This document shows positions 1 to 64,000 of a stretch of DNA of 64,000 bases, piece by piece. A model generated the notes under the pieces. That model made no database searches. It was not told the origin of the DNA and saw only the letters and a list, made by a program, of their open reading frames with translations. The position numbers and the translations under genes were made by a program. Source of the DNA: Candidatus Sericytochromatia bacterium (lineage in GTDB: Bacteria > Cyanobacteriota > Sericytochromatia > S15B-MN24 > JAQBPE01). The stretch's first letter is position 1. Each line of letters opens with the position of its first letter. Location: contig JAKFEW010000047.1 of assembly GCA_036675505.1 (NCBI GenBank), positions 8,821 through 72,820 of the forward strand. The letters are read 5' to 3'.

Positions 1-720
1 GGCCCCGGCGTCCCGCTTCCAGCTGTCGCCGGCCTTGTCCTCGGAGAGCGCGGCCATGAGCCGTTCGACATGAGCTTCCGTCAGGCGGTGGCGCTTCCAC
101 ACCTCGAACGCCTTGGCCTTCGCCTTCTTGCGCTCGCTCGACGGGTAGGCTTCCCAGAACGCGAGGAACGCGGCCGTGTAGGACGGCGGCTTGCCGGGGT
201 CGTCGGGCTCGCGGCGATCGCCGTCCGGAAGTGCATATGCACGAGAGGCGATCGAGAAAACCTCTCCCCCTCCGGGGGGCATGGGGGGATCCATGTTCCT
301 GTTCCTGTTCCTGTTCCTGTTATCCAGGGACGTCCCGGCGACGGGACCGGGACGTCCCGGTGACAGGTCGTCGCCCACGTGTGAACCGCGGTTCACATCG
401 GGTCGGTCAACGCCCTCGGGCTTTTCCCCGCTCCGTTGCCGGGCCTTCTTCTCCCTCGCCTTTCGACGCTGCTCCATGAGGCGGCCGACGTACTCGTCCC
501 AGTCGTGCATGCGCCAGCCCGCGCTGTGCGGGTCGAGCCAGCCGGCCTCCGTCATCGCACTTGCGAAGCTGGCCGGGTCTCCCGCCCAATCCGCTGCTCG
601 GGCGAGGGCGGGCAGGCGGGCAGGCTCAATGATGCCGTCCTCGGTGAAGTCGACCGCCCAGGCGATCGCCATCGCCACATGGCCGACAACCGTCGCGCGG
701 CCGATGCCGGCAACGTCCAT
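1..720 (-). CDS. Hypothetical integrated-element protein. Start ATG at 718-720; the 3' end lies beyond the window edge. Possibly replication-related.
   Basis: Hand translation of the minus strand gives an uninterrupted frame from ATG(720) to position 1 (MDVAGIGRATVVGH...WRMHDWDEYVGRL...FLAFWEAYPSSERKKAKAKAFEVWKRH...). It is co-oriented with the excisionase and integrase. It is absent from the ORF track because no stop lies in the window. Confidence 0.45.
   Translation of the reverse strand, partial: MDVAGIGRATVVGHVAMAIAWAVDFTEDGIIEPARLPALARAADWAGDPASFASAMTEAGWLDPHSAGWRMHDWDEYVGRLMEQRRKAREKKARQRSGEKPEGVDRPDVNRGSHVGDDLSPGRPGPVAGTSLDNRNRNRNRNMDPPMPPGGGEVFSIASRAYALPDGDRREPDDPGKPPSYTAAFLAFWEAYPSSERKKAKAKAFEVWKRHRLTEAHVERLMAALSEDKAGDSWKRDAGA
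295..318. repeat. (GTTCCT)x4 hexanucleotide microsatellite encoding NRNRNRNR inside the 1-720 ORF
   Basis: gttcctgttcctgttcctgttcct read directly in the sequence. The unit is 6 nt, so slippage would change repeat number without breaking the frame. Confidence 0.8.
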
Positions 721-792
721 CAGGCGATCGGTCTTAGGATGGCGCGGCAGGCTCGTGTGGAACTCGAACCAGACGCCGGGGTCGCGCACGGC

Positions 793-981
793 CTACGCTC
801 CGGTGCGGGTAGCCGTGCGATCGGCCAGCCACGCCTCTACCTGGGCCGGGACGTACATCCGGCGCCTGCCGACTTTCACGAACGGAAGATTGTACCGGCC
901 GGTGCACGCCCAGATATCGAGTGTGGCGCGTTTCACGCCGATCGCCTGAGCCGTCTCCTCTGCGCTCATCATTTTGAGCAT
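793..981 (-). CDS. AlpA/Xis-family excisionase-like HTH DNA-binding protein (62 aa)
   Basis: MLKMMSAEETAQAIGVKRATLDIWACTGRYNLPFVKVGRRRMYVPAQVEAWLADR resembles the prophage AlpA/excisionase HTH (MerR-like) domain. AGGAGG lies 6-8 nt upstream of the ATG at 981. The ORF-track upstream extension looks spurious. Confidence 0.7.
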   Translation of the reverse strand: MLKMMSAEETAQAIGVKRATLDIWACTGRYNLPFVKVGRRRMYVPAQVEAWLADRTATRTGA

Positions 982-1201
982 GGCTACTCCTCCTTGAAGC
1001 CGCGTGGGGCGGCGTGTACCGCACCTGCTTACGCCACCCTTAATGGGTTTGGGGTAATGCTGGTGGACAACAAGAAGGATAGGTAAAGCTGACTCACATA
1101 GGGAGGCTACCCCCTTAACTCTAGGGACAGGGCATTGGGGCCGCAAAAGCAAGACCCCACCCCGAAAATAAGGGGTGGGGTGCTTGCGAGGGCTTAACTT
1201 T

Positions 1202-1897
1202 TCAGTGCTCGAGTCGCTTCCGCCTCCTGTTCTTGTTCGGCTCTTTCTTGTAAACAACTCTCCAAAGGCGCTCCACATCGTGGGTCGCAGGCGCGCCCCC
1301 CGTTAAGGCCAGCAGGCGCTCGCGAAGAAACGCTTCTGTGTCGGACCTCTCGTGGTCCTCGTGGCTGGCTCGCCGGGCTATCGCTTCTGCGATCACGATC
1401 TCCTCGGGGGTCAGGGTAGGGCGCGGCGGTGGCGCGGCGGGCTGTTCAAATGTCGTCGCCTTGACGACCGGCCGGGCGCAAGGAAGGTACTTAGCCAGGG
1501 GCGCCGGGAACGGCGTGATCCCGATCGCCTCCACCCAGCGTGCGAGGTTGAGGCGGCTCACGTCCTCGTCCTCCTCGTCCCAGCCGGGCCGAGCTGCGCG
1601 CAGCGCAACGGCCGCGGGCGGGTCGCTCGACACGTACCCGTCGCGCACAGCTTCCCGGAGGTCGTCCCAAATGGGGCCGACGGCATCAGGAGCGGGGACG
1701 GTTGGTGCGTCGACCCGCTCCTCTACACCTTGGCATAGAAACAGGGCTTCGAAGAATGGAAGCCTGTCACCGGTCTCGTCGCGTGAACTGCGCATCGTCT
1801 CGAGGGCCGGCGCGATGCCAGCACGGTCGCCGCGCGCAAAGCGCCCCCAGCCGCGCGCGGCGCTGCTGTATTCCGCGGCTTGCTGCTCGCTGTCCAC
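1202..1897 (-). CDS. Hypothetical protein of the integrated element
   Basis: 231-aa ORF between the integrase and excisionase on the same strand. High GC3. No recognisable domain. Confidence 0.45.
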   Translation of the reverse strand: MDSEQQAAEYSSAARGWGRFARGDRAGIAPALETMRSSRDETGDRLPFFEALFLCQGVEERVDAPTVPAPDAVGPIWDDLREAVRDGYVSSDPPAAVALRAARPGWDEEDEDVSRLNLARWVEAIGITPFPAPLAKYLPCARPVVKATTFEQPAAPPPRPTLTPEEIVIAEAIARRASHEDHERSDTEAFLRERLLALTGGAPATHDVERLWRVVYKKEPNKNRRRKRLEH

Positions 1898-1900
1898 GTG

Positions 1901-3142
1901 CTACCTCCCCGCCTTGGCGCGCGGCCTGCCTGCCGCGGCCTTGGACACCGCGGCGGCAGCTACCGGGAGGGCGGCGATCTTGGCGGCGGCCAGATGGAGG
2001 GCCTGGTGAGCATCGCGCTTCGCGTCGCGCACCGGGTCGAGAGAGAGGCGCGCGTATACCGCCGTGGTGGCCTGGCTCTTGTGGTTCAGGGCCTTGCCTA
2101 CGACCGCCATGCTCGCGCCGCTGTCAACCATGAAACTGGCGAGCGAGCGGCGAAGGTCGTGGATGCGAAGGTCAGCGATGCCGGCTCGGTCAAGGATGCG
2201 CTGCCAGCCCGCCTTGGGGTCGGCCAGGTGGCCGGCGGCCCCGGTTCCCGGGAACACCCACGGAGAGGTGGAGGTGGCCTGCCGGCGCTGGAGGATGTCG
2301 AGCTCGGCGTTCTCCAGCGGGATGGTCTGGGCGGTGCCGTTCTTCGTGAGCGGGATGCGCCACGTGCGCCCCTCGATGTCGATCTCGTCCCAGCGCATCG
2401 CGAGCACGTTCGCCTTGCGCGCGCCGGTGTAGAGGCTCAGGAGCACGTAGTCGCGCATCGCCTCGCTGGGGTCCTCGGTCACGGCGGCCAGGAAGCGGGC
2501 GACTTCGTGCGGCATCAGCCGGCGCTCGCGGCTCTGCTCGGCGAACGCTTCGACGCCAGCCGCCGGGTTGGGGCCCTTCATCTGGCCCTTCTTGATCGCC
2601 TTGTTGAACACGGCGCGCACCAGCGCCAGCATCCGGTTGGCCGCGTACCGGCCGTGCTCCTCACCGACGCGCTGGTGAAGGGCCTCGACGTCGCGCCCGG
2701 CGATCTGGGAGGGCTTCCGGTTCACGAGCGGGCCCAGGTACGAGCGCACGAGCTTGCGGTACTCGATGATGGTCCGCTCGCCGCGGTCGCCGGACTTCTT
2801 CGGCTGGGCGAGGTACCATTCGCATAGCTCGCCGAAGGTCTTGGCTTGCCGCTCCTCGCGCCGCTGAGCGTTCGGGTCCTCGCCCTCTGCGATCTGATTG
2901 TTGAGCCCTTCGGCCTTCTTGCGGGCCTGCTCGATGGTCAGGTCGGGGTAGGTGCCCAGGCGGATCTGCTGCGGCCGGTCGTTGTACCACCGGTAGATGT
3001 AGAAGGACTTGGCGCCTCGGTCGGTCACGCGGATCGCGAGGCCCCGCACCTTGGCGTCGTACACGAAGTACCGCTTGCCGGCCTCGGCCGGCGGCAGGGT
3101 GTCGATGATCGCTTTGGTGAGGCTGCGTCGGTCCTGCGCCAT
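1901..3142 (-). CDS. int: P4-type tyrosine recombinase/integrase
   Basis: The N-terminal arm-binding region (KRYFVYDAKVRGLAIRVTDRGAKSFYIYRW) is DUF4102-like. The C-terminal catalytic region contains ...RIHDLRRS...HKSQATTAVYARL (conserved R..H..R..Y). The likely true start is M31 (MAQDRRS), which has a GGAGG RBS. The ORF-track start at 3232 has none. Confidence 0.85.
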   Translation of the reverse strand: MAQDRRSLTKAIIDTLPPAEAGKRYFVYDAKVRGLAIRVTDRGAKSFYIYRWYNDRPQQIRLGTYPDLTIEQARKKAEGLNNQIAEGEDPNAQRREERQAKTFGELCEWYLAQPKKSGDRGERTIIEYRKLVRSYLGPLVNRKPSQIAGRDVEALHQRVGEEHGRYAANRMLALVRAVFNKAIKKGQMKGPNPAAGVEAFAEQSRERRLMPHEVARFLAAVTEDPSEAMRDYVLLSLYTGARKANVLAMRWDEIDIEGRTWRIPLTKNGTAQTIPLENAELDILQRRQATSTSPWVFPGTGAAGHLADPKAGWQRILDRAGIADLRIHDLRRSLASFMVDSGASMAVVGKALNHKSQATTAVYARLSLDPVRDAKRDAHQALHLAAAKIAALPVAAAAVSKAAAGRPRAKAGR

Positions 3143-3320
3143 CTGAGACCTCCATTTCATATGCCCGGGGTTCGGGCATAGGCCGGGCATAGAAGATAGG
3201 TATATATGCGCAGTTTTACGAAACCCTGTCAACCTAGATAATTACTGCATATGCACTTTCTAGCAACCCTTCCCGGCATAGACTGAACTATACGATTCTA
3301 GGTGCGCCCACACACTTTTA

Positions 3321-3356
3321 ATCTGCGGGTCCCGGGTTCAAGTCCCGGCGCGCTCA
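3321..3356 (+). other. tRNA 3' fragment (variable-loop remnant, T-arm and acceptor 3' strand) = att core at the element junction (attR)
   Basis: The fragment reads ...ggtcccgggttcaagtcccggcgcgctcA. The T-stem is ccggg/cccgg, the T-loop is ttcaagt, the acceptor 3' strand is cgcgctc, and the discriminator is A. No matching 5' acceptor strand (gagcgcg) lies within 100 nt upstream, so this is a fragment and not a gene. Confidence 0.6.
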
Positions 3357-3367
3357 TAAGTGAAGAA

Positions 3368-3402
3368 GCCGCTTTCCAGGATTGCTGGAAGGCGGCCTTT
3401 TT
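3368..3402 (+). terminator. Rho-independent terminator immediately after the tRNA 3' fragment
   Basis: gccgctttcc-aggattgct-ggaaggcggc stem-loop with one G-U pair, followed by cTTTTTg. Confidence 0.6.
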
Positions 3403-3474
3403 GTTGGGGCATACACCGGGCATACAACGGGCGAGAGGTCTCGGCGCGCCGTCGTGGCCCGGAACATCACCTCA

Positions 3475-4035
3475 TCACGGATTCCAGAGGATTAGACGAT
3501 CTGGAAGACTCGTGAAAGCCACTTGGCCTTCACGGCCGATCGTGAGGTTGGCGATCCACCATGGGGCGGGCTGATTGGGCGTGGGGCACAACATCATCAG
3601 CTTGAAGCCGCTGGAACTGCCCACGTCCGGCTCTGACGCAATCAACGAATGGCGGGAGCCATCGGCCTGGAACCGCACGATAGCCGTCGCGTATGGGTTG
3701 CTCTCGCCGTGAGCGCCGTCGAGTGGGCCGGCTTCGGCGACGATTACTGGTCCACCGGGAACGCCGGAGAGCGCCATCGGGTTCGTCACCCGACGGCCGT
3801 GCTCCCATGGGCGGGGCGCTTGGTCTGGCACCACATACCAGAGCGCGTCGACTCGTGTTTCGACCCGCGCCTCGGATTCAGTCGTCGGCTCGGCCTCGCG
3901 GTGCTCGTCCTCCTCGATGGCCGCATCCTCGTCAGCTTTTTCCGGCTCCTCCCACTCGTCGAAGTAATTGAACCCGGAATCGACCAGTCCCACGACGAAT
4001 GCGGCTGTCGGCACATAGATCGTGACTGCATTCAT
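3475..4035 (-). CDS. Hypothetical protein
   Basis: 186-aa ORF with an acidic middle region. No recognisable domain. Confidence 0.4.
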   Translation of the reverse strand: MNAVTIYVPTAAFVVGLVDSGFNYFDEWEEPEKADEDAAIEEDEHREAEPTTESEARVETRVDALWYVVPDQAPRPWEHGRRVTNPMALSGVPGGPVIVAEAGPLDGAHGESNPYATAIVRFQADGSRHSLIASEPDVGSSSGFKLMMLCPTPNQPAPWWIANLTIGREGQVAFTSLPDRLILWNP

Positions 4036-4140
4036 GAAATTCTGAACGATTGAATTCGGCTCTATCGATTCACTCTAGCAGGCTTGCGCGGGAGTACCTC
4101 GAAGAGGACGCGGGCATGCAGGTCCAGAGCGCGTGAGCTC

Positions 4141-4695
4141 TCAGCGGGAAGCCGGTTGAATCACGGAAGGCTCGCCAACGTTCTCCCACGTCCGCCCGTC
4201 GAAGCGCTGAGCCTGCCGCAGGTAGCGGCCGTCGTCGGCCAGGTACTGGAATTCCCGTTCGCCACCGGCCGGCCCGGGCACGGAGAACGCCTGGGGCTCC
4301 ACCTGGGTGGCGGCGACCGGCGCCGGCCTGGCGACCGCGGGCTTCGCGGGCGGCGGCGCGACGACGCGCGCGACTTTCGGCGCCTGGAGCGCGGTGAGCG
4401 CACGGGCCAGGGCGCCGCGCGTTTCGGGGCCCACGATGCCGTCCACCGCCAGGCCGTTGGCCCGCTGGAAGGCCACGAGCTCGATCAGCGTCTCGGCGCC
4501 GAACCGGCCATCTACCTGGAGCTGGGCGCCGCACGCGGCCAGGACGCGTTGGATGTTGGCCACGGCCGGTCCCCGCTGCCCGGTATGGACCAGGCCCTGT
4601 GGCGGCAGCTTGGTGTAAGCGCCTGTCTGTGCGGACGCCGGGGAGGCGGCCATACCCACCAGGATCACCGCTGCCAGGAAACGTGAAGCCATCAT
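4141..4695 (-). CDS. Secreted peptidoglycan-binding-domain protein
   Basis: The signal peptide is [25 protein letters not shown]_binding_1-like segment follows ([49 protein letters not shown]). I placed the start at the MM codon pair (4695). Confidence 0.65.
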
Positions 4696-4832
4696 CGTCC
4701 TACCCTTTTCACCCCCGCGAACCGCCATCGGAACGCGAGCCGAGCAATCGTTGTACCCTACCGACAGGCGTGTCAGGCGTTCGCATGGTATCTTCCGTGG
4801 CGACGTTCGTTCACCCAGGAGGAGGATCAACC

Positions 4833-5198
4833 ATGGCAGACCAGGCAGCACCGGAAGTCACGACCGCGTCGGGACTCGGCTACACCGTACTGAAAGCCGC
4901 CGATGAAGGCGCCCGCACGGCCGCAGCCGGCGATCAGGTCGCCGTCCATTACACGGGCTGGCTGACCAACGGCACGAAGTTCGACTCGTCGCTCGACCGC
5001 AACAGCCCGTTCGGCTTCAGGGTCGGCGGAGGCAACGTGATCAAGGGCTGGGACGAAGGCGTGGCCGGCATGAAGGTCGGCGAGAAGCGCAAGCTCACGA
5101 TCCCCGCCTCCCTGGGCTATGGGGCGAGTGGCGCCGGTGGCGTGATTCCGCCGAACGCCACGCTGATCTTCGACGTCGAGCTGCTCGAGATCAAGTAG
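4833..5198 (+). CDS. FKBP-type peptidyl-prolyl cis-trans isomerase
   Basis: [81 protein letters not shown] is the canonical FKBP domain. AGGAGGAGG lies upstream of the ATG at 4833. Confidence 0.9.
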
Positions 5199-5230
5199 GC
5201 GAGCGTTCGGCTGTCATTCGCCCGAGAAGC

Positions 5231-5262
5231 GGGTCGTCCCGGTTGCGGACGGCCCGATTTTC
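5231..5262 (+). terminator. Putative intrinsic terminator after the FKBP gene
   Basis: gggtcgtccc-ggttgc-ggacggccc hairpin followed by gaTTTTc. Confidence 0.4.
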
Positions 5263-5272
5263 ACGTGCACCC

Positions 5273-5300
5273 TTGACGTATTCCCATATGGGAATATGAT
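5273..5300 (+). promoter_or_regulatory. Candidate ArsR operator/promoter: the perfect 18-bp palindrome TATTCCCATATGGGAATA lies between a TTGACG -35 element and a TATGAT -10-like element
   Basis: ccTTGACGtattcccatatgggaaTATGATgg sits 10-30 nt upstream of the ArsR start at 5307. Palindromes that overlap the promoter spacer are typical of ArsR/SmtB autoregulation. Confidence 0.5.
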
Positions 5301-5306
5301 GGACTC

Positions 5307-5663
5307 ATGGCACGGTCAGCAACGACATCGGACGTCTTCAACGCGGTGGCAGAGCCTCGGCGCCGCCAGATCCTCGAGCTGCTCGCGCCGCGCGAGCGAT
5401 CCGTGAACGACGTCGCGCGGCTGCTGTGCCTGGCCCAGCCGACAGCTTCCAAGCACCTCAAGGTCTTGAAGGAGGTCGGGCTCGTGAGCGTGCGCGAGGA
5501 CGGCCCGCACCGGCTGTACAGCCTGAACGGCGGCGCGCTCAAGTCCATTTACGATTGGGCCGGGCAATTCGAGGCACTCTGGACCGCGCGCTTCGCGCGC
5601 ATGGACGAGCTCCTCGAGGAGCTGAAAGCCCAGGAACGCGACAGCGAAGGAGGAGAAAAATGA
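5307..5663 (+). CDS. ArsR/SmtB-family transcriptional regulator
   Basis: EPRRRQILELLAPRERSVNDVARLLCLAQPTASKHLKVLKEVGLVSVREDGPHRLYSL is a winged-HTH ArsR signature. Confidence 0.85.
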   Translation: MARSATTSDVFNAVAEPRRRQILELLAPRERSVNDVARLLCLAQPTASKHLKVLKEVGLVSVREDGPHRLYSLNGGALKSIYDWAGQFEALWTARFARMDELLEELKAQERDSEGGEK

Positions 5664-6160
5664 CCACCACCAACCGCGCCCGCCACGAGCTCACGATCGT
5701 GTCGGACACCGAGATCCGCATCACGCGCGACTTCGACGCCCCGGCACGGCTCGTCTTCAAGGCCACCACCACGCCCGAATACATGAAGCGCTGGTATGGC
5801 TGCAGCGAGATGGAAATGACCACTTGCGAGATCGACCTGCGGCCCGGTGGCGCATTTCTCTGGGTGCTGCGCGACCAGGACGGCTCGGAGTACAAGTTCA
5901 AGGGCGAGTACCGTGAGGTCGACCCGCCCCACAAGGTGGTCTTCACCGAATCATTCCTGATGGGTGACACCTGGACCAACGGCGCGCTGAACACGGTCGC
6001 GATGAACGAGCATGACGGCAAGACCACGGTCACGATCGGGATCGTGTACGCCTCGAAGGCGGACCGCGACGGCCACCTGGGCGCAGGCATGGAGACCGGC
6101 ATGGCCCAGGCCCACACCCGCCTCGACGCACTGCTCGCCGAACTGGTCCAGGCCGCCTAG
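5660..6160 (+). CDS. SRPBCC-superfamily protein (Aha1/AHSA1-like)
   Basis: ELTIVSDTEIRITRDFDAPARLVFKATTTPEYMKRWYGCSEMEMTTCEIDLRPGGAF... matches the SRPBCC/AHSA1 family. Its ATG overlaps the ArsR stop (ATGA). The ArsR-SRPBCC pairing is recurrent. Confidence 0.75.
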   Translation: MTTTNRARHELTIVSDTEIRITRDFDAPARLVFKATTTPEYMKRWYGCSEMEMTTCEIDLRPGGAFLWVLRDQDGSEYKFKGEYREVDPPHKVVFTESFLMGDTWTNGALNTVAMNEHDGKTTVTIGIVYASKADRDGHLGAGMETGMAQAHTRLDALLAELVQAA

Positions 6161-6273
6161 GCGGCCTGGAGGGAATTTTACGGAAGGTTAACGCCAGCAA
6201 TGGCGACCGCGAGCCGACAACTCCTTCCAGTTGGAGTCGGTCGGCCGCGGGTGCGGCGGCCTGGGAGGTCACC

Positions 6274-7440
6274 GTGGGATCCTGGAGCTTGCCGCCCGCG
6301 TTCGCGGGCCTGGTGCGCATGTTCGCGGCGGAGCAGCCCGCTGCTTCGCCGCCGCCCGTGGCGGCGGAGCCTTCGCGCGTGGCCGCGGCGCCCGCCGTCT
6401 CGGAGGTGATGGGCCATGACCGCTGGGCGCCCACCGCCCGCCCGACCCCGAAGCGGCTTGCGCCTCCGCCGCCGCCCGGCGCGGCTGCGGGCCGCATCAA
6501 GCTCGACACGGTCTCCTCGCCCTTCGTGAAGGACCCGGCGTTCGCCAACGAGGGCGCGCCGATCGGCGGCAAGCGCTACATGGTCTTCGGCGATCTCACG
6601 CGCTTCTACCTCAAGGGCTTCGACGTCGCCGCCACGGCGGAAGGCAAGCCCGGCCTGCGGTTCGGCGCGGGCGAGGTCCCGATCGACGTGAAGGGCCTGC
6701 CGGCCGGCGTGAACGGCCTGTGGGCGCCCGAGGTCGTGGTGCGCGGCGATCGCGTCCTACTGCTCTATGCCGGCGGCGCGCAGGGCTTCGGCGGCATCGA
6801 CTGGCCGAGCTTCCGGCTGCGGCTCGCCGAGGTACCGCTCAGGGACTTCGAGGCGGCGGTGCGGGCGGGCAAGCCGGTGCCGTTCGAGGACAAGGGCGCG
6901 CTCTTCCCGGACCAGGCCACCTTCGGCGACGATCCGAGCTTCGCGATGATCGACCCCGCGCTCCACGTCGCGCCGGATGGCACGGCGCACGTCACCTACA
7001 CCGTGGTGAAGCACGGCATCCCCGGCCAGCGGCCCCACGAGGAGTTCGTGCGCTCGCGCCGGGTCGATCCGGAGAACCCGCTGGTGGCCCTCGGCCCCGA
7101 TACGCCGATGATCGACGGCCTGGCCGGTGGCCGCCACGACGGCGTGGCCGAGGCGCAGGACGTGGTCACGATCGATGGCAAGCAGGTGCTCTTCGTCTCC
7201 AGCCGCGCCGGCGACAAGGACCAGCGCGTCTACGCCGCCCCCGTGGACCCGGGCCTCGGGCGGGTGGCCGAGGCGGCGTTGAAGCCTGTGCTCGAGCCCG
7301 GTGGCGAGGATTGGAGCGCGAAGGCGGTCGGCTCGACCGGCGCCGCGGTGATCGACGGGCAGCTCTTCGTGGTGCACCAGGGCATGGGCGCGGACGGCAA
7401 GTTCTCGCTGGGGTTCCGGACGCTGGCGAAGCCCGTCTGA
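6274..7440 (+). CDS. Hypothetical protein, possibly a five-bladed beta-propeller (GH43/DUF377-like). Start uncertain.
   Basis: 388-aa high-GC3 ORF. It has weak resemblance to glycoside hydrolase family 43 beta-propellers (segments with D..G..Y..Y). The N-terminal ~80 aa are Pro/Ala-rich, so the true start may lie downstream. Confidence 0.4.
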   Translation: MGSWSLPPAFAGLVRMFAAEQPAASPPPVAAEPSRVAAAPAVSEVMGHDRWAPTARPTPKRLAPPPPPGAAAGRIKLDTVSSPFVKDPAFANEGAPIGGKRYMVFGDLTRFYLKGFDVAATAEGKPGLRFGAGEVPIDVKGLPAGVNGLWAPEVVVRGDRVLLLYAGGAQGFGGIDWPSFRLRLAEVPLRDFEAAVRAGKPVPFEDKGALFPDQATFGDDPSFAMIDPALHVAPDGTAHVTYTVVKHGIPGQRPHEEFVRSRRVDPENPLVALGPDTPMIDGLAGGRHDGVAEAQDVVTIDGKQVLFVSSRAGDKDQRVYAAPVDPGLGRVAEAALKPVLEPGGEDWSAKAVGSTGAAVIDGQLFVVHQGMGADGKFSLGFRTLAKPV

Positions 7441-7455
7441 TCAGAACCCGTCTGA

Positions 7456-10200
7456 TCAGAGGCGTTCCTTCGGGATCCGCCGCACCTGGCGGCGCGGAAC
7501 GTCGCGCACGTAGAGGTTGCCCGCGGCATCGAAGCGCAGGTCCTCGGCCCAGCCGATCGAGTCGTCGAGCGACGTCCCGCCGAGCAGCGCGCTGCCCTGG
7601 CCGGCGACGACCTGGGGCTGGCCGTCGGCCGTGCGGCGGCGGATGTGGCGATCGCCGTAGTTGCCCAGCGTGTACGTCGGCGCGTCGCCCTCGTAGAGCC
7701 GCCCCTCGCCGTCCTTCGCCTCCGGCGCCAGCGCGTCGGCGGGCGCCTCGGTGATCGTGCCGTCGTCCGCGATGGCGAAACGGCCCGGCTTCGCGCCGAG
7801 GCCCTTGCGGGCCCGCATCCAGAGCGTGCCGTCGGGCGCGAAGGTCAGCTTCGCGATGTCGTCGAAGCCCGCCGAAGCGGGCACGAGGGTCTCGGCGACG
7901 GCCACGCCCGGCTTCCGGCGCACCACCTCGGCCGTCGTCCCGAAGCCATCGCTCACGGGCACATGCTTCGACGCGACGACCGTGCCGTCAGGCGCCGCGT
8001 CCCAGGCGTGCATCGCGATGTTCCAGGGATTGCCCCAGCTCTCGGCCTGCGTGAGCGCGACCTCCCAGGCGCCGGCGGCGTCCTGGCGCAGGATCAGCTC
8101 GCGGTTCGCGCCGAGCGCGCGGGCCGCGAGCTTCCCCGAGGCGAGCCGCCGCACGCCTGTGAACTGGAGCGCCTCGAGCGCCGCGGGCACGTAGGTCCCC
8201 TTCGCGGCCACCAGCTTCGGCGTGCCGCCCGGCGGGACCTCGAGCAGCGCGCCCGCATCGGCCAGGAAGAGCGTGCCGTCGGGGGCGACGTCCAGGCCCT
8301 TCGGGTAGAGCAGCGAGATCCGGCCATCCGCCGTGAAGCCCATGGGCAGCCCGTCGATGCCCGCCACGATGGTGGACGTTCCGCCGGGCGCTTCGAGGCG
8401 CCGGACGATCGCCGCGCCGAGGTTGTCGCCCATGTCGCAGTCGCTGATGTAGATCTTGCCGTCGTGGCCGGTCCGCGCCCAGGCCAGGCCGTGGCGGAGC
8501 GCCGCGCGGTCGGCGATCGCCTCGTCGCGGCCGTCCGGAGCCAGGCGGTGGATCTTCCCGTCGGCCGCGGCGACGTAGAAGAAGTTGCCGAATACGTCCA
8601 TCGCGGGGTCGTGGCGCGTGCCGTTGACGCTCGCCGCGAGCCGCGGGTCGTCCGCCGCCACCACGTCTTTCGGCGCTTCGGTCGTCGAGACCGCGACGAC
8701 GTGCTCGAACGACCGCGCGAGCCAGCGCGTGCGGCCGGGCAGTTCCACGAGGCCCATCGAGGCGCGCACGCCGGGCGCGTCGGCGAGCTTGGCCTTCGCG
8801 CCGCCGGGCGCCAGGGCCCAGATGGCATCGTCCGTCAGCGTCACGAGCGTGCCGTCCGAGCGCAGGTAGACGCGCGCGTAGAAGCTCTTGCCGAAGGCCG
8901 CCTCGAGCGCCGCGAGGGAGAAGAGCTCGCTGATCGTGCCGTCCGGCTCGAGCCGCCAGACGCCATGCTTGTCCTCCGCCACGATCGGCCGGCCGAGGTC
9001 GTCCACCTGCAGGCTCCAGACGTGTTGAAGCGCGATCTCGGCCGCCTTGCGTCCGCCGCGGGAGGCGGGCTCTTCGGTCGGCGCGGCGACGCCTGACCCT
9101 GCGACGGGCGCGAGCCTGCCGTCGGGCGAAACCCGCCAGATGAGGCCGTCGTCCGAGGCGTAGGTGTAGAGGCTGCCGTCGGCGGCGATGTCGGTCTCGA
9201 AGAGCCGCCGCATGTAGACCTCGGTGGCGGGCAGGCCGGCGCCGAGGTTCGAGACGCCCGCGGCGATCAGGATCTTCTTGACCGTCTCCATCTGGGCGTC
9301 GAAGGCCTGGTCCGTGCGGCGCAGGGCGGTGGCGGCCGCCACGAGCGCCGTGTTCTCCAGCGAGACGGGCGGCGGCGCGGCCGCGAGGGCCGACGCCGCG
9401 AGCGCGACGGTGTCCGCCTCGATGCGCGCCGGCAGCTTGTCGAGCGTGGCCTGGCGGTCCGGCTGCGTGCTCACGTACTGGTCGAGCACGTAGGTCGCGA
9501 CCACCGACGAGGCCAGGTCCACGTCCGCGGCGCGCACGCCGGTGGCGACGAGGCGCGAGAGCGCGCCGGTGCCGCCGGGCGGCGTGGCCCGCAGGATCAC
9601 ATGGCGGCCGGGCAGGGTCGCTGTGAACGCGAAGGTGCCGTCGGCGGCCGTGGTGGCTGTGAGCGGTGCGCCGTCGGGCCCGGTGACGGCCGCGCCCGCG
9701 GCGTCGAGCACCTCGACGCGGGCGCCCGGAATGAAGAACTGCTCGGGGGCGGCTTGCGCGAGGCGGTAGCCGCCGCCGTTGTTGCTCACCAGCCCGCCGC
9801 CGTTGTTGGCGATGATCCCGCCGCCGTTGTTCGCGATGATGCCGGCGCCGCGGTCGGAGATTAGGCCCGAGCCGTTGTTCGACAGCAACGGCGCGGGCGC
9901 CTTGACCTTGCCGGTCAGCGTGGCGGCCGCGAGATCGACCGCGGGCGGCGGGATCGACGCGCCCGCGATGATCGGGGCGGAGGCGCTCGCGAGGGGCGCC
10001 GATGAGGCGGGCGCCCCGGCCGACGGCGCGGTGACAGGGCCGAGCGGCGCCGGTGTGCTCGGTCTACTCGCTGTGCCCGGCGACGTTGCCGACGACGTCC
10101 GCGGCCGGGGCGCGGCGGTGGGCGACGCGGGTGGCGCTGTGCACCCGGCGACCAGCGCGATCGAGGCGGCCAACGGGAGCCAGCGGGTGAAAGCGAGCAT
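7456..10200 (-). CDS. Lipoprotein with NNGGG octapeptide repeats, a carboxypeptidase-regulatory-like domain and a C-terminal NHL/SMP-30-like beta-propeller
   Basis: Lipobox MLAFTRWLPLAASIALVAGC. Pro/Ser/Ala-rich linker. IIANNGGGIIANNGGGLVSNNGGG repeats. ARVEVLDAAGAAVTGPDGAPLTATTAADGTFAFT matches CarbopepD_reg. The C-terminus has NHL-like repeats (...LYVRD..., ...YISDCD...). I trimmed the start to M168 of the ORF-track frame. Confidence 0.75.
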   Translation of the reverse strand: MLAFTRWLPLAASIALVAGCTAPPASPTAAPRPRTSSATSPGTASRPSTPAPLGPVTAPSAGAPASSAPLASASAPIIAGASIPPPAVDLAAATLTGKVKAPAPLLSNNGSGLISDRGAGIIANNGGGIIANNGGGLVSNNGGGYRLAQAAPEQFFIPGARVEVLDAAGAAVTGPDGAPLTATTAADGTFAFTATLPGRHVILRATPPGGTGALSRLVATGVRAADVDLASSVVATYVLDQYVSTQPDRQATLDKLPARIEADTVALAASALAAAPPPVSLENTALVAAATALRRTDQAFDAQMETVKKILIAAGVSNLGAGLPATEVYMRRLFETDIAADGSLYTYASDDGLIWRVSPDGRLAPVAGSGVAAPTEEPASRGGRKAAEIALQHVWSLQVDDLGRPIVAEDKHGVWRLEPDGTISELFSLAALEAAFGKSFYARVYLRSDGTLVTLTDDAIWALAPGGAKAKLADAPGVRASMGLVELPGRTRWLARSFEHVVAVSTTEAPKDVVAADDPRLAASVNGTRHDPAMDVFGNFFYVAAADGKIHRLAPDGRDEAIADRAALRHGLAWARTGHDGKIYISDCDMGDNLGAAIVRRLEAPGGTSTIVAGIDGLPMGFTADGRISLLYPKGLDVAPDGTLFLADAGALLEVPPGGTPKLVAAKGTYVPAALEALQFTGVRRLASGKLAARALGANRELILRQDAAGAWEVALTQAESWGNPWNIAMHAWDAAPDGTVVASKHVPVSDGFGTTAEVVRRKPGVAVAETLVPASAGFDDIAKLTFAPDGTLWMRARKGLGAKPGRFAIADDGTITEAPADALAPEAKDGEGRLYEGDAPTYTLGNYGDRHIRRRTADGQPQVVAGQGSALLGGTSLDDSIGWAEDLRFDAAGNLYVRDVPRRQVRRIPKERL
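9771..9890. repeat. 24-bp tandem repeats (~5 units, 3 well conserved) encoding the NNGGG octapeptide repeats
   Basis: The units gccgccgttgttgctcaccagccc / gccgccgttgttggcgatgatccc / gccgccgttgttcgcgatgatgcc are read directly in the sequence. Confidence 0.7.
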
Positions 10201-10371
10201 ATGTTGGTTGTACCCTATGCCGCCGTTCACGCTTCGGTGGGAGCTGTCCGGGCATCCTTCAGGGAGGCTTAGCGAAAACACAACCCGCGCCGGGCCTTTT
10301 TGTCGCCCCGCTGTCGCCGGCGCGCGCCGATGACCTTCTCGTGAGTGTGAGCGATTGCGAAGGAGCCACCG

Positions 10372-10728
10372 ATGCTGATCACCAAGACCCCGCCGGCCAC
10401 CATCCCCACGGCGCCCGTGGCGAGCGAGGCGCCCGCGTCGATCGGCACCCCTACGATCAAAGTGTCGCCGGACTCGCTCTTCCTGACGCCGCCTGCGACC
10501 CCCCAGGCCCCGGCCAAAGAGCCGATGAACCGGTACGAGGCCGCGGTGAAGAAGGCGGCCGTGGTCGGCACGATCGTCGGCGGCATCGCCATCACGTCGG
10601 CCGTGTGCATCGCGCTCGCGAGCTCCATGGGCTCGGTCGGCATCGCCGTCCTCGGCGTCGGCCTCGCGGCCGACGCCCTGATGGGCTTGCTGGCCTGGCA
10701 CCTCGTCAAGACGCCGCTGACCAGGTAA
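10372..10728 (+). CDS. Small membrane protein (two predicted TM helices), hypothetical
   Basis: 118 aa with very strong GC3 bias in the + frame. AAGGAG lies upstream. The C-terminal half is hydrophobic (AAVVGTIVGGIAITSAVCIALA...IAVLGVGLAADALMGLLAW). I preferred it over the overlapping antisense ORF 10269..10709. Confidence 0.5.
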   Translation: MLITKTPPATIPTAPVASEAPASIGTPTIKVSPDSLFLTPPATPQAPAKEPMNRYEAAVKKAAVVGTIVGGIAITSAVCIALASSMGSVGIAVLGVGLAADALMGLLAWHLVKTPLTR

Positions 10729-10750
10729 GCCCGCGGGCCGGGCTGGGGCG

Positions 10751-12016
10751 CTAGAAGCGCCCGTGTTCGACGAAGCGCTCGAAGGCGTCGCAGGCCGCTG
10801 TCACGCCGTCCTCGGCACGGAGCAGCCGCCCCAGCGCCGCGGCCCGCGCCTGCATCGCTTCCGAGCTCACCGCCTCTTGGATCGCGGCGCCCAGACCCGC
10901 GGCCGTCAGCGTCTGCTGCGGCACCGGCCGCGGCCCGACGCCGAGCGCGTGGACGCGCCGGCCCCAGAAGGGCTGGTCCGCGAAGTAGGGCGCGATCACC
11001 GAGGGCACGCCCGCGCGCAGGCCGGCGGCGGTGGTGCCGGCGCCGCCGTGGTGCACCACCGCCGCACAGCGCGGGAAGAGCCAGTCGTGCGGCACGTCAT
11101 GCACGACCTTCACGTGGTCGGGCACGTCGCCAGCGCCGAGCCCGGCCCAGCCCGAAAGCACGATGCCGCGCCGGCCGGCGAGCCGCAGCGCTTCGTAGAC
11201 GTTGTGCGCGAGCCGGACCGGGTCGCGGCCGATCATGCTGCCGAAGCCCACGTAGACGGGCGGCTCGCCGGCCGCGAGGAAGGCGGTCAGGTCGGGCGGC
11301 GGCGTCCAGTCGGCCTGGGCGTCGAGGAACCAGAACCCGGTGACACTCGCGTGCGCCGGCCAGTCCGCAGGCCTGGGGAGCACGTGCGGGCTGAAGCCGT
11401 ACATGGCCGACATCACCGCCTGCCGGCCGAGGCTGAGGCCGCCCAACGGCAGCACCTGCATCCCCAGGCGCCGGCGCCACCGATTCAAGGGCGCCATGAG
11501 GCCGACCGAGGCGACATGGAGCACCGCCTGGTGGCTGAGCCAGTTGAGGTCGCCGGGCAAGCTGAGCCAGTCCGGCGAGATCGGGAAGGGGAACTCGCGG
11601 GTCGCCGTGAGCGGCACCGGCCCGGCCATCAGCGCGGGGATCCCGCGCGCCTCGGCGAAGTCGAGGGCGGGAAACGCCAACGGCGCATAAATCACCGCCT
11701 CGGCATCGGCGACGGCCGCGTGCACGGTCTCGAAGATCGGCTCGAGAAGCGGCACCATCAGCGTGCGAAAGTGCCTCACGAAGGCCACCGGGTTGGCGGC
11801 TGACTCGAGCCAGGCGAGCCCCGCGTCGCCCGCGAGCATGGCCTGCGGGTCGCCGGCGATCGCGCGGAAGCCCAGGCCGTGGCGGCGCACGAAGCCCTCG
11901 AAGGGGGCATGGGTCGCGAGCGTCACGGCGTGACCGCGGGCCGCGAGGCCGCGCCCGAGCGCGACATAGGGTTGGACGTCGCCGCGCGAGCCTGCGGTGA
12001 TGATCGCGATGCGCAT
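10751..12016 (-). CDS. Family-1 glycosyltransferase (MGT/UDP-glycosyltransferase, sterol/macrolide GT-like)
   Basis: The N-terminus reads MRIAIITAGSRGDVQPYVALGRGLAARGHAVTLATHAPF. The C-terminal UDP-sugar-binding region is HHGGAGTTAAGLRAGVPSVIAPYFADQPFW. AGGAGG lies before the ATG at 12016. Confidence 0.85.
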   Translation of the reverse strand: MRIAIITAGSRGDVQPYVALGRGLAARGHAVTLATHAPFEGFVRRHGLGFRAIAGDPQAMLAGDAGLAWLESAANPVAFVRHFRTLMVPLLEPIFETVHAAVADAEAVIYAPLAFPALDFAEARGIPALMAGPVPLTATREFPFPISPDWLSLPGDLNWLSHQAVLHVASVGLMAPLNRWRRRLGMQVLPLGGLSLGRQAVMSAMYGFSPHVLPRPADWPAHASVTGFWFLDAQADWTPPPDLTAFLAAGEPPVYVGFGSMIGRDPVRLAHNVYEALRLAGRRGIVLSGWAGLGAGDVPDHVKVVHDVPHDWLFPRCAAVVHHGGAGTTAAGLRAGVPSVIAPYFADQPFWGRRVHALGVGPRPVPQQTLTAAGLGAAIQEAVSSEAMQARAAALGRLLRAEDGVTAACDAFERFVEHGRF

Positions 12017-12120
12017 GGAATGGGCCTCCTGGCGGTTGGCCCTGTTTCCATACCCGGCGGCTCGACAATCGACGCCGCGCTGGGGAATAAGGGCCGGACG
12101 ACCCAAGGAGGTGCCCGCCC

Positions 12121-13020
12121 ATGCCGACCACGCCAATCTCCGTCGCCGACTCCGAAGCCTTCGTGCGCGCCCACGCCCGCCCGCTCGACGTCGCGCTCTT
12201 CGACCACTGGTTCCGCGGCGGGCCGGGCGGCCCCGTCGAGGCCGCGCTGGTGCACTTCCAGAACCCGGACGGCGGTTTCGGCAACGCGCTCGAGCCGGAC
12301 TTCCGGCTGCCGGACTCCTCGGTGATGGCCACGACCGTGGCGCTGCAATACTTGAGGAAAATCGACGCGCCGGAAACGGCGCCGCTCGTGGCGGACGCGA
12401 TTCGCTACCTGAACGCCACCTTCGACCCGGCCGTCGGCGGCTGGGCCGGCGTGCCGCCCGAGGTGAACGACCACCCGCGCGCGTTCTGGTGGAACTGGGA
12501 GGGCCCGCCGGAAGGCTTCCCGGGCAACCCGTCGGCGGAAGCGCTGGGCTACCTCTACCGGTACGGGGCGCACGCGAACGCCGACGCGCTGGCCGCCGCC
12601 GAGCGCGCCGCGCTCGACTACTTCGCCGCCGCGACCGAGGTCGAGTGGCACGAGGTGCTGTGCTGGATCCGGCTCTACGAGCTGGCGCCGCCCGCGATCC
12701 AGGCGCAGCTGAAGCCGCGCCTGCGCGAGCACGTCGCAGCCAGCGTCTCGCTCGACCCGTCCAGCTGGGATGAGTACAGCCCGCGTCCGCTACAGTTCGC
12801 GCCGTCGCCCGACGCGCCCTTCTACGACGTGGTCGCGGCCGGCATCCCGGCGGACCTCGACCGCCTGGCTGGCGAACGCGAGGCCGACGGCGCCTGGAGC
12901 CCGCCCTGGACCTGGGGGCGCTACGAGGCCGACTGGCCGCAAGCCCGCGCCGACTGGCGGGGGTACCTGACGGTCCACAACCTGCGAACGCTCGCGCGGC
13001 ACGGGCGGGTGAGCGGGTAA
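12121..13020 (+). CDS. Prenyltransferase/squalene-oxidase-repeat (alpha/alpha-toroid) protein
   Basis: Two QW-like motifs (HFQNPDGGFG, DPAVGGWAG) of the kind seen in terpenoid cyclase/prenyltransferase beta-subunit repeats. Confidence 0.5.
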   Translation: MPTTPISVADSEAFVRAHARPLDVALFDHWFRGGPGGPVEAALVHFQNPDGGFGNALEPDFRLPDSSVMATTVALQYLRKIDAPETAPLVADAIRYLNATFDPAVGGWAGVPPEVNDHPRAFWWNWEGPPEGFPGNPSAEALGYLYRYGAHANADALAAAERAALDYFAAATEVEWHEVLCWIRLYELAPPAIQAQLKPRLREHVAASVSLDPSSWDEYSPRPLQFAPSPDAPFYDVVAAGIPADLDRLAGEREADGAWSPPWTWGRYEADWPQARADWRGYLTVHNLRTLARHGRVSG

Positions 13021-13034
13021 GTAAGGGTTATCGG

Positions 13035-13223
13035 TTAGCGCTCCGTCTCTTCTTCGGTGCGCGCGAGCAATTCTTCAAGCTTGGCGCGCACCTCGGGCGG
13101 CACGTTCGCGCGCTCTTCGGCCGTGAGGCTCTCCCAGGTCTTCACCATGAGCGCCGCGCTCGCTTCGACCAGCTCGGCCATCGCGTCCAGCGTCTTCTCG
13201 CGCATCGTCTCGTCCATCTTCAA
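13035..13223 (-). CDS. Small hypothetical protein (62 aa) translationally coupled to lspA
   Basis: High GC3. Its ATG overlaps the lspA stop (ATGA at 13220-13223). Confidence 0.5.
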   Translation of the reverse strand: MKMDETMREKTLDAMAELVEASAALMVKTWESLTAEERANVPPEVRAKLEELLARTEEETER

Positions 13224-13720
13224 GCCTCCACTCGCACGCGTTTCTCATACCCTTCGCGGAGCGCCTGCAGGCCGAGCAGGCCGACGCCCAGGTTGATCGC
13301 GATGTCGGCGACGTTGAAGATCGGGAAGACGTTGGCGCCATACCAGCGCAGGTCGAACATGTCGCGCACCTCGCCGACGAAGGCGCGGTCCAGGCCGTTG
13401 CCGAGCGCGCCGCCCAGCAGCAGGCCGAGCCCTATGACGATCAGCGGCGCGACCGGGCGCGTGGCATGGAGGTAGACGGCGATGCCGAGCGATACCGTCA
13501 GCGAGATGGCCGCCAGCACGCCGACGTGGCCGTAGAACAGGCTCCAGGCGGCGCCCTTGTTCAGCGCGGGCGTGAGGTGGAAGAAGCCGTCGATCAGCGG
13601 GCGCGAGTGGCCGACGGCGATCGCCGTGACGATCGCGAGCTTCGCGAGCTGGTCGAGCAGCAAGGCCGCGAGCGCGGTCAGGTAGAACGTGAGCGTCCGG
13701 TACAGGCGGTCGTGGGCCAC
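13220..13720 (-). CDS. lspA: Lipoprotein signal peptidase II
   Basis: The conserved SPase II blocks are present (...LTPALNKGAAWSLF..., ...FPIFNVADIAINLGVGLL...) and the protein has four TM segments. Confidence 0.9.
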   Translation of the reverse strand: MAHDRLYRTLTFYLTALAALLLDQLAKLAIVTAIAVGHSRPLIDGFFHLTPALNKGAAWSLFYGHVGVLAAISLTVSLGIAVYLHATRPVAPLIVIGLGLLLGGALGNGLDRAFVGEVRDMFDLRWYGANVFPIFNVADIAINLGVGLLGLQALREGYEKRVRVEA

Positions 13721-13814
13721 GGGCTTCCTCCTCGTCGACGGGAGCCGTCGGTCGCCCCCTGGCCGATAGACCGGCCGGTGCTACGCTGGGTTCCAGCAGA
13801 AGGAGGGTGACCCG

Positions 13815-13976
13815 ATGGCCCCCGACGACGACAAGAAACGTGCAGTTCCGCCCGGCTTCCCCACGCCCGGCGAGCCCGGCTGGCCCCAAGTGCCGCCCGA
13901 GATCTCGCCACCGCCCGGCTCTCCGGGTGGCGAGCCCGAGATTCCCATGCCGCCGGACCAGCCCGGGAAAGGCTAG
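13815..13976 (+). CDS. Possible small Pro-rich ORF (53 aa) upstream of prfC
   Basis: GAAGGAGGG RBS lies 6 nt before the ATG. The frame reads MAPDDDKKRAVPPGFPTPGEPGWPQVPPEISPPPGSPGGEPEIPMPPDQPGKG*. It is below the 60-aa cutoff of the ORF track. Confidence 0.25.
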   Translation: MAPDDDKKRAVPPGFPTPGEPGWPQVPPEISPPPGSPGGEPEIPMPPDQPGKG

Positions 13977-14088
13977 CTCCGCGCGCCTCGAAACGGCCTG
14001 GCCGGTTCCCCGGAAGCCGCTTGCCGCCTTGACGAAGGGACGGTGGGCGCGGTATCGTGGCGTGTTCCCCCGTCCTGACGAGCAAGCC

Positions 14089-15717
14089 ATGACCACGACG
14101 CTCAGCCCCCTGAATACCGAGATCGAAAAGCGCCGTACGTTCGCGATCATTTCGCACCCTGACGCCGGCAAGACGACCTTGACCGAGAAGCTGCTGCTGT
14201 ACGGCGGGGCGATCCACACGGCCGGCGCGGTCAAGGCGTCCAAGGCCGCCCGCCACGCGACGTCGGACTGGATGGAGCTTGAGAAGCAGCGCGGCATCTC
14301 GGTCACGACCTCGGTCATGCAGTTCCCATACAAAGGCCACGAGCTGAACCTGATCGACACGCCGGGCCACCAGGACTTCTCCGAGGACACCTACCGCACG
14401 CTGGCGGCCGTCGACGCGGCGGTCATGCTGATCGATTGCGTGAAGGGCGTCGAGGCGCAGACCAAGAAGCTCTTCGCGGTCTGCCGCATGCGCGGCATCC
14501 CGATCTTCACCTTCATCAACAAGCTCGACCGCAACGGCCAGGACCCGCTCGAGCTGATGGAGGAGATCGAGCGCGTGCTCGGCATCCGCACCACGCCGAT
14601 GAACTGGCCGATCGGGATGGGCTCGGACTTCAAGGGCATCTACGAGCGCCGCACCGAGGAGGTCGTGCTCTTCACGGACACCCGCCATGGCACCAAGGAG
14701 GGCACGGTCCGCCGCATCAAGATCGACGATGCCGGCCTGACGGCGGCGATCGGTGAGGCGGCGCATGCCAAGCTGCTCGAGGACATCGAGATGCTCGACA
14801 TCGCGGGCGATCCGTTCGACGCCGAGCGCGTCACGAACGGTGAGCTCTCGCCGATGTACTTCGGCTCGGCGATGACGAACTTCGGCGTCGAGCCCTTCCT
14901 CGACTCGTTCATCGGCCTCGCGCCGATGCCCACGTCGAAGCCCACCACCGACGGCGTACGTGAGCCCGCCGACGAGCGGTTCAGCGGCTTCATCTTCAAG
15001 ATCCAGGCCAACATGAACCCGGCCCACCGGGACTGCGTGGCCTTCATGCGCATCGTGTCGGGCAAGTTCACGCGCGGCATGAGCGTCCGCCACGTGCGGC
15101 TGGGCCGCGACATCCGGCTCGCGAAATCCCTGCAGTTCATGGCCCAGGACCGCGTGCTCGTGGAGGACGCCTACCCGGGCGACGTGGTCGGCCTCTTCGA
15201 CCCCGGCATCCTGCGCATCGGCGACACGCTGTGCGAGGGCGAGGCGATCGCCTTCCGCGGGATCCCGCGCTTCACGCCGGAGATCTTCGCGACCATCCAG
15301 CTCAAGGACCCGGGCAAGCGCAAGCAGTTCAAGAAGGGCCTCGACCAGCTGATCGAGGAGGGCGCCGTCCAGATGTTCTACCGGCCGAGCGTGGGCGAGC
15401 AGGAGCCCATTCTGGGGGCCGTCGGCCGCCTGCAGTTCGACGTCTTCCAGCACCGCCTCAGGAGCGAGTACGGCGTGGACGTGATCTTCCGCGAGCTGCC
15501 CTTCGAGACGGCCCGCTGGGTCGTCGGCGAGGCGCTCGACGTCCCCAAGCTCGAACACTTCGGCGACAACATGTTCCTCAACGACCGCGACGGCCGCGCG
15601 ATGCTGCTCTTCCGCAACTCCCTGGCGCTGCGCTGGGAAGGTGAGCGGCACCCGCACCTGCAGTTCCTCGAGAACCTCGACGACGCGATCGCCGGGCCGC
15701 GGCTGCCCACCGCCTAG
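14089..15717 (+). CDS. prfC: Peptide chain release factor 3 (translational GTPase)
   Basis: G1-G4 motifs are present (AIISHPDAGKTTLTEKLL, DTPGH, NKLD). The C-terminus is RF3-type. I trimmed the start to MTTTLSPL. Confidence 0.92.
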   Translation: MTTTLSPLNTEIEKRRTFAIISHPDAGKTTLTEKLLLYGGAIHTAGAVKASKAARHATSDWMELEKQRGISVTTSVMQFPYKGHELNLIDTPGHQDFSEDTYRTLAAVDAAVMLIDCVKGVEAQTKKLFAVCRMRGIPIFTFINKLDRNGQDPLELMEEIERVLGIRTTPMNWPIGMGSDFKGIYERRTEEVVLFTDTRHGTKEGTVRRIKIDDAGLTAAIGEAAHAKLLEDIEMLDIAGDPFDAERVTNGELSPMYFGSAMTNFGVEPFLDSFIGLAPMPTSKPTTDGVREPADERFSGFIFKIQANMNPAHRDCVAFMRIVSGKFTRGMSVRHVRLGRDIRLAKSLQFMAQDRVLVEDAYPGDVVGLFDPGILRIGDTLCEGEAIAFRGIPRFTPEIFATIQLKDPGKRKQFKKGLDQLIEEGAVQMFYRPSVGEQEPILGAVGRLQFDVFQHRLRSEYGVDVIFRELPFETARWVVGEALDVPKLEHFGDNMFLNDRDGRAMLLFRNSLALRWEGERHPHLQFLENLDDAIAGPRLPTA

Positions 15718-15719
15718 CG

Positions 15720-16223
15720 GTGCGACTGCTCAACGTCCGCGCGCGCCGACACGACCGACTCAAGCTCAGCGTTGGCTGGCCCTGGGACCAGCTCGGGCTG
15801 GGCGTGGCGCTCGTGCTGGTCGGGCTCGGGCTCATGTGGCCGGCGCTCGCCACCGATTTCGTCGCCTTCCTGAGCCGCCTGATCCTGGGGGGCGTCGTCG
15901 CCTGCGGCGGCATGCTGATGCTCTACTTCGCGGCGGAGGTGATGAGCGAGGCGGTGGTCTTCGACCGTCGCACGGGCGATTTCCTGACGATCGCGCTGGC
16001 GCGCGGCCGGCGGCGGGTGACGCGCCGGCCGATCCACATGCTGCGGCAGGTGACGGTCCGGCCGAACGGCCTTGCGCCCGGCGGCTACGGGCTGGTCTTC
16101 GAGTTCCGTGGCGAGCCCGCGATCACCTTCCCGCTCGACGCGAACGCGCAGGACCCGGGCGAGGGCGAGGCGATCGTGCGGCAGGTGTGGGCGTTCATCC
16201 AGCGAAAGGGTGCCGCGGGTTAG
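15720..16223 (+). CDS. Hypothetical membrane protein
   Basis: Two hydrophobic helices (LGVALVLVGLGLMWPALA, ILGGVVACGGMLMLYFAA). A GTG start abuts the prfC stop. Confidence 0.45.
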   Translation: MRLLNVRARRHDRLKLSVGWPWDQLGLGVALVLVGLGLMWPALATDFVAFLSRLILGGVVACGGMLMLYFAAEVMSEAVVFDRRTGDFLTIALARGRRRVTRRPIHMLRQVTVRPNGLAPGGYGLVFEFRGEPAITFPLDANAQDPGEGEAIVRQVWAFIQRKGAAG

Positions 16224-16858
16224 CCCACGTCGCCGAAGCGGCGGACCATCAGCTGGCCGAGCAGCCGGTCGAGCTCGGCGCGGTCGAGCGCGAAATCGCG
16301 GTTCAGGTCGCCCGCCTTCACCCAGGCCGCGATCGGCTCGCTGTCGAGGTAGAGCGACGCGCGCACGTGCCCGGGCAGCCAGCCCACGAACAGGCCGACC
16401 TCGTCGGCCGTCAGCTTCTCCGACGCATCCAGGTCCACCCGCAAGAACCCGTCCGCGATGTCCACCGCCGCGAACGGCGCGTCCTTGAAGCGCACCAGCG
16501 CGAAGGCCGTCCACTCGTTTTCGACGATGCGGCCGTCGCCGTTCTTGTCCGCCGTGGCGTGCGGCGTCGCGCCGCGCAGGATCGCGGCCTCGTCGTAGGG
16601 CCACTCGGCGTTGGTCACCGCGCCGTCGGCGTCCGCGTCGATCACGCGGAACATGAGCGCCGCGTTCGCGGGCAGGGGCGAGGCCGGCTTCTTCGTCACC
16701 AGCTTGCCGGCGTCGCGCTTGCCGCCGCCGGCCTTGCCGCCGCTGAGCTTGCCCGCGGCCGCGAAGCCGCCCGCCGCGCGGTCCACCGCCGAGAGCGGCG
16801 CGGCTCCGCAGGCGGTGAGCAAAAAGGTGAGGCCGAGGACGAGGCAGGTCTTGTGCAT
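16220..16858 (-). CDS. EF-hand calcium-binding lipoprotein
   Basis: Lipobox LLTACGAA. Two EF-hand loops (DADADGAVTNAEW, DKNGDGRIVENEW). Confidence 0.7.
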   Translation of the reverse strand: MHKTCLVLGLTFLLTACGAAPLSAVDRAAGGFAAAGKLSGGKAGGGKRDAGKLVTKKPASPLPANAALMFRVIDADADGAVTNAEWPYDEAAILRGATPHATADKNGDGRIVENEWTAFALVRFKDAPFAAVDIADGFLRVDLDASEKLTADEVGLFVGWLPGHVRASLYLDSEPIAAWVKAGDLNRDFALDRAELDRLLGQLMVRRFGDVG

Positions 16859-17021
16859 ACGGGGTTATCGCCCGCACTGGCACGCCACGCGCTCAAGGAC
16901 TGATTAAGGTGAGGCAAAACTTCAGCTGGTTCGGCTGTAACAAAAACGGCTTGACGACCGTTACACGGATCACATAGAATCATAACCTGGACTTAACCTT
17001 AATTGAACAGGGAGAGAACGC

Positions 17022-18329
17022 ATGCGGACGACGACGACGCGGCGCAAGGTGATCGGGATCGGCCTCACGGCCGCCCTCGCGGCCACGATGGCCGGCTGTG
17101 GCGCGGGACCCCGCATGGCCGGCAGCGTCGCCGCCGGCGACCTGGTGACCCAGGGCGCGCGCGATCCCGGCCGCGACGAGGGGCCCACCCAGTCCCTGTT
17201 GCAGCCGGCGCATGCGCTGCGCGGCCCGAACCCCGTGCGCAGCGGCAACTTCGCGCGCCTGCACGCCTCGGCGTCGCAGACCCTGCCCGCGCTGCGCGCG
17301 CTGATCGGCTCGGCGAAGCGGTCGCTCTGGTTCGAGACCTTCAACTTCGGCAACGATTCGATGGGCCAGCAGATTTACCCGCTGCTGATCGAGAAGGCCA
17401 GGGCCGGCGTCGAGGTGAAGGTGATCATGGACTACGTCGGCAGCCGCTTCCTGCCGAAGCACGGCGAGATGGTCCGCGCGATGCGTCAGGCCGGCGTCGA
17501 GGTGCGGATGTACAAGCCGCGCTGGATCGTCAAGGACGACAAGCAGCGCGGCATCAACATCCAGCACCGCAAGGTCTACCTCGCGGACGGCGAGCGCGGC
17601 CTCACCGGCGGCGTGAACCTCATGCAGCCCTTCGACACCCACACCGAAGACGTGCTGGTGGAGTACCGCGGCCCGATCATCCGCGACCTCGCGGCCGAGT
17701 ACGCGTTCGACTGGAAGGCGAGCGGCGGCGATACGCTGGCGCTGCCGCCCCAGGCGCCGCCGCAGCCGGATGGCGACGTGGAGGCCCGCGTGGTCGTGAC
17801 CAGCCCGGCCGAAGGCCGCTTCGAGGGCCGCGACGCCATCTACGCCGGCCTCGCCGCCGCCCGGCGCCAGATCGAGATCGCGAACCAGTATCTCTGGGAC
17901 GACGGCATCATCAAGCGCCTGCACGCGGCGCTCGCGCGCGGCGTGAAGGTGCGCGTGATCGTGCCCGGCGACGAGGACCACGGGCCGTTCAAGGCGCTGC
18001 ACGGCGAGGAGCTCAAGAAGCTCACTGAGCACGGCGCGGAGGCGCGGTTGTTCACCGGCACGCACGCCGAGGCGCACCTGCACACGAAGTTCTTCGGCGC
18101 GGACGACGCCTGGGTGGCGATCGGCTCGACCAACGGCGACACGCGCGCGCTGATGGACAACCAGGAGCTCGACACGATCATCACGGACCCCTGGCTCGCC
18201 AAGGATTTCCGCGACCGCATGTTCCAGCGCCTCTGGACGAGCGAGTCGAAGCCGTTCGTCTACAAGCCGGGCGGCCCGATGACGAAGCCGTTCCGGACCC
18301 TGCTCGAGATCATCGACTACTACCTGTAG
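17022..18329 (+). CDS. Phospholipase D-family (HKD) lipoprotein, paralog A
   Basis: Lipobox LAATMAGCGAG. Two HKD motifs (NIQHRKVYLADGERGLTGGVNL, HLHTKFFGADDAWVAIGSTNGDTRAL). Confidence 0.85.
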   Translation: MRTTTTRRKVIGIGLTAALAATMAGCGAGPRMAGSVAAGDLVTQGARDPGRDEGPTQSLLQPAHALRGPNPVRSGNFARLHASASQTLPALRALIGSAKRSLWFETFNFGNDSMGQQIYPLLIEKARAGVEVKVIMDYVGSRFLPKHGEMVRAMRQAGVEVRMYKPRWIVKDDKQRGINIQHRKVYLADGERGLTGGVNLMQPFDTHTEDVLVEYRGPIIRDLAAEYAFDWKASGGDTLALPPQAPPQPDGDVEARVVVTSPAEGRFEGRDAIYAGLAAARRQIEIANQYLWDDGIIKRLHAALARGVKVRVIVPGDEDHGPFKALHGEELKKLTEHGAEARLFTGTHAEAHLHTKFFGADDAWVAIGSTNGDTRALMDNQELDTIITDPWLAKDFRDRMFQRLWTSESKPFVYKPGGPMTKPFRTLLEIIDYYL

Positions 18330-18333
18330 CCAG

Positions 18334-19701
18334 TTAGAACAGGAAGTCCACCGACTCCAGGATACTGAACAGCCACTTCTTCCAGAAGGGCAGCGCCTCG
18401 ATGGTCGCGAGCGCGATCGGCTTCGCCGTCTTCCAGTCGCGCTCGAGCTGCTCGTCGATGAACTTCTTCGCCGCGGCCTTGTCGTAGATGATGCTGTTCA
18501 GCTCGTGGTTCTGCGACAGCGTGCGCGCGTCGCCGTTCGCCGAGCCGATCGAGAGCACCTTGCCGTCGACGACCATCGCCTTGAAGTGCGAGAAGCTCTC
18601 GACCTGCTCGTTGCCGACCTTGAAGTTGCTCAGGAAGCGGACCTCGATGCCGGCCGCGAGCAGCTGGCGGGCCGACTCCATGTTGAGGTTGCCGTACAGG
18701 AAGCCCGGGATCCCGCGCTCGCCCTTGCCGGGCATCATCACCTTGATCGAGAGCTTGGGGTTGCGCTTCTTGGCCTTGATCAGCTCGTCGATCATCGCGT
18801 CGTCCGAGAAGTACGGGTAAACGATGCGGATCTCCGAGGTGGCGTAGCGGATCAGCTTGAGCTGGGTCTCGCGCAGCTCGGTCTTCTTGGCGTGCGGGTC
18901 GGTCACGACCGACTGCACCCAGGCCGCGCCGCCCTTGGCGGGCTTCACTTGCGGGATGTGGGCGGGCACCTTGCCGCCGGCCTTGACCCAGTTCTTGAGG
19001 AACTCGCGCTGGATGCGGGCGGTCTCGTCGCCCTCGACCGTGTACATCAGGTCGTGCCAGGCCTTCTCGGTGCCCTGGCCGGGGTTGAAGAAGGTGGGCT
19101 TGAGGTACTCGTCGCCGATGTTGCGGCCGCCCGAGAGGAACTTCGTGCCGTCCTGGATGAAGAGCTTGCGGTGGGTGATCGGCGTGGCGCCCGTGGCGGT
19201 GGGGTCGACGCTGCCGCGGTTGAACTCGCGGACCTCGATCCCGTTGTCGCGCAGGAACTTCACGATCTCCGTGTCCTTGGTCGGGTTCGTGGCGTCGCGC
19301 AGGCCGGACCAGTCGATCAGGACCTTCATGTCGAAGGGCTCGCCCTTCTCGTCGGCGAGGCGCTTGCGGTCGATCAGGGCCTGGGCGATCTCGCGGCCGG
19401 ACTCGTCGTTGTGCCAGATGAAGATCTCGAGCCAGAAGGCTTCCTTCGAGGTCTTGATCGCGTCGAGGATGGCGAGGCGCGATTCGTCGGGCGAGACGTG
19501 CAGGGTGACCTTGTTGTGGAAGGTGGGCTGGTTGAGGGCCAGGCGCTCGACGCCGAGCGTGCCGTTGCGCGCGAGCACCCGGTTGGCCGTCACGTCCTTG
19601 GGGGGCGCGATCTTGGCCTCCAGCTTGGGCAGCCGGCGGTCCTGGAACTTCAAGATCTTTTCGCGAATGTTCGTCGGCATCGTCAGATCGGCTCTCAACA
19701 A
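18334..19701 (-). CDS. Phospholipase D-family (HKD) protein, divergent paralog B (no obvious signal peptide)
   Basis: Two HKD motifs (THRKLFIQDGTKFLSGGRNIGDEY, SHFKAMVVDGKVLSIGSANGDARTL). The protein is Lys-rich and its codon usage has lower GC than the flanking genes. Confidence 0.85.
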   Translation of the reverse strand: MLRADLTMPTNIREKILKFQDRRLPKLEAKIAPPKDVTANRVLARNGTLGVERLALNQPTFHNKVTLHVSPDESRLAILDAIKTSKEAFWLEIFIWHNDESGREIAQALIDRKRLADEKGEPFDMKVLIDWSGLRDATNPTKDTEIVKFLRDNGIEVREFNRGSVDPTATGATPITHRKLFIQDGTKFLSGGRNIGDEYLKPTFFNPGQGTEKAWHDLMYTVEGDETARIQREFLKNWVKAGGKVPAHIPQVKPAKGGAAWVQSVVTDPHAKKTELRETQLKLIRYATSEIRIVYPYFSDDAMIDELIKAKKRNPKLSIKVMMPGKGERGIPGFLYGNLNMESARQLLAAGIEVRFLSNFKVGNEQVESFSHFKAMVVDGKVLSIGSANGDARTLSQNHELNSIIYDKAAAKKFIDEQLERDWKTAKPIALATIEALPFWKKWLFSILESVDFLF

Positions 19702-19902
19702 GGCGGCAGGCGCCTGTGGATCTTGTCCCGCATGATCGGGCCGAATCTTCTTATGCTGGGGTTAACCGGGGGGCGTCGAAAGGTTAAGGAGTTGAGTTTT
19801 TCGATACAGCCTGTTGACGAATCGCCTAACAAGGTTTAGGATAGGTTAAGGGGATAACTTGGAGTTAACCACGGCGCACTGGCTCGGGAGGTTGGACGTT
19901 CG

Positions 19903-21201
19903 ATGAAGAGCGGAACCCGGATCGTCTTCACGGTTGCGATGGCAGCGCTGCTCGGCGCGTGCACCACCTTGTCGACTCCGCCCAGCGCCGGCACGAAGGC
20001 CGGCGCCCTCCAGGCCCTCGACGCCGTCGACGGCCCCGAGCCGCGCCTCGACCAGTACCCGACGCTGACGATCGACGTGCCGGCGCGGCCCACGCGCACC
20101 GCGCCGCGGCCCACCGGCGGCAACGTCGTCACGCCGTACGTGTCGCCCGCCGAGACCCTCCCGGCGCTGCTCGCGCTGATCGACGGCGCGAAGTCGTCGA
20201 TCTACCTCGAGACCTTCAACTTCGGCAGCCAGTCCTATGGCGAGCGGCTCGTGCCGCGCCTGATCGCGAAGGCCCGCGCGGGCGTCGAGGTGAAGGTGGT
20301 CATGGACTACTGCGGCAGCCGCTTCCTGCCGGGCCACAAGGAGATGCTGCGCGACCTGCGCGCGGCCGGCGTGGACGTGCGCCGCTACCTGCCGCGCGGG
20401 ATCCGCAAGGACGACCGGCAGATCGGCATCAACATCCAGCACCGCAAGGTCTACCTCGCGGACGGCGAGCGCGCGCTGGTGGGCGGCGTGAACCTCATGA
20501 AGGGGTTCGACACGATTCACCAGGACATCCTCGTGGCGTTCAGCGGGCCGGTGGTGGCGGACCTCTACAAGGAGTTCGCCCACGACTTCAAGGCCGCCGG
20601 CGGCAAAGCCGCGGTGCGCCTCCCGGCGCCGGTCTCGGCGGGCGGCTCGGCCACCACGCAGGTCTGCGTGACCAGCCCGGCCGAGGGCCGCTTCGAGGGC
20701 CGCGACATGATCTATGCGGGCATCGACGCCGCCAGCCGCTCGATCGTGATCGAGAACCAGTACCTCTGGGACGATCGCCTGATCGGGAAGCTCTACGCGG
20801 CGCTCGAGCGCGGCGTGCGGGTGCGCGTGATGGTGCCCGGCGAGGAAGCCAAAAAGGTGTGGCAGCACGTGCACGCCGAGGAGCTCAAGCGCCTCGTCGA
20901 TCGCGGCGCCGAAGCGCGCGTCTACCACGGCGATCCCTTCGAGGCCCACCTGCACGTGAAGTACTACTCGGTGGACGACCGCTGGACGGCGATCGGCTCG
21001 ACCAACGGCGACACGCGCGCGCTGCTCGACAACCAGGAAGTCCAGATCGCCGTCACCGACCCCGGATTCGCGGTGGAGCTGCGTCAGCGGCTCTTCGAGC
21101 GCGACTGGAACGAGCGCTCGCAGCCGTTCGTTTACAAGCCGGGGACCTTCATCAGCCGCCCCTTCCGGAGCCTGATGGAGATCATCGACTACTACTTGTA
21201 G
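19903..21201 (+). CDS. Phospholipase D-family (HKD) lipoprotein, paralog C (close paralog of A)
   Basis: Lipobox LLGACTT. HKD motifs (NIQHRKVYLADGERALVGGVNL, HLHVKYYSVDDRWTAIGSTNGDTRAL). It is collinear with paralog A over its whole length. Confidence 0.85.
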   Translation: MKSGTRIVFTVAMAALLGACTTLSTPPSAGTKAGALQALDAVDGPEPRLDQYPTLTIDVPARPTRTAPRPTGGNVVTPYVSPAETLPALLALIDGAKSSIYLETFNFGSQSYGERLVPRLIAKARAGVEVKVVMDYCGSRFLPGHKEMLRDLRAAGVDVRRYLPRGIRKDDRQIGINIQHRKVYLADGERALVGGVNLMKGFDTIHQDILVAFSGPVVADLYKEFAHDFKAAGGKAAVRLPAPVSAGGSATTQVCVTSPAEGRFEGRDMIYAGIDAASRSIVIENQYLWDDRLIGKLYAALERGVRVRVMVPGEEAKKVWQHVHAEELKRLVDRGAEARVYHGDPFEAHLHVKYYSVDDRWTAIGSTNGDTRALLDNQEVQIAVTDPGFAVELRQRLFERDWNERSQPFVYKPGTFISRPFRSLMEIIDYYL

Positions 21202-21301
21202 CTTTTAGAGCGGCGGGCGCTCGAGAATCAACGGTGAGAGAGAGGGCAACGGGTCGTCGGGGAAATCCCGATGGCCCGTTCGCCTTTGCAGGGCCAGGCG
21301 C

Positions 21302-21670
21302 TCAGGCCACGACCGGCGAGAGGTGCTTGCCGATCACGCGGAAGAGGCGGTCATCGGCGAGCGGGTTGGCGATGAAGTCCAGCGCGCCGGCCCGCTTGGC
21401 CTCGAGCACGGGCGTGTGGTGGTGCACAGGGCCGGTCAGGATCACGCCGGCGCAGGGATCGGCCACGCGCAGCGCCTTGAGCGCCGTCACGCCGTCCATG
21501 TCGGGCAGGTGGTGGTGCATGACCACCACGTCGGGGTCGGTCTGGCCGTAGATGGCGATCGCCGCCATCCCCGAGCCGACCTCGACCACCTGGTAGCCGT
21601 GCGCCTCGAGGGCGCGCGCCAACAGGCGGCGTTTGAAGACCCCAGGCTCGACGAGCAGCACGGTCCGCAT
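21302..21670 (-). CDS. Single-domain response-regulator receiver (CheY-like)
   Basis: MRTVLLVEPGVFKRRLLARALEAHGYQVVEVGSGMAAIAIY...DVVVMHHHLPDMDGVTALKAL has the receiver-domain fold. There is no output domain. Confidence 0.7.
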   Translation of the reverse strand: MRTVLLVEPGVFKRRLLARALEAHGYQVVEVGSGMAAIAIYGQTDPDVVVMHHHLPDMDGVTALKALRVADPCAGVILTGPVHHHTPVLEAKRAGALDFIANPLADDRLFRVIGKHLSPVVA

Positions 21671-21812
21671 GGCGCACCTCCAGGGCCCCAGCCTAAGCGG
21701 GATCCGGGAGGACGTCCTCGGCCGGCGCTACGACGGTCTTCGTGCGTTTCGGCAAAGGAGCGCCGCCCCCGCACGAACATGGGCGGAGGCGGCACGGGAA
21801 GCGCGTTGCGAG

Positions 21813-22826
21813 CTACGCGGCGGTAGCGGTGGCCTCGTCGTCGTCGTCGACGCCCGTCGCGTCATCGTCGTCGTCGGCCTCGTCGTCTTCACCGTCATCG
21901 TACGGATCGGCCGAGGGCAAAGGCGCGGGGTTGTGGGCCGGGGCGATCTTCGAGACCTCGACGTTGACCTTGCCGTCCGCGTCGCGGGTGCCGGTGATCT
22001 CGGTGCGGTTGCCGTCGCGGTGGGTGATGTAGCCGTCGATCTTCTCGGTGCCGTCCGCATTGACCGTCTTGGTCCACTCGGCGTACTCCTGGCGGCCGTC
22101 CTTGTAGATCACGGTGCGCTTGGTGACGACCTGGTAGGCGCCGTTGTCGCCGACCAGCGTGCGGATGCGCTCGAGGTCGATGCGCAGGTCCTTGTTGTTC
22201 TGGCCGGTCTGGTGGACCGACAGCGTCTGGGTCGTGCCCTCGTCGTCGACGACGCGGCGGGTCTCGACTTCCCAGGTGCCCTTGTTGGTGGAGGTCCAGG
22301 TCGTGACGATTTCCTTGCCGCCGCCGCCGAGGTCGTTGATCGTGGTGACGGGCGCCGTCCGGTTCTTGCGGATGCTGTCGATCTCGCCTTCGTGGAGCTC
22401 GAACGCGAGCTCGCGCTTGTGCTTGAGGGCGGCCTTCACTTCACGCTTGAGCTTGAAGCGCTGCCAGGCGCGCTTGAGCTTGTCCTTGAGGTCCTGGAAC
22501 CAGCCCTGCAGCTGGTAGGTCGGGCCGTCGTCGGCGAGCAGCTCGAGCGCTTCGAGCTCGGCGTCGGCCGTGATCACGTCGGCGGTGACTTCCTGCGCGG
22601 CGACGGCGAGCGCGGCGGGGGCGGCGCCGGCCGTCACCACGACGGTCGGGGCGGGACCCTTGAAGCCGGGGACCGTGCGAATCAGCGGGGCGGCCGCGGG
22701 CGCCAGCGGAGCCGGGGCGACGGGCACCGAGACCGACGTCGCGAGACGGGCCGAGGGCGCGGACGTGCAGCCTGCCAGCAGGGCGGCGGCGAGGGTCACG
22801 AGGATCGCGGTACGGCGAGCGGCCAT
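21813..22826 (-). CDS. Hypothetical lipoprotein with an acidic C-terminal tail
   Basis: Lipobox LLAGCTSA. GAAGGAG RBS. The C-terminus is a D/E-rich tract. Confidence 0.55.
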   Translation of the reverse strand: MAARRTAILVTLAAALLAGCTSAPSARLATSVSVPVAPAPLAPAAAPLIRTVPGFKGPAPTVVVTAGAAPAALAVAAQEVTADVITADAELEALELLADDGPTYQLQGWFQDLKDKLKRAWQRFKLKREVKAALKHKRELAFELHEGEIDSIRKNRTAPVTTINDLGGGGKEIVTTWTSTNKGTWEVETRRVVDDEGTTQTLSVHQTGQNNKDLRIDLERIRTLVGDNGAYQVVTKRTVIYKDGRQEYAEWTKTVNADGTEKIDGYITHRDGNRTEITGTRDADGKVNVEVSKIAPAHNPAPLPSADPYDDGEDDEADDDDDATGVDDDDEATATAA

Positions 22827-22991
22827 CGGTCTATCTCCTTCGGTGGGGGCTTTGTACTTGAATGAGCTGTTAGCTCTGCACGGGATCTTTGTCGCCAGGC
22901 TTTTGGTGATCCTCGATAAAGACGAGGTAAAGGCGTGTTGAAAACTGGCGAAAGAAGTTTTCCCAGAGTGAAGGTGCTCCGGGAAACCGCG

Positions 22992-24167
22992 CTACTTGCC
23001 CTTGCCCTTGCCCTTGTCGCCCGACGCGTCGCCCGCAGGGCCATCGTCGTCCCCGTCGTCGTCGTCGCCGTCGTCGTCGCCCGAGCCGCTGCCGTGCCCA
23101 GCGCCGCCCGACGGGGTGTCACCCGCCGGCGCGTTGCCGGCACCCGCGCCACTGCTGCCACCGCCTGCGGCGCCGCTGCCACTCTGGTCGCCGCCGCCGT
23201 GTTCGGTCGGGGCGGCCGGCGTGGCGGGCTGCGCCGGTTGCGCGGCGTTGCCCGGCTCAGCAGGCTGCGCGGGCGTCGCGGGTTGGGCCGGCGTCGCGCC
23301 GTTGTCGCGCGGGGCTTCCTGCGGCGCCGCGGCGGCCGCCTTCTTCGCTTCATCGGCAGCCGCCTGCTTCTCCACTTCGGCGGCCTGCTTCGCCTCGGCG
23401 ACGGCGGCCAGGGCGGCCTGGGCGGCTTCGGGCCGCTTCTCGAGTGCCTTCTCGAGCGCCTTGTCGGCCGAGCCGCCCGGCTTGAGATCGATCTGGATCT
23501 CGCCGGCGTCGGAGGCGGCCTTTACGGCGTCTTCGAGGGCCTTCAGCTTGTCGGGCTTGATCTGGGCGAGCTCCTTGGGATCCTTGAGCTTCGCGCGCAC
23601 GCCGTCGGAGACCGCCGTCGAGACCGGGTCGACGCGCAGCTCTTCGGCCGCGTTGGCCTTCATCAGGCGGCCGAGCCGGAAGCCCTTGCCGCGAATCTCG
23701 ATGAAGGCGACGGTTCCTTCGGGCACGCCCGCGAGCGAGAATTTGCCCAGGGTGTCGGTCTTGGCCGGCGCCACGCCGGGGAAGGGCCGGCCGTCTGCGG
23801 CCAAAAGCACGACCTCGGCATCCGGCACAGGCGCGAGCGCCTCGGCGGCGAGCAGGCCGAATCGCGGGACGCTCAGCGAGCCGCCGCCATTCGCGACGAT
23901 CGAGCTGCCGCCGTTCGTGACGATCGAGCCGCCGCCATTCGCGACGATCGAGCCGCCGCCGTTCGCAATCACCGAGCCGCCGCCGTTTGCGATGACGCTC
24001 GCGGGGGCCTGGGCCACGCCGCCAATCATGATCTTGGGGGCGATCCGGGCCGCGGGGCCACTGACGCGGTTTTCTACGAGGCCGCCGTCGGGTTTGGTCA
24101 GGCTCGGCGGCTGACACGCGGTCAGCACCAGGGCGAGCGGAAGAGCCAACGGCCAGGCACGCAACAT
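22992..24167 (-). CDS. Lipoprotein with ANGGGS octapeptide repeats and a carboxypeptidase-regulatory-like domain (paralog of 7456-10200 and 36629-38296)
   Basis: Lipobox LALVLTAC. VIANGGGSVIANGGGSIVANGGGSIVTNGGSSIVANGGGS repeats. AEVVLLAADGRPFPGVAPAKTDTLGKFSLAGVPEGTVAFIEIRGKG matches CarbopepD_reg. The C-terminus has an Ala/Lys/Glu coiled-coil-like region and a Gly/Asp-rich tail. I took the start at the second ATG (24167), which has a GAAAGGGGG RBS. Confidence 0.7.
   Translation of the reverse strand: MLRAWPLALPLALVLTACQPPSLTKPDGGLVENRVSGPAARIAPKIMIGGVAQAPASVIANGGGSVIANGGGSIVANGGGSIVTNGGSSIVANGGGSLSVPRFGLLAAEALAPVPDAEVVLLAADGRPFPGVAPAKTDTLGKFSLAGVPEGTVAFIEIRGKGFRLGRLMKANAAEELRVDPVSTAVSDGVRAKLKDPKELAQIKPDKLKALEDAVKAASDAGEIQIDLKPGGSADKALEKALEKRPEAAQAALAAVAEAKQAAEVEKQAAADEAKKAAAAAPQEAPRDNGATPAQPATPAQPAEPGNAAQPAQPATPAAPTEHGGGDQSGSGAAGGGSSGAGAGNAPAGDTPSGGAGHGSGSGDDDGDDDDGDDDGPAGDASGDKGKGKGK
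23877..23996. repeat. 24-bp tandem repeat x5 encoding the ANGGGS repeats
   Basis: The units gagccgccgccattcgcgacgatc / gagctgccgccgttcgtgacgatc / gagccgccgccattcgcgacgatc / gagccgccgccgttcgcaatcacc / gagccgccgccgtttgcgatgacg are read directly in the sequence. Confidence 0.8.
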
Positions 24168-24252
24168 CAGGATCCCCCTTTCCATACGGAAGTCCTATAC
24201 CCGAACCCTTGCCTGGTTGACACAGCGGGGCGCGGTCCGTCCGGTCATCGCC

Positions 24253-25248
24253 TCAATGCCCGTGGTGGTGGTCGTGGTGATGATCGTGGCCGTCGTCGTG
24301 GTGGTGGTGGTCGTGCCCGTGATGGGGTGGCTGCACCATGCCGAGGTTGCAGGCCGGCGAATCCGGCGAGCAGTGCTCCGCCTCGGCCTGGATCGTGGTG
24401 TGGATGATGCCGTACTTGTCGGCGAGCAGCTGGGTGCAGGCGGCGACGACGCCGACGCTGCGCGGCACGAGTTCGTCCTCGATGAGGACGTGGCACGAGA
24501 GGCTCGGCATGTTGCGGGCGATGCTCCAGACGTGCAGGTCGTGGACCTCGCGAACGCCCGCGATCGCCTTCAAGTCGCCCACCAGGCCCTCGACGTCGAG
24601 GTCCGGCGGCGCGCCTTCCATGAGGATCGCGATGCTCTCATCCACGACCTGCCAGGCCCCGTAGGCGATGAAGACGGCGATCGCCACCGACAGCAGCGGG
24701 TCGACCGCGTGCCAGCCCGTCACAGCGATCACGATCGCGCCGACGATCACGCCGCCGGACGCCGCCGCGTCGCCCATCACGTGCAGGAAAGCGCTGCGCA
24801 CGTTGAGGTTGTGCTCGGACTCGCCCTTGAGGCCCAGGCCGATCGCGAGGTTGATCACCAGGCCGATCGCCGCGGCGGCGAGCATCGTCATCGGCTGCAC
24901 GGCGACCGGTGCGCCCAGGCGCCCGTACGCCTCGTAGCCGATCCACAAGGCGATCAAGATCAGGCTCACGGCGTTCGCGAGCGCGGCGAGGATGCCGGTG
25001 CGGTGGTAACCGAAGGTGCGCTTCCGATCCGCCGGGCGCGTGGCTTGCCAGGTGGCGTACCACGAGAGGCCGAGGGCCGCGATGTCGGTGACGACATGGC
25101 CGGCGTCGGCGAGCAGGGCCAGGGACTTCGAGAGCCAGCCACCCACCAGCAGCACGGCGAGAACGCCGAAAGACAGGAAGAACGCGATCGCGAGCTTCCG
25201 CCCCGTCAGGTGGGCGTGGTGGTGATGGTGGTGGGCGTGGCCGATCAC
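24253..25248 (-). CDS. czcD: Cation diffusion facilitator (CDF) family metal exporter, CzcD-like, with His-rich termini
   Basis: The TM core follows the CDF signature (FFLSFGVLAVLLVGGWLSKSLALLADAGHVVTDIAAL...HVMGDAAASGGVIVGAIVI). Both termini are His-rich (HAHHHHHHAH at the N-terminus, HHGHDHHHHDDGHDHHHDHHHGH at the C-terminus). The GTG start overlaps the stop of the upstream small ORF (GTGA). Confidence 0.85.
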   Translation of the reverse strand: MIGHAHHHHHHAHLTGRKLAIAFFLSFGVLAVLLVGGWLSKSLALLADAGHVVTDIAALGLSWYATWQATRPADRKRTFGYHRTGILAALANAVSLILIALWIGYEAYGRLGAPVAVQPMTMLAAAAIGLVINLAIGLGLKGESEHNLNVRSAFLHVMGDAAASGGVIVGAIVIAVTGWHAVDPLLSVAIAVFIAYGAWQVVDESIAILMEGAPPDLDVEGLVGDLKAIAGVREVHDLHVWSIARNMPSLSCHVLIEDELVPRSVGVVAACTQLLADKYGIIHTTIQAEAEHCSPDSPACNLGMVQPPHHGHDHHHHDDGHDHHHDHHHGH

Positions 25249-25448
25249 GCTTCCGGGGTGATCTTCGCGATGCGCTCGCGCACGCTCTGGATCGTGCCCA
25301 GCGGCGCCGGCGTAGCGGGCACGTCGGCCGTAGGCGCCTGCGCCGCGGGCTCGATCGGGCCCAGCAAGGGCCCGGTCGCCACCTTCTTGGCGCGGCGGGC
25401 GACCGCGCGCGAGAGCTTGAGCTGATCGTTTGGCTGCTTGTCGGCCAT
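25245..25448 (-). CDS. Small hypothetical protein (67 aa) translationally coupled to the CDF exporter
   Basis: GAAGGAGG lies 6 nt before the ATG. High GC3. Its stop overlaps the CDF start. Confidence 0.55.
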   Translation of the reverse strand: MADKQPNDQLKLSRAVARRAKKVATGPLLGPIEPAAQAPTADVPATPAPLGTIQSVRERIAKITPEA

Positions 25449-25882
25449 GCGGGCCTCCTTCGGGCGGGCAGGGATCGCCCTCAGTATACCCCGCGTCGTG
25501 GCCGCCGGTGACGCGGCTCACGGCCCGCTAGGCGGCTTCCGGCGGACCATACCGGTGGGGAAAGCCCCCGCGATCCGGGTATACGGATCACGACGCCGAA
25601 GCCCCCAGCGGGAAAAGGCGCCGAGCGGGGGGCCGACCACCCGAGCGGGTGGAAGGTCCCCAGGCGAGGACCCCTCCGTATGATGTCTCTGGAAGCCCTG
25701 GCGATGGTACTGTGCGCCGCGATCGCGGTTTACCTGGCCTTCACCAAATGCCCCTGTAGCGTCGTTTCCGACGACTTGCAAGCGAGCTACGATCCATCTG
25801 AGCAGCCGTCCCGCTAGAGCGGGTCTGGACGCGCCCCGCGCGCTCATGTTAGGATGACCAGACTCCCGGCGATGCCGGGCGC

Positions 25883-25954
25883 GCCCCGATGGTCTAGTGG
25901 TTAGGACACCACCCTTTCAAGGTGGTAACACGGGTTCAATTCCCGTTCGGGGTA
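25883..25954 (+). tRNA. tRNA-Glu (anticodon TTC)
   Basis: Cloverleaf folded by hand. The acceptor pairs gccccga with tcggggt (G1-U72 wobble). The D-arm is gtct/agtggttaggac. The anticodon stem is ccacc/ggtgg and the loop is cTTTCaa. The T-arm is acggg/ttcaatt/cccgt. The discriminator is A and there is no encoded CCA. It resembles the E. coli tRNA-Glu architecture. Confidence 0.85.
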
Positions 25955-25966
25955 CTCGCTTTCTGG

Positions 25967-26000
25967 CCCCGCCTGCGATAGCAGGCGGGGTCTTGCTTTG
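25967..26000 (+). terminator. Rho-independent terminator after tRNA-Glu
   Basis: ccccgcctgc-gata-gcaggcgggg perfect 10-bp stem, followed by tcTTgcTTTg. Confidence 0.65.
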
Positions 26001-26287
26001 AGGGCCGGTGCCGAATTTGGACCAACAGCCGCGTCGCCGGAGAAGATTCGAAGAGCGAGGCTATCGGCTCATCTTCAAGTTCGAATCCCGTCGGGTCGGT
26101 GGGTGCCTGTCAGCGAAGATGACGTCGATCGGCCGTTACAAGGCCCGGCGCAAAGGCGGCGGCACCTGAGGGTCGGCGTGCCGCGCCCGGCGCCCCCCGG
26201 CCTGTCTGGCGGGGAGCGGAAGTCGATGCCATTTGGCTCACGGGAGCGTGGGCGACGGCCTCGCCGGAACAGTCGGCACTGCTCCCC

Positions 26288-26878
26288 TTACCTGGGCACG
26301 CGCGCGACGATCGTGCCCCGCAGCTTGAATGTGCCCGTGGACCTGGCTTCAGCCACGGTGTCCGGGCTGTCGTCCGGCTCAAACATCAGGTCGAGGTTCA
26401 GGTCGATCCGATCGTCTTCCAAATCGTCGACCTCGACCGTCCCCGACGTCGCATGCCAGCGCCACCCATTGGTCGCGGTCGACTGGTCGAACTGCACGTT
26501 GGCCGTGCCGGGCGGGTCGTCCTTGCCGACCCGCCGTACGGTGTAGGTCCGCCCGCTTGCCGGTTTGCCCCAGATGGACACCGCAATCGAGCCAACCTTG
26601 CCCGTGTCGGCCTTTGGCCGCAGCGAGAAGTTCGGGCCCCAGAAGTTCGAGCCCATCTTCCCCAGGCCCTGCTCGTGGACGACGTCGGCGATCGGGCTCG
26701 CATCGAAGTTGCCTGGCGTAATGGCGGAGAACCACAGCTTCGCCCGCGTGCCTCCTTCGTCTTCGAGGGACACGAGCGTCACCTCGCCCGGCCGCTTTTC
26801 GTCGAGGCCCGCGAGCAGGTAGCACCCGGCAAGCGTCGAGGCCGTGCCGAACACGGCGACGGCCAGCGTTTGGGCCAT
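26288..26878 (-). CDS. Hypothetical lipoprotein
   Basis: MAQTLAVAVFGTASTLAGC lipobox at the trimmed start (26878). The longer ORF-track N-terminus overlaps repeat copy 1 and looks spurious. Confidence 0.5.
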   Translation of the reverse strand: MAQTLAVAVFGTASTLAGCYLLAGLDEKRPGEVTLVSLEDEGGTRAKLWFSAITPGNFDASPIADVVHEQGLGKMGSNFWGPNFSLRPKADTGKVGSIAVSIWGKPASGRTYTVRRVGKDDPPGTANVQFDQSTATNGWRWHATSGTVEVDDLEDDRIDLNLDLMFEPDDSPDTVAEARSTGTFKLRGTIVARVPR

Positions 26879-27095
26879 GCAGTTGCGAATGAAGCTCAAC
26901 TCAACCTCCTTGGAGCAGGCGAGCACTTTGGGCCGCCCAGGCAGCCCACATTGTACATCGGGAGGCGTGGCGCTGAACCTGATCACGATTTCGAACATTT
27001 GCACCGCCGCCTGTCCGAATTGGCCCGCGTCATGCGGCACCCGGTACAAGCGTCCGGACCTCCGGGGTGACCATGGCTCGGCAAAGCTCGCCAGC

Positions 27096-27144
27096 GAAAG
27101 TTCTAACATCGTTCCGTTGGGGGTACAAGCGAGCAAGGGTTCCG
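27096..27144 (+). repeat. Island direct repeat, copy 1 (GAAAGTTCTAACATCGTTCCGTTGGGGGTAC-aagcgag-CAAGGGTTCCG)
   Basis: It shares a 16/16 core with copies 2 and 3. Its 3' half (CCGTTGGGGGTAC) resembles the tRNA-Glu 3' end (CCGTTCGGGGTAC). Confidence 0.7.
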
Positions 27145-27168
27145 TCGATCAGTCGATGGGACCCTTCT

Positions 27169-27687
27169 TCATTCGGATGCCGTCTCGGGCTGCGGGCGTG
27201 GCGTTACTTCTCGCCCCCACTTCATGAATTCGGCCCGATCCATGGTCTTCTGCTTGTCCTCGGCCAACATATCGAACGCCTCGTCCGTCCGGCCGCCCAG
27301 CATCGCCTCGAGGTACCGCTGGCCGCCCTTCACGTAGATCGCCGTGTCGGTCGGCACGCGCGTGACGGCGTCGGCGATTTCAACGCCCACAGGGTCGTGT
27401 ACGATGAGCGTTGAGAGTTGATCGCCGAGAAAGCCGACGATCATCGACAGCTCGCGCTTCTCGAACACGAACAAGCCCTTGAACTGGCGAGACCGGCGGG
27501 ACCCGTTGAGGTTGTCGCTGAACTCGTCCGACTTGATCGACTCGAGCGCTCCGAAGCGCGTCGCGATCTCCTTGACGAACGCCGCGAATAGCTCCGGATC
27601 GACCGCCTTGGCCTTGAGCTCGGGCGCGAGCTGCGCCTCGATCTGGGCCAGGCTGGCGCCACGCGTGGCCTCGAAGAATTGTTTGGT
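27169..27687 (-). CDS. Hypothetical protein. Only the C-terminal 172 codons are convincing. The 5' part is probably frameshifted or truncated (pseudogene candidate).
   Basis: The well-formed coding part is TKQFFEATRGASLAQIEAQLAPELKAKAVD...MKWGREVTPRPQPETASE. The upstream part of the 439-aa ORF is Cys/Arg-rich junk. A different frame (ORF 27441..27950) carries a plausible continuation ...PLVRIEFDVPVP. Confidence 0.35.
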   Translation of the reverse strand, partial: TKQFFEATRGASLAQIEAQLAPELKAKAVDPELFAAFVKEIATRFGALESIKSDEFSDNLNGSRRSRQFKGLFVFEKRELSMIVGFLGDQLSTLIVHDPVGVEIADAVTRVPTDTAIYVKGGQRYLEAMLGGRTDEAFDMLAEDKQKTMDRAEFMKWGREVTPRPQPETASE

Positions 27688-27922
27688 GTCGGCACCGGAA
27701 CGTCGAACTCGATGCGCACGAGCGGGCTCACCGTCGGCGCTCTTGCAAGCGGCTTGACCTGGCCCACGGCAACGCCGGTCAGTCGTCCGGTAGACGAGAC
27801 AAGCGTAAGCGTCGTCGTCGCACGGGGGCTGGCCGAGCTGTCCGTCCAATTCCGATGGCGGGAGGGTATGCAAGTCCCAAGGGCATGAATTCCATCGGCG
27901 GTAGCTGCGGCAGTGTGACTCG

Positions 27923-28357
27923 ATGCGTTGGACCAAGCTAGCGAGCGCATGGGCGCTGGTGGTGGTAGCCGGGCTGTATTCGGCGAGCTTGGTGCCGAGC
28001 TGGCACCTGGGCACGATGCTGTGGCCTTGGGCCGCGATCGGGAGCTTCCTGGCGTTGGCTCTCCTTCTTTGGCAGACGCCGGATGACGTCGATTTCGACG
28101 TGTGGCGGCGCTTCCCGACGTGGACCGTTGTTGGCTGCGCGTTCTTCGCGATCAGCGTGATGGGGAACACCATATACCTCGGCGACGAGATCGCGGTCCG
28201 CGACGGTCGACTTGCGATGCGGCAAGACTCCAGGTGGACTTCCATTTCGGAAGACGAACCGGCTCGCCAAATGGACATGAAGCTCAGGCTGGGCCTGGGC
28301 TTGGTGCTGCCGGGCTTCCTCTTCCTCGTCCTGGCCAATCGCCGTCGAGGCGGCTGA
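27923..28357 (+). CDS. Hypothetical membrane protein (3-4 TM helices)
   Basis: Hydrophobic segments (LASAWALVVVAGLYSASLV, AAIGSFLALALLLW, VVGCAFFAISVMG, LGLGLVLPGFLFLVLA). Coding-like GC3. Confidence 0.5.
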   Translation: MRWTKLASAWALVVVAGLYSASLVPSWHLGTMLWPWAAIGSFLALALLLWQTPDDVDFDVWRRFPTWTVVGCAFFAISVMGNTIYLGDEIAVRDGRLAMRQDSRWTSISEDEPARQMDMKLRLGLGLVLPGFLFLVLANRRRGG

Positions 28358-28488
28358 CGTTCGAGCGGCGTCGCCCAGCTGCAAGGGGGCAAGCCACTGC
28401 GATATGCTTCCGAGGTCAAGACAGCCACAGCGGTGTCTACCGGCCAGTGGAGAAGTTCTTGGGTTGCAAGCGCGGCAGCAAAGCTCAC

Positions 28489-28540
28489 GAAAGAAGTTCT
28501 AACATCGCCCCGTTGGGGGTACTATCATGCAAGGGTCCCG
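28489..28540 (+). repeat. Island direct repeat, copy 2 (GAAAGaagTTCTAACATCGCCCCGTTGGGGGTAC-tatcatg-CAAGGGTCCCG)
   Basis: Read directly in the sequence. It has a 3-nt insertion relative to copy 1. Confidence 0.7.
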
Positions 28541-28832
28541 CCTGGATGCAGGCGGGACCTTCATTTTGAGGGCAGCCGCTACTCCATCTCCATCACGTCG
28601 ACGAACCGCCCGTCGATGCCCTGGCCGTTCGCGAAGTTTCGACCCGTTGACACGGGTGTCGAGGCCGTTCGCGGGCTGTCGTCGAATACGATGCGGTTCC
28701 AAGCGCCCCGACTTGAATCAGAAGCCGGACCGTCTCCTCGTCGAAGCACGCGAAGGACCGATTCCCGGTTTCGCAAATGTGTTGACAATTCCGTGTGATA
28801 AGGCTACCTTGGGGACAGGGAAAAAGGTCCGA

Positions 28833-29111
28833 ATGCCCTTTTGGAACCGGAAGCGAAATGGCATCACCTTTGTCTTCAAGTCGGACCCGGTTGACGACAC
28901 GATGGCGCATATCTTCGCCCGGCACCGCAAGACTGAGGCGCAGGCGATGGCCATCTGGTTCGGCTTCACAAAGGAGCGGTAGAACGACGAGCACCAGCGG
29001 TTCGAGTCCTACACAGACGCGGAAGGCCTATTCTGGAAGTGGCATGACAAGGACACCGACAACACCCTTGTCCTGGTCATCAGCTGCTTCGATCGTCGCG
29101 AAGGCGAGTAA
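28833..29111 (+). pseudogene. brnT: BrnT-like (DUF497) ribonuclease toxin gene interrupted by an in-frame TAG at 28980-28982
   Basis: The N-terminal half (...ITFVFKSDPVDDTMAHIFARHRKTEAQAMAIWFGFTKER*) resembles BrnT FEWD..K...N..KHGVSFEEA..VF. Reading through the TAG in the same frame gives NDEHQRFESYTDAEGLFWKWHDKDTDNTLVLVISCFDRREGE*, which matches the BrnT C-terminal block (ER....G...LLVVV.T.R...IRIISAR). Confidence 0.55.
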
Positions 29112-29122
29112 GGGAGGCTGTT

Positions 29123-29473
29123 ATGTCGACCAACACCAACCCACGCCCCCGGCGCGTAGCGCCTGAACCTGGTCTGACGGCGTCTCAGGCCGAGATGAGC
29201 GAGCGTGAGCCGTGCACGTTCGACGATCCGGCATCGGAGGCTCATGCCGAGGCCGCGATCGCCCAGGCGGACGCGGAATTGGCCGCCCGAAAGCCCAACG
29301 TCAACTTTCGTTGGGAAGCCGCGCCGCTTGACGTGGTTCGGCTCGCGGCCGAACTCGCGGGCGTCCCCTATCAGACCTGGATGAAGCAGGTGCTATACAA
29401 GGAGGCCGTCGCGGCCATCACGGCCGCCCGCGAGGTGGACCCCCGCGCCCGCAAGCTCGCCGGCGGCGGCTAA
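29123..29473 (+). CDS. brnA: BrnA-like antitoxin (DUF4415/RHH-like)
   Basis: RKPNVNFRWEAAPLDVVRLAAELAGVPYQTWMKQVLYKEAV matches the BrnA C-terminal signature (...isiRLpe.lle.lk.lA...gvpYQtlin..L.e...). GGGAGG RBS. It lies 12 nt after the brnT stop. Confidence 0.65.
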   Translation: MSTNTNPRPRRVAPEPGLTASQAEMSEREPCTFDDPASEAHAEAAIAQADAELAARKPNVNFRWEAAPLDVVRLAAELAGVPYQTWMKQVLYKEAVAAITAAREVDPRARKLAGGG

Positions 29474-29528
29474 CCACTTCGCCGATGTCAGCCACGACGG
29501 GCATCCGGTTCATGGGTGTGGGATTCTC

Positions 29529-30296
29529 ATGTCCCCCATGATCATGCGAAGCGGATGGGTCTACTGCGACTGCTGGCGTGCCGGCCGGATCGGCGCGCTG
29601 CCGTTCCCGCGAGAATGGGTCAAGGTGGACCCCGAGTCGGGCGGGACGTGGGTCGAGAACCCGGCTTGGCCTCACCCTCCCGCCGACGGGACGCCGGCTC
29701 GCGAGGCGTTGGATGCCTCCAACGAGGCGCTCCGGCAGGCCTGTCCGCATGGCTTCAACGACGAGATGCTCACCAACGTGGACGGCGTCGACGGGCTCGC
29801 GAGGCGCCTGAAGGCCAATGGCGCCCCACACCTCTCGCACCTCATGGCCTTGTTGGAGGACCCCGGCCCGTACACGTCGCCGGCCGTCGCAGAGTCCGCA
29901 CTGCCGGAGCTGACGGTGGCGGAGGCTACGCTCGTCACGGAACGGGGCCTGGCGATCGTGGATGCGGACACCGGGGAGACCCTCGCAGGGCCACTACCGC
30001 CCGAGCTTCACCAGCAGCTCTACTTACCTCTGGATCACGAGCGAATCTTGTACCTGGAGGGCCGCGAACTGGTTCTGAAGCGCCACTTTCGGGTCGTCGA
30101 GGTGCGCCGCTTCAGGGCGCGTGACGTCCGGCTGCGGACCCGGAAGGTCGAGGATCTAGGAAGAGGTCCGGGGATCACCGCAGGGCGACGTTTCCGCGTC
30201 GAGGAGCGGCCGTATCGGCCCTATGCGGACCTGGTGAGCAGCCTGCGGGCGTTGTGCCTGGAGTCCGTGCGCTTCCGGAACCCGATCGTGTGGTAG
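29529..30296 (+). CDS. Hypothetical protein (255 aa), unknown function
   Basis: Strong GC3 bias. No recognisable domain. It lies immediately upstream of, and co-oriented with, the HTH antitoxin-like gene. Confidence 0.5.
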   Translation: MSPMIMRSGWVYCDCWRAGRIGALPFPREWVKVDPESGGTWVENPAWPHPPADGTPAREALDASNEALRQACPHGFNDEMLTNVDGVDGLARRLKANGAPHLSHLMALLEDPGPYTSPAVAESALPELTVAEATLVTERGLAIVDADTGETLAGPLPPELHQQLYLPLDHERILYLEGRELVLKRHFRVVEVRRFRARDVRLRTRKVEDLGRGPGITAGRRFRVEERPYRPYADLVSSLRALCLESVRFRNPIVW

Positions 30297-30430
30297 CCCG
30301 GCCATCTTGGTCAGGCCGGCATCCAGCCGTGCACGGTCCTCCGCGATCGCCCGGGATCCACACGACCTGTTCGCCTGGCCATTTGGGCCGCTCAAGCCGC
30401 ACCGGGCAGCAGTTCCTGAACTTCGGGCTC

Positions 30431-30694
30431 ATGGAGGGCCGATATGAAGACGCAGATGAGCTGGCGATCAAAGCCGAGCTGGCTTCGAGCATCCACGCGA
30501 TGGTCGAGGCGCGCGAGTTCACTCAGGAGCAGGCTGCCAAGGTCCTTGGGATGCCAAGACCCGAGGTGAGCCACCTGATGCGCGGGCGGCTCGCGCGCTT
30601 CACGATCGACCGGCTCGTGCGGGCCCACAACGCCCTCGCCCCCGACATCAGGATCGGGATCTCGTCTCAGCCTCGAAAGGCTGTACAGATGTAG
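30431..30694 (+). CDS. XRE/HTH_37-type antitoxin-like DNA-binding protein (HigA-family-like)
   Basis: AREFTQEQAAKVLGMPRPEVSHLMRGRLARFTIDRLVRAHNALAPDIRIGI matches the HTH_37/HigA2-like antitoxin pattern (..tQ.eaA..lg..q..vS.l.rGk...fsldrL...l.aLg..v.i). No RelE/HigB-like toxin lies adjacent. Confidence 0.6.
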   Translation: MEGRYEDADELAIKAELASSIHAMVEAREFTQEQAAKVLGMPRPEVSHLMRGRLARFTIDRLVRAHNALAPDIRIGISSQPRKAVQM

Positions 30695-31189
30695 ATGATG
30701 GCGACCGAAGGAGACGCGGTCGTGCCCCTGATGAGCTACGACGACTTCTTGAAGCTCGAGATTCCGGGCGAGGTGATCGAGGGCGTGCTCTATCTGGGAG
30801 GCCGGCGCGTCAAGGATTGGCGCAAGCTTGCGGAGTTGCTTGACGACGGCGACGAGGATGGCTAGGTCGTCGTTAGTCGGGTCAGGCCCTCAGCCAGGCG
30901 TGGATCAGGATGCTCAGGTCCAGATAGGTGCGGAGCTTCACTTCCCTTGATCATCTCAATCAGCGCCACCAGTTCAGGTGTTGAATTATGCGCGCAGCGG
31001 GCAGGTCACGATGTCCGAAGGGACGTGACCGCCCGACTGTGATCCAAGTGGTGTGGCCATCCTGGCGGTTCGATCCCCGTTGGCAGGGACACGCCCGAGG
31101 CAGACGCGTGTGCTGCGCGCCTGACGGCACCCTTCGGCAACCGCCTGCATTTCAACGAGCGGGCGGCGGGCGGCAGCCAAGCAGGGCCG

Positions 31190-31945
31190 TCAGCGGCCGC
31201 CGGCGACGTCCCACCAAGGCACGCCCTGGCTATCGTAGATGCCCACGGCGTAGTCGCGCACGGCCACCAAGTGGCCATTCGAGGTGGCCCTCAGGGCCCG
31301 CCAGGGCCCCTTGGGGCCGGCCGAAATGGGCATGTAGAGCAACGCGCCGGCCCGGCGCGGATCCACGCCGACGCCCGCCGAGTCGCCGCCCTCCGACGTC
31401 GCCGAGGTGCGATCGCCCACCATGGGCGCGAGCGCCACGGTCCCGGCCAGCACGTCCGGCCCGAGCTTCCCGCCCCACGGGCTGCGGTCGTAGTCATCCG
31501 CCGATTTCGCCTGCCACATCGCCACGAACTCCGCGCCAGTCGGCAGACGGTGCGCGCTGCCACGGTACGCCTCCACCATGGCCACAGCGTTACGGATGCG
31601 GTCCTGCGCGTAGCGATCCTGGGCCATGCGGACGACCACGCCGCGTGGGACCACGCTGCAGAGCAGGAGCAACGAAAGCAGGCCCGCCCCCGCAAGGCCG
31701 CCGGGCGTGCCGGGCAGGCGGCTCGCCTTGCCGGCCGCCTTGAACCCGGCGACCACGAGCATGGCCACGGACACGCTCGCGCAAGCCGCCGCCAGCCGAT
31801 CGAGGACTTCGGTCTCGCCCCGGATCAAGTCGAAGAAGACCGCCGGCTGGAGAGCTGCGGGCCCGTTCCAGATCGTGACGGCGCTGCAGGTGAAAACGTA
31901 GAGCACCACCAGGGCATAGGGGATGCCGATGAGCCACTTCAACAC
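31190..31945 (-). CDS. Hypothetical membrane protein
   Basis: The N-terminus has TM segments (LIGIPYALVVLYVFTCSAVTIW, VSVAMLVVAGFKAAG...LLSLLLLCSVV). Coding-like GC3. Confidence 0.5.
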   Translation of the reverse strand: MLKWLIGIPYALVVLYVFTCSAVTIWNGPAALQPAVFFDLIRGETEVLDRLAAACASVSVAMLVVAGFKAAGKASRLPGTPGGLAGAGLLSLLLLCSVVPRGVVVRMAQDRYAQDRIRNAVAMVEAYRGSAHRLPTGAEFVAMWQAKSADDYDRSPWGGKLGPDVLAGTVALAPMVGDRTSATSEGGDSAGVGVDPRRAGALLYMPISAGPKGPWRALRATSNGHLVAVRDYAVGIYDSQGVPWWDVAGGR

Positions 31946-32248
31946 GTCCGGGCCTCCTTCATGGCACCTGTGTACCCGGCGTCACCGGAGGCCGTGATTT
32001 CGTGGCTGCCCTGGCGCGTCCGGATTCGAGCCGCCGCGCCCCGAAGCGATGCCCCGCCGGCCGCCAGCGCCAAGTACATCCTTGGTGCGACCCCCGTCCT
32101 GCGCGTCGAGTTCAAGCGGTTCATCGCCGAGCATGGGGACGTGGCCCAGCCGGTGCCCGGGAGGGCGGCGAACCAGAACACGATGCTCTGATCAAGCTGG
32201 TACCGCTTCGCACGCCAGGCCGGTCATCGCTACGCTGAAGTGGTGGAC

Positions 32249-32278
32249 GAAAGTTCTAACATTGTCCCGTTGGGGGTC
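32249..32278 (+). repeat. Island direct repeat, copy 3 (GAAAGTTCTAACATTGTCCCGTTGGGGGTC)
   Basis: Read directly in the sequence. It lacks the CAAGGGTYCCG tail. Confidence 0.65.
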
Positions 32279-32307
32279 TCACATTCCGGCCCCTCCAGCG
32301 CCTCGAC

Positions 32308-32859
32308 TCAAGTCACTTGAGTTGGGGCTTCTTGCTTCGCGTCGTTTCGACGCTGCGCCCGTGCCCGGATCAGCGCGATGGCGGCCTGGCAGGTGTCTTC
32401 GAGCGTGTCCTGGATCGCGACCGCCGGGCATTCCTGCGCGAAGCGGTGGCGGATGTAGCGCGCTCCGGTGAAGCCTTCTTCGATCCCAACCGCGAGGGCC
32501 ACGCCGTCTCGCCGGTGGTTCTCCTTCCACTCCGCGAGCTCGAAGCGCGTGGTCTGGGCGTAGGCGCGCTCGCAGCGGTGGAAGCGCTCGGCGGCGAGCC
32601 AGAACAGCACCACGCCGTCAGTCCCCGCCCGCCGCAGGTACGCCGTCTCCCAGTCGACTTGTTCCTCGTACATCGCCTGGTCGAAATCGCGATCGACGTC
32701 CACCGGCCGGCGCGGGTTGGCGATGTGGACGTCGGGCGCGTGGCGCAGGAGGTAGGCGATTGCCTCGTCTTGCCAGGCCGAGGTCCAGGTCGGACCGGCC
32801 AGGAAGACCAGCGGACCTTCGATGACAGGATGCGCCGGGGCTACGATGAGCTTGCCCAT
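32308..32859 (-). CDS. Nucleoside 2-deoxyribosyltransferase-like (SLOG-superfamily) protein
   Basis: MGKLIVAPAHPVIEGPLVFLAGPTW... carries the 'FLAGP' Rossmann-like signature of Ndt-like and DUF4406 proteins. GGAGGA RBS. I trimmed the start to M12. Confidence 0.5.
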   Translation of the reverse strand: MGKLIVAPAHPVIEGPLVFLAGPTWTSAWQDEAIAYLLRHAPDVHIANPRRPVDVDRDFDQAMYEEQVDWETAYLRRAGTDGVVLFWLAAERFHRCERAYAQTTRFELAEWKENHRRDGVALAVGIEEGFTGARYIRHRFAQECPAVAIQDTLEDTCQAAIALIRARAQRRNDAKQEAPTQVT

Positions 32860-33026
32860 GGATCGGTCCTCCACAAAGTGTAAAGTGTACAATAAGCAGT
32901 GTAGGCGAGATGGGAACGGCTGGTCAAGCCTTCGGTGCTCGAATCATCAAGCTCCCAGGGCTCGGCTTCGCCGGCGGTCTGCCAGATCCCCGCGTTCCCA
33001 GTCAGGATTGCGCGGAGGGTCTCGAC

Positions 33027-33914
33027 TCAGCGCCGCAGCTGTTGGGCCGTAAAGGCCGAGTAGTCCTCGGATGGCGAAGCGACGTCCGAGGACGTGAGGC
33101 CCGCGGACGCCAAGACGCGGCCGAGCTGGCCCGCGAAGGCGTATTCCCGATCGGTGGTCAGCGGCGCGACCGGCGCGCCTTCGACCTCGAATAGCTCGGC
33201 CGGACGGCCCTGTGCGTCGCGCACCGCGTGCCGGCGCAGAATCAGCCGGGTACCGTCGTCCGCGGATGTCGTGGCCCAGGTCTGCGTCTGCTTCATCGAT
33301 GACGGCAGATAGGGCTCGCGCGTCAACATGCCGCCGCTCAGGCGCCGCAGCACGTCGCCGTTCAGCTCGCGCCAGATCCGGTCTACAACGTCTCCCTGCC
33401 GGCGCAGCGGCTCCCCGCCGTTCTCGAGCAAGCCGAAGAAGGTCCGAGTCGCGCCGATCAGGCCCGCGGCGGGCTTCAGGTCGTCACGCCAGACCCAGCG
33501 CGTGTCCAGGTTGATCGGCACGCCGCCGTCCGGCACGATCAAGCGGAGACTGTAGTGACTGAGCTGCCAGGCGGCGGCGTCCCCGCTGAGCTGCAGCGTA
33601 AGCGTGGGGCGCTGCTTGTCGTCGAAGCTGTAGTTCCTGGAGAAGGACGCGACCCACCACTGCTCGAGCTCCACCTCGGCGCTCTCGGGCCGCGTGGTCC
33701 AGGTGAAGGCCCGCTGAAGGCGCGAGAAGCCCTCGGCGGTCAGCGTTGCGTGGTAGGCGACGGAGAGGTGGGCCTCGGGCGTCAGTCCGGCGGCACGCAC
33801 ACCGAGCGGGGCGCGCGCCGTCAAGGCCACGGTCGGCGAGCCCGGGCGGGCGGTGGCGCATCCGGCGAGGGTGACCAGCGCGAGGGTCGCGAGGAGCAAG
33901 GGACGACAAGACAT
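33027..33914 (-). CDS. Hypothetical lipoprotein
   Basis: MSCRPLLLATLALVTLAGC lipobox at the trimmed start (33914). Confidence 0.5.
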   Translation of the reverse strand: MSCRPLLLATLALVTLAGCATARPGSPTVALTARAPLGVRAAGLTPEAHLSVAYHATLTAEGFSRLQRAFTWTTRPESAEVELEQWWVASFSRNYSFDDKQRPTLTLQLSGDAAAWQLSHYSLRLIVPDGGVPINLDTRWVWRDDLKPAAGLIGATRTFFGLLENGGEPLRRQGDVVDRIWRELNGDVLRRLSGGMLTREPYLPSSMKQTQTWATTSADDGTRLILRRHAVRDAQGRPAELFEVEGAPVAPLTTDREYAFAGQLGRVLASAGLTSSDVASPSEDYSAFTAQQLRR

Positions 33915-34037
33915 GCCATGCCTTCTCGGGCGGTCGATCCTGGAACATACGTCCGCGGAAAAATCCTTAACTCGTGCTTGCTCGCGCTGCGATTCGGCGT
34001 AAGTCGTCGACTTCGGGCGAGGCCTGGTTTGCGACGA

Positions 34038-34068
34038 AGCGTGCCCCGAAGGTTCAATAACCGTCCAG
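34038..34068 (+). repeat. Island direct repeat, copy 4 (most diverged: GAAGGTTCAATAACCGTCCAGTTGGGGGTAC)
   Basis: It shares GTTGGGGGTAC and GGTTCAAT with the T-loop/acceptor region of tRNA-Glu. A CAAGG sequence follows ~25 nt downstream. Confidence 0.5.
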
Positions 34069-34086
34069 TTGGGGGTACTGGCAAGT

Positions 34087-35445
34087 TCAATCTCGCGCGA
34101 TGGGCAAGGTGAACCAGAAGGTGGCGCCACGGCCTTCCTGGGAATCCACGCCGATTTGCCCACTATGCGCCTCGACGAGATGCTTCGCGAGCACGAGCCC
34201 AATGCCTGCGCCGCCGACATCGCGCGTCGCGCTCATGTCGACCTGGGAGAACACCTGAAAGAGCTTCCCGAGCTCCTGCTCCGCGATGCCGACGCCCGTA
34301 TCCCGGACGTGAAACCGCACCATGTCGCCCTCGAGCGTCGCCCCGACGGTGATGGTCCCCGTCTCGAAGCTGAACTTGATGGCGTTGTCGACGAGGATCG
34401 CCAGCACCTGGGCGAGCCGCATCTCGTCGGCGAGCACCGGCGGCAGGTCCACAGGAACCTCGTTCTCGATGACGCGCCGCTGGGCCGCCTCCGCCACCTC
34501 GTCGAGCACCCGCTCCACGACCGGTACGACGACGACGGGCCGGGGGTCGACCGTGAACCGACCCGCCTGGACGCGCGAGAGGTCGAGCAGGTTCCCGACC
34601 AGGGCGAGCAGGCGCTCGCTGCTCGCGGCGGCCTTGGCGAGGAACTCCTGCTGCTTCGGCAGGAGCGGCCCCGCAATCTCGTCTTGGAGGATGCTGATGA
34701 ACCCCATGATGCCGTTGAGGGGCGTCCGCAGCTCGTGGGAGAGGACGCCCAGGAACTCGGTCTTCATCCGGTCCGCCTGCTGGAGCTCGGCGAGCTGCCG
34801 GAGGATGTCCGCCTCCATCTTCTTGCGCTGCGAGATGTCCGAGAAGGTGATGGCGAGACCGTTCGCCACCCGGATCACGAGCACGCGGAACCAGCGGGCG
34901 CTGTCCTCCCGCTCGTAGCGGTACTCGCCTTCGAAGGGCTCGCCGGTCCTCAACACGTGCAGGTACTCGGACCAGAGCCCCGCGTCGTGGATGTCGGGGT
35001 GGAGCTCGAGCAGGCGCTTCCCGGCGAGGCTGTCGAGCGCGTACAGGCGCTGGGCCGCCGGGTTCGTGAGCACGCACTCGAAGTCGACGACCTCGCCATC
35101 CGGGCCGGGGACCGAGCGGTAAACAAGCACGCCGTCGACCGAGGACTCCAGGACCCAGGCCAGGAGCATCTCCTTCTCATGCAACTCCAGCGTCTGTTGG
35201 TAGATGTCGAGCTGGAGGCGATCCACCCGGTCATCCGAGGCGTCCCGCTCGCCCTTCAGCCTCGCGATCGAGACGCGCTGGCCCGCCAGGGAGCCCGCCT
35301 GGCGCTCGATCGTCGCCTCCGCCGCGCCAAGGTCCGCGGCGCCCTGCTCCGCGGCCGCGATCAGACCATCACGCTCCCCTTCGAGGGAGTGGAGCGCGGC
35401 CTCGGTCGAAGGATCGGGGTTCCCGTCGGGCTCGAGGGTGGTCAT
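34087..35445 (-). CDS. PAS-domain sensor histidine kinase (orphan)
   Basis: H-box FLGVLSHELRTPLNGIMGF. N/G1/G2 ATPase motifs (LVDNAIKFS, DTGVGI, GGAGIGLVLAKHLV). A PAS-like segment and an N-terminal coiled coil. Its ATG overlaps the stop of the upstream GNAT remnant (ATGA). Confidence 0.85.
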   Translation of the reverse strand: MTTLEPDGNPDPSTEAALHSLEGERDGLIAAAEQGAADLGAAEATIERQAGSLAGQRVSIARLKGERDASDDRVDRLQLDIYQQTLELHEKEMLLAWVLESSVDGVLVYRSVPGPDGEVVDFECVLTNPAAQRLYALDSLAGKRLLELHPDIHDAGLWSEYLHVLRTGEPFEGEYRYEREDSARWFRVLVIRVANGLAITFSDISQRKKMEADILRQLAELQQADRMKTEFLGVLSHELRTPLNGIMGFISILQDEIAGPLLPKQQEFLAKAAASSERLLALVGNLLDLSRVQAGRFTVDPRPVVVVPVVERVLDEVAEAAQRRVIENEVPVDLPPVLADEMRLAQVLAILVDNAIKFSFETGTITVGATLEGDMVRFHVRDTGVGIAEQELGKLFQVFSQVDMSATRDVGGAGIGLVLAKHLVEAHSGQIGVDSQEGRGATFWFTLPIARD

Positions 35446-35852
35446 GCGGGCATCGTAGCATGAGGCCAACCCCGCCCAAACCCTCTGTTCGCCGCTGGGC
35501 CTGGAGCCGGCCGGTTGTGCCCACGCCCGTGGCGGAGCGGTCGCGGCCGGGCGGCCGACTCGCCTTCCAGGGCGGGCAGCGGGAAGAACCCGTAGCGGTC
35601 ATACCAGGCCACCGCCGGAGGCTTGGCGTCGACGACGATGCCCACGCATCCCACTGCGTCGGCCTGCGTCAACGCGAGATGGATCACCGCATGCAGCAAC
35701 GTACTACCGATCCCTCGCCCTTGGGCGGCCTTGCCGATATGGTGGCGAAACTGGTTCTGGCCGGCGTATTTGAGGAAGAAGCGGTCGAGATCGGCATCGC
35801 CGCTCGTGAAGGCGGTGCGGTGGTCCTGTTCTCGGAGTGCCCTAACTTCCAT
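35442..35852 (-). pseudogene. TacT/AtaT-like GNAT toxin remnant with a ~50-aa internal deletion and a run-on C-terminus
   Basis: It aligns to Salmonella TacT in two blocks. HRTAFTSGDADLDRFFLKYAGQN matches [23 protein letters not shown], and HAVIHLALTQADAVGCVGIVVDAKPPAVAWYDRYGFFPL matches [40 protein letters not shown]. The ~50 residues between them, which span the central beta-strands, are missing. The last ~45 codons read through into the HK promoter region. Confidence 0.5.
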
Positions 35853-35958
35853 GCCGCTTCATCAAGGCTCGCAACGCCGGCGTCGGCTGCGGCGCTTCCA
35901 TCTGCTGCAACATCGCTTCCGCCGCCTCCGAAACACGGGCGTTGATTTGCACAGCCAT
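35842..35958 (-). CDS. Truncated RHH/DUF1778-like (TacA-like) antitoxin remnant (38 aa)
   Basis: MAVQINARVSEAAEAMLQQ... matches the TacA N-terminus (VQLNLRAKESQRALIDAAAE). GAGGTGA RBS. It overlaps the toxin ATG by 11 nt. It is below the ORF-track size cutoff. Confidence 0.4.
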   Translation of the reverse strand: MAVQINARVSEAAEAMLQQMEAPQPTPALRALMKRHGS

Positions 35959-36065
35959 CGCCAATCACCTCACCAGGAGGGCGAGCACGCCTCATAGCCC
36001 TGGCGATGATGATGGGTGTTCATGGTAACGTGGGGCCGTCGCCCCCGCATCCAGGAGCCTTCAGC

Positions 36066-36560
36066 ATGTCACCCGACGACACCCTCACCACGCCCGTCCA
36101 GTCCTCCCTCGCCCGCCTGATCGGGGAGTGGGTCGGCACGACAAGCACCCGCTTCATGCCCACGGACGCGTTCGAAACCTGCGAGGTGAAGGCGAGCATG
36201 CGCTGGGTGGCGAACGGCACGTTCGTCCTCCACGAGTACGACGGGCGCTTCAACGGTGAGGAAGCTCAAGGCGCGGCCTTCTACGGCATCGACCCCGAGA
36301 GCGGGGAAGGCTCGGCGGCCTGGGTCGACAGCTTCCACTCGAGCGCCGCCCCGATGCTCTCGAAGGGCCAGGCCGCGCCCGGCGAGATCCTGAACGTGAC
36401 GACGACCTACGGGGACCCGGCCGAGCCGTGGGGCTGGCAGACCGTCATCACCGAGCAGGGGCCGGACGCGATCATGATCGAGGCCTACAACATCCCGTTC
36501 GGCCGCGAGCGCTACGTCGCGATCGAAACCAAGCTCCGGCGCGCGTCCGCGCGGGCCTGA
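36066..36560 (+). CDS. DUF1579-like hypothetical protein
   Basis: 164 aa. The pattern (GEWVGTTSTRF...FETCEVKASMRWVANGTFVLHEYDG...) matches DUF1579-family proteins by recollection only. Confidence 0.4.
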   Translation: MSPDDTLTTPVQSSLARLIGEWVGTTSTRFMPTDAFETCEVKASMRWVANGTFVLHEYDGRFNGEEAQGAAFYGIDPESGEGSAAWVDSFHSSAAPMLSKGQAAPGEILNVTTTYGDPAEPWGWQTVITEQGPDAIMIEAYNIPFGRERYVAIETKLRRASARA

Positions 36561-36628
36561 AGCCGTCGCCGCCGGGACCGCCGCCGCCGGCCTGTGATCC
36601 GCTCCACCGCGCCGTGAGGAGGACCGCC

Positions 36629-38296
36629 GTGTCGCGTCCGATCGCCCCTGGAATCGCTCTGGTGCTCGCGCTCTCGGGCCCGCTCGGCGGCTGCGCCGGC
36701 GGCGGCCAGCCGCCCGCGCCGGCGCCGCGAGCCAGCGGGAAGCCGGCGATCGCGAGGCCCGGGGCCTCCCTGGTCGAGCTGGAAGGGCGCGTGCTCGCCA
36801 CGGCCACGCTGATTTCGGACAAGGGCGGCGCCATCCTGTCGAACAACGGCGCGGGCATCGTCTCCAACAACGGCGGCGCGCTCACGGCCAAGGTGAAGCT
36901 GGCGCTGGCGCAGGCCGCGGAGCCGTGGCAGCTGGTCGAGAAGGCCGAGGTCGAGCTGGTGGACGCGGCCGACCGGCCCGCGCCGGGCGTCGCGCCCGTG
37001 CGCACGGACGGCACCGGACGCTACCGCCTCCAGGCCCCGCCCGGCACCTGGTTGGTGCGCGTGAAGGCCAACGGCGTGCGGCTCAGCGCCTTCGTCCGCA
37101 TCGGCGCGGCGGCCACGAAGGCGGACGTCTCGCCGGCCACGACCGTGGTCGCCGAGTACGTCCGCGAGCAAGCGAAGGCCAGCCAGGCCGCGTTGGAATC
37201 GGTCGCCGAGGCCTCGGTCGCGGCGCTGGTCGCGCGCGTGGAGCCCGTGCTGCGGTCCGGCGCGGTGGCGCTGGAGCTGGCGTCCCCGGCGGCGGCGGTG
37301 AAGGTGCTGGAGCGTGCCGCGGCGGCCGAGCCGCTGGTGAAGACCCAGGCCGCGGCGGTCGCGGCCGAGCTGGGCGTCGCCTTGGCCGGCGCCGGCGCGC
37401 GGCCCTCGACGGCGCCGACCAGCGTGCCCGGGGAACCCTCGCCCAAGCCGGCCTCGACCCCCACGCCGGGCGCGACCCCCACCCCCGACCCGCTGCTCGG
37501 CACCATCATCGCCGGGCAGGCCCAGCTGGATCCGAAGCCGGCGTCAGCGGCGGACGCGGCCGACGCCGTCGGCGTGGACCTCGGCGTGCCGGACAGCCTG
37601 GCCGTCGCCGCCGACGGCACCGTGTTCTTCACCAGCCCGGCCGGCACGCTGCGGGCCATCACCCCCGCCGGGGCCTACGTCGCGGCGCCGCTGGCCGCGC
37701 CGATCGGCTCCCGGCTCGCCACCTTGAACGGCGACGCGCTGTTCGTCGACGCCGCCCGCACGGGCATCGTCGCCGTCGCATCCGGCGCCGGCCCGTTGCA
37801 GGTCCGCCGGCTCGTGGCGGTGAAGGGGGCGCCGCTGCCCGCCGGGGCGCCGCTCGCGGCGGCGGGGGACGGCACCTTCCTCGTCGGGCACACGCGCATC
37901 GGCGTCGACGGCGTCCAGGCGGATCTCCTGGCCACCTCCGCGAGCCTGGCGGGCAAGGCGGAGCCCCAGGCGGGCACGTTGCCGTCGGCCCTGGCGTACG
38001 GCGTGGGCGGCCGGCTCTTCGCCGGGTACGGCGCGAAGGACGCCAGCGGGAACGTCTACGAGGTGCTGTCCGGCGGGCAGATCCTCGCCACCTACGGGTC
38101 CTCGACGACGTGGACCCTCGCCACGGACCGGGCGGGGCGGCTGGTCATGTCGCAGGGGGGCCGGGTCTCGCGCCGCGACGGGCCGGGGGCGAGCGTCGAG
38201 CTCGCGCGGGGGCTGGCTTGCGGGGCGATCGCCTTCGCGCCCGACGGTACGCTCTACTACGTCGACGTCGGCGCCATCCGGCGGCTCAAGCCGTAG
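36629..38296 (+). CDS. Lipoprotein with SNNGAG repeats, a carboxypeptidase-regulatory-like domain and a C-terminal beta-propeller-like region (third paralog)
   Basis: GAGGAGG RBS before the GTG at 36629. Lipobox LALSGPLGGCAG. ILSNNGAGIVSNNGGAL repeats. AEVELVDAADRPAPGVAPVRTDGTGRYRLQAPPGTWLVRVKANG matches CarbopepD_reg. Confidence 0.7.
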   Translation: MSRPIAPGIALVLALSGPLGGCAGGGQPPAPAPRASGKPAIARPGASLVELEGRVLATATLISDKGGAILSNNGAGIVSNNGGALTAKVKLALAQAAEPWQLVEKAEVELVDAADRPAPGVAPVRTDGTGRYRLQAPPGTWLVRVKANGVRLSAFVRIGAAATKADVSPATTVVAEYVREQAKASQAALESVAEASVAALVARVEPVLRSGAVALELASPAAAVKVLERAAAAEPLVKTQAAAVAAELGVALAGAGARPSTAPTSVPGEPSPKPASTPTPGATPTPDPLLGTIIAGQAQLDPKPASAADAADAVGVDLGVPDSLAVAADGTVFFTSPAGTLRAITPAGAYVAAPLAAPIGSRLATLNGDALFVDAARTGIVAVASGAGPLQVRRLVAVKGAPLPAGAPLAAAGDGTFLVGHTRIGVDGVQADLLATSASLAGKAEPQAGTLPSALAYGVGGRLFAGYGAKDASGNVYEVLSGGQILATYGSSTTWTLATDRAGRLVMSQGGRVSRRDGPGASVELARGLACGAIAFAPDGTLYYVDVGAIRRLKP

Positions 38297-38655
38297 CCGG
38301 CAGGGCGTAACGAGCCGAGTTGGTCCGCATGTTCAAGATGCCCGTCTCGTGGCGATGTTCCGGCACGTTCTGGCCGATCGACCAGGGGCCGTACTCGTCC
38401 GCGTAGGCCAGGTGCGAGAACAACGTGTAGCCAAGGTCGGTAGAGCCCGCACGAGCAACGCGAACCCCGAGAGGGCAGCCGCCAACGCGCCTCGCGTGAT
38501 CCGGTCCGCCGGTCCGCCGGTCCGCCAACTCGATCAGATCGGACCATTTTTCCGGAGCGTGTGTCAATAATGGCTGGAGATCCAGTCGTGGAGCCGATTT
38601 TATTGAATCCGGCATTCGCGTTATAGTGGCGCCCTTCGACAAAGGGGGTGACCAG

Positions 38656-39609
38656 ATGAACGCCTACGTGCTCGGTTTTCGGGAAATCGACAAGACGAGC
38701 GCCACAGTGGTTGGGGGTAAAGGCGCCAACCTGGCCGAGATTTCCAGGCTTGAAGGGATATGCGTGCCAGATGGCTTTTGTGTTTCGGTGGAGGCCTTCA
38801 AACGGGTCTTCGGGGCATCCTCGGCGGTAGTTGGGCTGCTCGACCGGTTGTCGCGCTTGACCATGACAGACCGGAATGAACTCAGGGAGCTTTGCGGCGA
38901 GATCCGCCGGGTCATCGAGGGGATCGCCATTCCTGGCGAAATCGAGGCCGCGATCACCCGCCATCTCGCCAGGCTTGGTGCGGAGAATGCCTATGCCGTC
39001 CGCTCCAGCGCAACCGCAGAGGATTCGCCGACGGCCTCTTTTGCGGGCCAGCAGGATACCTACCTGAACGTGATCGGCAAGGAAGCCGTCCTTGCGCATA
39101 TCAGCAAGTGCTGGGCTTCGCTGTTCACGGAACGCGCGGTCGTCTACCGCCTTCAAAACGGCTTCGACCACCGCGACGTTCACCTGGCCGTGGTCGTCCA
39201 GCGGATGATCTCGGCGCAGGCGGCCGGCGTCTTGTTCACGGCCGATCCCCTCACGTCCGACAGGAAGGTGGCGTCCATCGATGCCGGCTTCGGGCTCGGT
39301 GAAGACATGGTCGCCGGCCTGGTGAATGTGGACGCCTACAAGGTGCGTGACGGCGAGGTCATCGCCAAGAAGGTCGCCACCGACACGCCCGCGCTGACGG
39401 ATGGGCAGATCCGCCGGCTCGAGCACATCGGCCGGAAGCTCGAGGCGCACTTCGGCTGCCCCCAGGACATCGAGTGGTGCCTGGCCGACGACACGCTCCA
39501 CCTCGTCCAGAGCCGGCCCATCACCACCTTGTTTCCCATCCCCGAGGCCAGCGATGGGCAACGCATTCGCGTGGATGGTACCGAAGGGTATGTCGAAATC
39601 CTTGCCTGA
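38656..39609 (+). CDS. PEP-utilising enzyme N-terminal ATP-binding domain protein (PPDK_N/rifampicin-phosphotransferase-like N-domain only)
   Basis: GGKGANLAEISRLEGICVPDGFCVS...VRSSATAEDSPTASFAGQQDTYLNV...LAVVVQRMISAQAAGVLFTADPLT are conserved ATP-grasp blocks of pyruvate phosphate dikinase / PEP synthase N-terminal domains. The gene ends after ~320 aa with no phospho-His or PEP-binding domains. Confidence 0.65.
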   Translation: MNAYVLGFREIDKTSATVVGGKGANLAEISRLEGICVPDGFCVSVEAFKRVFGASSAVVGLLDRLSRLTMTDRNELRELCGEIRRVIEGIAIPGEIEAAITRHLARLGAENAYAVRSSATAEDSPTASFAGQQDTYLNVIGKEAVLAHISKCWASLFTERAVVYRLQNGFDHRDVHLAVVVQRMISAQAAGVLFTADPLTSDRKVASIDAGFGLGEDMVAGLVNVDAYKVRDGEVIAKKVATDTPALTDGQIRRLEHIGRKLEAHFGCPQDIEWCLADDTLHLVQSRPITTLFPIPEASDGQRIRVDGTEGYVEILA

Positions 39610-39816
39610 ATGGAATGTGGCCGCCTCACCAGGGCACGATCTACGAGTTCACGACCGACGGCGCGCGTGCAGCTGGACGACGCGTCTTTCGCCGGCAACC
39701 TGCGGTGTCGCTGCTGTAGTTCAGCCCGACTGGTAAGGACGGGCTTGACGCTCGACTGCGGCGACCGCCAGGCGGCGCAGAGCGAAGTCTCGAAGCTCTG
39801 CTGAGGGTAGTTCCGC

Positions 39817-41166
39817 TCACAGCGGACAGCCGAAGGCGGCGGCGACGTCCGCGCCCGCGCGGATCGCGTCCTCATGGAAGCCGTTGCCGAAGTAGCTGCC
39901 GCAGAAGTAGGTGCGCCGCCCGCCGTTCGCCGCGGCCAGGGCGGCGCGCGAGGCCACCGCGGCGGGCCCGTAGCACGGGTGGGTGAAGCGGAACGTGCGC
40001 AGCACGCGGGCCGGGTCGATCGCCCGGCGCGCGTTGAGCGTCAGGAAGTACTGTTCGGCGGTGTCGCGGTGCCCCTGGAGCCGGTTCAGGTGGTAGGTCA
40101 GCGAGGGCGCCCCGGCGGCGTCCGCCTCGCCGCAGTAGTTCCATGAGGCCCACACCGCCCGGTTCTCGGGCATGACCCCTGCATCGGTGTGGAGCACGGC
40201 TTCGTTGGCCTGGTAGCGCCACGCGCCCAGCCACGCGGCCTCGTCGGGCGACGGGTCCGCCAGGAGCGCGAGCGCCTGGTCGGCGTGGGTCGCCACGACC
40301 ACGTGATCGAAGGCCGCCGTCGAGCCGTCCGCGAGCGTCAGCCGCACCCCGTCCTCCCCGCGCGCGACGTGCGCCACGCCGGTGCCAAGGCGCAGCGCGC
40401 CACGGAGCTCGCGGGCGATGGCGTCGACGTACGTGCGGGCGCCGCCCTCCAGGTAGAGCCACTGCGGGCCGGCCTCGACGCTGAGCAGGCCGTGGTTGCG
40501 GAAGAACCCCAGCACGAAGGCCGCCGGCGCCGCCGGGAGGTCGGCGGGCGACGCCGACCAGATCGCCGCGCCCATGGGCACGAGGTAGTCGCGCAGCAGC
40601 CCTTCGGAGAGCCCGAGCGAGCGGACGTAGTCGCCGAGGCTGGCATCGCCGAGGGCGCCGGCCTCCAGGTCGCGCGAGGCGCGGCGGAACAGCCGCAGGA
40701 CGTCGCCCATCATCGGCACGAGCCCGCTTTGGGCGGCCGCGGCACCCCCCGGCACGAGGTTGAGCCGCTGGGCGAACGCGCCCGCCGGATCCCAGTTGAG
40801 GGCGTACTGCACGGCCCCGTCCGCCGAGGTGTAGCCGAAGGACATCTCGCTGGGGCTGATCACCATGCCGCCGAGGCGCTCGAGCAAGCGGTGCATGTGC
40901 GGGTAGTTCCGGTCGTTGAAGACCATGAAGCCGACGTCCAGCGCGGTGCCTGCGTCCGGCCCGTCCGGGACGACGAAGGTGTGGGCGTGGCCCCCCGCGA
41001 AGGGCGCGGCCTCGAAGAGCGTCACCGTATGCCGCTCCCGCATCAAGTACGCGGCCGTGAGGCCCGCCGCACCGGCGCCCACGATGGCCACGCGGGCGCC
41101 AGGGGCGATGGGGCCCACCGGACCGAGGGCGCTCGCGTCGGCGCGTTGCTCCTCGACCTCGTCCAT
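39817..41166 (-). CDS. FAD-dependent amine-oxidase-family oxidoreductase
   Basis: N-terminal dinucleotide-binding motif RVAIVGAGAAGLTAAYLM followed by a long amino-oxidase-type fold. Confidence 0.7.
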   Translation of the reverse strand: MDEVEEQRADASALGPVGPIAPGARVAIVGAGAAGLTAAYLMRERHTVTLFEAAPFAGGHAHTFVVPDGPDAGTALDVGFMVFNDRNYPHMHRLLERLGGMVISPSEMSFGYTSADGAVQYALNWDPAGAFAQRLNLVPGGAAAAQSGLVPMMGDVLRLFRRASRDLEAGALGDASLGDYVRSLGLSEGLLRDYLVPMGAAIWSASPADLPAAPAAFVLGFFRNHGLLSVEAGPQWLYLEGGARTYVDAIARELRGALRLGTGVAHVARGEDGVRLTLADGSTAAFDHVVVATHADQALALLADPSPDEAAWLGAWRYQANEAVLHTDAGVMPENRAVWASWNYCGEADAAGAPSLTYHLNRLQGHRDTAEQYFLTLNARRAIDPARVLRTFRFTHPCYGPAAVASRAALAAANGGRRTYFCGSYFGNGFHEDAIRAGADVAAAFGCPL

Positions 41167-41329
41167 GGGGCTCCCTGTCTTTTTCGACACCTCCCAGCGG
41201 GTTACATCTTAGTCGAGCCAGCGTCCGCCGTACAACCGAATGTCGAGGGCCGCCGGTTTGGAAATGTTATGATGTCCCGTCAGATTTTGCAGGCCGTAAA
41301 TGCCATTTCCCGAGCCAGGAGCTTATGCC

Positions 41330-41980
41330 ATGCGCCGTTTTGCCATCCCTGTCGCCATGATCGCGCTCGCCGCCGGATGTGGCCCTACCGGCGTCCCGTC
41401 GCCCGGCGCTTCGCCGTCGTCCCCTTCGCCGGCGCCCAGCGCGTCCGGCAAGGCCTCCGCGGCGCCCGGTGCGTCGGCCTCGACGGTGGCAACGCCGACG
41501 CCGGCCCCCACCGCAGTGCCGGTTACGCTCAAGCTGACCATCGACGGCAAGCCGGCCCAAGTCGAACCGCTCGCCTACTTGCTGCCCGTGGTCGTCACGG
41601 GCAACACCTCGTTCTTCTGGAACGTCGGCACCTTCGCCAAGAGCGGCGAAGCGAACATCGGCCAGGGCTACGGCATCCTGAAAGAGGGCGAGGGGAACGT
41701 GACGCTGCACATGAAGTACGTCGGCGAGTCGACCGGCGCCGCGGCGCTGCGCACGATGACGGACGCGGAGTTCAAGTCGGGCGTGAACATGACCTACAAG
41801 GAAGGCCCCAAGACCTTGACCTGGTACGCGAACGCGCAAAACTACTCGACCGGATCGTTGACGGTCGAGGGGGGTGTCGTGACCTTCAAGCTGACCGCCA
41901 CGATCGCGGGTGACGCGAAGGCCAACGACGGGACCACGCGGAAGTTCGACATCGAGATCGTCGGGTTGCCCAAGCCCTAG
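41330..41980 (+). CDS. Hypothetical lipoprotein
   Basis: Lipobox MRRFAIPVAMIALAAGC at the trimmed start. Pro/Ser/Ala linker. Confidence 0.5.
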   Translation: MRRFAIPVAMIALAAGCGPTGVPSPGASPSSPSPAPSASGKASAAPGASASTVATPTPAPTAVPVTLKLTIDGKPAQVEPLAYLLPVVVTGNTSFFWNVGTFAKSGEANIGQGYGILKEGEGNVTLHMKYVGESTGAAALRTMTDAEFKSGVNMTYKEGPKTLTWYANAQNYSTGSLTVEGGVVTFKLTATIAGDAKANDGTTRKFDIEIVGLPKP

Positions 41981-43438
41981 CTAGCCTCCAGCGACGCCCC
42001 TTCGCCATCCCCCGCCCAGGGCCTGGTAGAGGTTGACCACGGCCTGTTGCAGCAGCTTCCGGCGCTCGATCACCTCCATCTCGGCCTCCAGCAGGTCGCG
42101 CCGGACCAGCAGGACCTCGACGTAGTCCGCGCGCGCCGCCTTGAAGAGCACGGTCGACATCTCGACGGACCGCTTCAGCTTCTCCACCTGCTTCACCCGC
42201 AAGGCGTAGCCGGCCTGGACGTTCTCGAGGTTCGCGAGCTGGTTCGTGACGTCCGTGAACGCCTGCAGCACCGCCCGCTCGTAGCCGATCACCGCCGACA
42301 CCTGGCGCGCGTCGGCCGAGCGGTACTCGGCCTCGATCGCCGCCCGGTTCAGCACCGGCGCGATCAGGTTGCCGCCCAGTGCTGCCGCCAACGACTCCGG
42401 GATCGCCAGCAGGTGCGCAGGGTTGAAGGCCTTGAAGCCGGCTTTCGCGTCGATGGTCAGCGCCGGGAAGAAGGCCGCGCGCGCGGCCGCCACCTCCAGC
42501 TTCGCCGCGCCCAGCGCCAGCTCGGCTTGCCGCACGTCCGGCCGGTTCGCGAGCAGCGCCGACGGCACGCCGGCGCGCAGCAGCGGCGGCAGGGGGGCGT
42601 CGAGCTCGCGCACCTGCCGCGCGACGGCCTGCGGGTAGCGGCCCACCAGGAAGTTGATGCGGTTCTGGACCTGCACCTGCTCTTGCTCGAACTCCGGGCG
42701 CAGCGAGCGATTCTTGAGCACCTCGGCTTCGAAGCGCTGCACGGCGAGCTCCGTCACGCGCGCGGCCTGCTTCTCGATCTTGATCAGCGCCAGCGCCCGG
42801 GCCTGGATCGCGATGTTGCGGTCCAGCACCGCGAACTTCGCGTCGAGCGCCAGGAGGTCGTAGTACGACCGCGCGATCTCCGCAACCAGCTGCGTCACGA
42901 CGAAGTTCCGGCCCTCGAGGCCGGCCGCGTAGCGCGCGTCCGCCGCCGCGGCGTCGGCGCGCAGCTTGCCCCAGACGTCGACCTCCCACGAGGCCACGAG
43001 CCCGAAGCCGAAGTCGCCGAGCGGGTTCGACAGCTCATGCGCCTCGTCGCTCGTGCCCTGGCTGGTGTACCTCCCGACCCGGTCGGCCCCGAGGCCCGCG
43101 TCCGCGCGCACCTTGGGCCGGTACTCGCCGTGCTTCGCGGAGGCTTCGTTCTGGAGGATCACCAGCTCCTGGATGCGGAGGTTCAGCTCCTGGTTCTTGC
43201 CCAGCGCCTCATCGATCAGCGTGCGCAGCGCCGGGCTCGGGAAGACGTCGCGCCAGCTGCGGGTGGCGAGCCCTTCACCCATGGCCGCCGAGGGCTGGGG
43301 CGCGGGGTAAGAGGCCGGCAACTGGGCGGCAGGCTCCGCCTCGCGGTTGCGCACCAGCGCCGGGACGCAGGCGGTCGCGAGCAGGCACGCTGCCGCCAGT
43401 ACGGCCAGGGCGGCGGCGCGGCGTAGCTTACGCGGCAT
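41981..43438 (-). CDS. RND efflux outer-membrane factor (TolC/NodT-family lipoprotein)
   Basis: Lipobox LLATACVP. Paired coiled-coil/beta-barrel repeats typical of the OEP family. It overlaps the upstream RND gene. Confidence 0.8.
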   Translation of the reverse strand: MPRKLRRAAALAVLAAACLLATACVPALVRNREAEPAAQLPASYPAPQPSAAMGEGLATRSWRDVFPSPALRTLIDEALGKNQELNLRIQELVILQNEASAKHGEYRPKVRADAGLGADRVGRYTSQGTSDEAHELSNPLGDFGFGLVASWEVDVWGKLRADAAAADARYAAGLEGRNFVVTQLVAEIARSYYDLLALDAKFAVLDRNIAIQARALALIKIEKQAARVTELAVQRFEAEVLKNRSLRPEFEQEQVQVQNRINFLVGRYPQAVARQVRELDAPLPPLLRAGVPSALLANRPDVRQAELALGAAKLEVAAARAAFFPALTIDAKAGFKAFNPAHLLAIPESLAAALGGNLIAPVLNRAAIEAEYRSADARQVSAVIGYERAVLQAFTDVTNQLANLENVQAGYALRVKQVEKLKRSVEMSTVLFKAARADYVEVLLVRRDLLEAEMEVIERRKLLQQAVVNLYQALGGGWRRGVAGG

Positions 43439-46400
43439 GCACGAGCACCTCGGTCACGGGCTCTTCATCCTCGTCGCTGACGAGCTTCTTGCGCTCCGCC
43501 AGGCTGCCGAAGATGTAGTAGAGGCCGGGGATGAGGATCGCCCCGATGATGGTGCCAAGCACCATCCCGCCCAGGGCCGAGGAGCCGATCGTGCGGTTGC
43601 CGATGGCGCCCGGGCCGGTCGCGACGACCAGCGGCAGCAGGCCCGCGATGAAGGCCAGCGAGGTCATCAGGATCGGGCGGAAGCGGACCCTGGCGCCTTC
43701 GATCGCCGCCTCGGCGACCGACAGGCCCTGGTGGTGCTTCTGGACGGCGAACTCGACGATCAGGACGGCGTTCTTGCCGAGCAGGCCGATCAGCATGATC
43801 ACGCCGATCTGCGCGTAGACGTCGTTGGCGAGTCCCATGTACTTGAGCAACGCGTACGACCCGAGCACCCCGGGCGGCAACGAGAGGATCACGGCGAACG
43901 GCAGCAAGAAGCTCTCGTACTGGCCCGCGAGCACCAGGTAGACGAAGCCGACCACGACCAGCATCAGGACGATCGACTCGTTGCCCTTCTGCGCCTCCTG
44001 GAACGACAAGCCTTCCCAGCCGATGCCGTAGCCGCGCGGCAGGGTCGTAGCTGCCACCTCCTTGACCGCGGCGATCGCGTCGCCGCTGGAGTAGCCCTTG
44101 GCGGCATCGCCGCGGATGGTCGCCGCGTTGTACAAGTTGTAGCGCGTGACCTCGTTCGGGCCGACCGTCTTGCGCAGCTTCATGAACGCGGCGTAGGGCA
44201 CCATGTCGCCGCGATCGTTCTTGACGAAGTAGTTCATGAGGTCCGACGGCACGCGCCGGAACTCCGGCGAGGCCTGCACGTACACCTTGAAGAAGTTGCT
44301 GAACCGGATGAAGCCTTGCTCGTAGGTCGAGCCGATCAGGATGTCCAGGTTCTCCATCAGGTCCTTGATCGTCAAGCCCTTCTGCATCGCCGCCTCGTTG
44401 TCGATTTGCAGCTCGTACTGCGGGTAGTTGGCGGCGTAAAAGGAGAACAGGCCGGTCAGCTCCTGGCGCTTGCCCAGGTTCGCCATGAACTCCTTGTTGA
44501 CCTCGTCGAACGAGAAGTAGTCGCCGGTGTTGGTCTTGTCGAGCAGGCGCAGCGAGAAGCCGCCCGCCTCGCCGTAGCCCGGCACCGCGGGGGGCTCGAA
44601 GAACTCGATGTTCGCGCCGAGGCCCCTGGATTTCTCCTCGAGCTCCTCGATGATCTGGCGGATGCCCTGCTTGCGCTCGGACCAGTCCGTGAGGTCGATC
44701 ATGCAGGTGCCGGCGTTCGAGCCGCGGCCCTCCGTGAGCACCTCGTAGCCGGCCAACGAGGTGACCGAGGCGACGCCCTCGACCTTCTTCGCGATCACCT
44801 GGAGCTGGCGCGAGACGTCGTTGGTCTGCTCGAGCGTCGTGCCCGGCGGCGTCTGGATGATGCCGTAGATCATGCCCTGGTCCTCGCTCGGCACGAAGCC
44901 GTCGGGCAGGACACGGCCCAGGTAGACGGTGCCGGCCACGGCGATCGCCAGCATGCCGACCGTGAGCACGCGCCTGGTCACGATCCGCCGCAGCAGCGCG
45001 ACGTACAGGTCCGTGAGGCGCTCGAAGCTGCGGTTGAACCAGCCGAGGAACAGGCTGAGCGGCGTGCGCCGCCTCGCCCGCCCATGGAGCGGGCGCAGGA
45101 TCATGGCGCACAGGACCGGCGTGAGCGTGAGCGCCACGATGCCGGAGAGGATGATCGACGAGGCCATCGTGAGCGAGAACTGGCGGTAGAACTCGCCGAT
45201 CGGCCCGTCGATGAAGCACAGCGGCACGAACACGGCCGTCATGACGAGCGTGATGGCGACGATGGCGCCACTGATCTCGCCTAGCACCATCTTCACGGCG
45301 TCGGCCGGCGAGACGTACGCCTGCTCCATCTTCGCATGCACCGCCTCGACCACGACGATCGCGTTGTCGACGACGATGCCGATCGCGAGCACCAGGGCGA
45401 AGAGCGTGATCAGGTTGATCGTGGCGCCGAAGCCGCGCATCACCGTGAAGGCGCCGATCAGCGACACCGGCACGGCCAGGGTCGGGATCAAGGTCGATCG
45501 CCAGTCGCCCAGGAAGATGAAGACGACGAGCGCCACCAGCACGAAGGCCTCGCCCAGCGTGTGCAGCACCTGCGCGATCGAAGCGTCGAGGAAGCGCGAG
45601 ACGTCGTAGCTGAGCTCGAAGTCCATCCCCGGCGGGAAGGATTCCTTCCGCAACTCCTCGAGCTTCGCCTTGACGTCCTGGATCACCTGGCGCGCGTTGC
45701 TGCCGTAGGACTGCTTGAGCACGATCGAGGCGGACGGGTGGCCGTCGATGTTCGAGTAGATGTCGAAGAACTCGCTGCCGAGCTCGACCTTCGCGAGATC
45801 CTTGAGCCGCAAGAACTCGCCGTTGGGGTTGGCGCGGACGATGATGTTCTCGTACTCCTCGGGCTTGTTGTAGCGCCCCTTGTACGTCAGGCAGTATTCG
45901 GTCGCGTTGGACGTCATGCCCGTCGCCTGGCCCAGCCGGCCCGGCCGGCCGATCACGCTCTGCTCCTCCAGCGCCTTCATGACTTCGTTGGTCGCGACGT
46001 TGTAGGCGCGCATGCGGTCGGGGTTCAGCCAGACGCGCATGGCGTAGGTGCGCGAGCCGAGGATGCGGGTCTGGGCGATGCCTGGGACGCGGCTCAGCTC
46101 GGGCAGCAAATTCACGCTGGCGAAGTTGAACAGGAACTTCTGGTCGGCGGCCTTGTCCTTGCTGTACAAGTTGATGTTCATCAACATGCTCGGCCGCACC
46201 GGGTTGACGATCACGCCTTCGAGCTGGACGAGCGGCGGCAGCTTGTTGGCGACCTGGTCCACGCGGTTCTTGACCTGGACCAGCGCGTCGTTCGGGTCGG
46301 TGCCCAGGTCGAAGATGACCTGAATCGTCGCCTCGCCGGCGCTGGTCGCGTCGGACATGATGTAGCTCATGCCTGGCACGCCATTGATCGACCGCTCCAG

Positions 46401-46592
46401 GGTGATCAGCGACGACTGGATCAGCACGTCCGCGCTGGCGCCGGGGTAGGCCAGCGAGACCATGACGCGCGGCGGGGCGATCTCGGGGAACTGCGAGACC
46501 GGCAGCGCGCCGAGCGAGAGCAGGCCCACGAAGACGACCAGGACCGACAGGACGATCGCGAGGACCGGTCGGCGGAGGAACTTCTCAAACAC
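43428..46592 (-). CDS. RND-family (HAE1, AcrB-like) efflux permease
   Basis: 1054 aa with 12 TM helices and large periplasmic loops. AcrB-like conserved blocks are present (e.g. GIVVDNAIVVVE). Confidence 0.92.
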   Translation of the reverse strand: MFEKFLRRPVLAIVLSVLVVFVGLLSLGALPVSQFPEIAPPRVMVSLAYPGASADVLIQSSLITLERSINGVPGMSYIMSDATSAGEATIQVIFDLGTDPNDALVQVKNRVDQVANKLPPLVQLEGVIVNPVRPSMLMNINLYSKDKAADQKFLFNFASVNLLPELSRVPGIAQTRILGSRTYAMRVWLNPDRMRAYNVATNEVMKALEEQSVIGRPGRLGQATGMTSNATEYCLTYKGRYNKPEEYENIIVRANPNGEFLRLKDLAKVELGSEFFDIYSNIDGHPSASIVLKQSYGSNARQVIQDVKAKLEELRKESFPPGMDFELSYDVSRFLDASIAQVLHTLGEAFVLVALVVFIFLGDWRSTLIPTLAVPVSLIGAFTVMRGFGATINLITLFALVLAIGIVVDNAIVVVEAVHAKMEQAYVSPADAVKMVLGEISGAIVAITLVMTAVFVPLCFIDGPIGEFYRQFSLTMASSIILSGIVALTLTPVLCAMILRPLHGRARRRTPLSLFLGWFNRSFERLTDLYVALLRRIVTRRVLTVGMLAIAVAGTVYLGRVLPDGFVPSEDQGMIYGIIQTPPGTTLEQTNDVSRQLQVIAKKVEGVASVTSLAGYEVLTEGRGSNAGTCMIDLTDWSERKQGIRQIIEELEEKSRGLGANIEFFEPPAVPGYGEAGGFSLRLLDKTNTGDYFSFDEVNKEFMANLGKRQELTGLFSFYAANYPQYELQIDNEAAMQKGLTIKDLMENLDILIGSTYEQGFIRFSNFFKVYVQASPEFRRVPSDLMNYFVKNDRGDMVPYAAFMKLRKTVGPNEVTRYNLYNAATIRGDAAKGYSSGDAIAAVKEVAATTLPRGYGIGWEGLSFQEAQKGNESIVLMLVVVGFVYLVLAGQYESFLLPFAVILSLPPGVLGSYALLKYMGLANDVYAQIGVIMLIGLLGKNAVLIVEFAVQKHHQGLSVAEAAIEGARVRFRPILMTSLAFIAGLLPLVVATGPGAIGNRTIGSSALGGMVLGTIIGAILIPGLYYIFGSLAERKKLVSDEDEEPVTEVLVHAA

Positions 46593-46598
46593 GGCGAA

Positions 46599-47681
46599 TC
46601 ACTCCACGGGCACGTCGAGGTGCGCGAGCACCTCTTCGGGCTTCTGGTAGGCGGGCGCGATCTCGCTGCCGTCCTGCACCTTGCGCAGCCCCTCGAAGAG
46701 GATCCGGTCCTGCTCGCTCAGGCCGCTCGCGACCAGGAAGGTCTCGGTCGTCTCCGCCGCGGTCGTGATCAGGCGCGACCTGATGACGTTCTTCTCGTCC
46801 ACGACGTAGACGTACTTCTTGTCGAGCACGTCGAAGGTCGCCTTCTTCGGGATGAGCAGGGCATCGTTGACCGGTAGCTTCATGAGCACCTTGCCGGTCT
46901 CGCCGTGCCTGAGCAGGCCCTCGGGGTTCGGGAAGGTCGCCCGGAAGGGGATGGTGCCGTTCTCGACGTTGAAGTCGGCGATGATCGTCTCGATTTTGCC
47001 GGGCCGGCTGTAGGTCTTGCCGTTCGCCATGAGGAGCTGCACCGCCGAGGGGTTCTGCTTCGACGACCGCGATTTGAGGTCGAGGTACTCGGCCTCCGAG
47101 ACGTTGAAGTACACCCAAATCTTGCTGTTGTCGGACAGCGTGGTCAGCGTGTCGCCTTCGGCGAGCAGGCTGCCGCGCCGCACTTGCAGCTGGCCCATGA
47201 TCCCGTCGAACGGGGCGCGGATCAGCGTGAAGTCCTTGTGTGCGTCGGCGAGCGAGAGCTCGGCCTTGGCCTTGTCGTAGTTGGCCTTGGCGAGCGCGAA
47301 CTCGTTCGGCGATACGATCTGCTTGTCGGCGAGCATCTTCGCGTTCGCGAGCTCGACCCGCGCGCGCGCAAGCTCCGCCTTCGCCTTCTGGGCCTCGGCC
47401 TGGTAGATGAGGGGCTGGATCTGGAACATCTTGGCGCCGCGCCGGACCGCCTGGCCCTCGTCGACGAAGGTGTCCTGGAGGTAGCCCCGCTCGAGCGCAC
47501 GGAGATCGACGTGCTGGATGGCGCGGATCCTCGCCACATACTCCTTCGTGAGCTCCGTCGATTTCCGCAGCGGGTGGGTGACGGGGAACTTCACAGGTTC
47601 CTCGGCGTGGTGGCCCTCGGAATGGCATCCCTGCACCCAGAGCGCAGCCAACGCGGTGGCGACAATGGCGAAGCGGTTCAA
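46599..47681 (-). CDS. RND efflux membrane fusion protein (periplasmic adaptor, AcrA/HlyD-like)
   Basis: Signal peptide, then coiled-coil hairpin, lipoyl and beta-barrel segments typical of MFPs. It is the first gene of the MFP-RND-OMP operon. Confidence 0.85.
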   Translation of the reverse strand: MNRFAIVATALAALWVQGCHSEGHHAEEPVKFPVTHPLRKSTELTKEYVARIRAIQHVDLRALERGYLQDTFVDEGQAVRRGAKMFQIQPLIYQAEAQKAKAELARARVELANAKMLADKQIVSPNEFALAKANYDKAKAELSLADAHKDFTLIRAPFDGIMGQLQVRRGSLLAEGDTLTTLSDNSKIWVYFNVSEAEYLDLKSRSSKQNPSAVQLLMANGKTYSRPGKIETIIADFNVENGTIPFRATFPNPEGLLRHGETGKVLMKLPVNDALLIPKKATFDVLDKKYVYVVDEKNVIRSRLITTAAETTETFLVASGLSEQDRILFEGLRKVQDGSEIAPAYQKPEEVLAHLDVPVE

Positions 47682-47913
47682 TGGTTCCCTCTTTCACGCG
47701 AGCGCGATCTCTCGAACAGTCTGCATCACGGCCCGGAGAGGAACCGAAGAGTACGACGAGAATTTGCAGAGAACGGGCAGGCGCCGCGCCGGGCCGCGCA
47801 CAACCAGGCGACCCCGGATGATCGACCCGACCTTGCCGCTGGTTCTCGCTGAACTCTAAGGATCCCGCGTTAGCCTCGGCGGAGGTCTTCCGACGAGGCC
47901 AGCACGGTGTACC

Positions 47914-48615
47914 ATGACGAGCGTGACGACCGATCCCTCAAACAAGCTGCGGATCCTCGTGGTGGAGGACGAGGCGGCCATCGCGGAGTTCCTCGCCACC
48001 GAGCTGCGCTTCGAGGGCTTCGAGGTGCGCGTGGAGCGAGACGGGATGCGGGGCATGATCGCAGCCCGGCAAAACCCGCCGGACCTGATTTTGCTGGATC
48101 GGATGCTGCCTGGCGTCGACGGCCTGGAGTTCTGCCGTCGGATTCGCAGCAGCTCCGACGTGCCGATCATTATGCTGACCGCGAAGGGCGACCTCCTCGA
48201 CCGGGTCGAAGGGCTGAACACGGGGGCGAACGACTACGTGGCGAAGCCCTTCCACTTCGAGGAGCTGCTCGCCCGCGTCAACGCCCAGCTCCGGGCGTCG
48301 CGGCCCGCCCCCAAGGCCGTTTACCGCGTGGGCGACCTGTCGCTCGACCCGGCCACGCGGGAAGTGCGGCGGGGAGACAGCCTCATCGAGTTGACGCCCC
48401 GCGAGTTCGGGCTCCTGGCGTACATGATCCGCCATCCGCGCCAGGTGCTCACGCGCGACCAGATCCTCGAGGCCGTGTGGGGCTTCGATTTCGGCGGCGA
48501 GGGCGGCGTCGTCGAGGTGTACGTGCGCTACCTGCGCGCGAAGCTCGAGCGCGACGGGTTGCCGCGCCTCTTCCACACCGTGCGCGGGGTCGGCTACATC
48601 TTGAAGGAGCGCTAG
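47914..48615 (+). CDS. OmpR-family response regulator
   Basis: Receiver domain (LRILVVEDE...DLILLDRMLPGVDGL) and winged-helix trans_reg_C domain (...VEVYVRYLRAKLE...VRGVGY). It is divergent from the RND operon. Confidence 0.9.
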   Translation: MTSVTTDPSNKLRILVVEDEAAIAEFLATELRFEGFEVRVERDGMRGMIAARQNPPDLILLDRMLPGVDGLEFCRRIRSSSDVPIIMLTAKGDLLDRVEGLNTGANDYVAKPFHFEELLARVNAQLRASRPAPKAVYRVGDLSLDPATREVRRGDSLIELTPREFGLLAYMIRHPRQVLTRDQILEAVWGFDFGGEGGVVEVYVRYLRAKLERDGLPRLFHTVRGVGYILKER

Positions 48616-48620
48616 CCGAG

Positions 48621-50024
48621 GTGACCATCCGGCTACGGCTCACGTTCTTGATCACCGCGTTGCTCGGGGCGGTGGGGCTTTTGTGGGGCGTCGCGCTCGT
48701 CGGCGGGCTGTGGCTGACGCTCGGTCGCATCGCCGAGACCGACGTGCGCGACAAGGTCCATGTGATCGAGGATTACCTCGTCGACCTCGACCGCGAGCTG
48801 CGGCGCGATGGACGGCAGCTCGCGCTCACGTCGTTCGACGCCCTGCCCCGGGCATTCTCGGACGACGGCATGTTCCTGCAGCTCACCGCGCCCGACGGGG
48901 CACCGCTCAACCGCAGCCCCAACCTCGGTGACCGCCGGCTGCCGTTGCCGACGAGCGCTGAGCTCACCCAGATCGACCTCGACGTCGGCCGGCCCGGCGG
49001 CCCCCGCGAGGCGTTGATGGCGGCCCGCCCCCTTGTGCTGCCGGGACGCGGGAACGTCGGTTGGGTCCTGGCGGCCTACCCCCTGGAGCGGCATGAGCGC
49101 ACGGTGTCGCGCTTCGCGGCCATGGCCGGCGCCAGCTGGCTGCTCTTCGTGAGCGTCGCGGTCATGCTCGGCTACTACTTCGCCGGCCGGGCGCTCGCAC
49201 CCGTGGTCGCCATGACGGAGGGCGTCGAGCGCTTGAGCTCGACCGAGCTCCCGTGGCGGGTGCCGATCAACCACCCGCCCCAGGACGAGATCGATCGGCT
49301 CGGCTCGACGTTCAATGCGCTTTTCGAGCGCCTCGAGTCCACGTTCGAGGCGAAGCGCCGCTTCGTCGCCGACGCCTCACACGAGCTGAAGACGCCGCTC
49401 ACCGCGATCCTGGGCAACCTCAGGCTGATCCGGGCGCGGGGACCCGCTCACCCGACCGAGATCCCCGCCTGGGCCGATGCAGCCAGCCGTGAGGCGGAGC
49501 GGCTGGAGCGACTCGTCGAGAGCCTCCTGGTGCTGGCTCGGTCGGGCGAGGGCAGGCTCGCGCTCGAGCGGCTGCCGGTCGACCTCGCGGAGGTCGCGCG
49601 CGAGGTCGTCGCCGAGTTCCGGACCCTGGCATCGCGCGTCACGTTCGTCGGCGATGAGCGCGCCTGGGTGATCGGCGACCGCGACCGGCTCAAGCAGGTC
49701 GCGATCAACCTCGTGGACAACGCCTTGCGCGCCACGCGCGAGGCGGGCGAGGTGGAGGTGCGCGTCGAGCCTGGTCGCGAGGTCGTGCGGCTAATCGTCA
49801 AGGACACCGGCATCGGCATGCCGCCCGAGGCGCTCCCGCGGATCTTCAACCGCTTCTACCGGGTCGATGAGGCCCGTGATCGCGCCTACGGCGGCTCGGG
49901 GCTCGGCCTCGCGATCACGGCCGCGCTGGTCGAAGACCACGAGGGCAGCATCGACGTGGAGAGCACGGAGGGCGTGGGCACCCGCTTCGAGGTGCGCTTG
50001 CCCGCGGCCCACGCCGATATCTGA
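48621..50024 (+). CDS. Sensor histidine kinase (two TM helices, HAMP, HisKA, HATPase_c)
   Basis: H-box ADASHELKTPLTAILG. N/G boxes (LVDNALRAT, DTGIGM, GGSGLGLAI). A GTG start lies 5 nt after the RR stop. Confidence 0.85.
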   Translation: MTIRLRLTFLITALLGAVGLLWGVALVGGLWLTLGRIAETDVRDKVHVIEDYLVDLDRELRRDGRQLALTSFDALPRAFSDDGMFLQLTAPDGAPLNRSPNLGDRRLPLPTSAELTQIDLDVGRPGGPREALMAARPLVLPGRGNVGWVLAAYPLERHERTVSRFAAMAGASWLLFVSVAVMLGYYFAGRALAPVVAMTEGVERLSSTELPWRVPINHPPQDEIDRLGSTFNALFERLESTFEAKRRFVADASHELKTPLTAILGNLRLIRARGPAHPTEIPAWADAASREAERLERLVESLLVLARSGEGRLALERLPVDLAEVAREVVAEFRTLASRVTFVGDERAWVIGDRDRLKQVAINLVDNALRATREAGEVEVRVEPGREVVRLIVKDTGIGMPPEALPRIFNRFYRVDEARDRAYGGSGLGLAITAALVEDHEGSIDVESTEGVGTRFEVRLPAAHADI

Positions 50025-50056
50025 GGCCACCGGCGCGCCTGGGGGGCTTTGCGCGG

Positions 50057-50554
50057 TCAACGGTCGTTGCAGATGATACAGCCTTCGGCGTGCTGGAAGA
50101 CGCCGTGCACCGGACACCGGATGACCGCGGCCGGCCATCCGAGCCACGGCGTCCGATCCTCCTCCCAGGCCACGTCCGCAGGCTCCAGGGCCTCGATCAG
50201 CGTCGCGAAGCCGTCCAGGTTGGCGTCCACCCGGTCGGGCGGGGGGGCGTAACTCAATCGGTCCCAGCCCGTCCGCGCCTTCGCTGCTTCAACGGCCGTG
50301 AGCAGGAACGCGCGGTCGGCCGCGAACGTGGCTGGCTCCCACGGAAGGTCGGACAGCGCGAACCCCGCCACGCCCCGGCCCATCAGCGCCTGGTCCTGGC
50401 TGGCGAGCCAGATCAGCAGGCGTTCCTGCGGGGCCGTCCGGGCCAGCGCCGCGCCGGCCAGGCACAGGACCGCGAGCAGCGCGTCCGTGCCGCCGTTGGT
50501 GATGCGGAACTCACCCTCACGTTTGGCGGGGCTCGTGGCGAACCGGTTGGACAT
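50057..50554 (-). CDS. Hypothetical protein with a C-terminal Cys/His cluster
   Basis: 165 aa ending with ...CPVHGVFQHAEGCIICNDR. Confidence 0.4.
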   Translation of the reverse strand: MSNRFATSPAKREGEFRITNGGTDALLAVLCLAGAALARTAPQERLLIWLASQDQALMGRGVAGFALSDLPWEPATFAADRAFLLTAVEAAKARTGWDRLSYAPPPDRVDANLDGFATLIEALEPADVAWEEDRTPWLGWPAAVIRCPVHGVFQHAEGCIICNDR

Positions 50555-50691
50555 CTCGGACCTCGTCGAACTTGTTGCCCGCTGCGCCGGCGACTATGAT
50601 TATCCTATGCATACGACTCCCCCTGCCAGGATGCTCAAATCCCGGATAGGAGCCGCCTTGACGGAGTCTACCTTGCTCGAGGCGGTGGCGT

Positions 50692-51261
50692 TTGGCTGAG
50701 ACCAAGCCCGGCCGGGGTTGCGGTTGCCTGTCGATCTATGTCGTCTTGTTCGCCGCATTCGTGATCCAACTCCAGTGGAAGTTTCACCAGCGCGACGTGC
50801 GCAACGCGGCCTTCGTCCAGGAGGCCGGCCAGGTGGCCGACGCCCTCGAAGCCTATTCCCGCGACCATGGAGGCGTCTTCCCGGAAGCCGCCGAGGTCCA
50901 GACGGCGGTGGCCCCACGCCTGCCCGACCACCGCTGGCCCGCCCAGCGCTGGAACCGCCACGGCCGACCAGCCGTGCCGGTCCCGCTCATGACGCCAGAC
51001 GAGATGATGACCTTTCGCGATGCGTCGGGAAACCACCCGCTCGTCGGCTCCGCAGCGGCGGGCCCGCTGCCTTCGTTCGCGCCCGGCGGGCACGCTTCCC
51101 TCGCCTACGGGTCCATGCCGCTCGGGTCCCTGATTTACGTGACGGACCCGCCGCGTCGCCACTACGTGCTGTACGCCGTCGGCGGCTACGCCCTCACGGA
51201 CTCACCCGACGGCGGCGTCGAGCTGCCCGCGATCCGGCTCGTGCGCACGAATCGAAGGTGA
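50692..51261 (+). CDS. Hypothetical membrane-anchored protein
   Basis: N-terminal TM helix LSIYVVLFAAFVIQL. Coding-like GC3. Confidence 0.4.
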   Translation: MAETKPGRGCGCLSIYVVLFAAFVIQLQWKFHQRDVRNAAFVQEAGQVADALEAYSRDHGGVFPEAAEVQTAVAPRLPDHRWPAQRWNRHGRPAVPVPLMTPDEMMTFRDASGNHPLVGSAAAGPLPSFAPGGHASLAYGSMPLGSLIYVTDPPRRHYVLYAVGGYALTDSPDGGVELPAIRLVRTNRR

Positions 51262-51305
51262 AGGATTCAGGCCCGAATCGGTATGATGGTGTTCCAGGAG
51301 AAGCA

Positions 51306-51881
51306 ATGCCACACGTCGTCCCCCCCGAGGCCCAACCCCCCTTCCCTCCTCTGCGTTCCGCCCGACTCGTCCTGCGCCGGCTGGAGCATCGGGACGTCGA
51401 CGCGTTCACGGCCTACCGCAACGATCCCGAGGTCGCGCGGTACCAGAGCTGGGACGGCATGACGAGCGACGAGGCCGATGCCTTCATCCGCGACCAGCAC
51501 ACGGTCGTGCCGGGCCAACCGGGCCGCTGGGTCCAGTACGCCATCGAGCTCGAGGCGACAGGGGCGTTGTGCGGCGACGCCGCCATCGGCCTCTCGGAGG
51601 ACGGCCGCCAGGCGGAGATCGGCTTCACCCTGGCCCGCAGCCGCCAGGGCCGGGGCATCGCCACCGAAGCCGTGGCGACGATGCTCGATCACGCGTTCGC
51701 CGCCTGGGGGCTGCATCGCGTCTCGGCGACCACCGATTGCCTCAACGCGGGCTCGATCGCCCTGCTCGAGCGACTCGGCTTCCGGCGAGAGGCCCACCAC
51801 GTCCAGAACGTGTGGTTCAAAGGCGGGTGGGGCAGTGAGTACGTGTACGCGATGCTCGCGCGGGATTGGGCCCAGCGTTAG
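51306..51881 (+). CDS. GNAT-family N-acetyltransferase (RimJ/RimL-like)
   Basis: LRSARLVLRRLEHRDVDAFTAYRNDPEVARYQSW...ARSRQGRGIATEAVATMLDHAF...ALLERLGF has the acetyl-CoA-binding motif Q/RxxGxG/A. Confidence 0.8.
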   Translation: MPHVVPPEAQPPFPPLRSARLVLRRLEHRDVDAFTAYRNDPEVARYQSWDGMTSDEADAFIRDQHTVVPGQPGRWVQYAIELEATGALCGDAAIGLSEDGRQAEIGFTLARSRQGRGIATEAVATMLDHAFAAWGLHRVSATTDCLNAGSIALLERLGFRREAHHVQNVWFKGGWGSEYVYAMLARDWAQR

Positions 51882-52003
51882 GCGCGGTCAAGGACGAACA
51901 GCTGACCCTTTGCGTCGCCCGCCGGAGCCAGCCCGCCGCCAATCCTTAACGCCGCCGGCCGGGTTTGTCGCCGGCCTGTCGCCCGCGCGCCCGATGAAAC
52001 GGT

Positions 52004-53653
52004 ATGACCGCCCGTAGCCCTTTGTTCGCCGCCCTGCGCCGCGCCGTCCGCGATGCGGAGCGCGCGGCGACGCTGCCGCTCGACGAGGTGATGGACCGCC
52101 GCGCGTTTCTGCGCGGCCTGGGTGCGGTGGGGGCCGGCACGCTGCTCTCCGCCTGCGGCATCGGGCCGGCCCGCGCGCAGGGCGCAGGCCTCGGCACGCT
52201 GGCCGCACACGCGGCCGGGCAGGGCGCGCGGGTGGCGATCGTGGGCGCCGGGATGGCCGGCCTCGGCGCAGGCCGCGCGCTCGCGAAGGCGGGCGTCGCT
52301 TACACGATCTACGAGGGCAACACCCGCGTGGGCGGCCGGATCCGCTCGGCCGGCGGCCTGATGGGGCCCGGGCTCACGACGGAGGTCGGGGCCGAGTTCA
52401 TCGACAGCTCGCACGCCCGCATGCTCGGCCTTGTGCGCGAGTTCGGCTTCCGGCTGATCGACGTGGCGCAGGACCACTCGCCCGTGGCGAGCGTCTACAG
52501 CTTCGGCGGCCAGCGCTACACGGAGCAGGACATCGCGACCGCGATCCGCCCGTACCTGGCGCGGTTCAAGGCCGACCAGGCGAAACTCGGCGACGCCCCG
52601 AGCTATCACGCGCCAGGCGCCTGGGCCGCGCTCGACCGGCTCAGCCTGGCCGACTACCTCGACCGGCTCGGCGTGAGCGGCTGGCTGCGCGCCTTCCTCG
52701 AGGCGGCCTACCTCTCGGAGTGCGGGCTCGACCCGGCCGAGCAGAGCGCCGTGAACTTCGTCGGGCTGGTCGGCACCGCGCTCCAGGGGGGCCTCTTCCC
52801 GATCATCGGCGACAGCGACGAGCGCTACAAGGTGGTCGGCGGCAACGAGCGCATCCCCCGCCGGCTCGCCGAACTGCAGGGCGAGCGCCTCCAGCTCGGC
52901 CACAAGCTCGTGGCGTTGGAGGCGGCGGGGGCCGGCTACCGCCTGACTTTCGCCCAGGCCGACGGGCCCACGCGCGAGGTGGCGGCGGACTTCGTGGTGC
53001 TCACGCTGCCCTTCTCGACCCTGCGGCAGGTCGCGCTGCGCGTCGAGCTGCCGCAGGCGAAGCGGCGGGCGATCGCCGAGCTCGGCTACGGCACCAACGC
53101 CAAGCTGTTCCTGGGCTTCCGCTCGCGCGTCTGGCGCGAGCAGGGCTGCTTCGGCGCCTTCCTCGCCGACGGCCTGCTGCCGAACGGCTGGGACAACACC
53201 TACGCCCAGCCAGGCCTGGCCGGCTCGCTGACGATCTACGCGGGCGGCCGCGGCGGCGTGGAACTCGCGCGGGGCACGGCCGCCGACCAGGCCGCGGCGC
53301 GCCTGCCCGGTCTCGAGGCGATCTTCCCCGGGGTGGCCGCGGCCTACACCGGCCAGGCCGAGCGCTTCGACTGGCCCGGCCACGTCTGGGCGCGTGGCAG
53401 CTACGGCTGCTACCGGCCCGGCCAGGCCGCGGCCTTCAAGGGCGCCGAAGGCGAGCCGGTCGGCCGCCTGTACTTCGCGGGCGAGCACTGCGCGGGCGAC
53501 AACCAGGGCTTCATGGAGGGGGCGCTCGAGACGGGCGAGGCGGCGGCGCGGGCGATCGTGCAGGCGCTGCGGGTGCCGGCCGCGCGTCAGGGTTCGCGGG
53601 CCGAAGCGGGTCCGGCTCGTGATCGCCTTCACCGGTATTTAGCCAATCGTTAA
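52004..53653 (+). CDS. Tat-exported flavin-containing amine oxidase
   Basis: Twin-arginine signal DRRAFLRGLGAVGAGTLLSA. Dinucleotide-binding motif RVAIVGAGMAGLGAGRAL. The C-terminal FAGEH motif is typical of the amino-oxidase family. Confidence 0.85.
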   Translation: MTARSPLFAALRRAVRDAERAATLPLDEVMDRRAFLRGLGAVGAGTLLSACGIGPARAQGAGLGTLAAHAAGQGARVAIVGAGMAGLGAGRALAKAGVAYTIYEGNTRVGGRIRSAGGLMGPGLTTEVGAEFIDSSHARMLGLVREFGFRLIDVAQDHSPVASVYSFGGQRYTEQDIATAIRPYLARFKADQAKLGDAPSYHAPGAWAALDRLSLADYLDRLGVSGWLRAFLEAAYLSECGLDPAEQSAVNFVGLVGTALQGGLFPIIGDSDERYKVVGGNERIPRRLAELQGERLQLGHKLVALEAAGAGYRLTFAQADGPTREVAADFVVLTLPFSTLRQVALRVELPQAKRRAIAELGYGTNAKLFLGFRSRVWREQGCFGAFLADGLLPNGWDNTYAQPGLAGSLTIYAGGRGGVELARGTAADQAAARLPGLEAIFPGVAAAYTGQAERFDWPGHVWARGSYGCYRPGQAAAFKGAEGEPVGRLYFAGEHCAGDNQGFMEGALETGEAAARAIVQALRVPAARQGSRAEAGPARDRLHRYLANR

Positions 53654-53731
53654 GCTATCGTTACCGCAAGTTCGACCGCCCGTCGGGGGATGGATCGGGT
53701 GGGGACGGGTGTCCCTGGAGTGGAGTCGGTG

Positions 53732-54784
53732 ATGAACTACGATGCCGGTGCCTACCGGCTGCTCGCTTACGCGGGTAGCCGGCCATCGACGGCGAAAGCC
53801 GAGCTTGCGGAGGTGCGTCAGCACGCGCGGGCGCTGAAGCGGGTGGCGCTGCTCGCGCGGCGGCCGGCGCCAGCCGCCCCGATCTCACTGCCGGGCCTGT
53901 TCCAGGCGATCCAGGGCATCCTCGCGACCATGGCCGGCTGGCTCTCGTCGTTCGTGTCCGTGCCCGTGCCACCCGCGCCCTTGCCGCCCCCGCCGGTACC
54001 ACCCTCGCCCCTGCCGCCAGCGGGCCCGGCGCCGTCCGGCCGCGCGGCGCGTTTCACGGTGAGCTCCTACAACATCCTCGGCAGCGACCACACGAAGCCT
54101 GGGGCCGACGCGGAGGAGTACGCCGCGGGGCCGACGCGCATCCGCTGGGCCGTCCAGCTACTCGAGGCGAAGGGCGTGGATGTGGTTGGCTTCCAGGAGA
54201 TGGCCCGGGACCAGGCGGCGGCGTTCCTGCAGGCCGCCGGCGGCACCTACGGGCTCTTCCCCGGCAACGGGAAGAAAGCTCCTTTCTCGTCGCACAACTC
54301 CATCGCCTGGCGCAAAGACACCTGGGACATGGTCAAGGCCTCCATGGTCGACATGGTCGGCCACAAGGGCCGGACCCAGCCGAGCCCGGTCGTGCGGCTG
54401 CGGCACAAGACCACCGGCGAGGAGGTCCTCTTCCTGAACTTCCACAACGCGCCTGGCTACCGCACCGGAACCCAGCAGCACAACCGCGACCAGGCCCGCG
54501 CGGCGCAGGTCGAGCTCGTGAGCCGCCTCCAGCGCGAGACCGGCCTGCCAGTCGTCGTGACCGGCGACATGAACGAGAAGGACGTCTACTTCCGCGACAT
54601 GACCCAGCAGGCCGGCATGCACGCCGCCAACCAGGGCCCGGGCGGCAAGGCGCCTCGCCAGATGGGCATCGACTGGATCTTCGGCTCGGCCGCTGTGAAG
54701 TTCTCGCGGTTTCTGCGCGAGCGCGGGCCGCTCGGGAAGAAGGTCTCGGACCACGCGATGCTCGTGACCGAGGTCAGCATCTGA
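53732..54784 (+). CDS. Endonuclease/exonuclease/phosphatase (EEP)-family protein
   Basis: ARFTVSSYNILG...VDVVGFQE...LPVVVTGDMN...SDHAMLVTEV are EEP catalytic motifs. Start uncertain (MNYD at 53732, or upstream at 53690). Confidence 0.7.
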   Translation: MNYDAGAYRLLAYAGSRPSTAKAELAEVRQHARALKRVALLARRPAPAAPISLPGLFQAIQGILATMAGWLSSFVSVPVPPAPLPPPPVPPSPLPPAGPAPSGRAARFTVSSYNILGSDHTKPGADAEEYAAGPTRIRWAVQLLEAKGVDVVGFQEMARDQAAAFLQAAGGTYGLFPGNGKKAPFSSHNSIAWRKDTWDMVKASMVDMVGHKGRTQPSPVVRLRHKTTGEEVLFLNFHNAPGYRTGTQQHNRDQARAAQVELVSRLQRETGLPVVVTGDMNEKDVYFRDMTQQAGMHAANQGPGGKAPRQMGIDWIFGSAAVKFSRFLRERGPLGKKVSDHAMLVTEVSI

Positions 54785-54788
54785 GCCC

Positions 54789-55598
54789 TCAGGGCTCGCG
54801 GAACTGGCCGTAATCCGGTGGGCGCTTTTCCATGAAGGCGTGTTGCCCCTCCATCGCCTCCTCCGTCCCGTAGTACAGGCTCAGGCCGCCGACGCCGAGG
54901 TTCGTGATCCCGGCCACGCCGTCCGTTTCGGCGTGGAAGGCGTACTTGAGCATCTTCAGCGCCGTCGGGCTCTTGGCGAGCAGCTCCTGGCACCACTTCG
55001 CCACCTCCTCATCGAGCTTCTCGGCGGGGACGACGGCGTTGACGAGGCCCATCTGGTGCGCCTCCGCGGCGGTGTAGCGGCGGCAGAGGTACCAGATCTC
55101 CTTGGCGCGCTTCATGCCGACCAGCCGGGCGAGGTCGCCGGTGCCGAAGCCCGGGTCGAAGCTGCCGACGCGCGGACCGGCCTGGCCGAACTGCGCGTGC
55201 TCGGCGGCGATCGACAGGTCGCAGACGACGTGGAAGACGTGGCCGCCGCCGATCGCGAAGCCGTTCACGCGCGCGATCACGGGCTTGGGGAGGGTGCGGA
55301 TCAGGTTCGTGACCATCTGCCAGCCGACTTCCAGCGGCAGCGCGGCGATCGCCCGGCCGTCGGCCCCGCGGTAGCCGCCGGGCTCGCGCAGGCTCTGGTC
55401 GCCCCCGGTGCAGAACGCCTTCTCGCCAGCGCCCGTCAGCACCACCACGCCCACGCGGGTGTCCGCCCAACATTCCGTGAGCGCGTGGGTGAGCTCGTGG
55501 ATCGTCACAGGGGTGCAGGCGTTGTAGCGCTCGGGGCGGTTGATGGTGAGGGTCGCGACGCCGTCGCGCTTCTCGAACAGGATTTCCGAATAGGTCAT
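54789..55598 (-). CDS. menB: 1,4-dihydroxy-2-naphthoyl-CoA synthase (crotonase fold)
   Basis: MTYSEILFEKRDGVATLTINRPERYNA...KAFCTGGDQ...VNGFAIGGGHVFHVVCDLSIAAEHAQFGQ matches the MenB signature. Confidence 0.85.
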   Translation of the reverse strand: MTYSEILFEKRDGVATLTINRPERYNACTPVTIHELTHALTECWADTRVGVVVLTGAGEKAFCTGGDQSLREPGGYRGADGRAIAALPLEVGWQMVTNLIRTLPKPVIARVNGFAIGGGHVFHVVCDLSIAAEHAQFGQAGPRVGSFDPGFGTGDLARLVGMKRAKEIWYLCRRYTAAEAHQMGLVNAVVPAEKLDEEVAKWCQELLAKSPTALKMLKYAFHAETDGVAGITNLGVGGLSLYYGTEEAMEGQHAFMEKRPPDYGQFREP

Positions 55599-55782
55599 GT
55601 TCCGTCCTCCCGCGCCGGGCGCGGGCCGGCGACCTGACCTTTCTACCATGGGAGTCGAACTCTTAGAGCACACCTGAGCTGCGCTCAGCTGGATCTCGGC
55701 CTCGGCGGATCAAGTGCGCCTCATTCATGTTACTATATGGTGACATATGGACAGCCCCCCATCGACGCAGGAGAATGAGACT

Positions 55783-56271
55783 ATGCCCCAGACGCAAACC
55801 CCCACGCGCCGCCTCGTGCAGCACATCCGCTTGAAAGCGCCCGTGGCGCGCGTGTTCAAGGCGCTGACGGATGCCGACGAGCTTCGGAAGTGGTTTCCCG
55901 ACCAGGCGGCCACCGATCCGCGCGTGGGCGGCGGCTGGCGCTTCGAGTTCCAGAAGGCCGGCGCGCTCTTCGTGGCCGAAGGCAAGTACCTGGAGGTGGT
56001 GCCGGATCGGCTCGTTCGCTACAGCTGGATCTCGCCGCTCGACGCGTCCGGTGCCGAGCTGACGAACTTGACCGTGGTCTTCAAGCTGGAGGCTGACGGC
56101 GACGAGACCGACGTCTACCTGGAGGAGACCGGTTATGGCGAAGGCAGCCTCTACGATGCGTTGTTCGGCGACCGCTCGAACGGCTGGGGCTTCTTCATGG
56201 GCAACCTGGCCTCGATGCTCGCGGGCGGTGCGGACCTGCGCGAGCCCGGGAAGGCCCCTTGCGACGCCTGA
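55783..56271 (+). CDS. SRPBCC-superfamily protein (AHSA1-like)
   Basis: VQHIRLKAPVARVFKALTDADELRKWFPDQAATDPRVGGGWRFEF is SRPBCC-like. Confidence 0.65.
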   Translation: MPQTQTPTRRLVQHIRLKAPVARVFKALTDADELRKWFPDQAATDPRVGGGWRFEFQKAGALFVAEGKYLEVVPDRLVRYSWISPLDASGAELTNLTVVFKLEADGDETDVYLEETGYGEGSLYDALFGDRSNGWGFFMGNLASMLAGGADLREPGKAPCDA

Positions 56272-56678
56272 AACGAGGCGACGAGGCGGAGCGCGCGAGC
56301 GCCCCGCCTGACCCGCCGGAGGTGGACGCGGACGAGGACGACCTCGGTCCGGTCTGGAAGGCCCTGGCGGATCCGACCCGCCGGCGCTTGTTGGACGCGC
56401 TGCGCGCGGGCCCGCAAACCACCGGCGCGCTCTGCGCCCTGTTCCCTAAGCTGGCCCGCGTCACCGTGATCAAGCACCTCGGCGTCCTGGAGGATGCCGA
56501 CCTGGTGGTGGTGAGGGCCCGCGGACGCGAGCGCTGGAACTATCTGAACGCCGTGCCGATCCAGCGGATTGCCGAGCGCTGGATCGGGCCTTTCGAGGCC
56601 CACTGGGCTTCAGCGTTGTTGAGCCTGAAGTCGCACGTGGAGCGGCCGGCCGAATCCGACGCCGGGGGGCGTCCTTGA
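56259..56678 (+). CDS. ArsR/SmtB-family transcriptional regulator (second copy)
   Basis: LADPTRRRLLDALRAGPQTTGALCALFPKLARVTVIKHLGVLEDADLVVVRARGRERWNYL is a winged-HTH ArsR signature. Start uncertain; it overlaps the upstream gene by 13 nt. Confidence 0.75.
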   Translation: MRRLKRGDEAERASAPPDPPEVDADEDDLGPVWKALADPTRRRLLDALRAGPQTTGALCALFPKLARVTVIKHLGVLEDADLVVVRARGRERWNYLNAVPIQRIAERWIGPFEAHWASALLSLKSHVERPAESDAGGRP

Positions 56679-56742
56679 CCCCGGTGTTCAGGCCGGCATA
56701 TGATCCGCGCTCGCCCGGATGCCCGATCCTTCTGGAGGTTCG

Positions 56743-57222
56743 ATGACCACGACGATCTCCCAACCTATGGCCACGGCGGTCATGCTCATTCGCAGGCCGG
56801 TTGAAGAGGTCTTCGAGGCGTTCATCGATCCGGCGATCACCACCAAGTTTTGGTTCACCAAGAGCACGGGAAGGCTCGAGGTCGGCAAACAAGTCGAGTG
56901 GAGCTGGGAGATGTATGGCGTCTCCGCCCCCGTAGATGTGAAGGCGATCGCACCCAACGACAAGGTTGTCATCGAATGGGGCGCCGAGGGTAGCAAGACC
57001 ACCGTCGAATGGTCCTTTAGAAGCTTGGGCGAGAAGGGAACCTATGTCAGCATCGTCAATACGGGCTTCAAGGGCAGCCCCGATGAAATCGTCGCCCAGG
57101 TGAACGATTCGGCCGGAGGCTTCAACCTCCTACTGGCGGGCCTCAAGGCCTGGCTCGAGCACGGCCTCCAGCTCAACCTGGTGGGCGATCATGTTCCGGA
57201 AGAAATTCGCCAGGGTGGTTGA
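56743..57222 (+). CDS. SRPBCC-superfamily protein (AHSA1-like)
   Basis: AVMLIRRPVEEVFEAFIDPAITTKFWFTKSTGRLEVGKQVEWSWEMYGVS is SRPBCC-like. It lies downstream of the ArsR copy, as in the 5307-6160 module. Confidence 0.7.
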   Translation: MTTTISQPMATAVMLIRRPVEEVFEAFIDPAITTKFWFTKSTGRLEVGKQVEWSWEMYGVSAPVDVKAIAPNDKVVIEWGAEGSKTTVEWSFRSLGEKGTYVSIVNTGFKGSPDEIVAQVNDSAGGFNLLLAGLKAWLEHGLQLNLVGDHVPEEIRQGG

Positions 57223-57391
57223 CTGAATCAGGAGCCACCCTCCAGGAGCGTGCCCATCGGGAGTTGCAGGCGCGTCGGCAGCCGCGCGCCCTTGACGGTG
57301 AACGTCCAGTCCTCCGCCGTGCCTCGCGGGCGGGCGTCCAGCAGGAAGGGCCAGCCGGCGGCCTCGATGTGGCCGTCCCCCTCGAGCGTGA

Positions 57392-58888
57392 TCAGGGCGC
57401 CTGCGAAGGCAGCACCGGCGGCCCGTCGCCGCCGGCGGTCGGATCCGGCAGCGCGCCGGGATCGAAGACCCGGATGCGGTGGTTGGCCGTGTCGGCCACG
57501 TACACCTTGCCCGCCTTGCCATCGCCCACGTAGATCACGCCCAGCGGGTTGTGGAATCGTCCGCGGTCCTCGACCGGTCCTGCGAGGGTGGGCCCGTCGC
57601 GGAACAGCCCGGCCACGGCGGCGCCTTCCGCCCGCTCGCCGGCGCCTGCCAGCGTGCGGGAGCCCAGCGTGTCGGTGTGCAGGCGGATGCGCTGGTTGCC
57701 GCTCTCTGCGATGAACAGGTTCATGGTCGGCCCAACGCAGAGGCCACCGCCCGCCGCGCTGAAATCGTAGCGGCCTGCTCCCTGGCCGGCGTCCTCGTAG
57801 CCCGGGTCGATCGCCCCCGAGTAGCTCAAGACCTGGGCGGTGGCGGCCGTCCCTTCGTTGACCAGGACCTGCCGGATGCGGCCGTCGAGCCGGTCGATCA
57901 CGAAGAGCAAGAAGCCATCCCAGGCCACCGCCATCGGCTCGAAGAACGTCGCGGCGGTCCCTGTGCCGTCGGCATTGCCCGGCAGGCCGGTCCCCGCGAT
58001 GGTCGTGACCGTGTGGTCGGCGCCCTGGGTGTCGATCACGCGGATCCGCCGGTTGCCGGAATCGGCCACGTAGAGCAGCTTCTTGGTTTCATCGTACGCG
58101 AGCCCGCGGGGCGACTTGAACGCCGCGGCCGCGCCGGGGCCGTCGAGAAAGCCTTCCGCCGTCCCCGCGAGCGTCGAGACCGAGGTGACATTGCCGCCCG
58201 TGAGGCCCAGCTTGCGAATCCGGTGGTTGCCGGTGTCCGCGATGTAGATGGCGTCCGGCGCCACCGCCAGGCCCGCGGGGCGGTTGAAGGTGGCGGCCCG
58301 CGGGTCGGAGGCGTCGTCGGCGCCGATCCCGCCCTCGCCCGCGAGGGTCGAGACCATGCCCGCGCGCGTGACGTGACGCACCCGGTGGTTGCCGGTATCC
58401 ACGACCACGATCATGTCGGTCGCCTGGACGTAACCGATCGCGGCCGGCTCGCTGAAGCTCGCGGCCGCGCCCTGGCCGTCGTCGTCGCCCGCCGTGCCGC
58501 TGCCGGCCAGGGTGGTCAGCAGGGGCGGCGTCGGGGTCGGCGCCGGCGCCGTGGAGACGACCGGCGACGGGGAGGGTGAAGTGGTTTCGCCGGGCGAAGC
58601 CGAAGCCGAGGGCGAGCCCGTCGGCGTGGCGGACGCGCCCGTCGTGGGCGCCGTGCTCGCGTCGCTGCCGGGCGAGCCCGAGGGCTGCGGCGACGTCTCG
58701 GTGCCACCGTTCGGCGGCGCAACGGAAGCCGAGGCCGGGATCAGCGGCCCGCTGCCACCCGAAGACGGCGACGCACCGGTCGAGGTCTTGCGCGAGGTGG
58801 GTCGCTTCGCGACGGTCTCGTCGCCACCGTTCGTCGGCACCGTGGTGGGCGGTGCCGTGCAGGCCACCAGGCAGACGGCCAGCAGCAT
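57392..58888 (-). CDS. NHL-repeat beta-propeller lipoprotein
   Basis: Lipobox MLLAVCLVACTAPP. Long Ser/Pro/Thr linker. At least six NHL-like repeats with the YV/IADTGNHRIR motif. Confidence 0.8.
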   Translation of the reverse strand: MLLAVCLVACTAPPTTVPTNGGDETVAKRPTSRKTSTGASPSSGGSGPLIPASASVAPPNGGTETSPQPSGSPGSDASTAPTTGASATPTGSPSASASPGETTSPSPSPVVSTAPAPTPTPPLLTTLAGSGTAGDDDGQGAAASFSEPAAIGYVQATDMIVVVDTGNHRVRHVTRAGMVSTLAGEGGIGADDASDPRAATFNRPAGLAVAPDAIYIADTGNHRIRKLGLTGGNVTSVSTLAGTAEGFLDGPGAAAAFKSPRGLAYDETKKLLYVADSGNRRIRVIDTQGADHTVTTIAGTGLPGNADGTGTAATFFEPMAVAWDGFLLFVIDRLDGRIRQVLVNEGTAATAQVLSYSGAIDPGYEDAGQGAGRYDFSAAGGGLCVGPTMNLFIAESGNQRIRLHTDTLGSRTLAGAGERAEGAAVAGLFRDGPTLAGPVEDRGRFHNPLGVIYVGDGKAGKVYVADTANHRIRVFDPGALPDPTAGGDGPPVLPSQAP

Positions 58889-58978
58889 GGTCCCCACAAC
58901 CGCGCGCCGCGGAGGACCGTTTGGGGAGCGCTGCCAGCCGTTCGCCATGTTTATCCGTCTTCCGCCCGGTCGGCGCGC

Positions 58979-61507
58979 CTACTTGGGCGCCACGAACGAG
59001 GTCTTGAGGGTCACCGGGTAGGCGTAATCGCCGCCCCGGCTGATGTTCGCGAGCACCGGGTAGTTGAAGCTGCCGTCCTGCATCGTCAGGGAGTTCGCGA
59101 AGTCTTCGGTCATGATGCGCACGATTTCAAACTTATGCTTGTTGGGCACGCCCACCGGCTCCTCGACGGGGATGCTGACCGTGATCACGCCGGCGGCCGG
59201 CGCGGGCAGCTTCATGGTGCGTTCCAGCTTCACGCCGCTCGCGTCCGTGATGGTGTAGGCCATGACCAGGTCGGCGCCGGCCGTCCCATCCACCTGGATG
59301 CGGACGGTGGGCAGGTTGGCGTTGAGCGCGATCGCGACGTTGCGGCCGTCGATCTGGCCCGTGCCGCTGCCGGTCAGCCTGACGCCGTTGGCGCTGCGCT
59401 CGGCGGTGATCGTGGAGGTCGTGCCGCCGATGCCCCAGGTCGAGGCGCTGCCCACGTTGGAGAACGAGAGCGCCTCCGAGCGCGTCTTGCGCGTGTAGCC
59501 CGACTGCGCGTGAGCGAACGTGATCGAGGCGCCCGAGACGGCCTGGCCGGACCACTTGCTGGTCGGCCGCTGGTCGGTCGCCACCGAGGCGTCGTTGGAG
59601 CCGTAGCTCAACACGGCGCCGATCTTGCGCGACACCCAGATGTCCGCGGGGAGGGAATGCGTGCCGTTCCAGGTCGCGTTGACCGCCCCGGAGGTCACAT
59701 CGGCCCAGGTATCCGCGTTCGGCTGATAAGTGCCGTCGATCGCGAAGGACGCCGAGGCGCTCGCAAGCGGAATCGTCGGCTTGACGGTCGCCCGCGGCAG
59801 GCTCGCCAACTTGTACGTGCCCAGGTTGGTCGGCACGTCGAGGCTGCCGGGCCAATCGCCCCGCACGTTCGCGCTCACGTTCACGCGCGGCATCATCTTC
59901 ACGATGTTCAGCCCGACCGTGCGGCAGTCGACGTGGTAGTTCGCGGTCGTGCCGTAGGTGAAGCCGCCCTGGCTCGGATACGAGGCGGTCGCCGAGCCGT
60001 AGGAGCCGTTCACGCCGATCGTCGAGGCGTAGCCGTCGGAAGCCGTGTAGACCGACATCGGCACGTTGTTCCGCACCGGCGCCAGCGAGTGGCTGAAGTC
60101 CACGCGGGCGTTGGGCACGGTGCCGCTCACGCGCGGGTCATCCGAGAGCCAGGTGACCAGGGCGTTGATCGACTTGGAGGCCCAGGTCGTGTAGGTCGTC
60201 TGCCACGCGTAGCCGGGGTCCCGCACGTAGATGCGGCCGTTGTCGCAGTAGTACTGCTCCGGATCGAACTGGTAATAGACGCAACGCCCGCCGTTCACGT
60301 TCGGGTGGTGGGTCATGATCGTGATCCAGCTCGGGATCGAGCTGCCTGCCTGCATGCCCCAGCTGTTGTGCTCGTACTGCGCCGCGGTGCCCCCGCTGAC
60401 GCAGTGGCCGCCGGCGGACGGCGAGTAGCTGTTGATCCAGTTCGAGCTCACGTTGTTGCTGGTGCGGTAGCCGCCGCTCCAGATCGGCACCTCGATGCCC
60501 GGCTTGAGCGTGCCCCACTCGCGCTTGACCTGGAAGGTCTGCGACTGCTGATCGCTGTAGTTGTCGCACTTGGCCGCGAACAGCCGACGCTTGGCGGCCT
60601 CGCCCGACGCGGTCTGGGGGCCCACGTAGCGCATCGCCAGCCAGAAGTTGCCGTCGGCGTCGCGCGTGATCGCTTCCGAGGAATCCTCGAACTTGTCGCC
60701 GGCCTCGTGGCGCGCGCGCAGCAGCTCCGCCATCTTGCCTTCGGTGCGGAACTTGACGATCACCTCGGCGCCCGGGGCGACTTCGACGCCTTCACCCAGG
60801 TCGAGGCTGTAGTGGTACGTGCCGAGCGGCATGTTGTCGGCGAGCTTGTAGCCGGCATCCGCGAACGAGAGCGGGTTCGCGTTGTCCTTGTGGGCGCTCA
60901 CCGTGAAGGGGATCTCTTCGGGCAAGCGCTGCCCGGGCAGGCCGTTCTCGGCGTACAGGCGCGTGACGGCGACCTGGGAGTCGCCGGTCAGCGCGCCCGG
61001 CGGGAAGACGACCTCGAGGTTCCCGGCGCTGTTGCGGGCCGAGCCACCACCGCCGGCGGCGATCGCCGTGCGCTGCGCATCGAGCGGCGTCAACGCCACG
61101 GCGTGGCCGGGCGTGACGTCCATGACCTGGGGCGCAAAGCCCGCGGCGCGCACGACGGCGGCGCTCTTGCCCTCGGCGACGAGCTCGGCGGGAAGGGTCA
61201 CGACGCCCTTCTCGTCCGCGACGAGCATCGCCTGGCCGATCTGGAGCTGGGCGCCCGGCAACAAACGGCCTTCGACGTCCTTGATCTGGATCTGATCGCC
61301 GCGCACCGCCGAGTCGGCGAGCACCATGCCCAGGTTCCTCGCGAGCTCGGCGTTCGCACGGAGGACGGGCCCCATCGTGCTGCCGTTGATCACGGCTTCG
61401 CTCACCACGCCTTGCGGCGCCTTCCCGTTGCACGCGGCCAGCATCGCGAGGCCGAGCGTGGCGAACAGCAGAGGCGAGGCTCCCCGGTACGGACGCTTCA
61501 TCTTCAT
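58979..61507 (-). CDS. Large secreted lipoprotein (842 aa), hypothetical, with an N-terminal carboxypeptidase-regulatory-like domain
   Basis: Lipobox LGLAMLAAC. IQIKDVEGRLLPGAQLQIGQAMLVADEKGVVTLPAELVAEG is CarbopepD_reg-like. The remainder is Ser/Thr/Gly/Asn-rich beta-rich sequence with no recognised catalytic motif. Confidence 0.55.
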   Translation of the reverse strand: MKMKRPYRGASPLLFATLGLAMLAACNGKAPQGVVSEAVINGSTMGPVLRANAELARNLGMVLADSAVRGDQIQIKDVEGRLLPGAQLQIGQAMLVADEKGVVTLPAELVAEGKSAAVVRAAGFAPQVMDVTPGHAVALTPLDAQRTAIAAGGGGSARNSAGNLEVVFPPGALTGDSQVAVTRLYAENGLPGQRLPEEIPFTVSAHKDNANPLSFADAGYKLADNMPLGTYHYSLDLGEGVEVAPGAEVIVKFRTEGKMAELLRARHEAGDKFEDSSEAITRDADGNFWLAMRYVGPQTASGEAAKRRLFAAKCDNYSDQQSQTFQVKREWGTLKPGIEVPIWSGGYRTSNNVSSNWINSYSPSAGGHCVSGGTAAQYEHNSWGMQAGSSIPSWITIMTHHPNVNGGRCVYYQFDPEQYYCDNGRIYVRDPGYAWQTTYTTWASKSINALVTWLSDDPRVSGTVPNARVDFSHSLAPVRNNVPMSVYTASDGYASTIGVNGSYGSATASYPSQGGFTYGTTANYHVDCRTVGLNIVKMMPRVNVSANVRGDWPGSLDVPTNLGTYKLASLPRATVKPTIPLASASASFAIDGTYQPNADTWADVTSGAVNATWNGTHSLPADIWVSRKIGAVLSYGSNDASVATDQRPTSKWSGQAVSGASITFAHAQSGYTRKTRSEALSFSNVGSASTWGIGGTTSTITAERSANGVRLTGSGTGQIDGRNVAIALNANLPTVRIQVDGTAGADLVMAYTITDASGVKLERTMKLPAPAAGVITVSIPVEEPVGVPNKHKFEIVRIMTEDFANSLTMQDGSFNYPVLANISRGGDYAYPVTLKTSFVAPK

Positions 61508-61696
61508 CTCGATTCCTTCCCCTAGGCGGCTGGCGCCGCGTCATGCCATGACGCAGGTTCTTCCCCAGAACCCCTGGCTTCTTGTTCCACAGATTGACAG
61601 TAAGTTAACAGCTCCGACATAAACAGGCGGCCGATCAGCCCCGGCCAGCCGCCGGGCCCGGGTGGCGGGATCACTTCGCGGGGGCCATCGACGGGT

Positions 61697-62710
61697 ATGT
61701 GCTCATGGCCGCCGTCCAAGGAGCCCCCGTTGCCGTCCCTGCGCCTGCCTTGCTTCACCCTGTTCGTCGCCCTCATGGTCGTGGGCGCCGTTGCCCCCGC
61801 CTGGGCCCACCCTGCACACGCGCCCGCGGCGGCACCCGCCGTCGCCGGGCCGGCCGGCTGGCGCGAGCCGGTGGACCTGGCCGACGCCGTGGCGCGCCTG
61901 GCCGCGGCCCGCGCGCGGCTGGCGGCCACCGGGCGCGTGCCGCTGCGGTACACCGAGGCGCAGCTGCGGGCCATGGCCAAGGCCGGCGACCTGGGGAACA
62001 CGCGCTATCTGGTGCGCATCGTGCCGGCGGCGCCCGGTGAGAACGCCCTGTTGGGGTTCCCGCGGCCCTTCGGCAAGCTGCCGCTCTGGGTGGCGACCTT
62101 CGAGCAGCTCGAGGCCGCCGACACCGATCCTGAGGTCATCGCGCGCCTGTTGGGCCTGAACCTCGATCCCGCGGCCAGCTACCACGTCCTCGTGCTGCGC
62201 GACCTGGGGGCCGACGCGGCCCGGCGGCCGGAGCTCGTGTGCCCCACGCGCGCGAAGATAGCCGAGCTGGCGGCGCGTGACCTGACCAACGCGGCGTTCG
62301 GCGCCGCCGATTTCACGGCGGTGCTCGCCAAGGACTACCGCATTCCCTACCACCACCTGATGGACGATTTCTACAAGCGGGGCTTCAAGGAGTACATCCC
62401 AGACGACGTCGACCACTTCATCGCGACCACCCCGGCCTTGAAAGACGACGCCGCGGCGCAGAAGCGGTTTCGCGCCCGGATCCGCGTGCATGCGCAGTTC
62501 GGCGTTTCGGAGTGGTTCCGCGGCAACGGTGCGACCTTCATGACGGGCGGTGGGGCGCGCGAGCTGGGGGTCCACGAGATCTTCTTGCTCGATCCGGACC
62601 CCAAGCCGATCGGGACTTACGTGTCCCAGGGGAGGCTCGCGATCGTGCCCTGTAAGCCGCTGGTCAAGCCGGGGCCGCTGGTATTCTTGGAACCAGATGG
62701 CCGGCCCTGA
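61697..62710 (+). CDS. Hypothetical secreted protein
   Basis: Signal-like N-terminus (LPCFTLFVALMVVGAVAPAWA). Coding-like GC3. Confidence 0.45.
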   Translation: MCSWPPSKEPPLPSLRLPCFTLFVALMVVGAVAPAWAHPAHAPAAAPAVAGPAGWREPVDLADAVARLAAARARLAATGRVPLRYTEAQLRAMAKAGDLGNTRYLVRIVPAAPGENALLGFPRPFGKLPLWVATFEQLEAADTDPEVIARLLGLNLDPAASYHVLVLRDLGADAARRPELVCPTRAKIAELAARDLTNAAFGAADFTAVLAKDYRIPYHHLMDDFYKRGFKEYIPDDVDHFIATTPALKDDAAAQKRFRARIRVHAQFGVSEWFRGNGATFMTGGGARELGVHEIFLLDPDPKPIGTYVSQGRLAIVPCKPLVKPGPLVFLEPDGRP

Positions 62711-63155
62711 GGCGGGCGAAGTCCTGCTCGGCCAGGTCAGCGACCCGGTGACCCCGGACTGGCATACCTCGCTGTACCGCCGGGGCGACCAGCTGATCAT
62801 CCGCACCAGGCGGGAGAGCACCGGGTCGTCGGGCGAGCGTGCGGTGCCGCTGAGCGCCGCCGGCTGGATCCACCGGACGATCACGCAAGGGTTCTGGCGC
62901 GAGCCTGCGGACGGCGGCTTCGACCGCAAGACGACGCGTGCCGAGGCCGTGATCGCGGGCGAGCGCCTGGAACTGCGTCGCAGTTGGGGCCTGGGCGGGC
63001 CGGAGGGCCTGGGCTTCACACTGACGAACCACAGCCGGGTCTCCCAGGCGGGCTACCCCGAAGAGTACCCGATGACGGACGAGCTGCTGATCACGGGCGG
63101 CCTGCTGGCGCTCTTCGCGGGTATACCGATAGTAACCGAGAGGACCGACCTCTGA
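62697..63155 (+). CDS. Hypothetical protein (152 aa). Its start overlaps the upstream gene's stop by 14 nt.
   Basis: The trimmed start is MAGPEAGEV, inside a 201-aa ORF-track frame. Coding-like GC3. Confidence 0.35.
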   Translation: MAGPEAGEVLLGQVSDPVTPDWHTSLYRRGDQLIIRTRRESTGSSGERAVPLSAAGWIHRTITQGFWREPADGGFDRKTTRAEAVIAGERLELRRSWGLGGPEGLGFTLTNHSRVSQAGYPEEYPMTDELLITGGLLALFAGIPIVTERTDL

Positions 63156-63177
63156 CGTCTATGCTGGGAATCGCGCC

Positions 63178-64000
63178 ATGCAACAGGTTGCCGTCTTCGT
63201 AGACGCAGGCTATCTCTACGCCCAAGCCTCGGTCCTGCTCACCGGGCGCAAGCAGCCACGGCCGCTCATGTCGCTGGACGAGCCGGCGGTGGTGTCCGCG
63301 CTGACGCAGTTGGCGCTCGAGCGGAGCGATGGTGGCCGCTTGCTGCGCATTTACTGGTACGACGGCGCGCCCTACGGCAACCCGACCCCGGATCAGGCGC
63401 GGATCGCGGACCTCGCCTTCGTGCGGCTGCGGCTCGGCCTGCTGAACAGCGTCGGGGAGCAAAAGGGCGTGGATTCGCTCATCATGACCGACCTGATGGA
63501 GCTCGCCCGCAACCATGCCCTCTCGGACGCCCTGCTGTTGTCGGGCGACGAGGACGTGCGGATGGGCATGCACATGGCCCAGAGCTTCGGCGTGCGGGTC
63601 CACCTGCTCGGGATCGCGCCAATCCGGGAGTCGCAGTCCTACGGCCTGCGCCGCGACGCCGACACCGCCACGGAGTGGTCGGCCGACGTCGTGCGTCCCT
63701 TGATCGCGTTCCGGGAGACCGACCCGATGGCGGGCACGGGCCCGCTCGAGCCCATCTGCCCGCCTGCGGCGCCGGTCGAGGCGTCGCCCGCACCCGCGCA
63801 GGCCGCGGATGACCTGGCGCCCACGCCCATCGAGGTCGTGGTCCCGGTCGCGCCGGCCTCGCCCCCCCTGGATCCGATCCTCGCGATCCAGCGGGTCGCT
63901 GCCGACTTCGCGTCGCGACTCTCGGCTCCCGAGCGCGTCGAGGTGCTCGAGGACCTCGCGCACAACCGGGGCATCCCGCGCTTCTGGGACCGCAAGATGC
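63178..64000 (+). CDS. NYN-domain (LabA-like/PIN-like) protein; the 3' end lies beyond the window
   Basis: Hand translation gives MQQVAVFVDAGYLYAQASVLLTG...IYWYDGAPY...GEQKGVDSLIMTDLMELARNHALSDALLLSGDEDVRMGMHMAQSFGVRVHLLGI, which matches the NYN/LabA signature (VFIDggNl...D..l...). There is no stop before the window end, so the ORF is absent from the track. The antisense ORF 63091..63963 looks spurious. Confidence 0.65.
   Translation, partial: MQQVAVFVDAGYLYAQASVLLTGRKQPRPLMSLDEPAVVSALTQLALERSDGGRLLRIYWYDGAPYGNPTPDQARIADLAFVRLRLGLLNSVGEQKGVDSLIMTDLMELARNHALSDALLLSGDEDVRMGMHMAQSFGVRVHLLGIAPIRESQSYGLRRDADTATEWSADVVRPLIAFRETDPMAGTGPLEPICPPAAPVEASPAPAQAADDLAPTPIEVVVPVAPASPPLDPILAIQRVAADFASRLSAPERVEVLEDLAHNRGIPRFWDRKM

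Follow-up and report, generated by a model that had tools for sequence, protein, structure and literature searches.

A putative envelope lipoprotein of Candidatus Sericytochromatia with a tandem octapeptide array predicted to interrupt a beta-sandwich

A lipoprotein gene of a Candidatus Sericytochromatia bacterium contains a neat 24-bp tandem repeat, which raises the question of whether the locus generates variation at the cell surface or whether the repeat is a constrained element of the encoded protein. We analysed this gene, hereafter the target, within a stretch of 64,000 nucleotides that we refer to as the window. The reading that we consider probable is that the target encodes a lipid-anchored envelope protein, in which a split sandwich with an octapeptide (octad) insertion would be followed by a helical subdomain and a disordered tail, and in which the array would be ancient and recently duplicated or homogenised.

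The gene and its predicted signal peptide

The coordinates first given for the gene are correct: a minus-strand open reading frame runs from the ATG at 24167 to a stop codon ending at 22992. The features that bear on its boundaries and on the fate of its product are as follows.

22992-24167, minus strand: lipoprotein coding sequence of 391 aa, from the open reading frame list (start ATG at 24167, stop codon at 22992-22994).
24174-24180, minus strand: Shine-Dalgarno-like AAGGGGG, read from the sequence, 6 nt upstream of the ATG at 24167.
24114-24167, minus strand: predicted lipoprotein signal peptide MLRAWPLALPLALVLTA with the lipobox Cys18, read from the sequence (Cys codon at 24114-24116).
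22959-22986, minus strand: terminator-like hairpin from a consensus scan, directly 3′ of the lipoprotein stop codon.
13220-13720: signal peptidase II gene, lspA (PF01252, E 1e-33).

A second in-frame ATG lies upstream at 24185 and would yield a 397-aa product, but the position of the AAGGGGG element favours the 391-aa start at 24167. The hairpin is weak on its own, as the terminator scan found 4 sites against 2.8 expected.

The lipoprotein gene is real. With a window GC content of 69%, long overlapping open reading frames occur on the opposite strand and in the other frames, as in any sequence of this composition, and the target could in principle be a shadow ORF of the kind that high GC content produces, or a repeat collapsed in the assembly. 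We regard such an artefact as extremely unlikely. It is contradicted by the codon-position GC pattern of the lipoprotein frame, which is that of a real gene (GC3 = 0.88), by hundreds of homologues with the same architecture and by a confident AlphaFold2 fold. It is also contradicted by an identical sequence from a second assembler: window positions 20995-25918 recur with 100% identity on a Logan contig of SRR17380409, which carries the exact 397-aa product. At 120 bp, the array is about as long as an ordinary short read, so that collapse of the repeat during assembly is unlikely.

The product had been proposed to be a lipoprotein precursor rather than a cytoplasmic protein, and its N-terminus bears this out. 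Within the segment MLRAWPLALPLALVLTAC, the n-region is basic and the hydrophobic core spans 12 residues; the Cys of the lipobox L-T-A-C is residue 18. Lipobox rules of the PROSITE PS51257 type call for a basic residue among the first 7, an uncharged hydrophobic stretch, the pattern [LVI][ASTVI][GAS]-C and a Cys at positions 15-35. In MLRAWPLALPLALVLTAC, these correspond to R3, uncharged positions 8-13 and L15-T16-A17-C18; translation from the 24185 start also agrees with the rule, the Cys then standing at position 24. Across the family described below, 103 of 150 representatives carry a lipobox-like motif within their first 50 residues. The protein is thus predicted to be lipidated and would be a membrane-anchored lipoprotein of the cell envelope.

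The tandem array and its family-wide octapeptide

The repeat lies entirely within the coding sequence.

23877-23996, minus strand: five 24-bp tandem units encoding residues 58-97, from in-frame reading and Tandem Repeats Finder.

Tandem Repeats Finder reported this array at 23877-23992 with a period of 24, 4.8 copies, 85% matches and a score of 169, the highest of the 30 tandem-repeat rows in the window, so that its description in the initial annotation as the best-preserved repeat there holds. The title of that annotation went too far in calling the five units exact: pairwise unit identity is 18-24 of 24 (mean 84%; 0-6 mismatches per pair), and full identity is limited to units 3 and 5, the pair of which its body text rightly spoke. 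Nor do the units encode VIANGGGS five times over, as had been claimed; in order, they read VIANGGGS, VIANGGGS, IVANGGGS, IVTNGGSS and IVANGGGS.

Codon usage in 28 genes of the window is extreme (GGC for 77% of Gly, AAC for 96% of Asn, ATC for 94% of Ile). We therefore compared the array with a null model in which the five peptides were held fixed and their codons redrawn from the usage of these 28 genes. Mean unit identity was 0.84, against 0.73 ± 0.03 expected under the codon redraw (P about 0.002), and an identical pair of units is expected in just 2.4% of redraws. Units 3 and 5 moreover have in common the codon AAT, which makes up 4% of the Asn codons in the same 28 genes. Array homogeneity was also higher in the target (0.84) than in two window paralogues and two positional orthologues from Cyanobacteria bacterium RYN_339 (0.61-0.67). 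Because unit identity exceeds the codon-bias expectation, a rare codon is shared and the arrays of paralogues and orthologues are less homogeneous, a recent local duplication or conversion inside the target array is likely. By such an event, the array would have gained or homogenised at least one unit and now stands at five.

The encoded octapeptide extends well beyond this gene. A HMMER search with residues 1-262 against 1.84 billion representatives returned 278 clusters at E ≤ 1e-3 and 40 at E ≤ 1e-10, the clusters being 50%-identity representatives; among the matches that span the module, none exceeded 45% identity to the target. The family proteins are mostly unnamed and nearly all labelled 'hypothetical', and the few named members come from MAGs of Sericytochromatia or of unclassified Cyanobacteriota, under the names Candidatus Sericytochromatia and Cyanobacteria bacterium RYN_339. 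Relatives have in common an N-terminal architecture of lipobox, LxGxxxAPAxL strand, octapeptide array, beta-sandwich and helical region, and they vary at their C-termini, where disordered tails, NHL/SMP-30 propellers or pentapeptide repeats occur. The octad consensus in the family is [ILV][VI][AS][NQA][GND]GG[NSG], and the number of octads per protein varies between 0 and 26, 4 being the commonest value; many members have octad units that are 100% identical. Two members other than the target lie in the window.

36629-38296, plus strand: paralogue of 555 aa, identical to family protein P0036 (33% identity to the target over 200 aa, E 4e-19; profile E 3.6e-44).
7456-10200, minus strand: distant paralogue of about 914 aa (profile E 3e-8).

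The first has the same N-terminal module with 3 octads and a longer C-terminal region. The second combines a lipobox, 5 octads of the LISNNGxG type and the module with a long C-terminal region that has no Pfam match; its homologue P0032 shows sub-threshold matches to SGL and teneurin-NHL. The family-module profile matches the target itself at E 4e-47. A paralogous family in the window, as first proposed, thus exists in the form of these two genes, but the lipoprotein gene adjoining the target at 21813-22826 does not belong to it.

Unit number does change over evolutionary time, the target having 5 units against 3-4 in its nearest relatives and in the RYN_339 genes at the same locus. Within the family, however, homologues assigned to different 50%-identity clusters agree in unit number: 3/3 in P0002 and P0011, 4/4 in P0010 and P0019, and 4/4 in P0005 and P0013. 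P0002 and P0011, the one pair measured, are 57% identical over the module. These equal numbers argue against fast turnover of the array. Judged from the family's sequences, the octapeptide array is an ancient, family-wide element constrained at the protein level and not a young DNA element, and the 24-bp DNA repeats are its coding sequence. The recent expansion or contraction envisaged at the outset is accordingly to be divided: local duplication or conversion is borne out by the excess identity and the shared AAT, while the notion of a young DNA feature gives way before an octapeptide found across the family.

These observations bear on the interpretation that had drawn attention to the gene, namely that it is a contingency locus, whose 24-bp units slip or recombine often and thereby produce size or antigenic variants of a surface lipoprotein within the population. 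Consistent with this idea, the array is the top-scoring tandem repeat of the window, its DNA identity lies above the codon-bias expectation with one identical pair of units, unit number differs both across the family and at positional counterparts (5 against 3-4), and the protein's rate of divergence far exceeds that of its neighbours, which is common among exposed proteins. We nevertheless consider frequent variation quite unlikely. The array has just five units with 0-6 mismatches per pair, and the homologue pairs retain their unit numbers. The family mode of 4 and the often identical units point to structural constraint rather than free variation, and surface exposure of the protein is itself putative. 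Since the unit is a multiple of three, corresponding to 8 codons inside the coding sequence, a change in copy number stays in frame and changes loop length rather than an on/off state; neither on/off switching nor a change in promoter spacing can result. Further gain or loss would alter the predicted loop by 8 residues only.

Searches of 185,579 species genomes and of JGI metagenomes turned up no close relative of the target locus. Both the MAG window and the Logan contig, which crosses the array without a break, have five units, these assemblies probably deriving from the same reads. Overall, we found no evidence of the locus acting as a variable surface switch. Were read-level polymorphism to be found, this gene would offer a way into the study of envelope variation in an uncultured lineage. 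As it stands, the array illustrates that a neat tandem DNA repeat in a high-GC genome can mostly reflect protein constraint and codon bias, a caution useful for repeat-based searches for variable surface genes.

Domain map and the setting of the octads

The remainder of the protein was mapped as follows.

24003-24035, minus strand: pre-repeat beta-strand KIMIGGVAQAP, residues 45-55 (AlphaFold2 pLDDT 86-95).
23631-23837, minus strand: rest of the predicted transthyretin-like (CarboxypepD_reg-like) beta-sandwich, residues 111-179.
23427-23630, minus strand: helical subdomain, residues 180-247, from family alignments and AlphaFold2 helices (pLDDT 90-96).
23325-23426, minus strand: Ala/Glu/Lys-rich helix, residues 248-281, from the sequence and a single-sequence AlphaFold2 model (helix 246-279).
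22995-23324, minus strand: low-complexity tail, disordered by composition and by pLDDT below 50, the disorder being put at 137 residues.

The A/K/E-rich, coiled-coil-like segment and the tail of the initial annotation are thus present. The tail begins with a PAQPAx hexapeptide-like repeat (282-322), continues with a Gly/Ser-rich part (323-362) and GDDDGDDDDGDDDG (363-376), and ends in a Gly/Lys tip, ...GDKGKGKGK (377-391). Just 2 hydrophobic residues occur among the last 137, and Gly/Lys tips are also found at the C-termini of the nearest relatives. Two parts of the N-terminal module are recognisable across the family, in that the pre-repeat strand carries the conserved LxGxxxAPAxL motif and the helical subdomain is kept as the VxPATTxVTEHLR region of relatives.

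AlphaFold2 with a 19-sequence alignment gave a mean pLDDT of 82 and a pTM of 0.75. Residues 111-179 of the sandwich and the helical subdomain, here taken as residues 180-254, were mostly above 90, and residues 64-104, which comprise most of the octad array and the linker that follows it, fell below 50. A model from the single sequence was poor (pLDDT 50) and had a short strand in each octad unit. The target falls within the prealbumin-like beta-sandwich fold; Foldseek against the PDB returned weak sandwich matches only, with no match to the whole sandwich-helix module, and Pfam has no model for the helical subdomain.

Profile searches gave a similar picture. PF13620 (CarboxypepD_reg) is matched at E ≤ 0.01 by 22 of 24 family members; the target scores 20.7-23.0 bits, or 25.2 without its octads, below the gathering cutoff of 32.3. 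This sub-threshold match was the only one to Pfam, and an NCBIfam scan of the target gave no meaningful match. A TolA identity was rejected, since NF007065 scored 11.5 bits against a cutoff of 213 and from the Ala/Glu/Lys-rich helix only; matches to Vip and TraD were composition-driven and far below cutoff. When the octads were deleted in silico, the PF13620 score rose in all five proteins tested. One window paralogue went from 27.9 to 34.8 bits, thereby passing the cutoff with a match from profile position 2, and in two of the five proteins, the target not among them, deletion extended the match to profile positions 2-3.

Together, the AlphaFold2 confidence profile and the gain in PF13620 score on octad deletion indicate a predicted split sandwich, in which the octad array is inserted between strands A and B and the pre-repeat strand would be strand A. 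We infer this loop placement of the octads from the confidence values of one AlphaFold2 model and from modest HMM score gains. Three causes could explain the low pLDDT of the array itself: it may be disordered, its fold may depend on an oligomer, or its repeats may be misaligned in the alignment given to AlphaFold2.

An oligomer-dependent fold leads to an alternative that we judge unlikely, in which the octads take up a defined beta-structure only once the protein oligomerises or binds a ligand, and form a functional core for trimerisation, adhesion or ion binding. Examples would be a short intertwined triple-stranded beta-helix, as in the VxGxxxxx octapeptide of phage T4 gp5, or a beta-roll with 16 residues per turn. 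Such order would suit the strict 8-residue period, with its strongly conserved G-G-N turn and two hydrophobic positions, the short strand per unit in the single-sequence model, and the low confidence of the alignment-based one, since a monomer prediction is expected to fail on an intertwined trimer. The same octads also recur as arrays of 10-26 units at other positions in unrelated proteins, and phmmer with a long octad array gave weak matches to the phage central-spike beta-helices 8kea_D and 6p20_A (E 0.06-0.5). These PDB matches, like one to a lectin, are, however, non-significant, and composition biases them. Moreover, pLDDT for the array is below 50 in both AlphaFold2 models, multiples of 2 or 3 are not favoured among the unit counts, and a motif scan of 2.9 million viral contigs did not find the octapeptide. 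The two ends of an array inserted between strands of one domain must also lie near each other, and those of a straight helix do not.

A related and broader proposal concerns the octapeptide as such. No Pfam or NCBIfam model covers it, even in tests with long octad arrays, nor does any solved structure, and the searchable literature returned nothing on it, nor anything relevant on Sericytochromatia lipoproteins. The arrays of 10-26 units found elsewhere include one in a C-terminal region after an Rhs core and one in a Planctomycetota FG-GAP/DUF11 protein. It is possible, albeit on balance rather doubtful, that the octapeptide is an undescribed class of structural repeat with a defined, perhaps oligomeric or ligand-induced, fold that different lineages reuse as a module. 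If true, unit number would set functional length, and the repeat would serve as a loop insertion in lipoproteins of the Sericytochromatia type and as long arrays in Planctomycetota surface proteins and after the Rhs core.

Under the preferred reading of a lipid-anchored protein with an octad loop, signal peptidase II would cleave before Cys18 to give a mature protein of four parts. A short linker after Cys18 would lead into the transthyretin-like sandwich, where the octad array would form an insertion of variable length at the A-B corner after the first strand. A compact helical subdomain would come next, and the protein would end in a disordered tail of 137 residues, with a poly-Asp stretch and then the Lys/Gly tip at its end. 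The variable loop and the charged tail would extend from a compact head of sandwich and helices. Going by architecture only, the protein most likely has a structural or adhesive part to play in the envelope and does not act as an enzyme.

Genomic neighbourhood and comparison with known systems

Two genes on the same strand flank the target. Of two conserved genes used as anchors for related loci, RF3 led to a Sericytochromatia MAG and the neighbouring lipoprotein X to the metagenome contig L088.

24253-25248, minus strand: upstream neighbour, a His-rich cation diffusion facilitator, CDF (Cation_efflux and ZT_dimer).
21813-22826, minus strand: downstream neighbour, lipoprotein X, with an acidic tail and better conserved; tried as a homologue of the target, it showed no similarity.
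Gene order in the window: CDF, target, lipoprotein X, response regulator, with phospholipase-D-like genes beyond.
Gene order in RYN_339: CDF, two tandem family members, lipoprotein X, response regulator, two TerD genes, phospholipase-D-like genes.
Gene order in a metagenome contig (L088): CDF with lipoprotein X as the next gene; no target and no response regulator.

Relative to the window, RYN_339 is 70% identical in the CDF, 53% in lipoprotein X and 31% in the family member; the target thus diverges much faster than its flanking genes. The L088 contig is closer than RYN_339, with 77% identity in the CDF and 70% in lipoprotein X, and its spacer between these two genes aligns with the region upstream of lipoprotein X in the window. 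The RF3 of the window is closest to that of a Sericytochromatia MAG (59% identity), in which the family is absent from the RF3 flanks. On this one marker and a few named MAG proteins, the high-GC host would be a relative of Sericytochromatia or of unclassified Cyanobacteriota.

This arrangement invites the suggestion that the target is a functional partner of the adjoining CDF, its poly-Asp tail binding or buffering exported divalent cations in the envelope. The target lies 85 bp downstream of the His-rich CDF gene on the same strand, RYN_339 has the same order of CDF, family member(s), lipoprotein X and response regulator, and acidic tails are common to the target and lipoprotein X. We consider such a partnership very unlikely, however. 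In the L088 contig, although it is closer than RYN_339, the CDF adjoins lipoprotein X with neither the target nor the response regulator between them; the RYN_339 counterparts end in Gly/Asn-rich or Pro/Thr-rich tails rather than acidic ones; and other family members lie in unrelated gene contexts. An obligate link to the cation-efflux gene is ruled out by the presence of CDF and lipoprotein X without the target in L088. Since the target is missing there, it is an accessory gene of a conserved cation-efflux/lipoprotein locus rather than a partner that the transporter requires.

Taken together, the target is an ordinary, uncharacterised member of the repeat-bearing envelope lipoproteins with an Ig-like sandwich. 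Its only mildly novel element is the octapeptide, which neither Pfam nor NCBIfam nor the searchable literature covers. The importance of the locus is modest: the analysis provides a domain map for a large and almost wholly 'hypothetical' family (about 278 clusters) in little-studied, non-photosynthetic relatives of cyanobacteria, and it flags an octapeptide repeat that curated libraries miss.

The closest described domains include PF13620 and the transthyretin-like proteins (PDB 3e8v; the carboxypeptidase D domains 1qmu and 5aq0). Unlike in PF13620 proteins, the predicted first strand of the family described here is set apart from the rest by an octapeptide array of 24-200 residues, and a helical subdomain specific to the family is joined to the sandwich, with no enzyme domain; the HMM score of the target is moreover below the cutoff. 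SdrD B-domains and CnaB-type pilins belong to LPXTG-anchored proteins of Gram-positive bacteria and have Ca2+ sites or isopeptide bonds; no such feature is evident in the target.

The octads themselves resemble two repeat systems. They have in common with the spike beta-helices of T4 gp5 and phiKZ gp164 the 8-residue period, the Gly and Asn/Asp kink and the alternation of small and hydrophobic residues; they differ in that the phmmer matches (E 0.06-0.5) are non-significant, that the motif does not occur in the viral contigs scanned, and that the arrays are short and predicted to lie in a domain loop. Like the RTX (GGxGxDxUx) beta-roll, they are short, Gly-rich tandem repeats of secreted or envelope proteins, but their period is 8 rather than 9, Asp is not conserved and Pfam gives no HemolysinCabind match.

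A parallel in overall design is offered by the Vlp proteins of Mycoplasma hyorhinis, which are size-variable repeat lipoproteins with C-terminal and demonstrably polymorphic repeats. As in Vlp, a lipobox anchor is combined with in-frame tandem coding repeats, such that a change in units alters length and keeps the protein. The two have no sequence relationship, and the repeat of the target, which a deep family conserves, is predicted to interrupt a folded domain from within.

Presence and absence of the repeat-bearing lipoprotein gene

In a metagenome contig from the closer relative (L088), which is otherwise syntenic with the window, both the target lipoprotein gene (22992–24167, −) and the response regulator gene (21302–21670) are absent, as read from a comparison of L088 823–975 with window 22827–24252. 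The presence/absence difference amounts to ~1.4 kb plus ~0.5 kb. Near the target, the window encodes three PLD-like paralogues, and the same locus in Cyanobacteria bacterium RYN_339 and in L088 is likewise flanked by PLD-like genes.

Features of the window
1901–3232 (−), tyrosine integrase of the phage type, carrying an Arm DNA-binding domain
13220–13720 (−), signal peptidase II gene
16220–16858 (−), secreted-looking EF-hand protein
17022–21201 (alternating strands), three adjacent phospholipase-D-like (PLDc_2) paralogues
21813–22826 (−), lipoprotein adjoining the target, with an acidic tail and without a Pfam match
24253–25521 (−), cation diffusion facilitator, long GTG-started ORF
25883–25955, tRNA-Glu, the window's sole tRNA

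At least four lipobox proteins share the window with the signal peptidase II gene and the EF-hand protein. The tRNA-Glu gene lies distant from the tyrosine integrase.

The conserved neighbours and short trinucleotide tracts

The adjoining lipoprotein is well conserved, its counterparts showing 53% identity in RYN_339 (L083 7175–8128) and 70% in L088 (940–1932), and in all three loci it comes after the cation-efflux gene region. Two blocks conserved in the spacer upstream of it, GTCTTTATCGAGG and GAGCTAACAGCTC, may be regulatory. The cation diffusion facilitator is very His-rich at both ends, with the C-terminus HHGHDHHHHDDGHDHHHDHHHGH; its ORF is probably over-extended at the 5′ end, because the gene called on an identical contig assembled from SRR17380409 encodes 331 aa.

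The poly-Asp stretch of the target is encoded by an interrupted (GAC)n trinucleotide tract (23044–23079), and the adjoining lipoprotein gene contains a similar one (21835–21901); both are alternative, shorter candidates for slippage.

The tail and the octapeptide in other proteins

In RYN_339 the family has a second member, arranged in tandem (L083 4542–5864). Its protein tail consists of an extended low-complexity GNAGNx/GNGN run, the final residues being GNGNGKNK. This end resembles the Gly/Lys tips in which the target and its nearest relatives from the database search (P0002, P0003, P0007 and P0016) terminate. Long arrays of the target's octapeptide also occur in quite different proteins (P0086, P0119, P0097, P0035 and P0150): among these, one array follows an Rhs-associated core, one is C-terminal in a Planctomycetota FG-GAP/DUF11 protein, and one lies within a 1203-aa protein without a Pfam match.

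Follow-up and report, generated by a model that had tools for sequence, protein, structure and literature searches.

Junction repeats derived from a tRNA-Glu 3' end indicate a probable tandem-accretion island in a Sericytochromatia-like genome

Introduction

Insertion at the ends of tRNA genes is a known route by which genomic islands are built, and a probable case from the Sericytochromatia, non-photosynthetic relatives of the cyanobacteria, is described here. Small cassettes are also typical of chromosomal integrons (e.g. the Vibrio superintegrons), in which toxin–antitoxin (TA) cargo is frequent, no recombinase is encoded inside the cassettes and the attC repeats are imperfect palindromes with R''/R' cores. 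Tandem accretion of the kind considered here has already been described for the ssrA islands of Dehalococcoides, for tycheposon islands and for CIMEs. The ssrA islands stand in tandem, with direct repeats of the target 3' end that have a conserved motif on their upstream side and a conserved mismatch to the target; many of them have no integration module and were read as cis-mobilizable elements (McMurdie et al., 2011; PMC3146451). The tycheposons of Prochlorococcus are defined by a tyrosine recombinase (in some, another integrase) together with a replication module (Hackl et al., 10.1101/2020.12.28.424599). CIMEs have lost their integration and transfer genes and kept attL and attR (Pavlovic, 2004; Bellanger, 2011; both via PMC5704250), and that source treats them as decay products of ICEs and IMEs in Firmicutes and Actinobacteria; tandem arrays form there by accretion, when a new element enters a resident element's att site (PMC5704250).

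The locus compared with these systems lies downstream of a tRNA-Glu(UUC) gene in a 64-kb stretch of DNA (the window). Like the ssrA islands, it stands in tandem downstream of one small-RNA gene and is bounded by short 3'-end repeats; an element-specific motif that does not align with the target lies directly upstream of each repeat, one position is consistently mismatched, and an integration module is missing, as it is from many ssrA islands. The ssrA att site falls within a reverse-strand gene, at its 3' end (PMC3146451), and here the core falls within an opposite-strand ORF that reads through it. The two differ in target (tRNA-Glu rather than tmRNA) and in host, here a member of the Sericytochromatia; none of the arrays here has a DsiB-like serine recombinase or an integration module; the cassettes are much smaller (1–4 kb) and TA-rich, whereas ssrA islands carry dehalogenase genes; and a terminator of its own forms part of the repeat unit.

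Tycheposon islands are likewise tRNA-seeded, with successive integrations displacing older elements inward into the island (10.1101/2020.12.28.424599), and partial tRNAs and degenerate remnants are strewn through them; their hosts and ours both fall within the broadly defined cyanobacterial phylum. By contrast, tRNA-Glu is absent from the tycheposon targets quoted there (10.1101/2020.12.28.424599) and our cargo consists of TA modules and small hypothetical genes. Assignment to the tycheposons was rejected because the island holds no recombinase plus primase/helicase module. With CIMEs the array shares the absence of integration genes, the retention of putative att sites and the tandem arrangement; composites are able to move in one piece, and this would account for junctions inside the array that have a foreign tRNA variant. 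It differs from them in having no conjugation or mobilisation genes, or remnants of these.

Results

The tRNA-Glu target and its repeats

The host is Sericytochromatia-like; the Myxococcota affiliation given in an original prediction from the window's sequence did not hold. That prediction had read four direct repeats downstream of tRNA-Glu as remnants of att sites, left by serial integrations at the 3' end of the tRNA. The target, the junction units that contain the repeats and two weaker relics are as follows.

25883-25955, plus strand: tRNA-Glu(UUC), anticodon TTC in the DNA; intact target gene on the putative attL side (ARAGORN; Rfam tRNA, 71 bits)
25965-25992, plus strand: intrinsic-terminator-like hairpin 3' of tRNA-Glu (-32 kcal/mol, z -3.3)
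26079-26094, plus strand: decayed relic of the tRNA-Glu T-arm/3' end, ~130 nt past the tRNA (individually weak, E ~2)
27043-27169, plus strand: junction unit 1; arm 27043-27094, core 27095-27126, hairpin 27135-27166 (z -3.9; E 6e-23)
28440-28568, plus strand: junction unit 2; arm, core 28491-28522, hairpin 28532-28561 (z -3.9; E 8e-25)
31067-31083, plus strand: orphan tRNA-Glu 3' relic (GGTTCGATCCCCGTTGG) in segment 2 (weak, E 0.12)
32195-32326, plus strand: junction unit 3; arm, core 32248-32278, hairpin 32300-32328 (z -2.5; E 1e-21)
33998-34107, plus strand: junction unit 4; L014-type arm, core 34047-34077, no hairpin (z +1.5; E 2e-19)

A repeat finder returned a single family of four copies (27095-27133, 28491-28529, 32248-32286 and 34047-34085; 74–100% identity), as had been predicted; all are intergenic, on the plus strand and downstream of tRNA-Glu(UUC), and they lie within 7 kb, with no copy in the remaining 57 kb of the window. 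The core pattern proposed for them matches nothing as originally written, being one base short (CG-YY-CC, not CG-Y-CC), but its corrected form GTTCTAACATCGNNCCGTTGGGGGTAC matches copies 1–3, against 0 expected by chance (100 shuffles). The predicted likeness of the 3' half of the repeat to the tRNA-Glu 3' end is real and falls short by a single base, CCGTT[G]GGGGTAC in the repeats against CCGTT[C]GGGGTAC in tRNA-Glu, i.e. a match of 12/13 nt. All four window cores have G where the resident tRNA-Glu has C, so that no core is a direct repeat that copies the present target perfectly; the match is exact to the tRNA-Glu variant of the genomes L014, L015, L017 and L019, and by manual count the core and tail of copy 2 are identical at ~27/28 nt to the 3' end of tRNA-Glu in L019 with the spacer downstream of it. 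Judged from sequence, the G fits elements that would have come from lineages with G in their tRNA-Glu, the crossover falling 3' of that base. Two smaller details of the original prediction also stood: copy 4 retains tRNA-like sequence (GGTTCAAT), and the CAAGGGTYCCG tail common to copies 1 and 2 exists, forming the 5' half of a strong hairpin. As for the relics, the motif at 26079-26094 recurs at an equal offset after the tRNA or the units in L013, L014 and L015, and that at 31067-31083 is possibly the remnant of another junction.

The repeats are cores of a longer unit

Each repeat is the core of a unit of ~135 nt, made up of a left arm of 60–75 nt, an 11–15 nt copy of the tRNA-Glu 3' end and a terminator-like hairpin, the last present in three of the four window units; unit 4 is the last recognisable junction in the window. 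Across four genomes, whose core proteins are only 58–83% identical, the arm lies directly upstream of the core in 11/11 units, and the switch from arm to tRNA identity is sharp and at the same position in every unit. A GC hairpin of 10–14 bp with a U-rich tail then follows in 10/11 units and at all tRNA-Glu loci, with stem sequences that vary from unit to unit. Since the fold persists while the sequence varies, the terminator portion probably has a function.

Hairpins of this kind after most units would also suit readings unrelated to integration, with the repeat placed here by chance or by selection: a dispersed element of generic (REP/MITE-like) type, or a regulatory module or functional RNA, e.g. 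a tRNA-like RNA or an insulating terminator cassette. The confinement of the four copies to 7 kb argues against this, as does their absence from the non-island flanks of the relatives. A profile built from the 11 units and run on both strands of 175 kb (window and relatives) matched its source units, one more decayed L014 unit and the tRNA-Glu loci, the rest being at chance level (E > 0.3); the non-chance matches are all on the tRNA strand, every unit is downstream of the tRNA, and no copy was found outside the islands. Scans of public collections with a pattern specific to the window's variant gave chance matches only. No terminal inverted repeats flank the repeats, no consensus structure was found in arm and core (RNAalifold; -1.35 kcal/mol, 0 compensatory pairs), and the core follows the local tRNA-Glu variant, as set out below. 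Within the 175 kb covered, the dispersed-element or functional-RNA reading is largely contradicted, and we consider it highly improbable. Its specific form as a tRNA or tRNA-like RNA was rejected because no unit was called by ARAGORN or by Rfam at E<=5 and no covariation was seen with RNAalifold.

Units and cargo in relatives

Homologous units are present in L013, L014 and L018 downstream of the same tRNA-Glu and in the same orientation, where they bound different cargo, mostly TA modules. Their cores match the tRNA-Glu variant of their own genome (TTCGGGG, TTGGGGG and TTGCGGG) and co-vary with it: TTCGGGGTA in L013, TTGGGGGTA in L014 and TTGCGGGTA in L018. In L018 r2 and in L014 r1, r2 and r4, identity extends past the tRNA into that genome's own tRNA terminator; the terminator/spacer of L014 r3 is of L015 type, and that of window copy 2 of L019 type. 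The upstream flank (a CDF transporter and its neighbours) is syntenic in L013–L018, and the synteny of the window with L013, its closest relative, ends at 25997, 42 nt past tRNA-Glu (blastn break point).

The comparison of L014 with L015 provided an occupied and an unoccupied site. L014 corresponds to L015 plus a 1185-bp insertion that sits exactly at the 3' end and terminator of the tRNA; the segment consists of a Gp49/HTH_37 TA pair, an arm and a duplicated core and terminator, i.e. one cassette and one unit, and what follows r1 in L014 is orthologous to what follows the tRNA in L015. In these relatives the insertion is bounded exactly by the tRNA 3' end and the repeat; for the lineage of the window itself, no unoccupied attB was found. 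Given units at the same tRNA-Glu with different cargo, and given the L014/L015 pair, we therefore consider that the region at 25.96–34.1 kb of the window is probably an island built by tandem accretion, with the 3' end of tRNA-Glu(UUC) as its anchor and the repeats as att-type junctions. The cores tracking the tRNA variant, the break in synteny and the single-cassette difference all support the serial integrations originally predicted.

A homologous, RecA-dependent origin, either by Campbell-style integration of DNA carrying a tRNA-Glu 3' end and terminator or by segmental duplication, would need no dedicated recombinase. The duplicated block in L014 (core and terminator, ~60 nt) is long enough for such integration, the arrays lack an integrase, and homology between units would permit deletion or insertion by general recombination. 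However, tRNA-like identity spans only 7–13 nt in the window units, too short for RecA; an arm kept in every unit resembles an attP arm and is needless for homologous integration; and its fixed, sharp switch to tRNA identity mirrors published site-specific cases (PMC3146451). We consider a homologous origin highly improbable.

Cargo and composition of the island

The segments between junctions, and the region distal to unit 4, hold the following.

26288-26878, minus strand: segment 0, hypothetical lipoprotein-like ORF (GC3 0.83; no Pfam match)
27169-27873, minus strand: segment 1, hypothetical 234-aa ORF (gene call on Logan contig L006)
27923-28357, plus strand: segment 1, small membrane protein (weak DUF2231 match)
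28776-29473, plus strand: segment 2, TA-like pair with its promoter (toxin-like ORF 28833-29111; CopG/BrnA-like antitoxin 29123-29473)
29529-30296, plus strand: segment 2, hypothetical 255-aa ORF
30431-30694, plus strand: segment 2, HTH_37 (HigA-like) antitoxin without an adjoining toxin (E 3e-20)
30695-30865, plus strand: segment 2, 56-aa ORF after the HTH_37 antitoxin
31190-31945, minus strand: segment 2, hypothetical membrane protein of 251 aa
32308-32859, minus strand: segment 3, nucleoside 2-deoxyribosyltransferase-like protein (PF15891, E 3e-8)
33027-33914, minus strand: segment 3, hypothetical lipoprotein of 295 aa
34087-35445, minus strand: distal to unit 4, PAS-HisKA-HATPase histidine kinase
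35442-35852, minus strand: distal to unit 4, truncated GNAT

The TA pair (28776-29452) is 81% identical at the nucleotide level to an L014 cassette, by comparison with 70–77% for neighbouring core genes, and is absent from the L013 island. It had been predicted as BrnT(amber)/BrnA: the in-frame TAG in the toxin-like ORF is real (at 28980, where the L014 orthologue has TGG), but the BrnT label found no HMM support. The lower GC3 expected of the island genes was confirmed (0.835 for island ORFs versus 0.908 elsewhere in the window; Mann-Whitney p=6e-4).

The small, TA-rich cassettes led us to weigh a further explanation, in which the locus is an active integron-like platform. Non-autonomous cassettes of 1–4 kb, each consisting of cargo and one ~135-nt unit, would be excised from or inserted at tRNA-Glu or any unit by a recombinase encoded elsewhere, with TA cargo stabilising the array. 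Such a tRNA-Glu-anchored system in the Sericytochromatia would capture, reshuffle and exchange cassettes between lineages, the window array being an ageing example; its recombination site would be a ~135-nt mimic of the tRNA-Glu 3' end with terminator, and its cargo typically one TA pair in a cassette of 1–2 kb. The L014 cassettes measure 1029–1657 bp, with a single TA-like module of two genes in each of the four that lie between the tRNA and r4; the 1185-bp TA cassette that separates L014 from L015 has no integrase, nor do the arrays; units of one array are far more alike than those of different genomes; and two arm subtypes occur together in single arrays. Integron arrays themselves share the small, mostly single-module cassettes without recombinase, the frequent TA cargo and a lineage-specific repeat (~120–135 nt). 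Against this, no recombinase candidate was found, the L018 array does contain a tyrosine recombinase, and integrase loss by deletion (CIME formation) accounts for the same data; the window units are decayed (74–85% identity between copies), and a nonsense codon and truncations are present in the cargo, all of which suggests an inactive window array. On balance such a platform is unlikely, and its operation as a cassette-exchange system between lineages equally doubtful. Membership of the integrons proper was rejected, in agreement with the original prediction: there is no IntI or attI, the array is anchored at a tRNA gene, and the units are direct copies of the tRNA 3' end and terminator without attC-type inverted structure, arm and core showing no consensus pairing and the only hairpin being the terminator 3' of the core.

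A proposed route of accretion

Returning to tandem accretion at tRNA-Glu, we propose that a small integrative-element family may circulate among the Sericytochromatia, its attachment region comprising an element-specific arm of 60–75 nt, 11–15 nt identical or nearly identical to the acceptor 3' strand of tRNA-Glu, and an intrinsic terminator of its own. The element would be inserted by recombination, presumably site-specific, with the 3' end of the tRNA, which would regain a 3' end and terminator; the insert would carry at its far end a junction composed of arm, tRNA-3' core and the sequence that formerly followed the tRNA. Serial events would pile up cassettes and displace older ones outward, and later mutation would erode cargo and junctions. 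The four clear junctions and two weaker relics in the window point to four or more events, or to a smaller number if a composite moved as a block. As none is encoded in the array, the enzyme may act in trans or have since been lost.

No recombinase gene was found at 25.9–36 kb of the window, in the L013 array, or in the L014 array and within 9.4 kb of it; such an absence is compatible with a CIME but not with an element that is autonomous, and in the 1.0–1.7 kb TA cassettes of L014 an integrase may never have been present. The tyrosine recombinase of L018 (311 aa) lies inside the array and does not adjoin a unit. The only integrase in the window is of P4 type (1901-3232; Arm-DNA-bind_3 and Phage_integrase), lies 23 kb away and adjoins a tRNA-Lys-like fragment.

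At most suggestive of excision or circularisation at the repeats is the side observation that Logan contigs end inside tRNA-Glu and inside unit 1.

The repeats and their target tRNA

The only tRNA in the window is tRNA-Glu(UUC) (25883-25955, + strand; ARAGORN and Rfam), and downstream of it lie four repeats, as had been predicted from the sequence. The core motif as originally typed was one base short and had no match in the window; the repeats themselves do exist, the corrected core matching copies 1-3 (0 expected in 100 shuffles) and a repeat search recovering all four as one family, with starts at 27095, 28491, 32248 and 34047. All are intergenic and on the same strand as the tRNA. A fifth short match, at 38708, falls within a coding sequence and was discarded as chance. 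The predicted likeness of the 3' half of the repeat to the end of tRNA-Glu was upheld, since CCGTTGGGGGTAC in the repeat and CCGTTCGGGGTAC in the tRNA are one base apart; copy 4 retains GGTTCAAT. Rfam matched only the tRNA, at gathering and at lenient thresholds, and the units were recognised by neither Rfam nor ARAGORN.

The tRNA-Glu locus in related genomes

The locus was retrieved from eight other assemblies (L013-L020) by anchoring on efflux-protein homologues. The order of efflux gene, small ORFs and tRNA-Glu is kept in L013, L014, L015, L017 and L018; in L019 some 2.3 kb separate the efflux gene from tRNA-Glu and the context differs, and L016 and L020 stop short of any tRNA. The closest relatives of the cation-efflux gene that precedes the tRNA come from contigs and MAGs labelled Sericytochromatia, and the assignment to Myxococcota in the original prediction was not sustained.

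The window and its closest relative, L013 (83% protein identity), are syntenic at the nucleotide level as far as window position 25997, 42 nt beyond the tRNA, and no further; 8 kb on, L013 has AAAGTTCTAACGTCGTCCCGTTCGGGGTAC and, after it, a terminator hairpin. This is plainly the window's repeat, and the last 15 nt of this repeat are identical to the end of L013's own tRNA-Glu. L018 has two units, and L014 has four near-identical units (r1-r4) and a fifth, decayed one, downstream of tRNA-Glu and on the tRNA strand. The core differs from genome to genome (TTCGGGGTA in L013, TTGGGGGTA in L014 and TTGCGGGTA in L018) and follows the host tRNA-Glu; this tracking is the strongest evidence that the cores originated by recombination with tRNA-Glu. 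A profile of the unit, run over 175 kb of the window and its relatives with matches of E > 0.3 counted as chance-level, found only the 11 aligned units, one more decayed L014 unit and the tRNA-Glu loci. Over these 175 kb the repeat does not behave as a dispersed repeat.

The L014 units, together with the tRNA, delimit four cassettes of 1029-1657 bp:

L014 cassette: Gp49/HTH_37
L014 cassette: HigB and antitoxin
L014 cassette: Fic and partner
L014 cassette: toxin-like ORF and CopG-type antitoxin

L014 and L015, whose core genes are 79-86% identical, differ at this site. The HigBA cassette directly follows the tRNA terminator in L015 and sits after unit r1 in L014, with 82.6% identity between the two copies. 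The stretch from tRNA core to r1 core in L014 measures 1185 bp and consists of a terminator, the Gp49/HTH_37 pair and the arm, with no recombinase; the flank after the L015 tRNA is orthologous to that after L014 r1, not to that after the L014 tRNA. The difference is that of an attL/attR pair against an attB site, such as would be left by insertion at the tRNA 3' end, or by its exact deletion. Serial integration at the 3' end of tRNA-Glu, the main point of the original prediction, is supported by this pair, by the cores that track the host tRNA and by the synteny break in L013.

The single base by which core and tRNA differ is G in all four window cores and C both in the resident tRNA and in that of L013; tRNA-Glu has G at this base in L014, L015, L017 and L019. 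The simplest reading, which we infer from this distribution, is that the elements, or a composite, would have come from a G-type lineage with the crossover 3' of that base, so that the distal junction would keep the element's base. For the Dehalococcoides ssrA islands (PMC3146451), the position of the crossover was deduced from a conserved mismatch of this sort.

In the window, L013, L014 and L015 a weaker motif resembling the T-arm and 3' end of tRNA-Glu recurs ~130 nt past the core, whether that of the tRNA or that of a unit, and there is an orphan copy at 31067-31083 within the cargo between window units 2 and 3. Each of these motifs is of low significance singly; their constant offset suggests that they may be older junctions abutting newer ones. 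Sites of the weaker motif:

Window: 26079-26094
L013: 9150-9167 and 1054-1072
L014: 9286-9300, 7041-7059, 5387-5404 and 4357-4374

Anatomy of the unit

Alignment of the 11 units from the window and its relatives showed homology to span ~135 nt. A left arm of 60-75 nt, in which the only tRNA-like part is a T-loop-like GTTC(T/G)A, is followed by 11-15 nt of the tRNA-Glu 3' end, from which the T-loop-like part is separated by an insert of 5 nt not present in the tRNA. From 10 to 20 nt past the core comes a GC-rich hairpin of 10-14 bp with a U-rich tail, present in 10 of the 11 units and in all six tRNA-Glu loci that were folded (a set from which L019 was absent), with z-scores of -2.4 to -5.6; window unit 4 has no hairpin, which has been lost there. 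Given that the stems differ in sequence between units, it is the structure that is conserved and not the sequence. The tail CAAGGGTYCCG that had been noted in copies 1 and 2 is indeed common to both and constitutes the 5' half of the hairpin. The core and tail of copy 2 match the L019 tRNA-Glu end and downstream spacer at ~27 of 28 nt by our count. The terminator of L014 r3 is of the L015 type, whereas L014 r1, r2 and r4 and L018 r2 have the type of their own genome, and terminator types have thus been shuffled between lineages. For arm and core together no consensus RNA structure was found (-1.35 kcal/mol, no compensatory pair).

Cargo and composition

Between the tRNA-Glu and unit 4 (window ~25.96-34.1 kb) lies the following cargo:

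Lipoprotein-like ORF
234-aa ORF and small membrane protein
Toxin-like ORF, with an in-frame TAG at 28980-28982, and CopG-type antitoxin
255-aa ORF
HTH_37 antitoxin without toxin, and 56-aa ORF
Membrane protein
Nucleoside deoxyribosyltransferase-like gene
Second lipoprotein-like ORF

The toxin-like ORF has no match in Pfam, PHROGs or NCBIfam, and the name BrnT originally given to it found no support there; the amber codon reported in it is genuine, the L014 orthologue having TGG (Trp) at the site of the window's TAG. The window toxin is probably inactivated and its antitoxin retained. Promoter included, this toxin-antitoxin (TA)-like pair shares 81% identity with the cassette that r3 and r4 enclose in L014, a value that we rejected as proof of horizontal transfer because neighbouring core genes are themselves 70-77% identical, and RF3 86%. 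Transfer of the pair (28776-29473) is instead suggested by its patchy distribution, as it is not in the L013 island. The lower GC3 predicted for the island genes was confirmed, island ORFs averaging 0.835 and the other ORFs of the window 0.908 (p=6e-4).

Beyond the histidine kinase and outside the last recognisable unit there is a truncated GNAT acetyltransferase with a short upstream ORF (35442-35995, - strand), a TacT-like remnant with weak Pfam matches. A set of secreted or lipoprotein-like paralogues, in which tandem (I/L)(I/V)(S/A)NNGGG repeats precede a CarboxypepD_reg-like domain, is encoded at the sites below; the tRNA-Glu island has one of them on either side, in inverted orientation, and another lies at the far end of the L014 array:

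Window 7456-10701, - strand
Window 22992-24185, - strand
Window 36428-38296, + strand
L014 2511-3836

Recombinases and the opposite-strand frame

No integrase was found at window 25.9-36 kb, in L013 or in the 9.4 kb of the L014 array; in L018 a tyrosine recombinase of 311 aa is encoded between the two units, adjoining neither. The sole integrase of the window is a P4-type tyrosine recombinase (Arm-DNA-bind_3 and Phage_integrase; 1901-3232, - strand). Some 80 nt beyond its start is a fragment (~3315-3356, + strand) like the 3' 42 nt of tRNA-Lys(UUU), running from the anticodon loop CTTTTAA to the acceptor end and followed by a terminator; a tRNA-model check of this fragment gave no significant match. 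GC is low at 3-4 kb of the window. We take the integrase and the tRNA-Lys-like fragment to be an element separate from the tRNA-Glu island, and since there is no intact tRNA near 3.3 kb, window 1-3400 probably represents an att end of an island continuing beyond the window.

On the strand opposite the tRNA, all 11 units encode YPQxDxxRTLVxxFxxALxDPEVxQLL, reading from core into arm, and the two L018 copies of this stretch differ mostly at third positions. The frame continues upstream without a stop for over 60 codons in L018 r1 and beside the L017 tRNA; these two versions are 48% identical (E 7e-18), with PTYRKPFD included. This frame, termed gene X, lies at:

L018 5806-6255, + strand
L017 1-208, + strand

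Its codon-position statistics are weakly coding-like, and no homologue or family was found in Pfam, PHROGs, NCBIfam, two word-indexed protein searches or tblastn against plasmids and phages. As a lead, gene X may represent the 3'-terminal part of an element gene overlapping the att site; an att core inside a gene 3' end would parallel dsiB of the Dehalococcoides ssrA islands. A weak likeness to the arm peptide (…ALHEPEVQELL; E 0.018 in a small database) at window 30407-30496, opposite the 5' end of the HTH_37 gene, is probably chance, with no core or hairpin following it.

Comparison with known systems

Islands in tandem that are delimited by copies of a tRNA- or tmRNA-gene 3' end are a well-described arrangement, as are remnants lacking integration genes and the outward displacement of older elements by newer ones; examples are the ssrA islands of Dehalococcoides (PMC3146451), the tycheposon islands of Prochlorococcus (10.1101/2020.12.28.424599) and accretion of cis-mobilizable elements (CIMEs) in streptococci and others (PMC5704250). 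The window island fits this known kind, as a tandem accretion of the ordinary, decayed type. Three features are less usual: the cassettes of L014 are very small, with a single TA module and no recombinase; the conserved arm is long; and the unit has a terminator built in. They leave some room for an integron-like cassette system mobilised in trans, which we consider improbable. The window island is not an integron; it has neither IntI nor attI, and its repeats are direct and not attC hairpins, which bears out the earlier dismissal of an integron-like array for lack of attC-type inverted cores. Tandem accretion is retained as the likely reading, and a literature search found no such islands described in Sericytochromatia; this is a known kind of island in a lineage without earlier description.

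Knowledge of Sericytochromatia, the sister group of photosynthetic cyanobacteria, comes almost entirely from metagenome bins. The tRNA-Glu locus is a recombination hot spot in this lineage at which accessory genes, mainly TA modules, accumulate, and the 135-nt unit provides a searchable marker of the locus, its islands and exchanged cassettes, and would account for the tendency of assemblies from this lineage to break at tRNA-Glu. If the small integrase-less cassettes were mobilised in trans, cassette arrays would have a second, tRNA-anchored route of formation besides that of integrons.

Distribution

A degenerate pattern covering copies 1-4 gave 5, 3 and 1 matches in genome, metagenome and viral contig collections respectively, all of them chance, the similarity not extending past the pattern itself; variants of the L014 and L018 type would escape it, and these scans exclude the window's own variant only. 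In viral contigs, two further scans, one for the P'-side motif and one for the L014/L018-type core, gave a single chance match between them, on an AT-rich phage contig. Exact copies of window proteins were confined to short Logan contigs from two runs, together with a 100%-identical cation-efflux protein listed on a longer NCBI contig.

Independent assemblies of the organism and its relatives break repeatedly in tRNA-Glu or unit 1: the contigs L012 and L006 end at ~27087-27101 and L011 at ~25918, and those of L016, L017 and L020 terminate at or near the tRNA-Glu. These breaks are compatible with population heterogeneity or with repeat-induced graph branching at the locus.

What the first reader, a model, noticed from the sequence alone, without database searches (positions are those of the whole stretch)
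28833..29473. brnT toxin gene inactivated by a single in-frame amber codon while brnA is intact
The ORF starting at 28833 matches the N-terminal half of BrnT (DUF497) and stops at TAG 28980-28982. The same frame then continues for 42 codons with the BrnT C-terminal block and ends 12 nt before an intact BrnA (DUF4415) gene with its own GGGAGG RBS. A toxin killed by a point nonsense mutation beside a retained antitoxin is a typical picture of TA decay. It could also be a sequencing error, or a rare read-through-dependent toxin.
Basis: partly seen in the sequence, partly recalled or inferred. Interest (0 to 1): 0.55.

Follow-up and report, generated by a model that had tools for sequence, protein, structure and literature searches.

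The report
Recently broken BrnT-like toxin gene
A small toxin gene of an unannotated, BrnT-like toxin-antitoxin pair has been switched off by one G-to-A change that turns a conserved tryptophan codon into a stop, while its antitoxin partner remains open; this is an ordinary, recent case of toxin loss, in a gene family that no database yet names.

Summary
Window 28833-29111 (+) is a 92-codon frame with a single TAG at 28980-28982. Every close homologue is an intact 92-aa protein with Trp at that codon. A sister lineage about 95% identical in DNA across the toxin gene (L017) has TGG. An independent assembly of run SRR17380409 reproduces the TAG exactly.

The post-stop half carries no derived amino-acid change, so the lesion is very recent. 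TAG is a normal stop in this genome, which RF3 similarity places in Sericytochromatia.

The module lies on a variable islet next to tRNA-Glu. The antitoxin has two lineage-specific changes in its N-terminal part.

Several distant family members are also broken at or beside codon 50. This is probably a nonsense hot spot combined with recurrent toxin loss.

The finding is ordinary, with modest interest.

The parts
28782..28810 (+). Putative operon promoter: TTGACA (28782-28787), 17-nt spacer, TACCTT (28805-28810)
   Evidence: Read from the sequence. The -35 TTGACA is conserved in position in L017 and, with TAAAGT as -10, in L001-L003. The simple consensus scan did not report it because the -10 matches only 3 of 6. 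Function is inferred, not shown.
28833..28982 (+). Truncated toxin ORF: 49 codons plus the premature TAG. It encodes the N-terminal beta-hairpin and two helices, including the conserved H26 and R30-H31.
   Evidence: The exact 49-aa product is P0265, on record from NCBI and Logan. Secondary structure comes from the model of homologue P0001.
28980..28982 (+). Amber codon TAG replacing the conserved Trp50 codon TGG (G>A at 28981)
   Evidence: Trp is invariant in close homologues. The position is aromatic in 63 of 69 family members. TGG is present in L001-L003 and L017. The TAG is reproduced in Logan contig L018.
28983..29111 (+). Untranslated remainder of the toxin frame: 42 codons plus TAA. It encodes four core beta-strands, R56-x-E58 and the IISCF motif. 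It has no in-frame ATG/GTG/TTG from which translation could restart.
   Evidence: There is no derived amino-acid change relative to relatives.
29112..29122 (+). 11-nt spacer carrying the antitoxin's own Shine-Dalgarno sequence, GGGAGG (29112-29117)
   Evidence: The spacing is conserved in L001-L003 and L017.
29123..29473 (+). Antitoxin gene, 116 aa. The C-terminal part is RHH-like (VNFRW...GVPYQTWMKQVLY). The N-terminal part carries the conserved EREP[Y>C]TFDD motif. Two changes are specific to this lineage: a 2-aa deletion and Y31C.
   Evidence: PF12441 CopG_antitoxin E=3.7e-4, 21.6 bits against a cut-off of 28. The same top family was found for 6 partner proteins from other loci. The pairing is conserved in every locus read.
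28494..28567 (+). Left edge of the islet that carries the module: a repeat resembling the tRNA-Glu 3' end (28494-28540), running into a hairpin (28534-28559) with a T-rich tail
   Evidence: Repeat family. In L017 the tRNA-Glu region joins directly at this point, and window 26005-28509 is absent.
25883..25955 (+). tRNA-Glu(UUC), the likely anchor of the variable islet array
   Evidence: ARAGORN and Rfam, 71 bits.
32251..32297 (+). Next repeat resembling the tRNA-Glu 3' end; probable right edge of the islet carrying the module
   Evidence: L017 and the window diverge after 30296.

Best explanation
Window 28782-29473 is a chromosomal type II toxin-antitoxin operon with the toxin gene first and the antitoxin second. 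It belongs to an unannotated family distantly related to BrnT/BrnA. It sits on a variable islet beside tRNA-Glu in a Sericytochromatia (non-photosynthetic Cyanobacteriota) metagenome-assembled genome.

In the intact state, which is inferred, one promoter drives two genes. The first encodes a 92-aa toxin with a BrnT/RelE-type (BECR) RNase fold, whose conserved polar residues are H26, R30-H31 and R56-x-E58. The second encodes an antitoxin of about 117 aa. Its N-terminal part (EREPYTFDD motif) would neutralise the toxin, and its C-terminal ribbon-helix-helix would bind the operator.

In this genome a single G>A transition changed the Trp50 codon TGG to TAG, which is shown. Translation should therefore stop after 49 residues. 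The fragment lacks four core strands and R56/E58, so it should be non-toxic; this is inferred. The antitoxin keeps its own Shine-Dalgarno sequence and open frame.

The event is very recent. A sister lineage about 95% identical in DNA across the toxin gene still has TGG, and the 42 codons after the stop carry no derived amino-acid change.
For: The stop is real and derived. Searches give the sequence. Searches show intact 92-aa homologues with invariant Trp50. Searches show TGG in L001-L003 and L017. One search shows a second assembly identical to the window, TAG included.

The event is recent. In the toxin gene, the window and L017 differ at 13 of 279 nt. All three amino-acid differences after the stop (T61M, K69T, D72G) are derived in L017, not in the window, when polarised with P0001, P0261 and P0263. 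Against the distant L001, both halves show pN 0.08-0.13 with synonymous sites saturated.

TAG is a normal stop here. Many high-GC3 ORFs end in TAG, among them the RF3 gene and the two PLD-type genes later identified. No suppressor tRNA lies in the window.

The pair behaves as a module. The toxin-like gene and the partner are adjacent and co-oriented in every locus read, in Sericytochromatia, Obscuribacterales, Planktothrix and Chloroflexota.

There is a weak sequence link to BrnT. hhalign aligns 71 columns, with ARH against KH and IISC against IISA. The family HMM scores real BrnT proteins at a median of 7.2 bits, against -0.9 for 1,220 shuffles whose maximum is 7.3.

The partner is RHH-like. 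PF12441 is the top hit in 7 of 7 partners.

The context is an islet. The evidence is tRNA-Glu, repeats resembling the tRNA 3' end, a GC dip, and an insertion/deletion difference against L017.
Against: No read-level data are available. The two agreeing assemblies may derive from the same reads.

Neither toxicity nor neutralisation has been tested for any member of this family.

Pfam, NCBIfam, PHROGs and PADLOC models do not recognise the toxin. hhalign probability is only 17.6%. The Arg residues of BrnT's IRIISAR motif are not conserved in the family; they align with L-V-L-I-S-C-F.

The antitoxin carries two unique N-terminal changes, so 'intact' is not proven.

Several distant relatives are broken at the same codon. 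That could mean something other than simple decay.
Confidence: 0.8

Rival explanations
1. The TAG is an artefact or a minority allele. This would be a base-calling or consensus error, or a strain variant fixed by the binning and assembly of a metagenome, and the organism's real gene would read TGG.
For: The source is a metagenome-assembled genome. Only one base differs from a sense codon. The downstream frame is pristine, which is also what an error would leave.
Against: An independent Logan assembly of SRR17380409 is identical over 4,351 bp, TAG included. Consensus substitution errors are rare in short-read assemblies (general knowledge). Comparable internal disruptions are seen in several other lineages and samples of this family, so real toxin loss is common here.
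Confidence: 0.08
2. The stop is leaky and the gene is still functional at a low level. Near-cognate read-through of UAG-A would give a trickle of full-length toxin, an attenuated toxin that is tolerated or even selected.
For: The 42 codons after the stop are undamaged. In-frame stops at the same codon, each with an intact downstream frame, occur in at least three other distant lineages: L020-22 (TAG), Planktothrix L005/L023 (TAA) and L030 (TAA).
Against: The stop is absent from the sister lineage L017 and from all close homologues, so it is not conserved. Both TAG and TAA occur, and frameshifts and multi-lesion pseudogenes sit at the same place (L019, L028/29, L025-27). That pattern fits loss, not recoding. 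TAG terminates many ordinary genes in the window. I selected the other cases because their products were about 50 aa, which biases the position. A Trp codon is a two-route transition target for nonsense.
Confidence: 0.06
3. The pair is not a toxin-antitoxin system. It would be a small RNA-binding or RNase-fold protein with an RHH regulator serving another role, and the nonsense mutation would simply be loss of a dispensable accessory gene.
For: No member has been tested. No curated TA or defence model recognises the first gene. Sequence similarity to BrnT is marginal.
Against: The fold is closest to BrnT-family toxins. The gene order and size are those of brnTA (PMC11980606, PMC13284704). The partner consistently hits an antitoxin RHH family. 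The module sits in variable islets near other TA genes: PIN/PhdYefM and Fic in L017, and HTH_37 in the window. The first gene is repeatedly inactivated while the second is retained, which is the typical signature of a toxic gene.
Confidence: 0.06

Closest known systems
BrnT/BrnA of Brucella abortus (Pfam PF04365 BrnT_toxin / PF14384 BrnA_antitoxin; PDB 3U97)
   Different: There is no PF04365 hit, and hhalign probability is only 17.6%. The family has an extra N-terminal beta-strand and its own signature: F13, F15, H26, R56-x-E58, W68 and IIS[CA]F. BrnT's conserved Arg residues in IRIISAR are missing. The partner has no PF14384 hit.
Salmonella Typhimurium BrnT-family toxin, PDB 7VD7 chain A
   Different: Sequence identity in the structural alignment is 13%.
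CopG_antitoxin (Pfam PF12441, Met_repress clan RHH antitoxins)
   Same: It is the top Pfam family for the window's partner protein and for six partners from other loci. The match always covers the C-terminal ...R(W)...GVPYQT..KQ... segment. A precomputed 'weak' PF12441 hit is also on record for L025-27.
   Different: All scores (16.8-24.9 bits) are below the 28-bit gathering cut-off. The N-terminal half has no known family.
RelE/ParE superfamily (BECR fold) type II toxins, e.g. RelE, HigB, ParE, and M. tuberculosis RelS-RelI
   Different: Structural scores are lower than to BrnT-family structures. The antitoxin type differs: RelI is an HTH protein of a new type.
CdiA-CT of E. coli NC101 (PDB 5I4Q), a contact-dependent inhibition tRNase
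   Different: It is a C-terminal domain of a very large secreted protein with an unrelated immunity protein. Identity is 7%, and the genetic context is different.

Membership tests
BrnT toxin (Pfam PF04365 / DUF497) | Match to the PF04365 profile at or above the curated cut-off | tested here: not met
   There was no hit at E<=10 for the N-half, the C-half or the fused 92-aa product. Only 1 of 69 family members gives a sub-threshold hit, at E=0.02. NCBIfam gives none.
BrnT toxin (Pfam PF04365 / DUF497) | Detectable remote sequence homology to BrnT proteins (profile level) | tested here: inconclusive
   hhalign of the family against a 40-sequence PF04365 alignment gives probability 17.6%, E 1.4e-3 and 71 columns in a sensible register. 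The family HMM scores 122 real BrnT sequences at a median of 7.2 bits, against -0.9 for shuffles with a maximum of 7.3. B. abortus BrnT itself scores -0.2 bits.
BrnT toxin (Pfam PF04365 / DUF497) | BrnT-type RelE-like fold | tested here: met
BrnT toxin (Pfam PF04365 / DUF497) | Residues shown to matter for BrnT toxicity (K16, H17, R72; PMC13284704 citing Heaton 2012) | tested here: inconclusive
   R30-H31 (R in 60 of 69, H in 56 of 69) aligns with the K-H pair. The Arg of IRIISAR aligns with a hydrophobic residue. The family instead conserves H26, R56 and E58.
BrnT toxin (Pfam PF04365 / DUF497) | Ribonuclease activity and growth inhibition | not testable with these tools
   This requires expression of an intact allele, such as L017 or P0001.
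BrnA antitoxin (Pfam PF14384 / DUF4415) | Match to the PF14384 profile | tested here: not met
   There was no PF14384 hit at E<=10 for the 116-aa partner, nor at E<=1 for six partner proteins from other loci.
CopG_antitoxin (Pfam PF12441) | Match to the PF12441 profile at or above the 28-bit cut-off | tested here: inconclusive
   It is the top family in 7 of 7 partners, but scores are 16.8-24.9 bits (E 3.6e-5 to 1.2e-2). All matches lie over the C-terminal RHH-like segment.
Type II toxin-antitoxin module | Two small, adjacent, co-oriented genes whose pairing is conserved across distant taxa | tested here: met
   The same pair is found in L001-L003, L004-L009, L017 and L019-L030. The gap is 11 nt, or the genes overlap or are fused.
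Type II toxin-antitoxin module | The toxin arrests growth, and the antitoxin binds it and neutralises it | not testable with these tools
Pseudogene (recent nonsense allele) | A premature stop at a codon that is sense in all relatives, with a truncated product lacking the conserved core | tested here: met
   Trp50 is invariant in close homologues and the position is aromatic in 63 of 69 members. The sister allele reads TGG. The truncation removes strands beta 47-51, 56-60, 64-70 and 79-87.

The most novel reading that the evidence does not exclude
The interruption at codon 50 is not random decay but a recurrent, selected state of this toxin family. At least four lineages only 37-58% identical to one another carry an in-frame stop exactly at the conserved aromatic codon 50, with the rest of the frame undamaged: the window, L020-22, Planktothrix L005/L023, and L030. 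Others have frameshifts within six codons upstream of codon 50. This could reflect a leaky-stop (read-through-limited) toxin. Alternatively, the retained 49-residue N-terminal fragment could still serve the operon, for example as a partner of the antitoxin in autoregulation.
Probability: 0.06. Interest if true: 0.6.

Novelty: new member of a known kind. Interest (0 to 1): 0.3.

Why it matters
As a single locus this is a textbook snapshot of toxin-antitoxin decay, caught very early: one transition, and no secondary damage.

Its wider use is twofold. First, it flags a BrnT-like toxin family with an RHH partner that Pfam, NCBIfam, PHROGs and PADLOC all miss. The family has 134 representative clusters, found here mainly in Sericytochromatia, Melainabacteria, cyanobacteria and Chloroflexota. 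It would be worth a profile, so that these genes stop being annotated as hypothetical.

Second, the family shows repeated, independent inactivation of the toxin with retention of the antitoxin. This is indirect evidence that the first gene is really toxic. It also offers a small natural data set for studying how TA modules degrade into orphan antitoxins.

Tried and rejected
1. Direct family assignment failed. Pfam, NCBIfam, PHROGs and PADLOC scans of the halves and of the fused toxin gave nothing significant.
2. Profile searches against PDB sequences gave only spurious hits, such as S2, designed proteins and TAL repeats. I rejected these.
3. The first structure model, from 5 sequences, was poor (pLDDT 62). 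I did not use it.
5. I considered TAG reassignment or pyrrolysine and rejected both. TAG ends many ordinary genes, the sister allele reads TGG, and no suppressor tRNA lies in the window.
6. Re-initiation after the stop is rejected. There is no in-frame ATG/GTG/TTG in 28983-29108.
7. The longer 151-aa ORF (28527-28982) is rejected as the real gene. Its extension starts inside the terminator-like hairpin, and all homologues start at the MPFW position.
8. I looked for the same locus in other strains to test polymorphism. The genome contigs and metagenome-contig scans found only distant relatives. The exact look-up of the 49-aa product failed. The sister contig L017 was reached through cluster membership.
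9. A phage or plasmid origin found no support: no relatives in IMG/VR or PLSDB.
10. The partners of canonical BrnT genes that I fetched for comparison had no informative Pfam hits.
11. The paper on the 7VD7 structure and Heaton 2012 are not in the held library.

Full report
**Observation**

The + strand from ATG 28833 reads 49 sense codons and then TAG at 28980-28982. A further 42 sense codons follow in the same frame, ending at TAA 29109-29111. An 11-nt spacer, GGGAGGCTGTT, follows, and then an ATG-initiated 116-codon ORF at 29123-29473.

A word-indexed search of 5.8 billion proteins with the fused 92-aa product returned only five close relatives, at 48-81% identity. All are intact proteins of 87-92 aa, or 69 aa when called from an internal Met. 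Trp is invariant at the position of the TAG. DNA alignments show GAGCGGTGGAAC in relatives against GAGCGGTAGAAC in the window, so the lesion is one G>A transition at 28981.

**Is the TAG real, and how old is it?**

The window's 49-aa product is itself on record (P0265; NCBI contig of 87.5 kb, plus Logan). A Logan assembly of run SRR17380409 (L018) is identical to window 27123-31473 over 4,351 bp, TAG included. This excludes an assembler-specific artefact. It does not exclude a read-level artefact.

A sister lineage (L017, run SRR22388034) is 94.8% identical over window 28509-30296 and carries TGG. In the toxin gene the two differ at 13 of 279 nt. I polarised the differences with P0001, P0261 and P0263. 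The three amino-acid differences after the stop (T61M, K69T, D72G) are all derived in L017, so the window has accumulated no amino-acid change downstream of its stop.

Against the distant L001 copy, both halves show low non-synonymous divergence (pN 0.08 and 0.13) with synonymous sites saturated. The nonsense mutation is therefore very recent.

TAG is an ordinary stop in this genome. Many high-GC3 ORFs in the window end in TAG, among them those later identified as the RF3 gene and two PLD-type genes. The only tRNA in the window is tRNA-Glu. No in-frame start codon follows the TAG.

The G>A change at a TGG codon is one of 13 possible transition routes to a stop in this gene.

**What family is it?**

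Neither half, nor the fused product, matches Pfam DUF497/BrnT. NCBIfam, PHROGs and PADLOC give nothing either.

An exhaustive HMMER search of 1.84 billion representative proteins with the close-homologue profile found 134 clusters. An alignment of 69 full-length members gives the signature F13, F15, [DE]18, H26, R30-H31, A38, aromatic 50, R56-x-E58, W68 and I-I-[ST]-[CA]-F. Only 1 of the 69 members gives a sub-threshold BrnT hit. The source names seen are all 'hypothetical protein'.

Profile-profile comparison with that BrnT alignment gives a sensible 71-column alignment, with ARH against KH and IISC against IISA, but only 17.6% probability. In a control I ran, the family HMM scores 122 real BrnT sequences at a median of 7.2 bits. 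Composition-matched shuffles score -0.9 bits, with a maximum of 7.3 in 1,220.

So the toxin is a separate, unannotated family that is BrnT-like in fold and faintly BrnT-like in sequence. It is not a DUF497 member by the family's own model.

**The partner**

The 116-aa protein has no DUF4415/BrnA hit. Its best match is PF12441 CopG_antitoxin (E 3.7e-4, below the cut-off) over the C-terminal VNFRW...GVPYQTWMKQVLY segment. Six partner proteins from other loci give the same top family in the same region, at 16.8-24.9 bits against a cut-off of 28. PF12441 and PF14384 both belong to the RHH (Met_repress) clan (PMC7354421).

The toxin-then-partner arrangement is conserved in every locus I read. These come from Sericytochromatia, Obscuribacterales, Planktothrix and Chloroflexota. 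It is the brnTA gene order (PMC11980606, PMC13284704).

The window's partner is open but not untouched. Relative to four close relatives it alone lacks two residues ([VI]-E) and has Cys in place of the conserved Tyr in EREPYTFDD. Both changes lie in the N-terminal, presumably toxin-binding, half. Whether they preceded or followed the toxin's loss cannot be told.

**Context**

The window is chromosomal. It carries an RF3 gene, an RND efflux pump and cardiolipin-synthase-like genes. Its RF3 is 86-91% identical to proteins named Candidatus Sericytochromatia bacterium.

The module lies in a stretch of lower GC, 0.61-0.64 against 0.69 for the window as a whole. This stretch is downstream of tRNA-Glu at 25883-25955.

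Four copies of a 28-47-nt sequence resembling the tRNA's 3' end lie at 27098, 28494, 32251 and 34052. The first two are followed by a hairpin like the one after the tRNA.

In L017 the tRNA-Glu region joins directly to the module at the 28494 repeat, so window 26005-28509 is absent there. The two contigs also diverge after 30296. L017 continues with PIN/PhdYefM and Fic genes, while the window continues with an HTH_37 protein. This is the pattern of a tRNA-linked array of small variable islets.

No relatives were found in phage or plasmid collections.

**Mechanism**

Shown:
- The stop, and its derived and recent status.
- The conserved gene pair.
- The predicted fold.

Inferred:
- The intact protein is an RNase-type toxin whose active site uses H26, R30-H31 and R56/E58.
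- The partner's N-terminal part neutralises the toxin, and its RHH represses the TTGACA-N17-TACCTT promoter.
- The 49-residue fragment, which lacks four strands and R56/E58, is inactive.
- The antitoxin is still translated from its own GGGAGG.

**An unexpected pattern**

Several representative clusters of the family are products of about 50 aa. All the ones I could look up lie inside contigs, with the partner gene present:
- L020-22 (three samples) has an in-frame TAG at W50, in a frame that runs on into the antitoxin domain.
- A Planktothrix MAG (L005 = L023/L024) has an in-frame TAA at codon 50.
- L030 has a TAA where its nearest relative has Tyr50.
- L019 has a 1-nt insertion two codons before W50.
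- L028/29 has a frameshift within codons 44-49.
- L025-27 (20 contigs) has a TAA there, plus a frameshift and a second stop.

The four lineages whose products I aligned (the window, L019, L020 and L023) are 37-58% identical to one another.

I picked these cases because of their length, so the position is partly a selection effect. About 9 of roughly 25 N-terminal fragments end at profile positions 47-51. Trp and Tyr codons are one step from a stop.

The simplest reading is recurrent loss of a toxic gene at a nonsense-prone codon and in an adjacent loop of variable length. A selected or leaky stop is not excluded, but it is unlikely. It would need the unbiased census and the read-through assay described under next steps.

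**Verdict**

The 'TA decay' interpretation is supported. The DUF497 and DUF4415 labels should be replaced by 'BrnT-like unannotated family with a PF12441-like RHH partner'. The locus itself is ordinary. The unannotated family and the recurrent breaks at codon 50 add modest interest.

Noticed in passing
window 27098-27144, 28494-28540, 32251-32297, 34052-34079 (and tRNA-Glu 25883-25955): There are four same-orientation copies of a 28-47-nt sequence, AAGTTCTAACATCGYCCCGTTGGGGGTAC, which resembles the 3' end of the adjacent tRNA-Glu. The first two copies are followed by a hairpin like the one after the tRNA. The sister contig L017 lacks window 26005-28509, exactly between the tRNA end and the 28494 copy. 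This looks like tandem islets at a tRNA attachment site, but no integrase was seen.
   Followed up: partly
window 29123-29473: Compared with four close relatives, the antitoxin alone has a 2-aa deletion ([VI]-E after Q22) and Y31C in the conserved EREPYTFDD motif. Its RHH half is unchanged.
   Followed up: partly
L020:453-1136, L005:4962-5231 (= L023:1201-1470), L030:601-950, L019:1501-1790, L028:13-300, L025:1201-1500: Distant members of the same toxin family are also interrupted at or next to codon 50, by in-frame TAG or TAA, a 1-nt insertion, or frameshifts. The partner gene is retained in each. One such allele is on 20 contigs from many samples. The position is partly a selection effect of how I picked the cases.
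   Followed up: partly
L020:453-1136: In this lineage the toxin frame continues without a stop into the antitoxin domain. This is a toxin-antitoxin fusion ORF, as described for some brnTA genes in PMC11980606, and here it is interrupted by TAG at W50.
   Followed up: no
window 30389-30694: This is an HTH_37/XRE-type protein (Pfam E 3.9e-20). Such proteins are usually the antitoxin of Gp49/HigB-type toxins. It also matches the PADLOC candidate PDC-M64C (E 2.5e-6). No recognisable toxin gene lies next to it. The upstream 255-aa ORF (29529-30296) and the downstream 56-aa ORF (30695-30865) have no family.
   Followed up: no
window 17022-18329 and 19903-21201: These are two paralogous phospholipase-D / cardiolipin-synthase-like genes of about 430 aa each, on the same strand, separated by an unannotated minus-strand ORF (18334-19701). 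Both also weakly resemble DISARM DrmC.
   Followed up: no
L017:3193-5145: To the right of the shared module, the sister contig carries a PIN/PhdYefM toxin-antitoxin pair and a Fic-domain gene where the window has different genes. The islet content therefore varies between close lineages.
   Followed up: no
window 13807-15717: This is the peptide chain release factor 3 gene. The longest ORF starts about 95 codons upstream of the start used in the database entry (542 aa), so the mechanical ORF start is probably too early.
   Followed up: no
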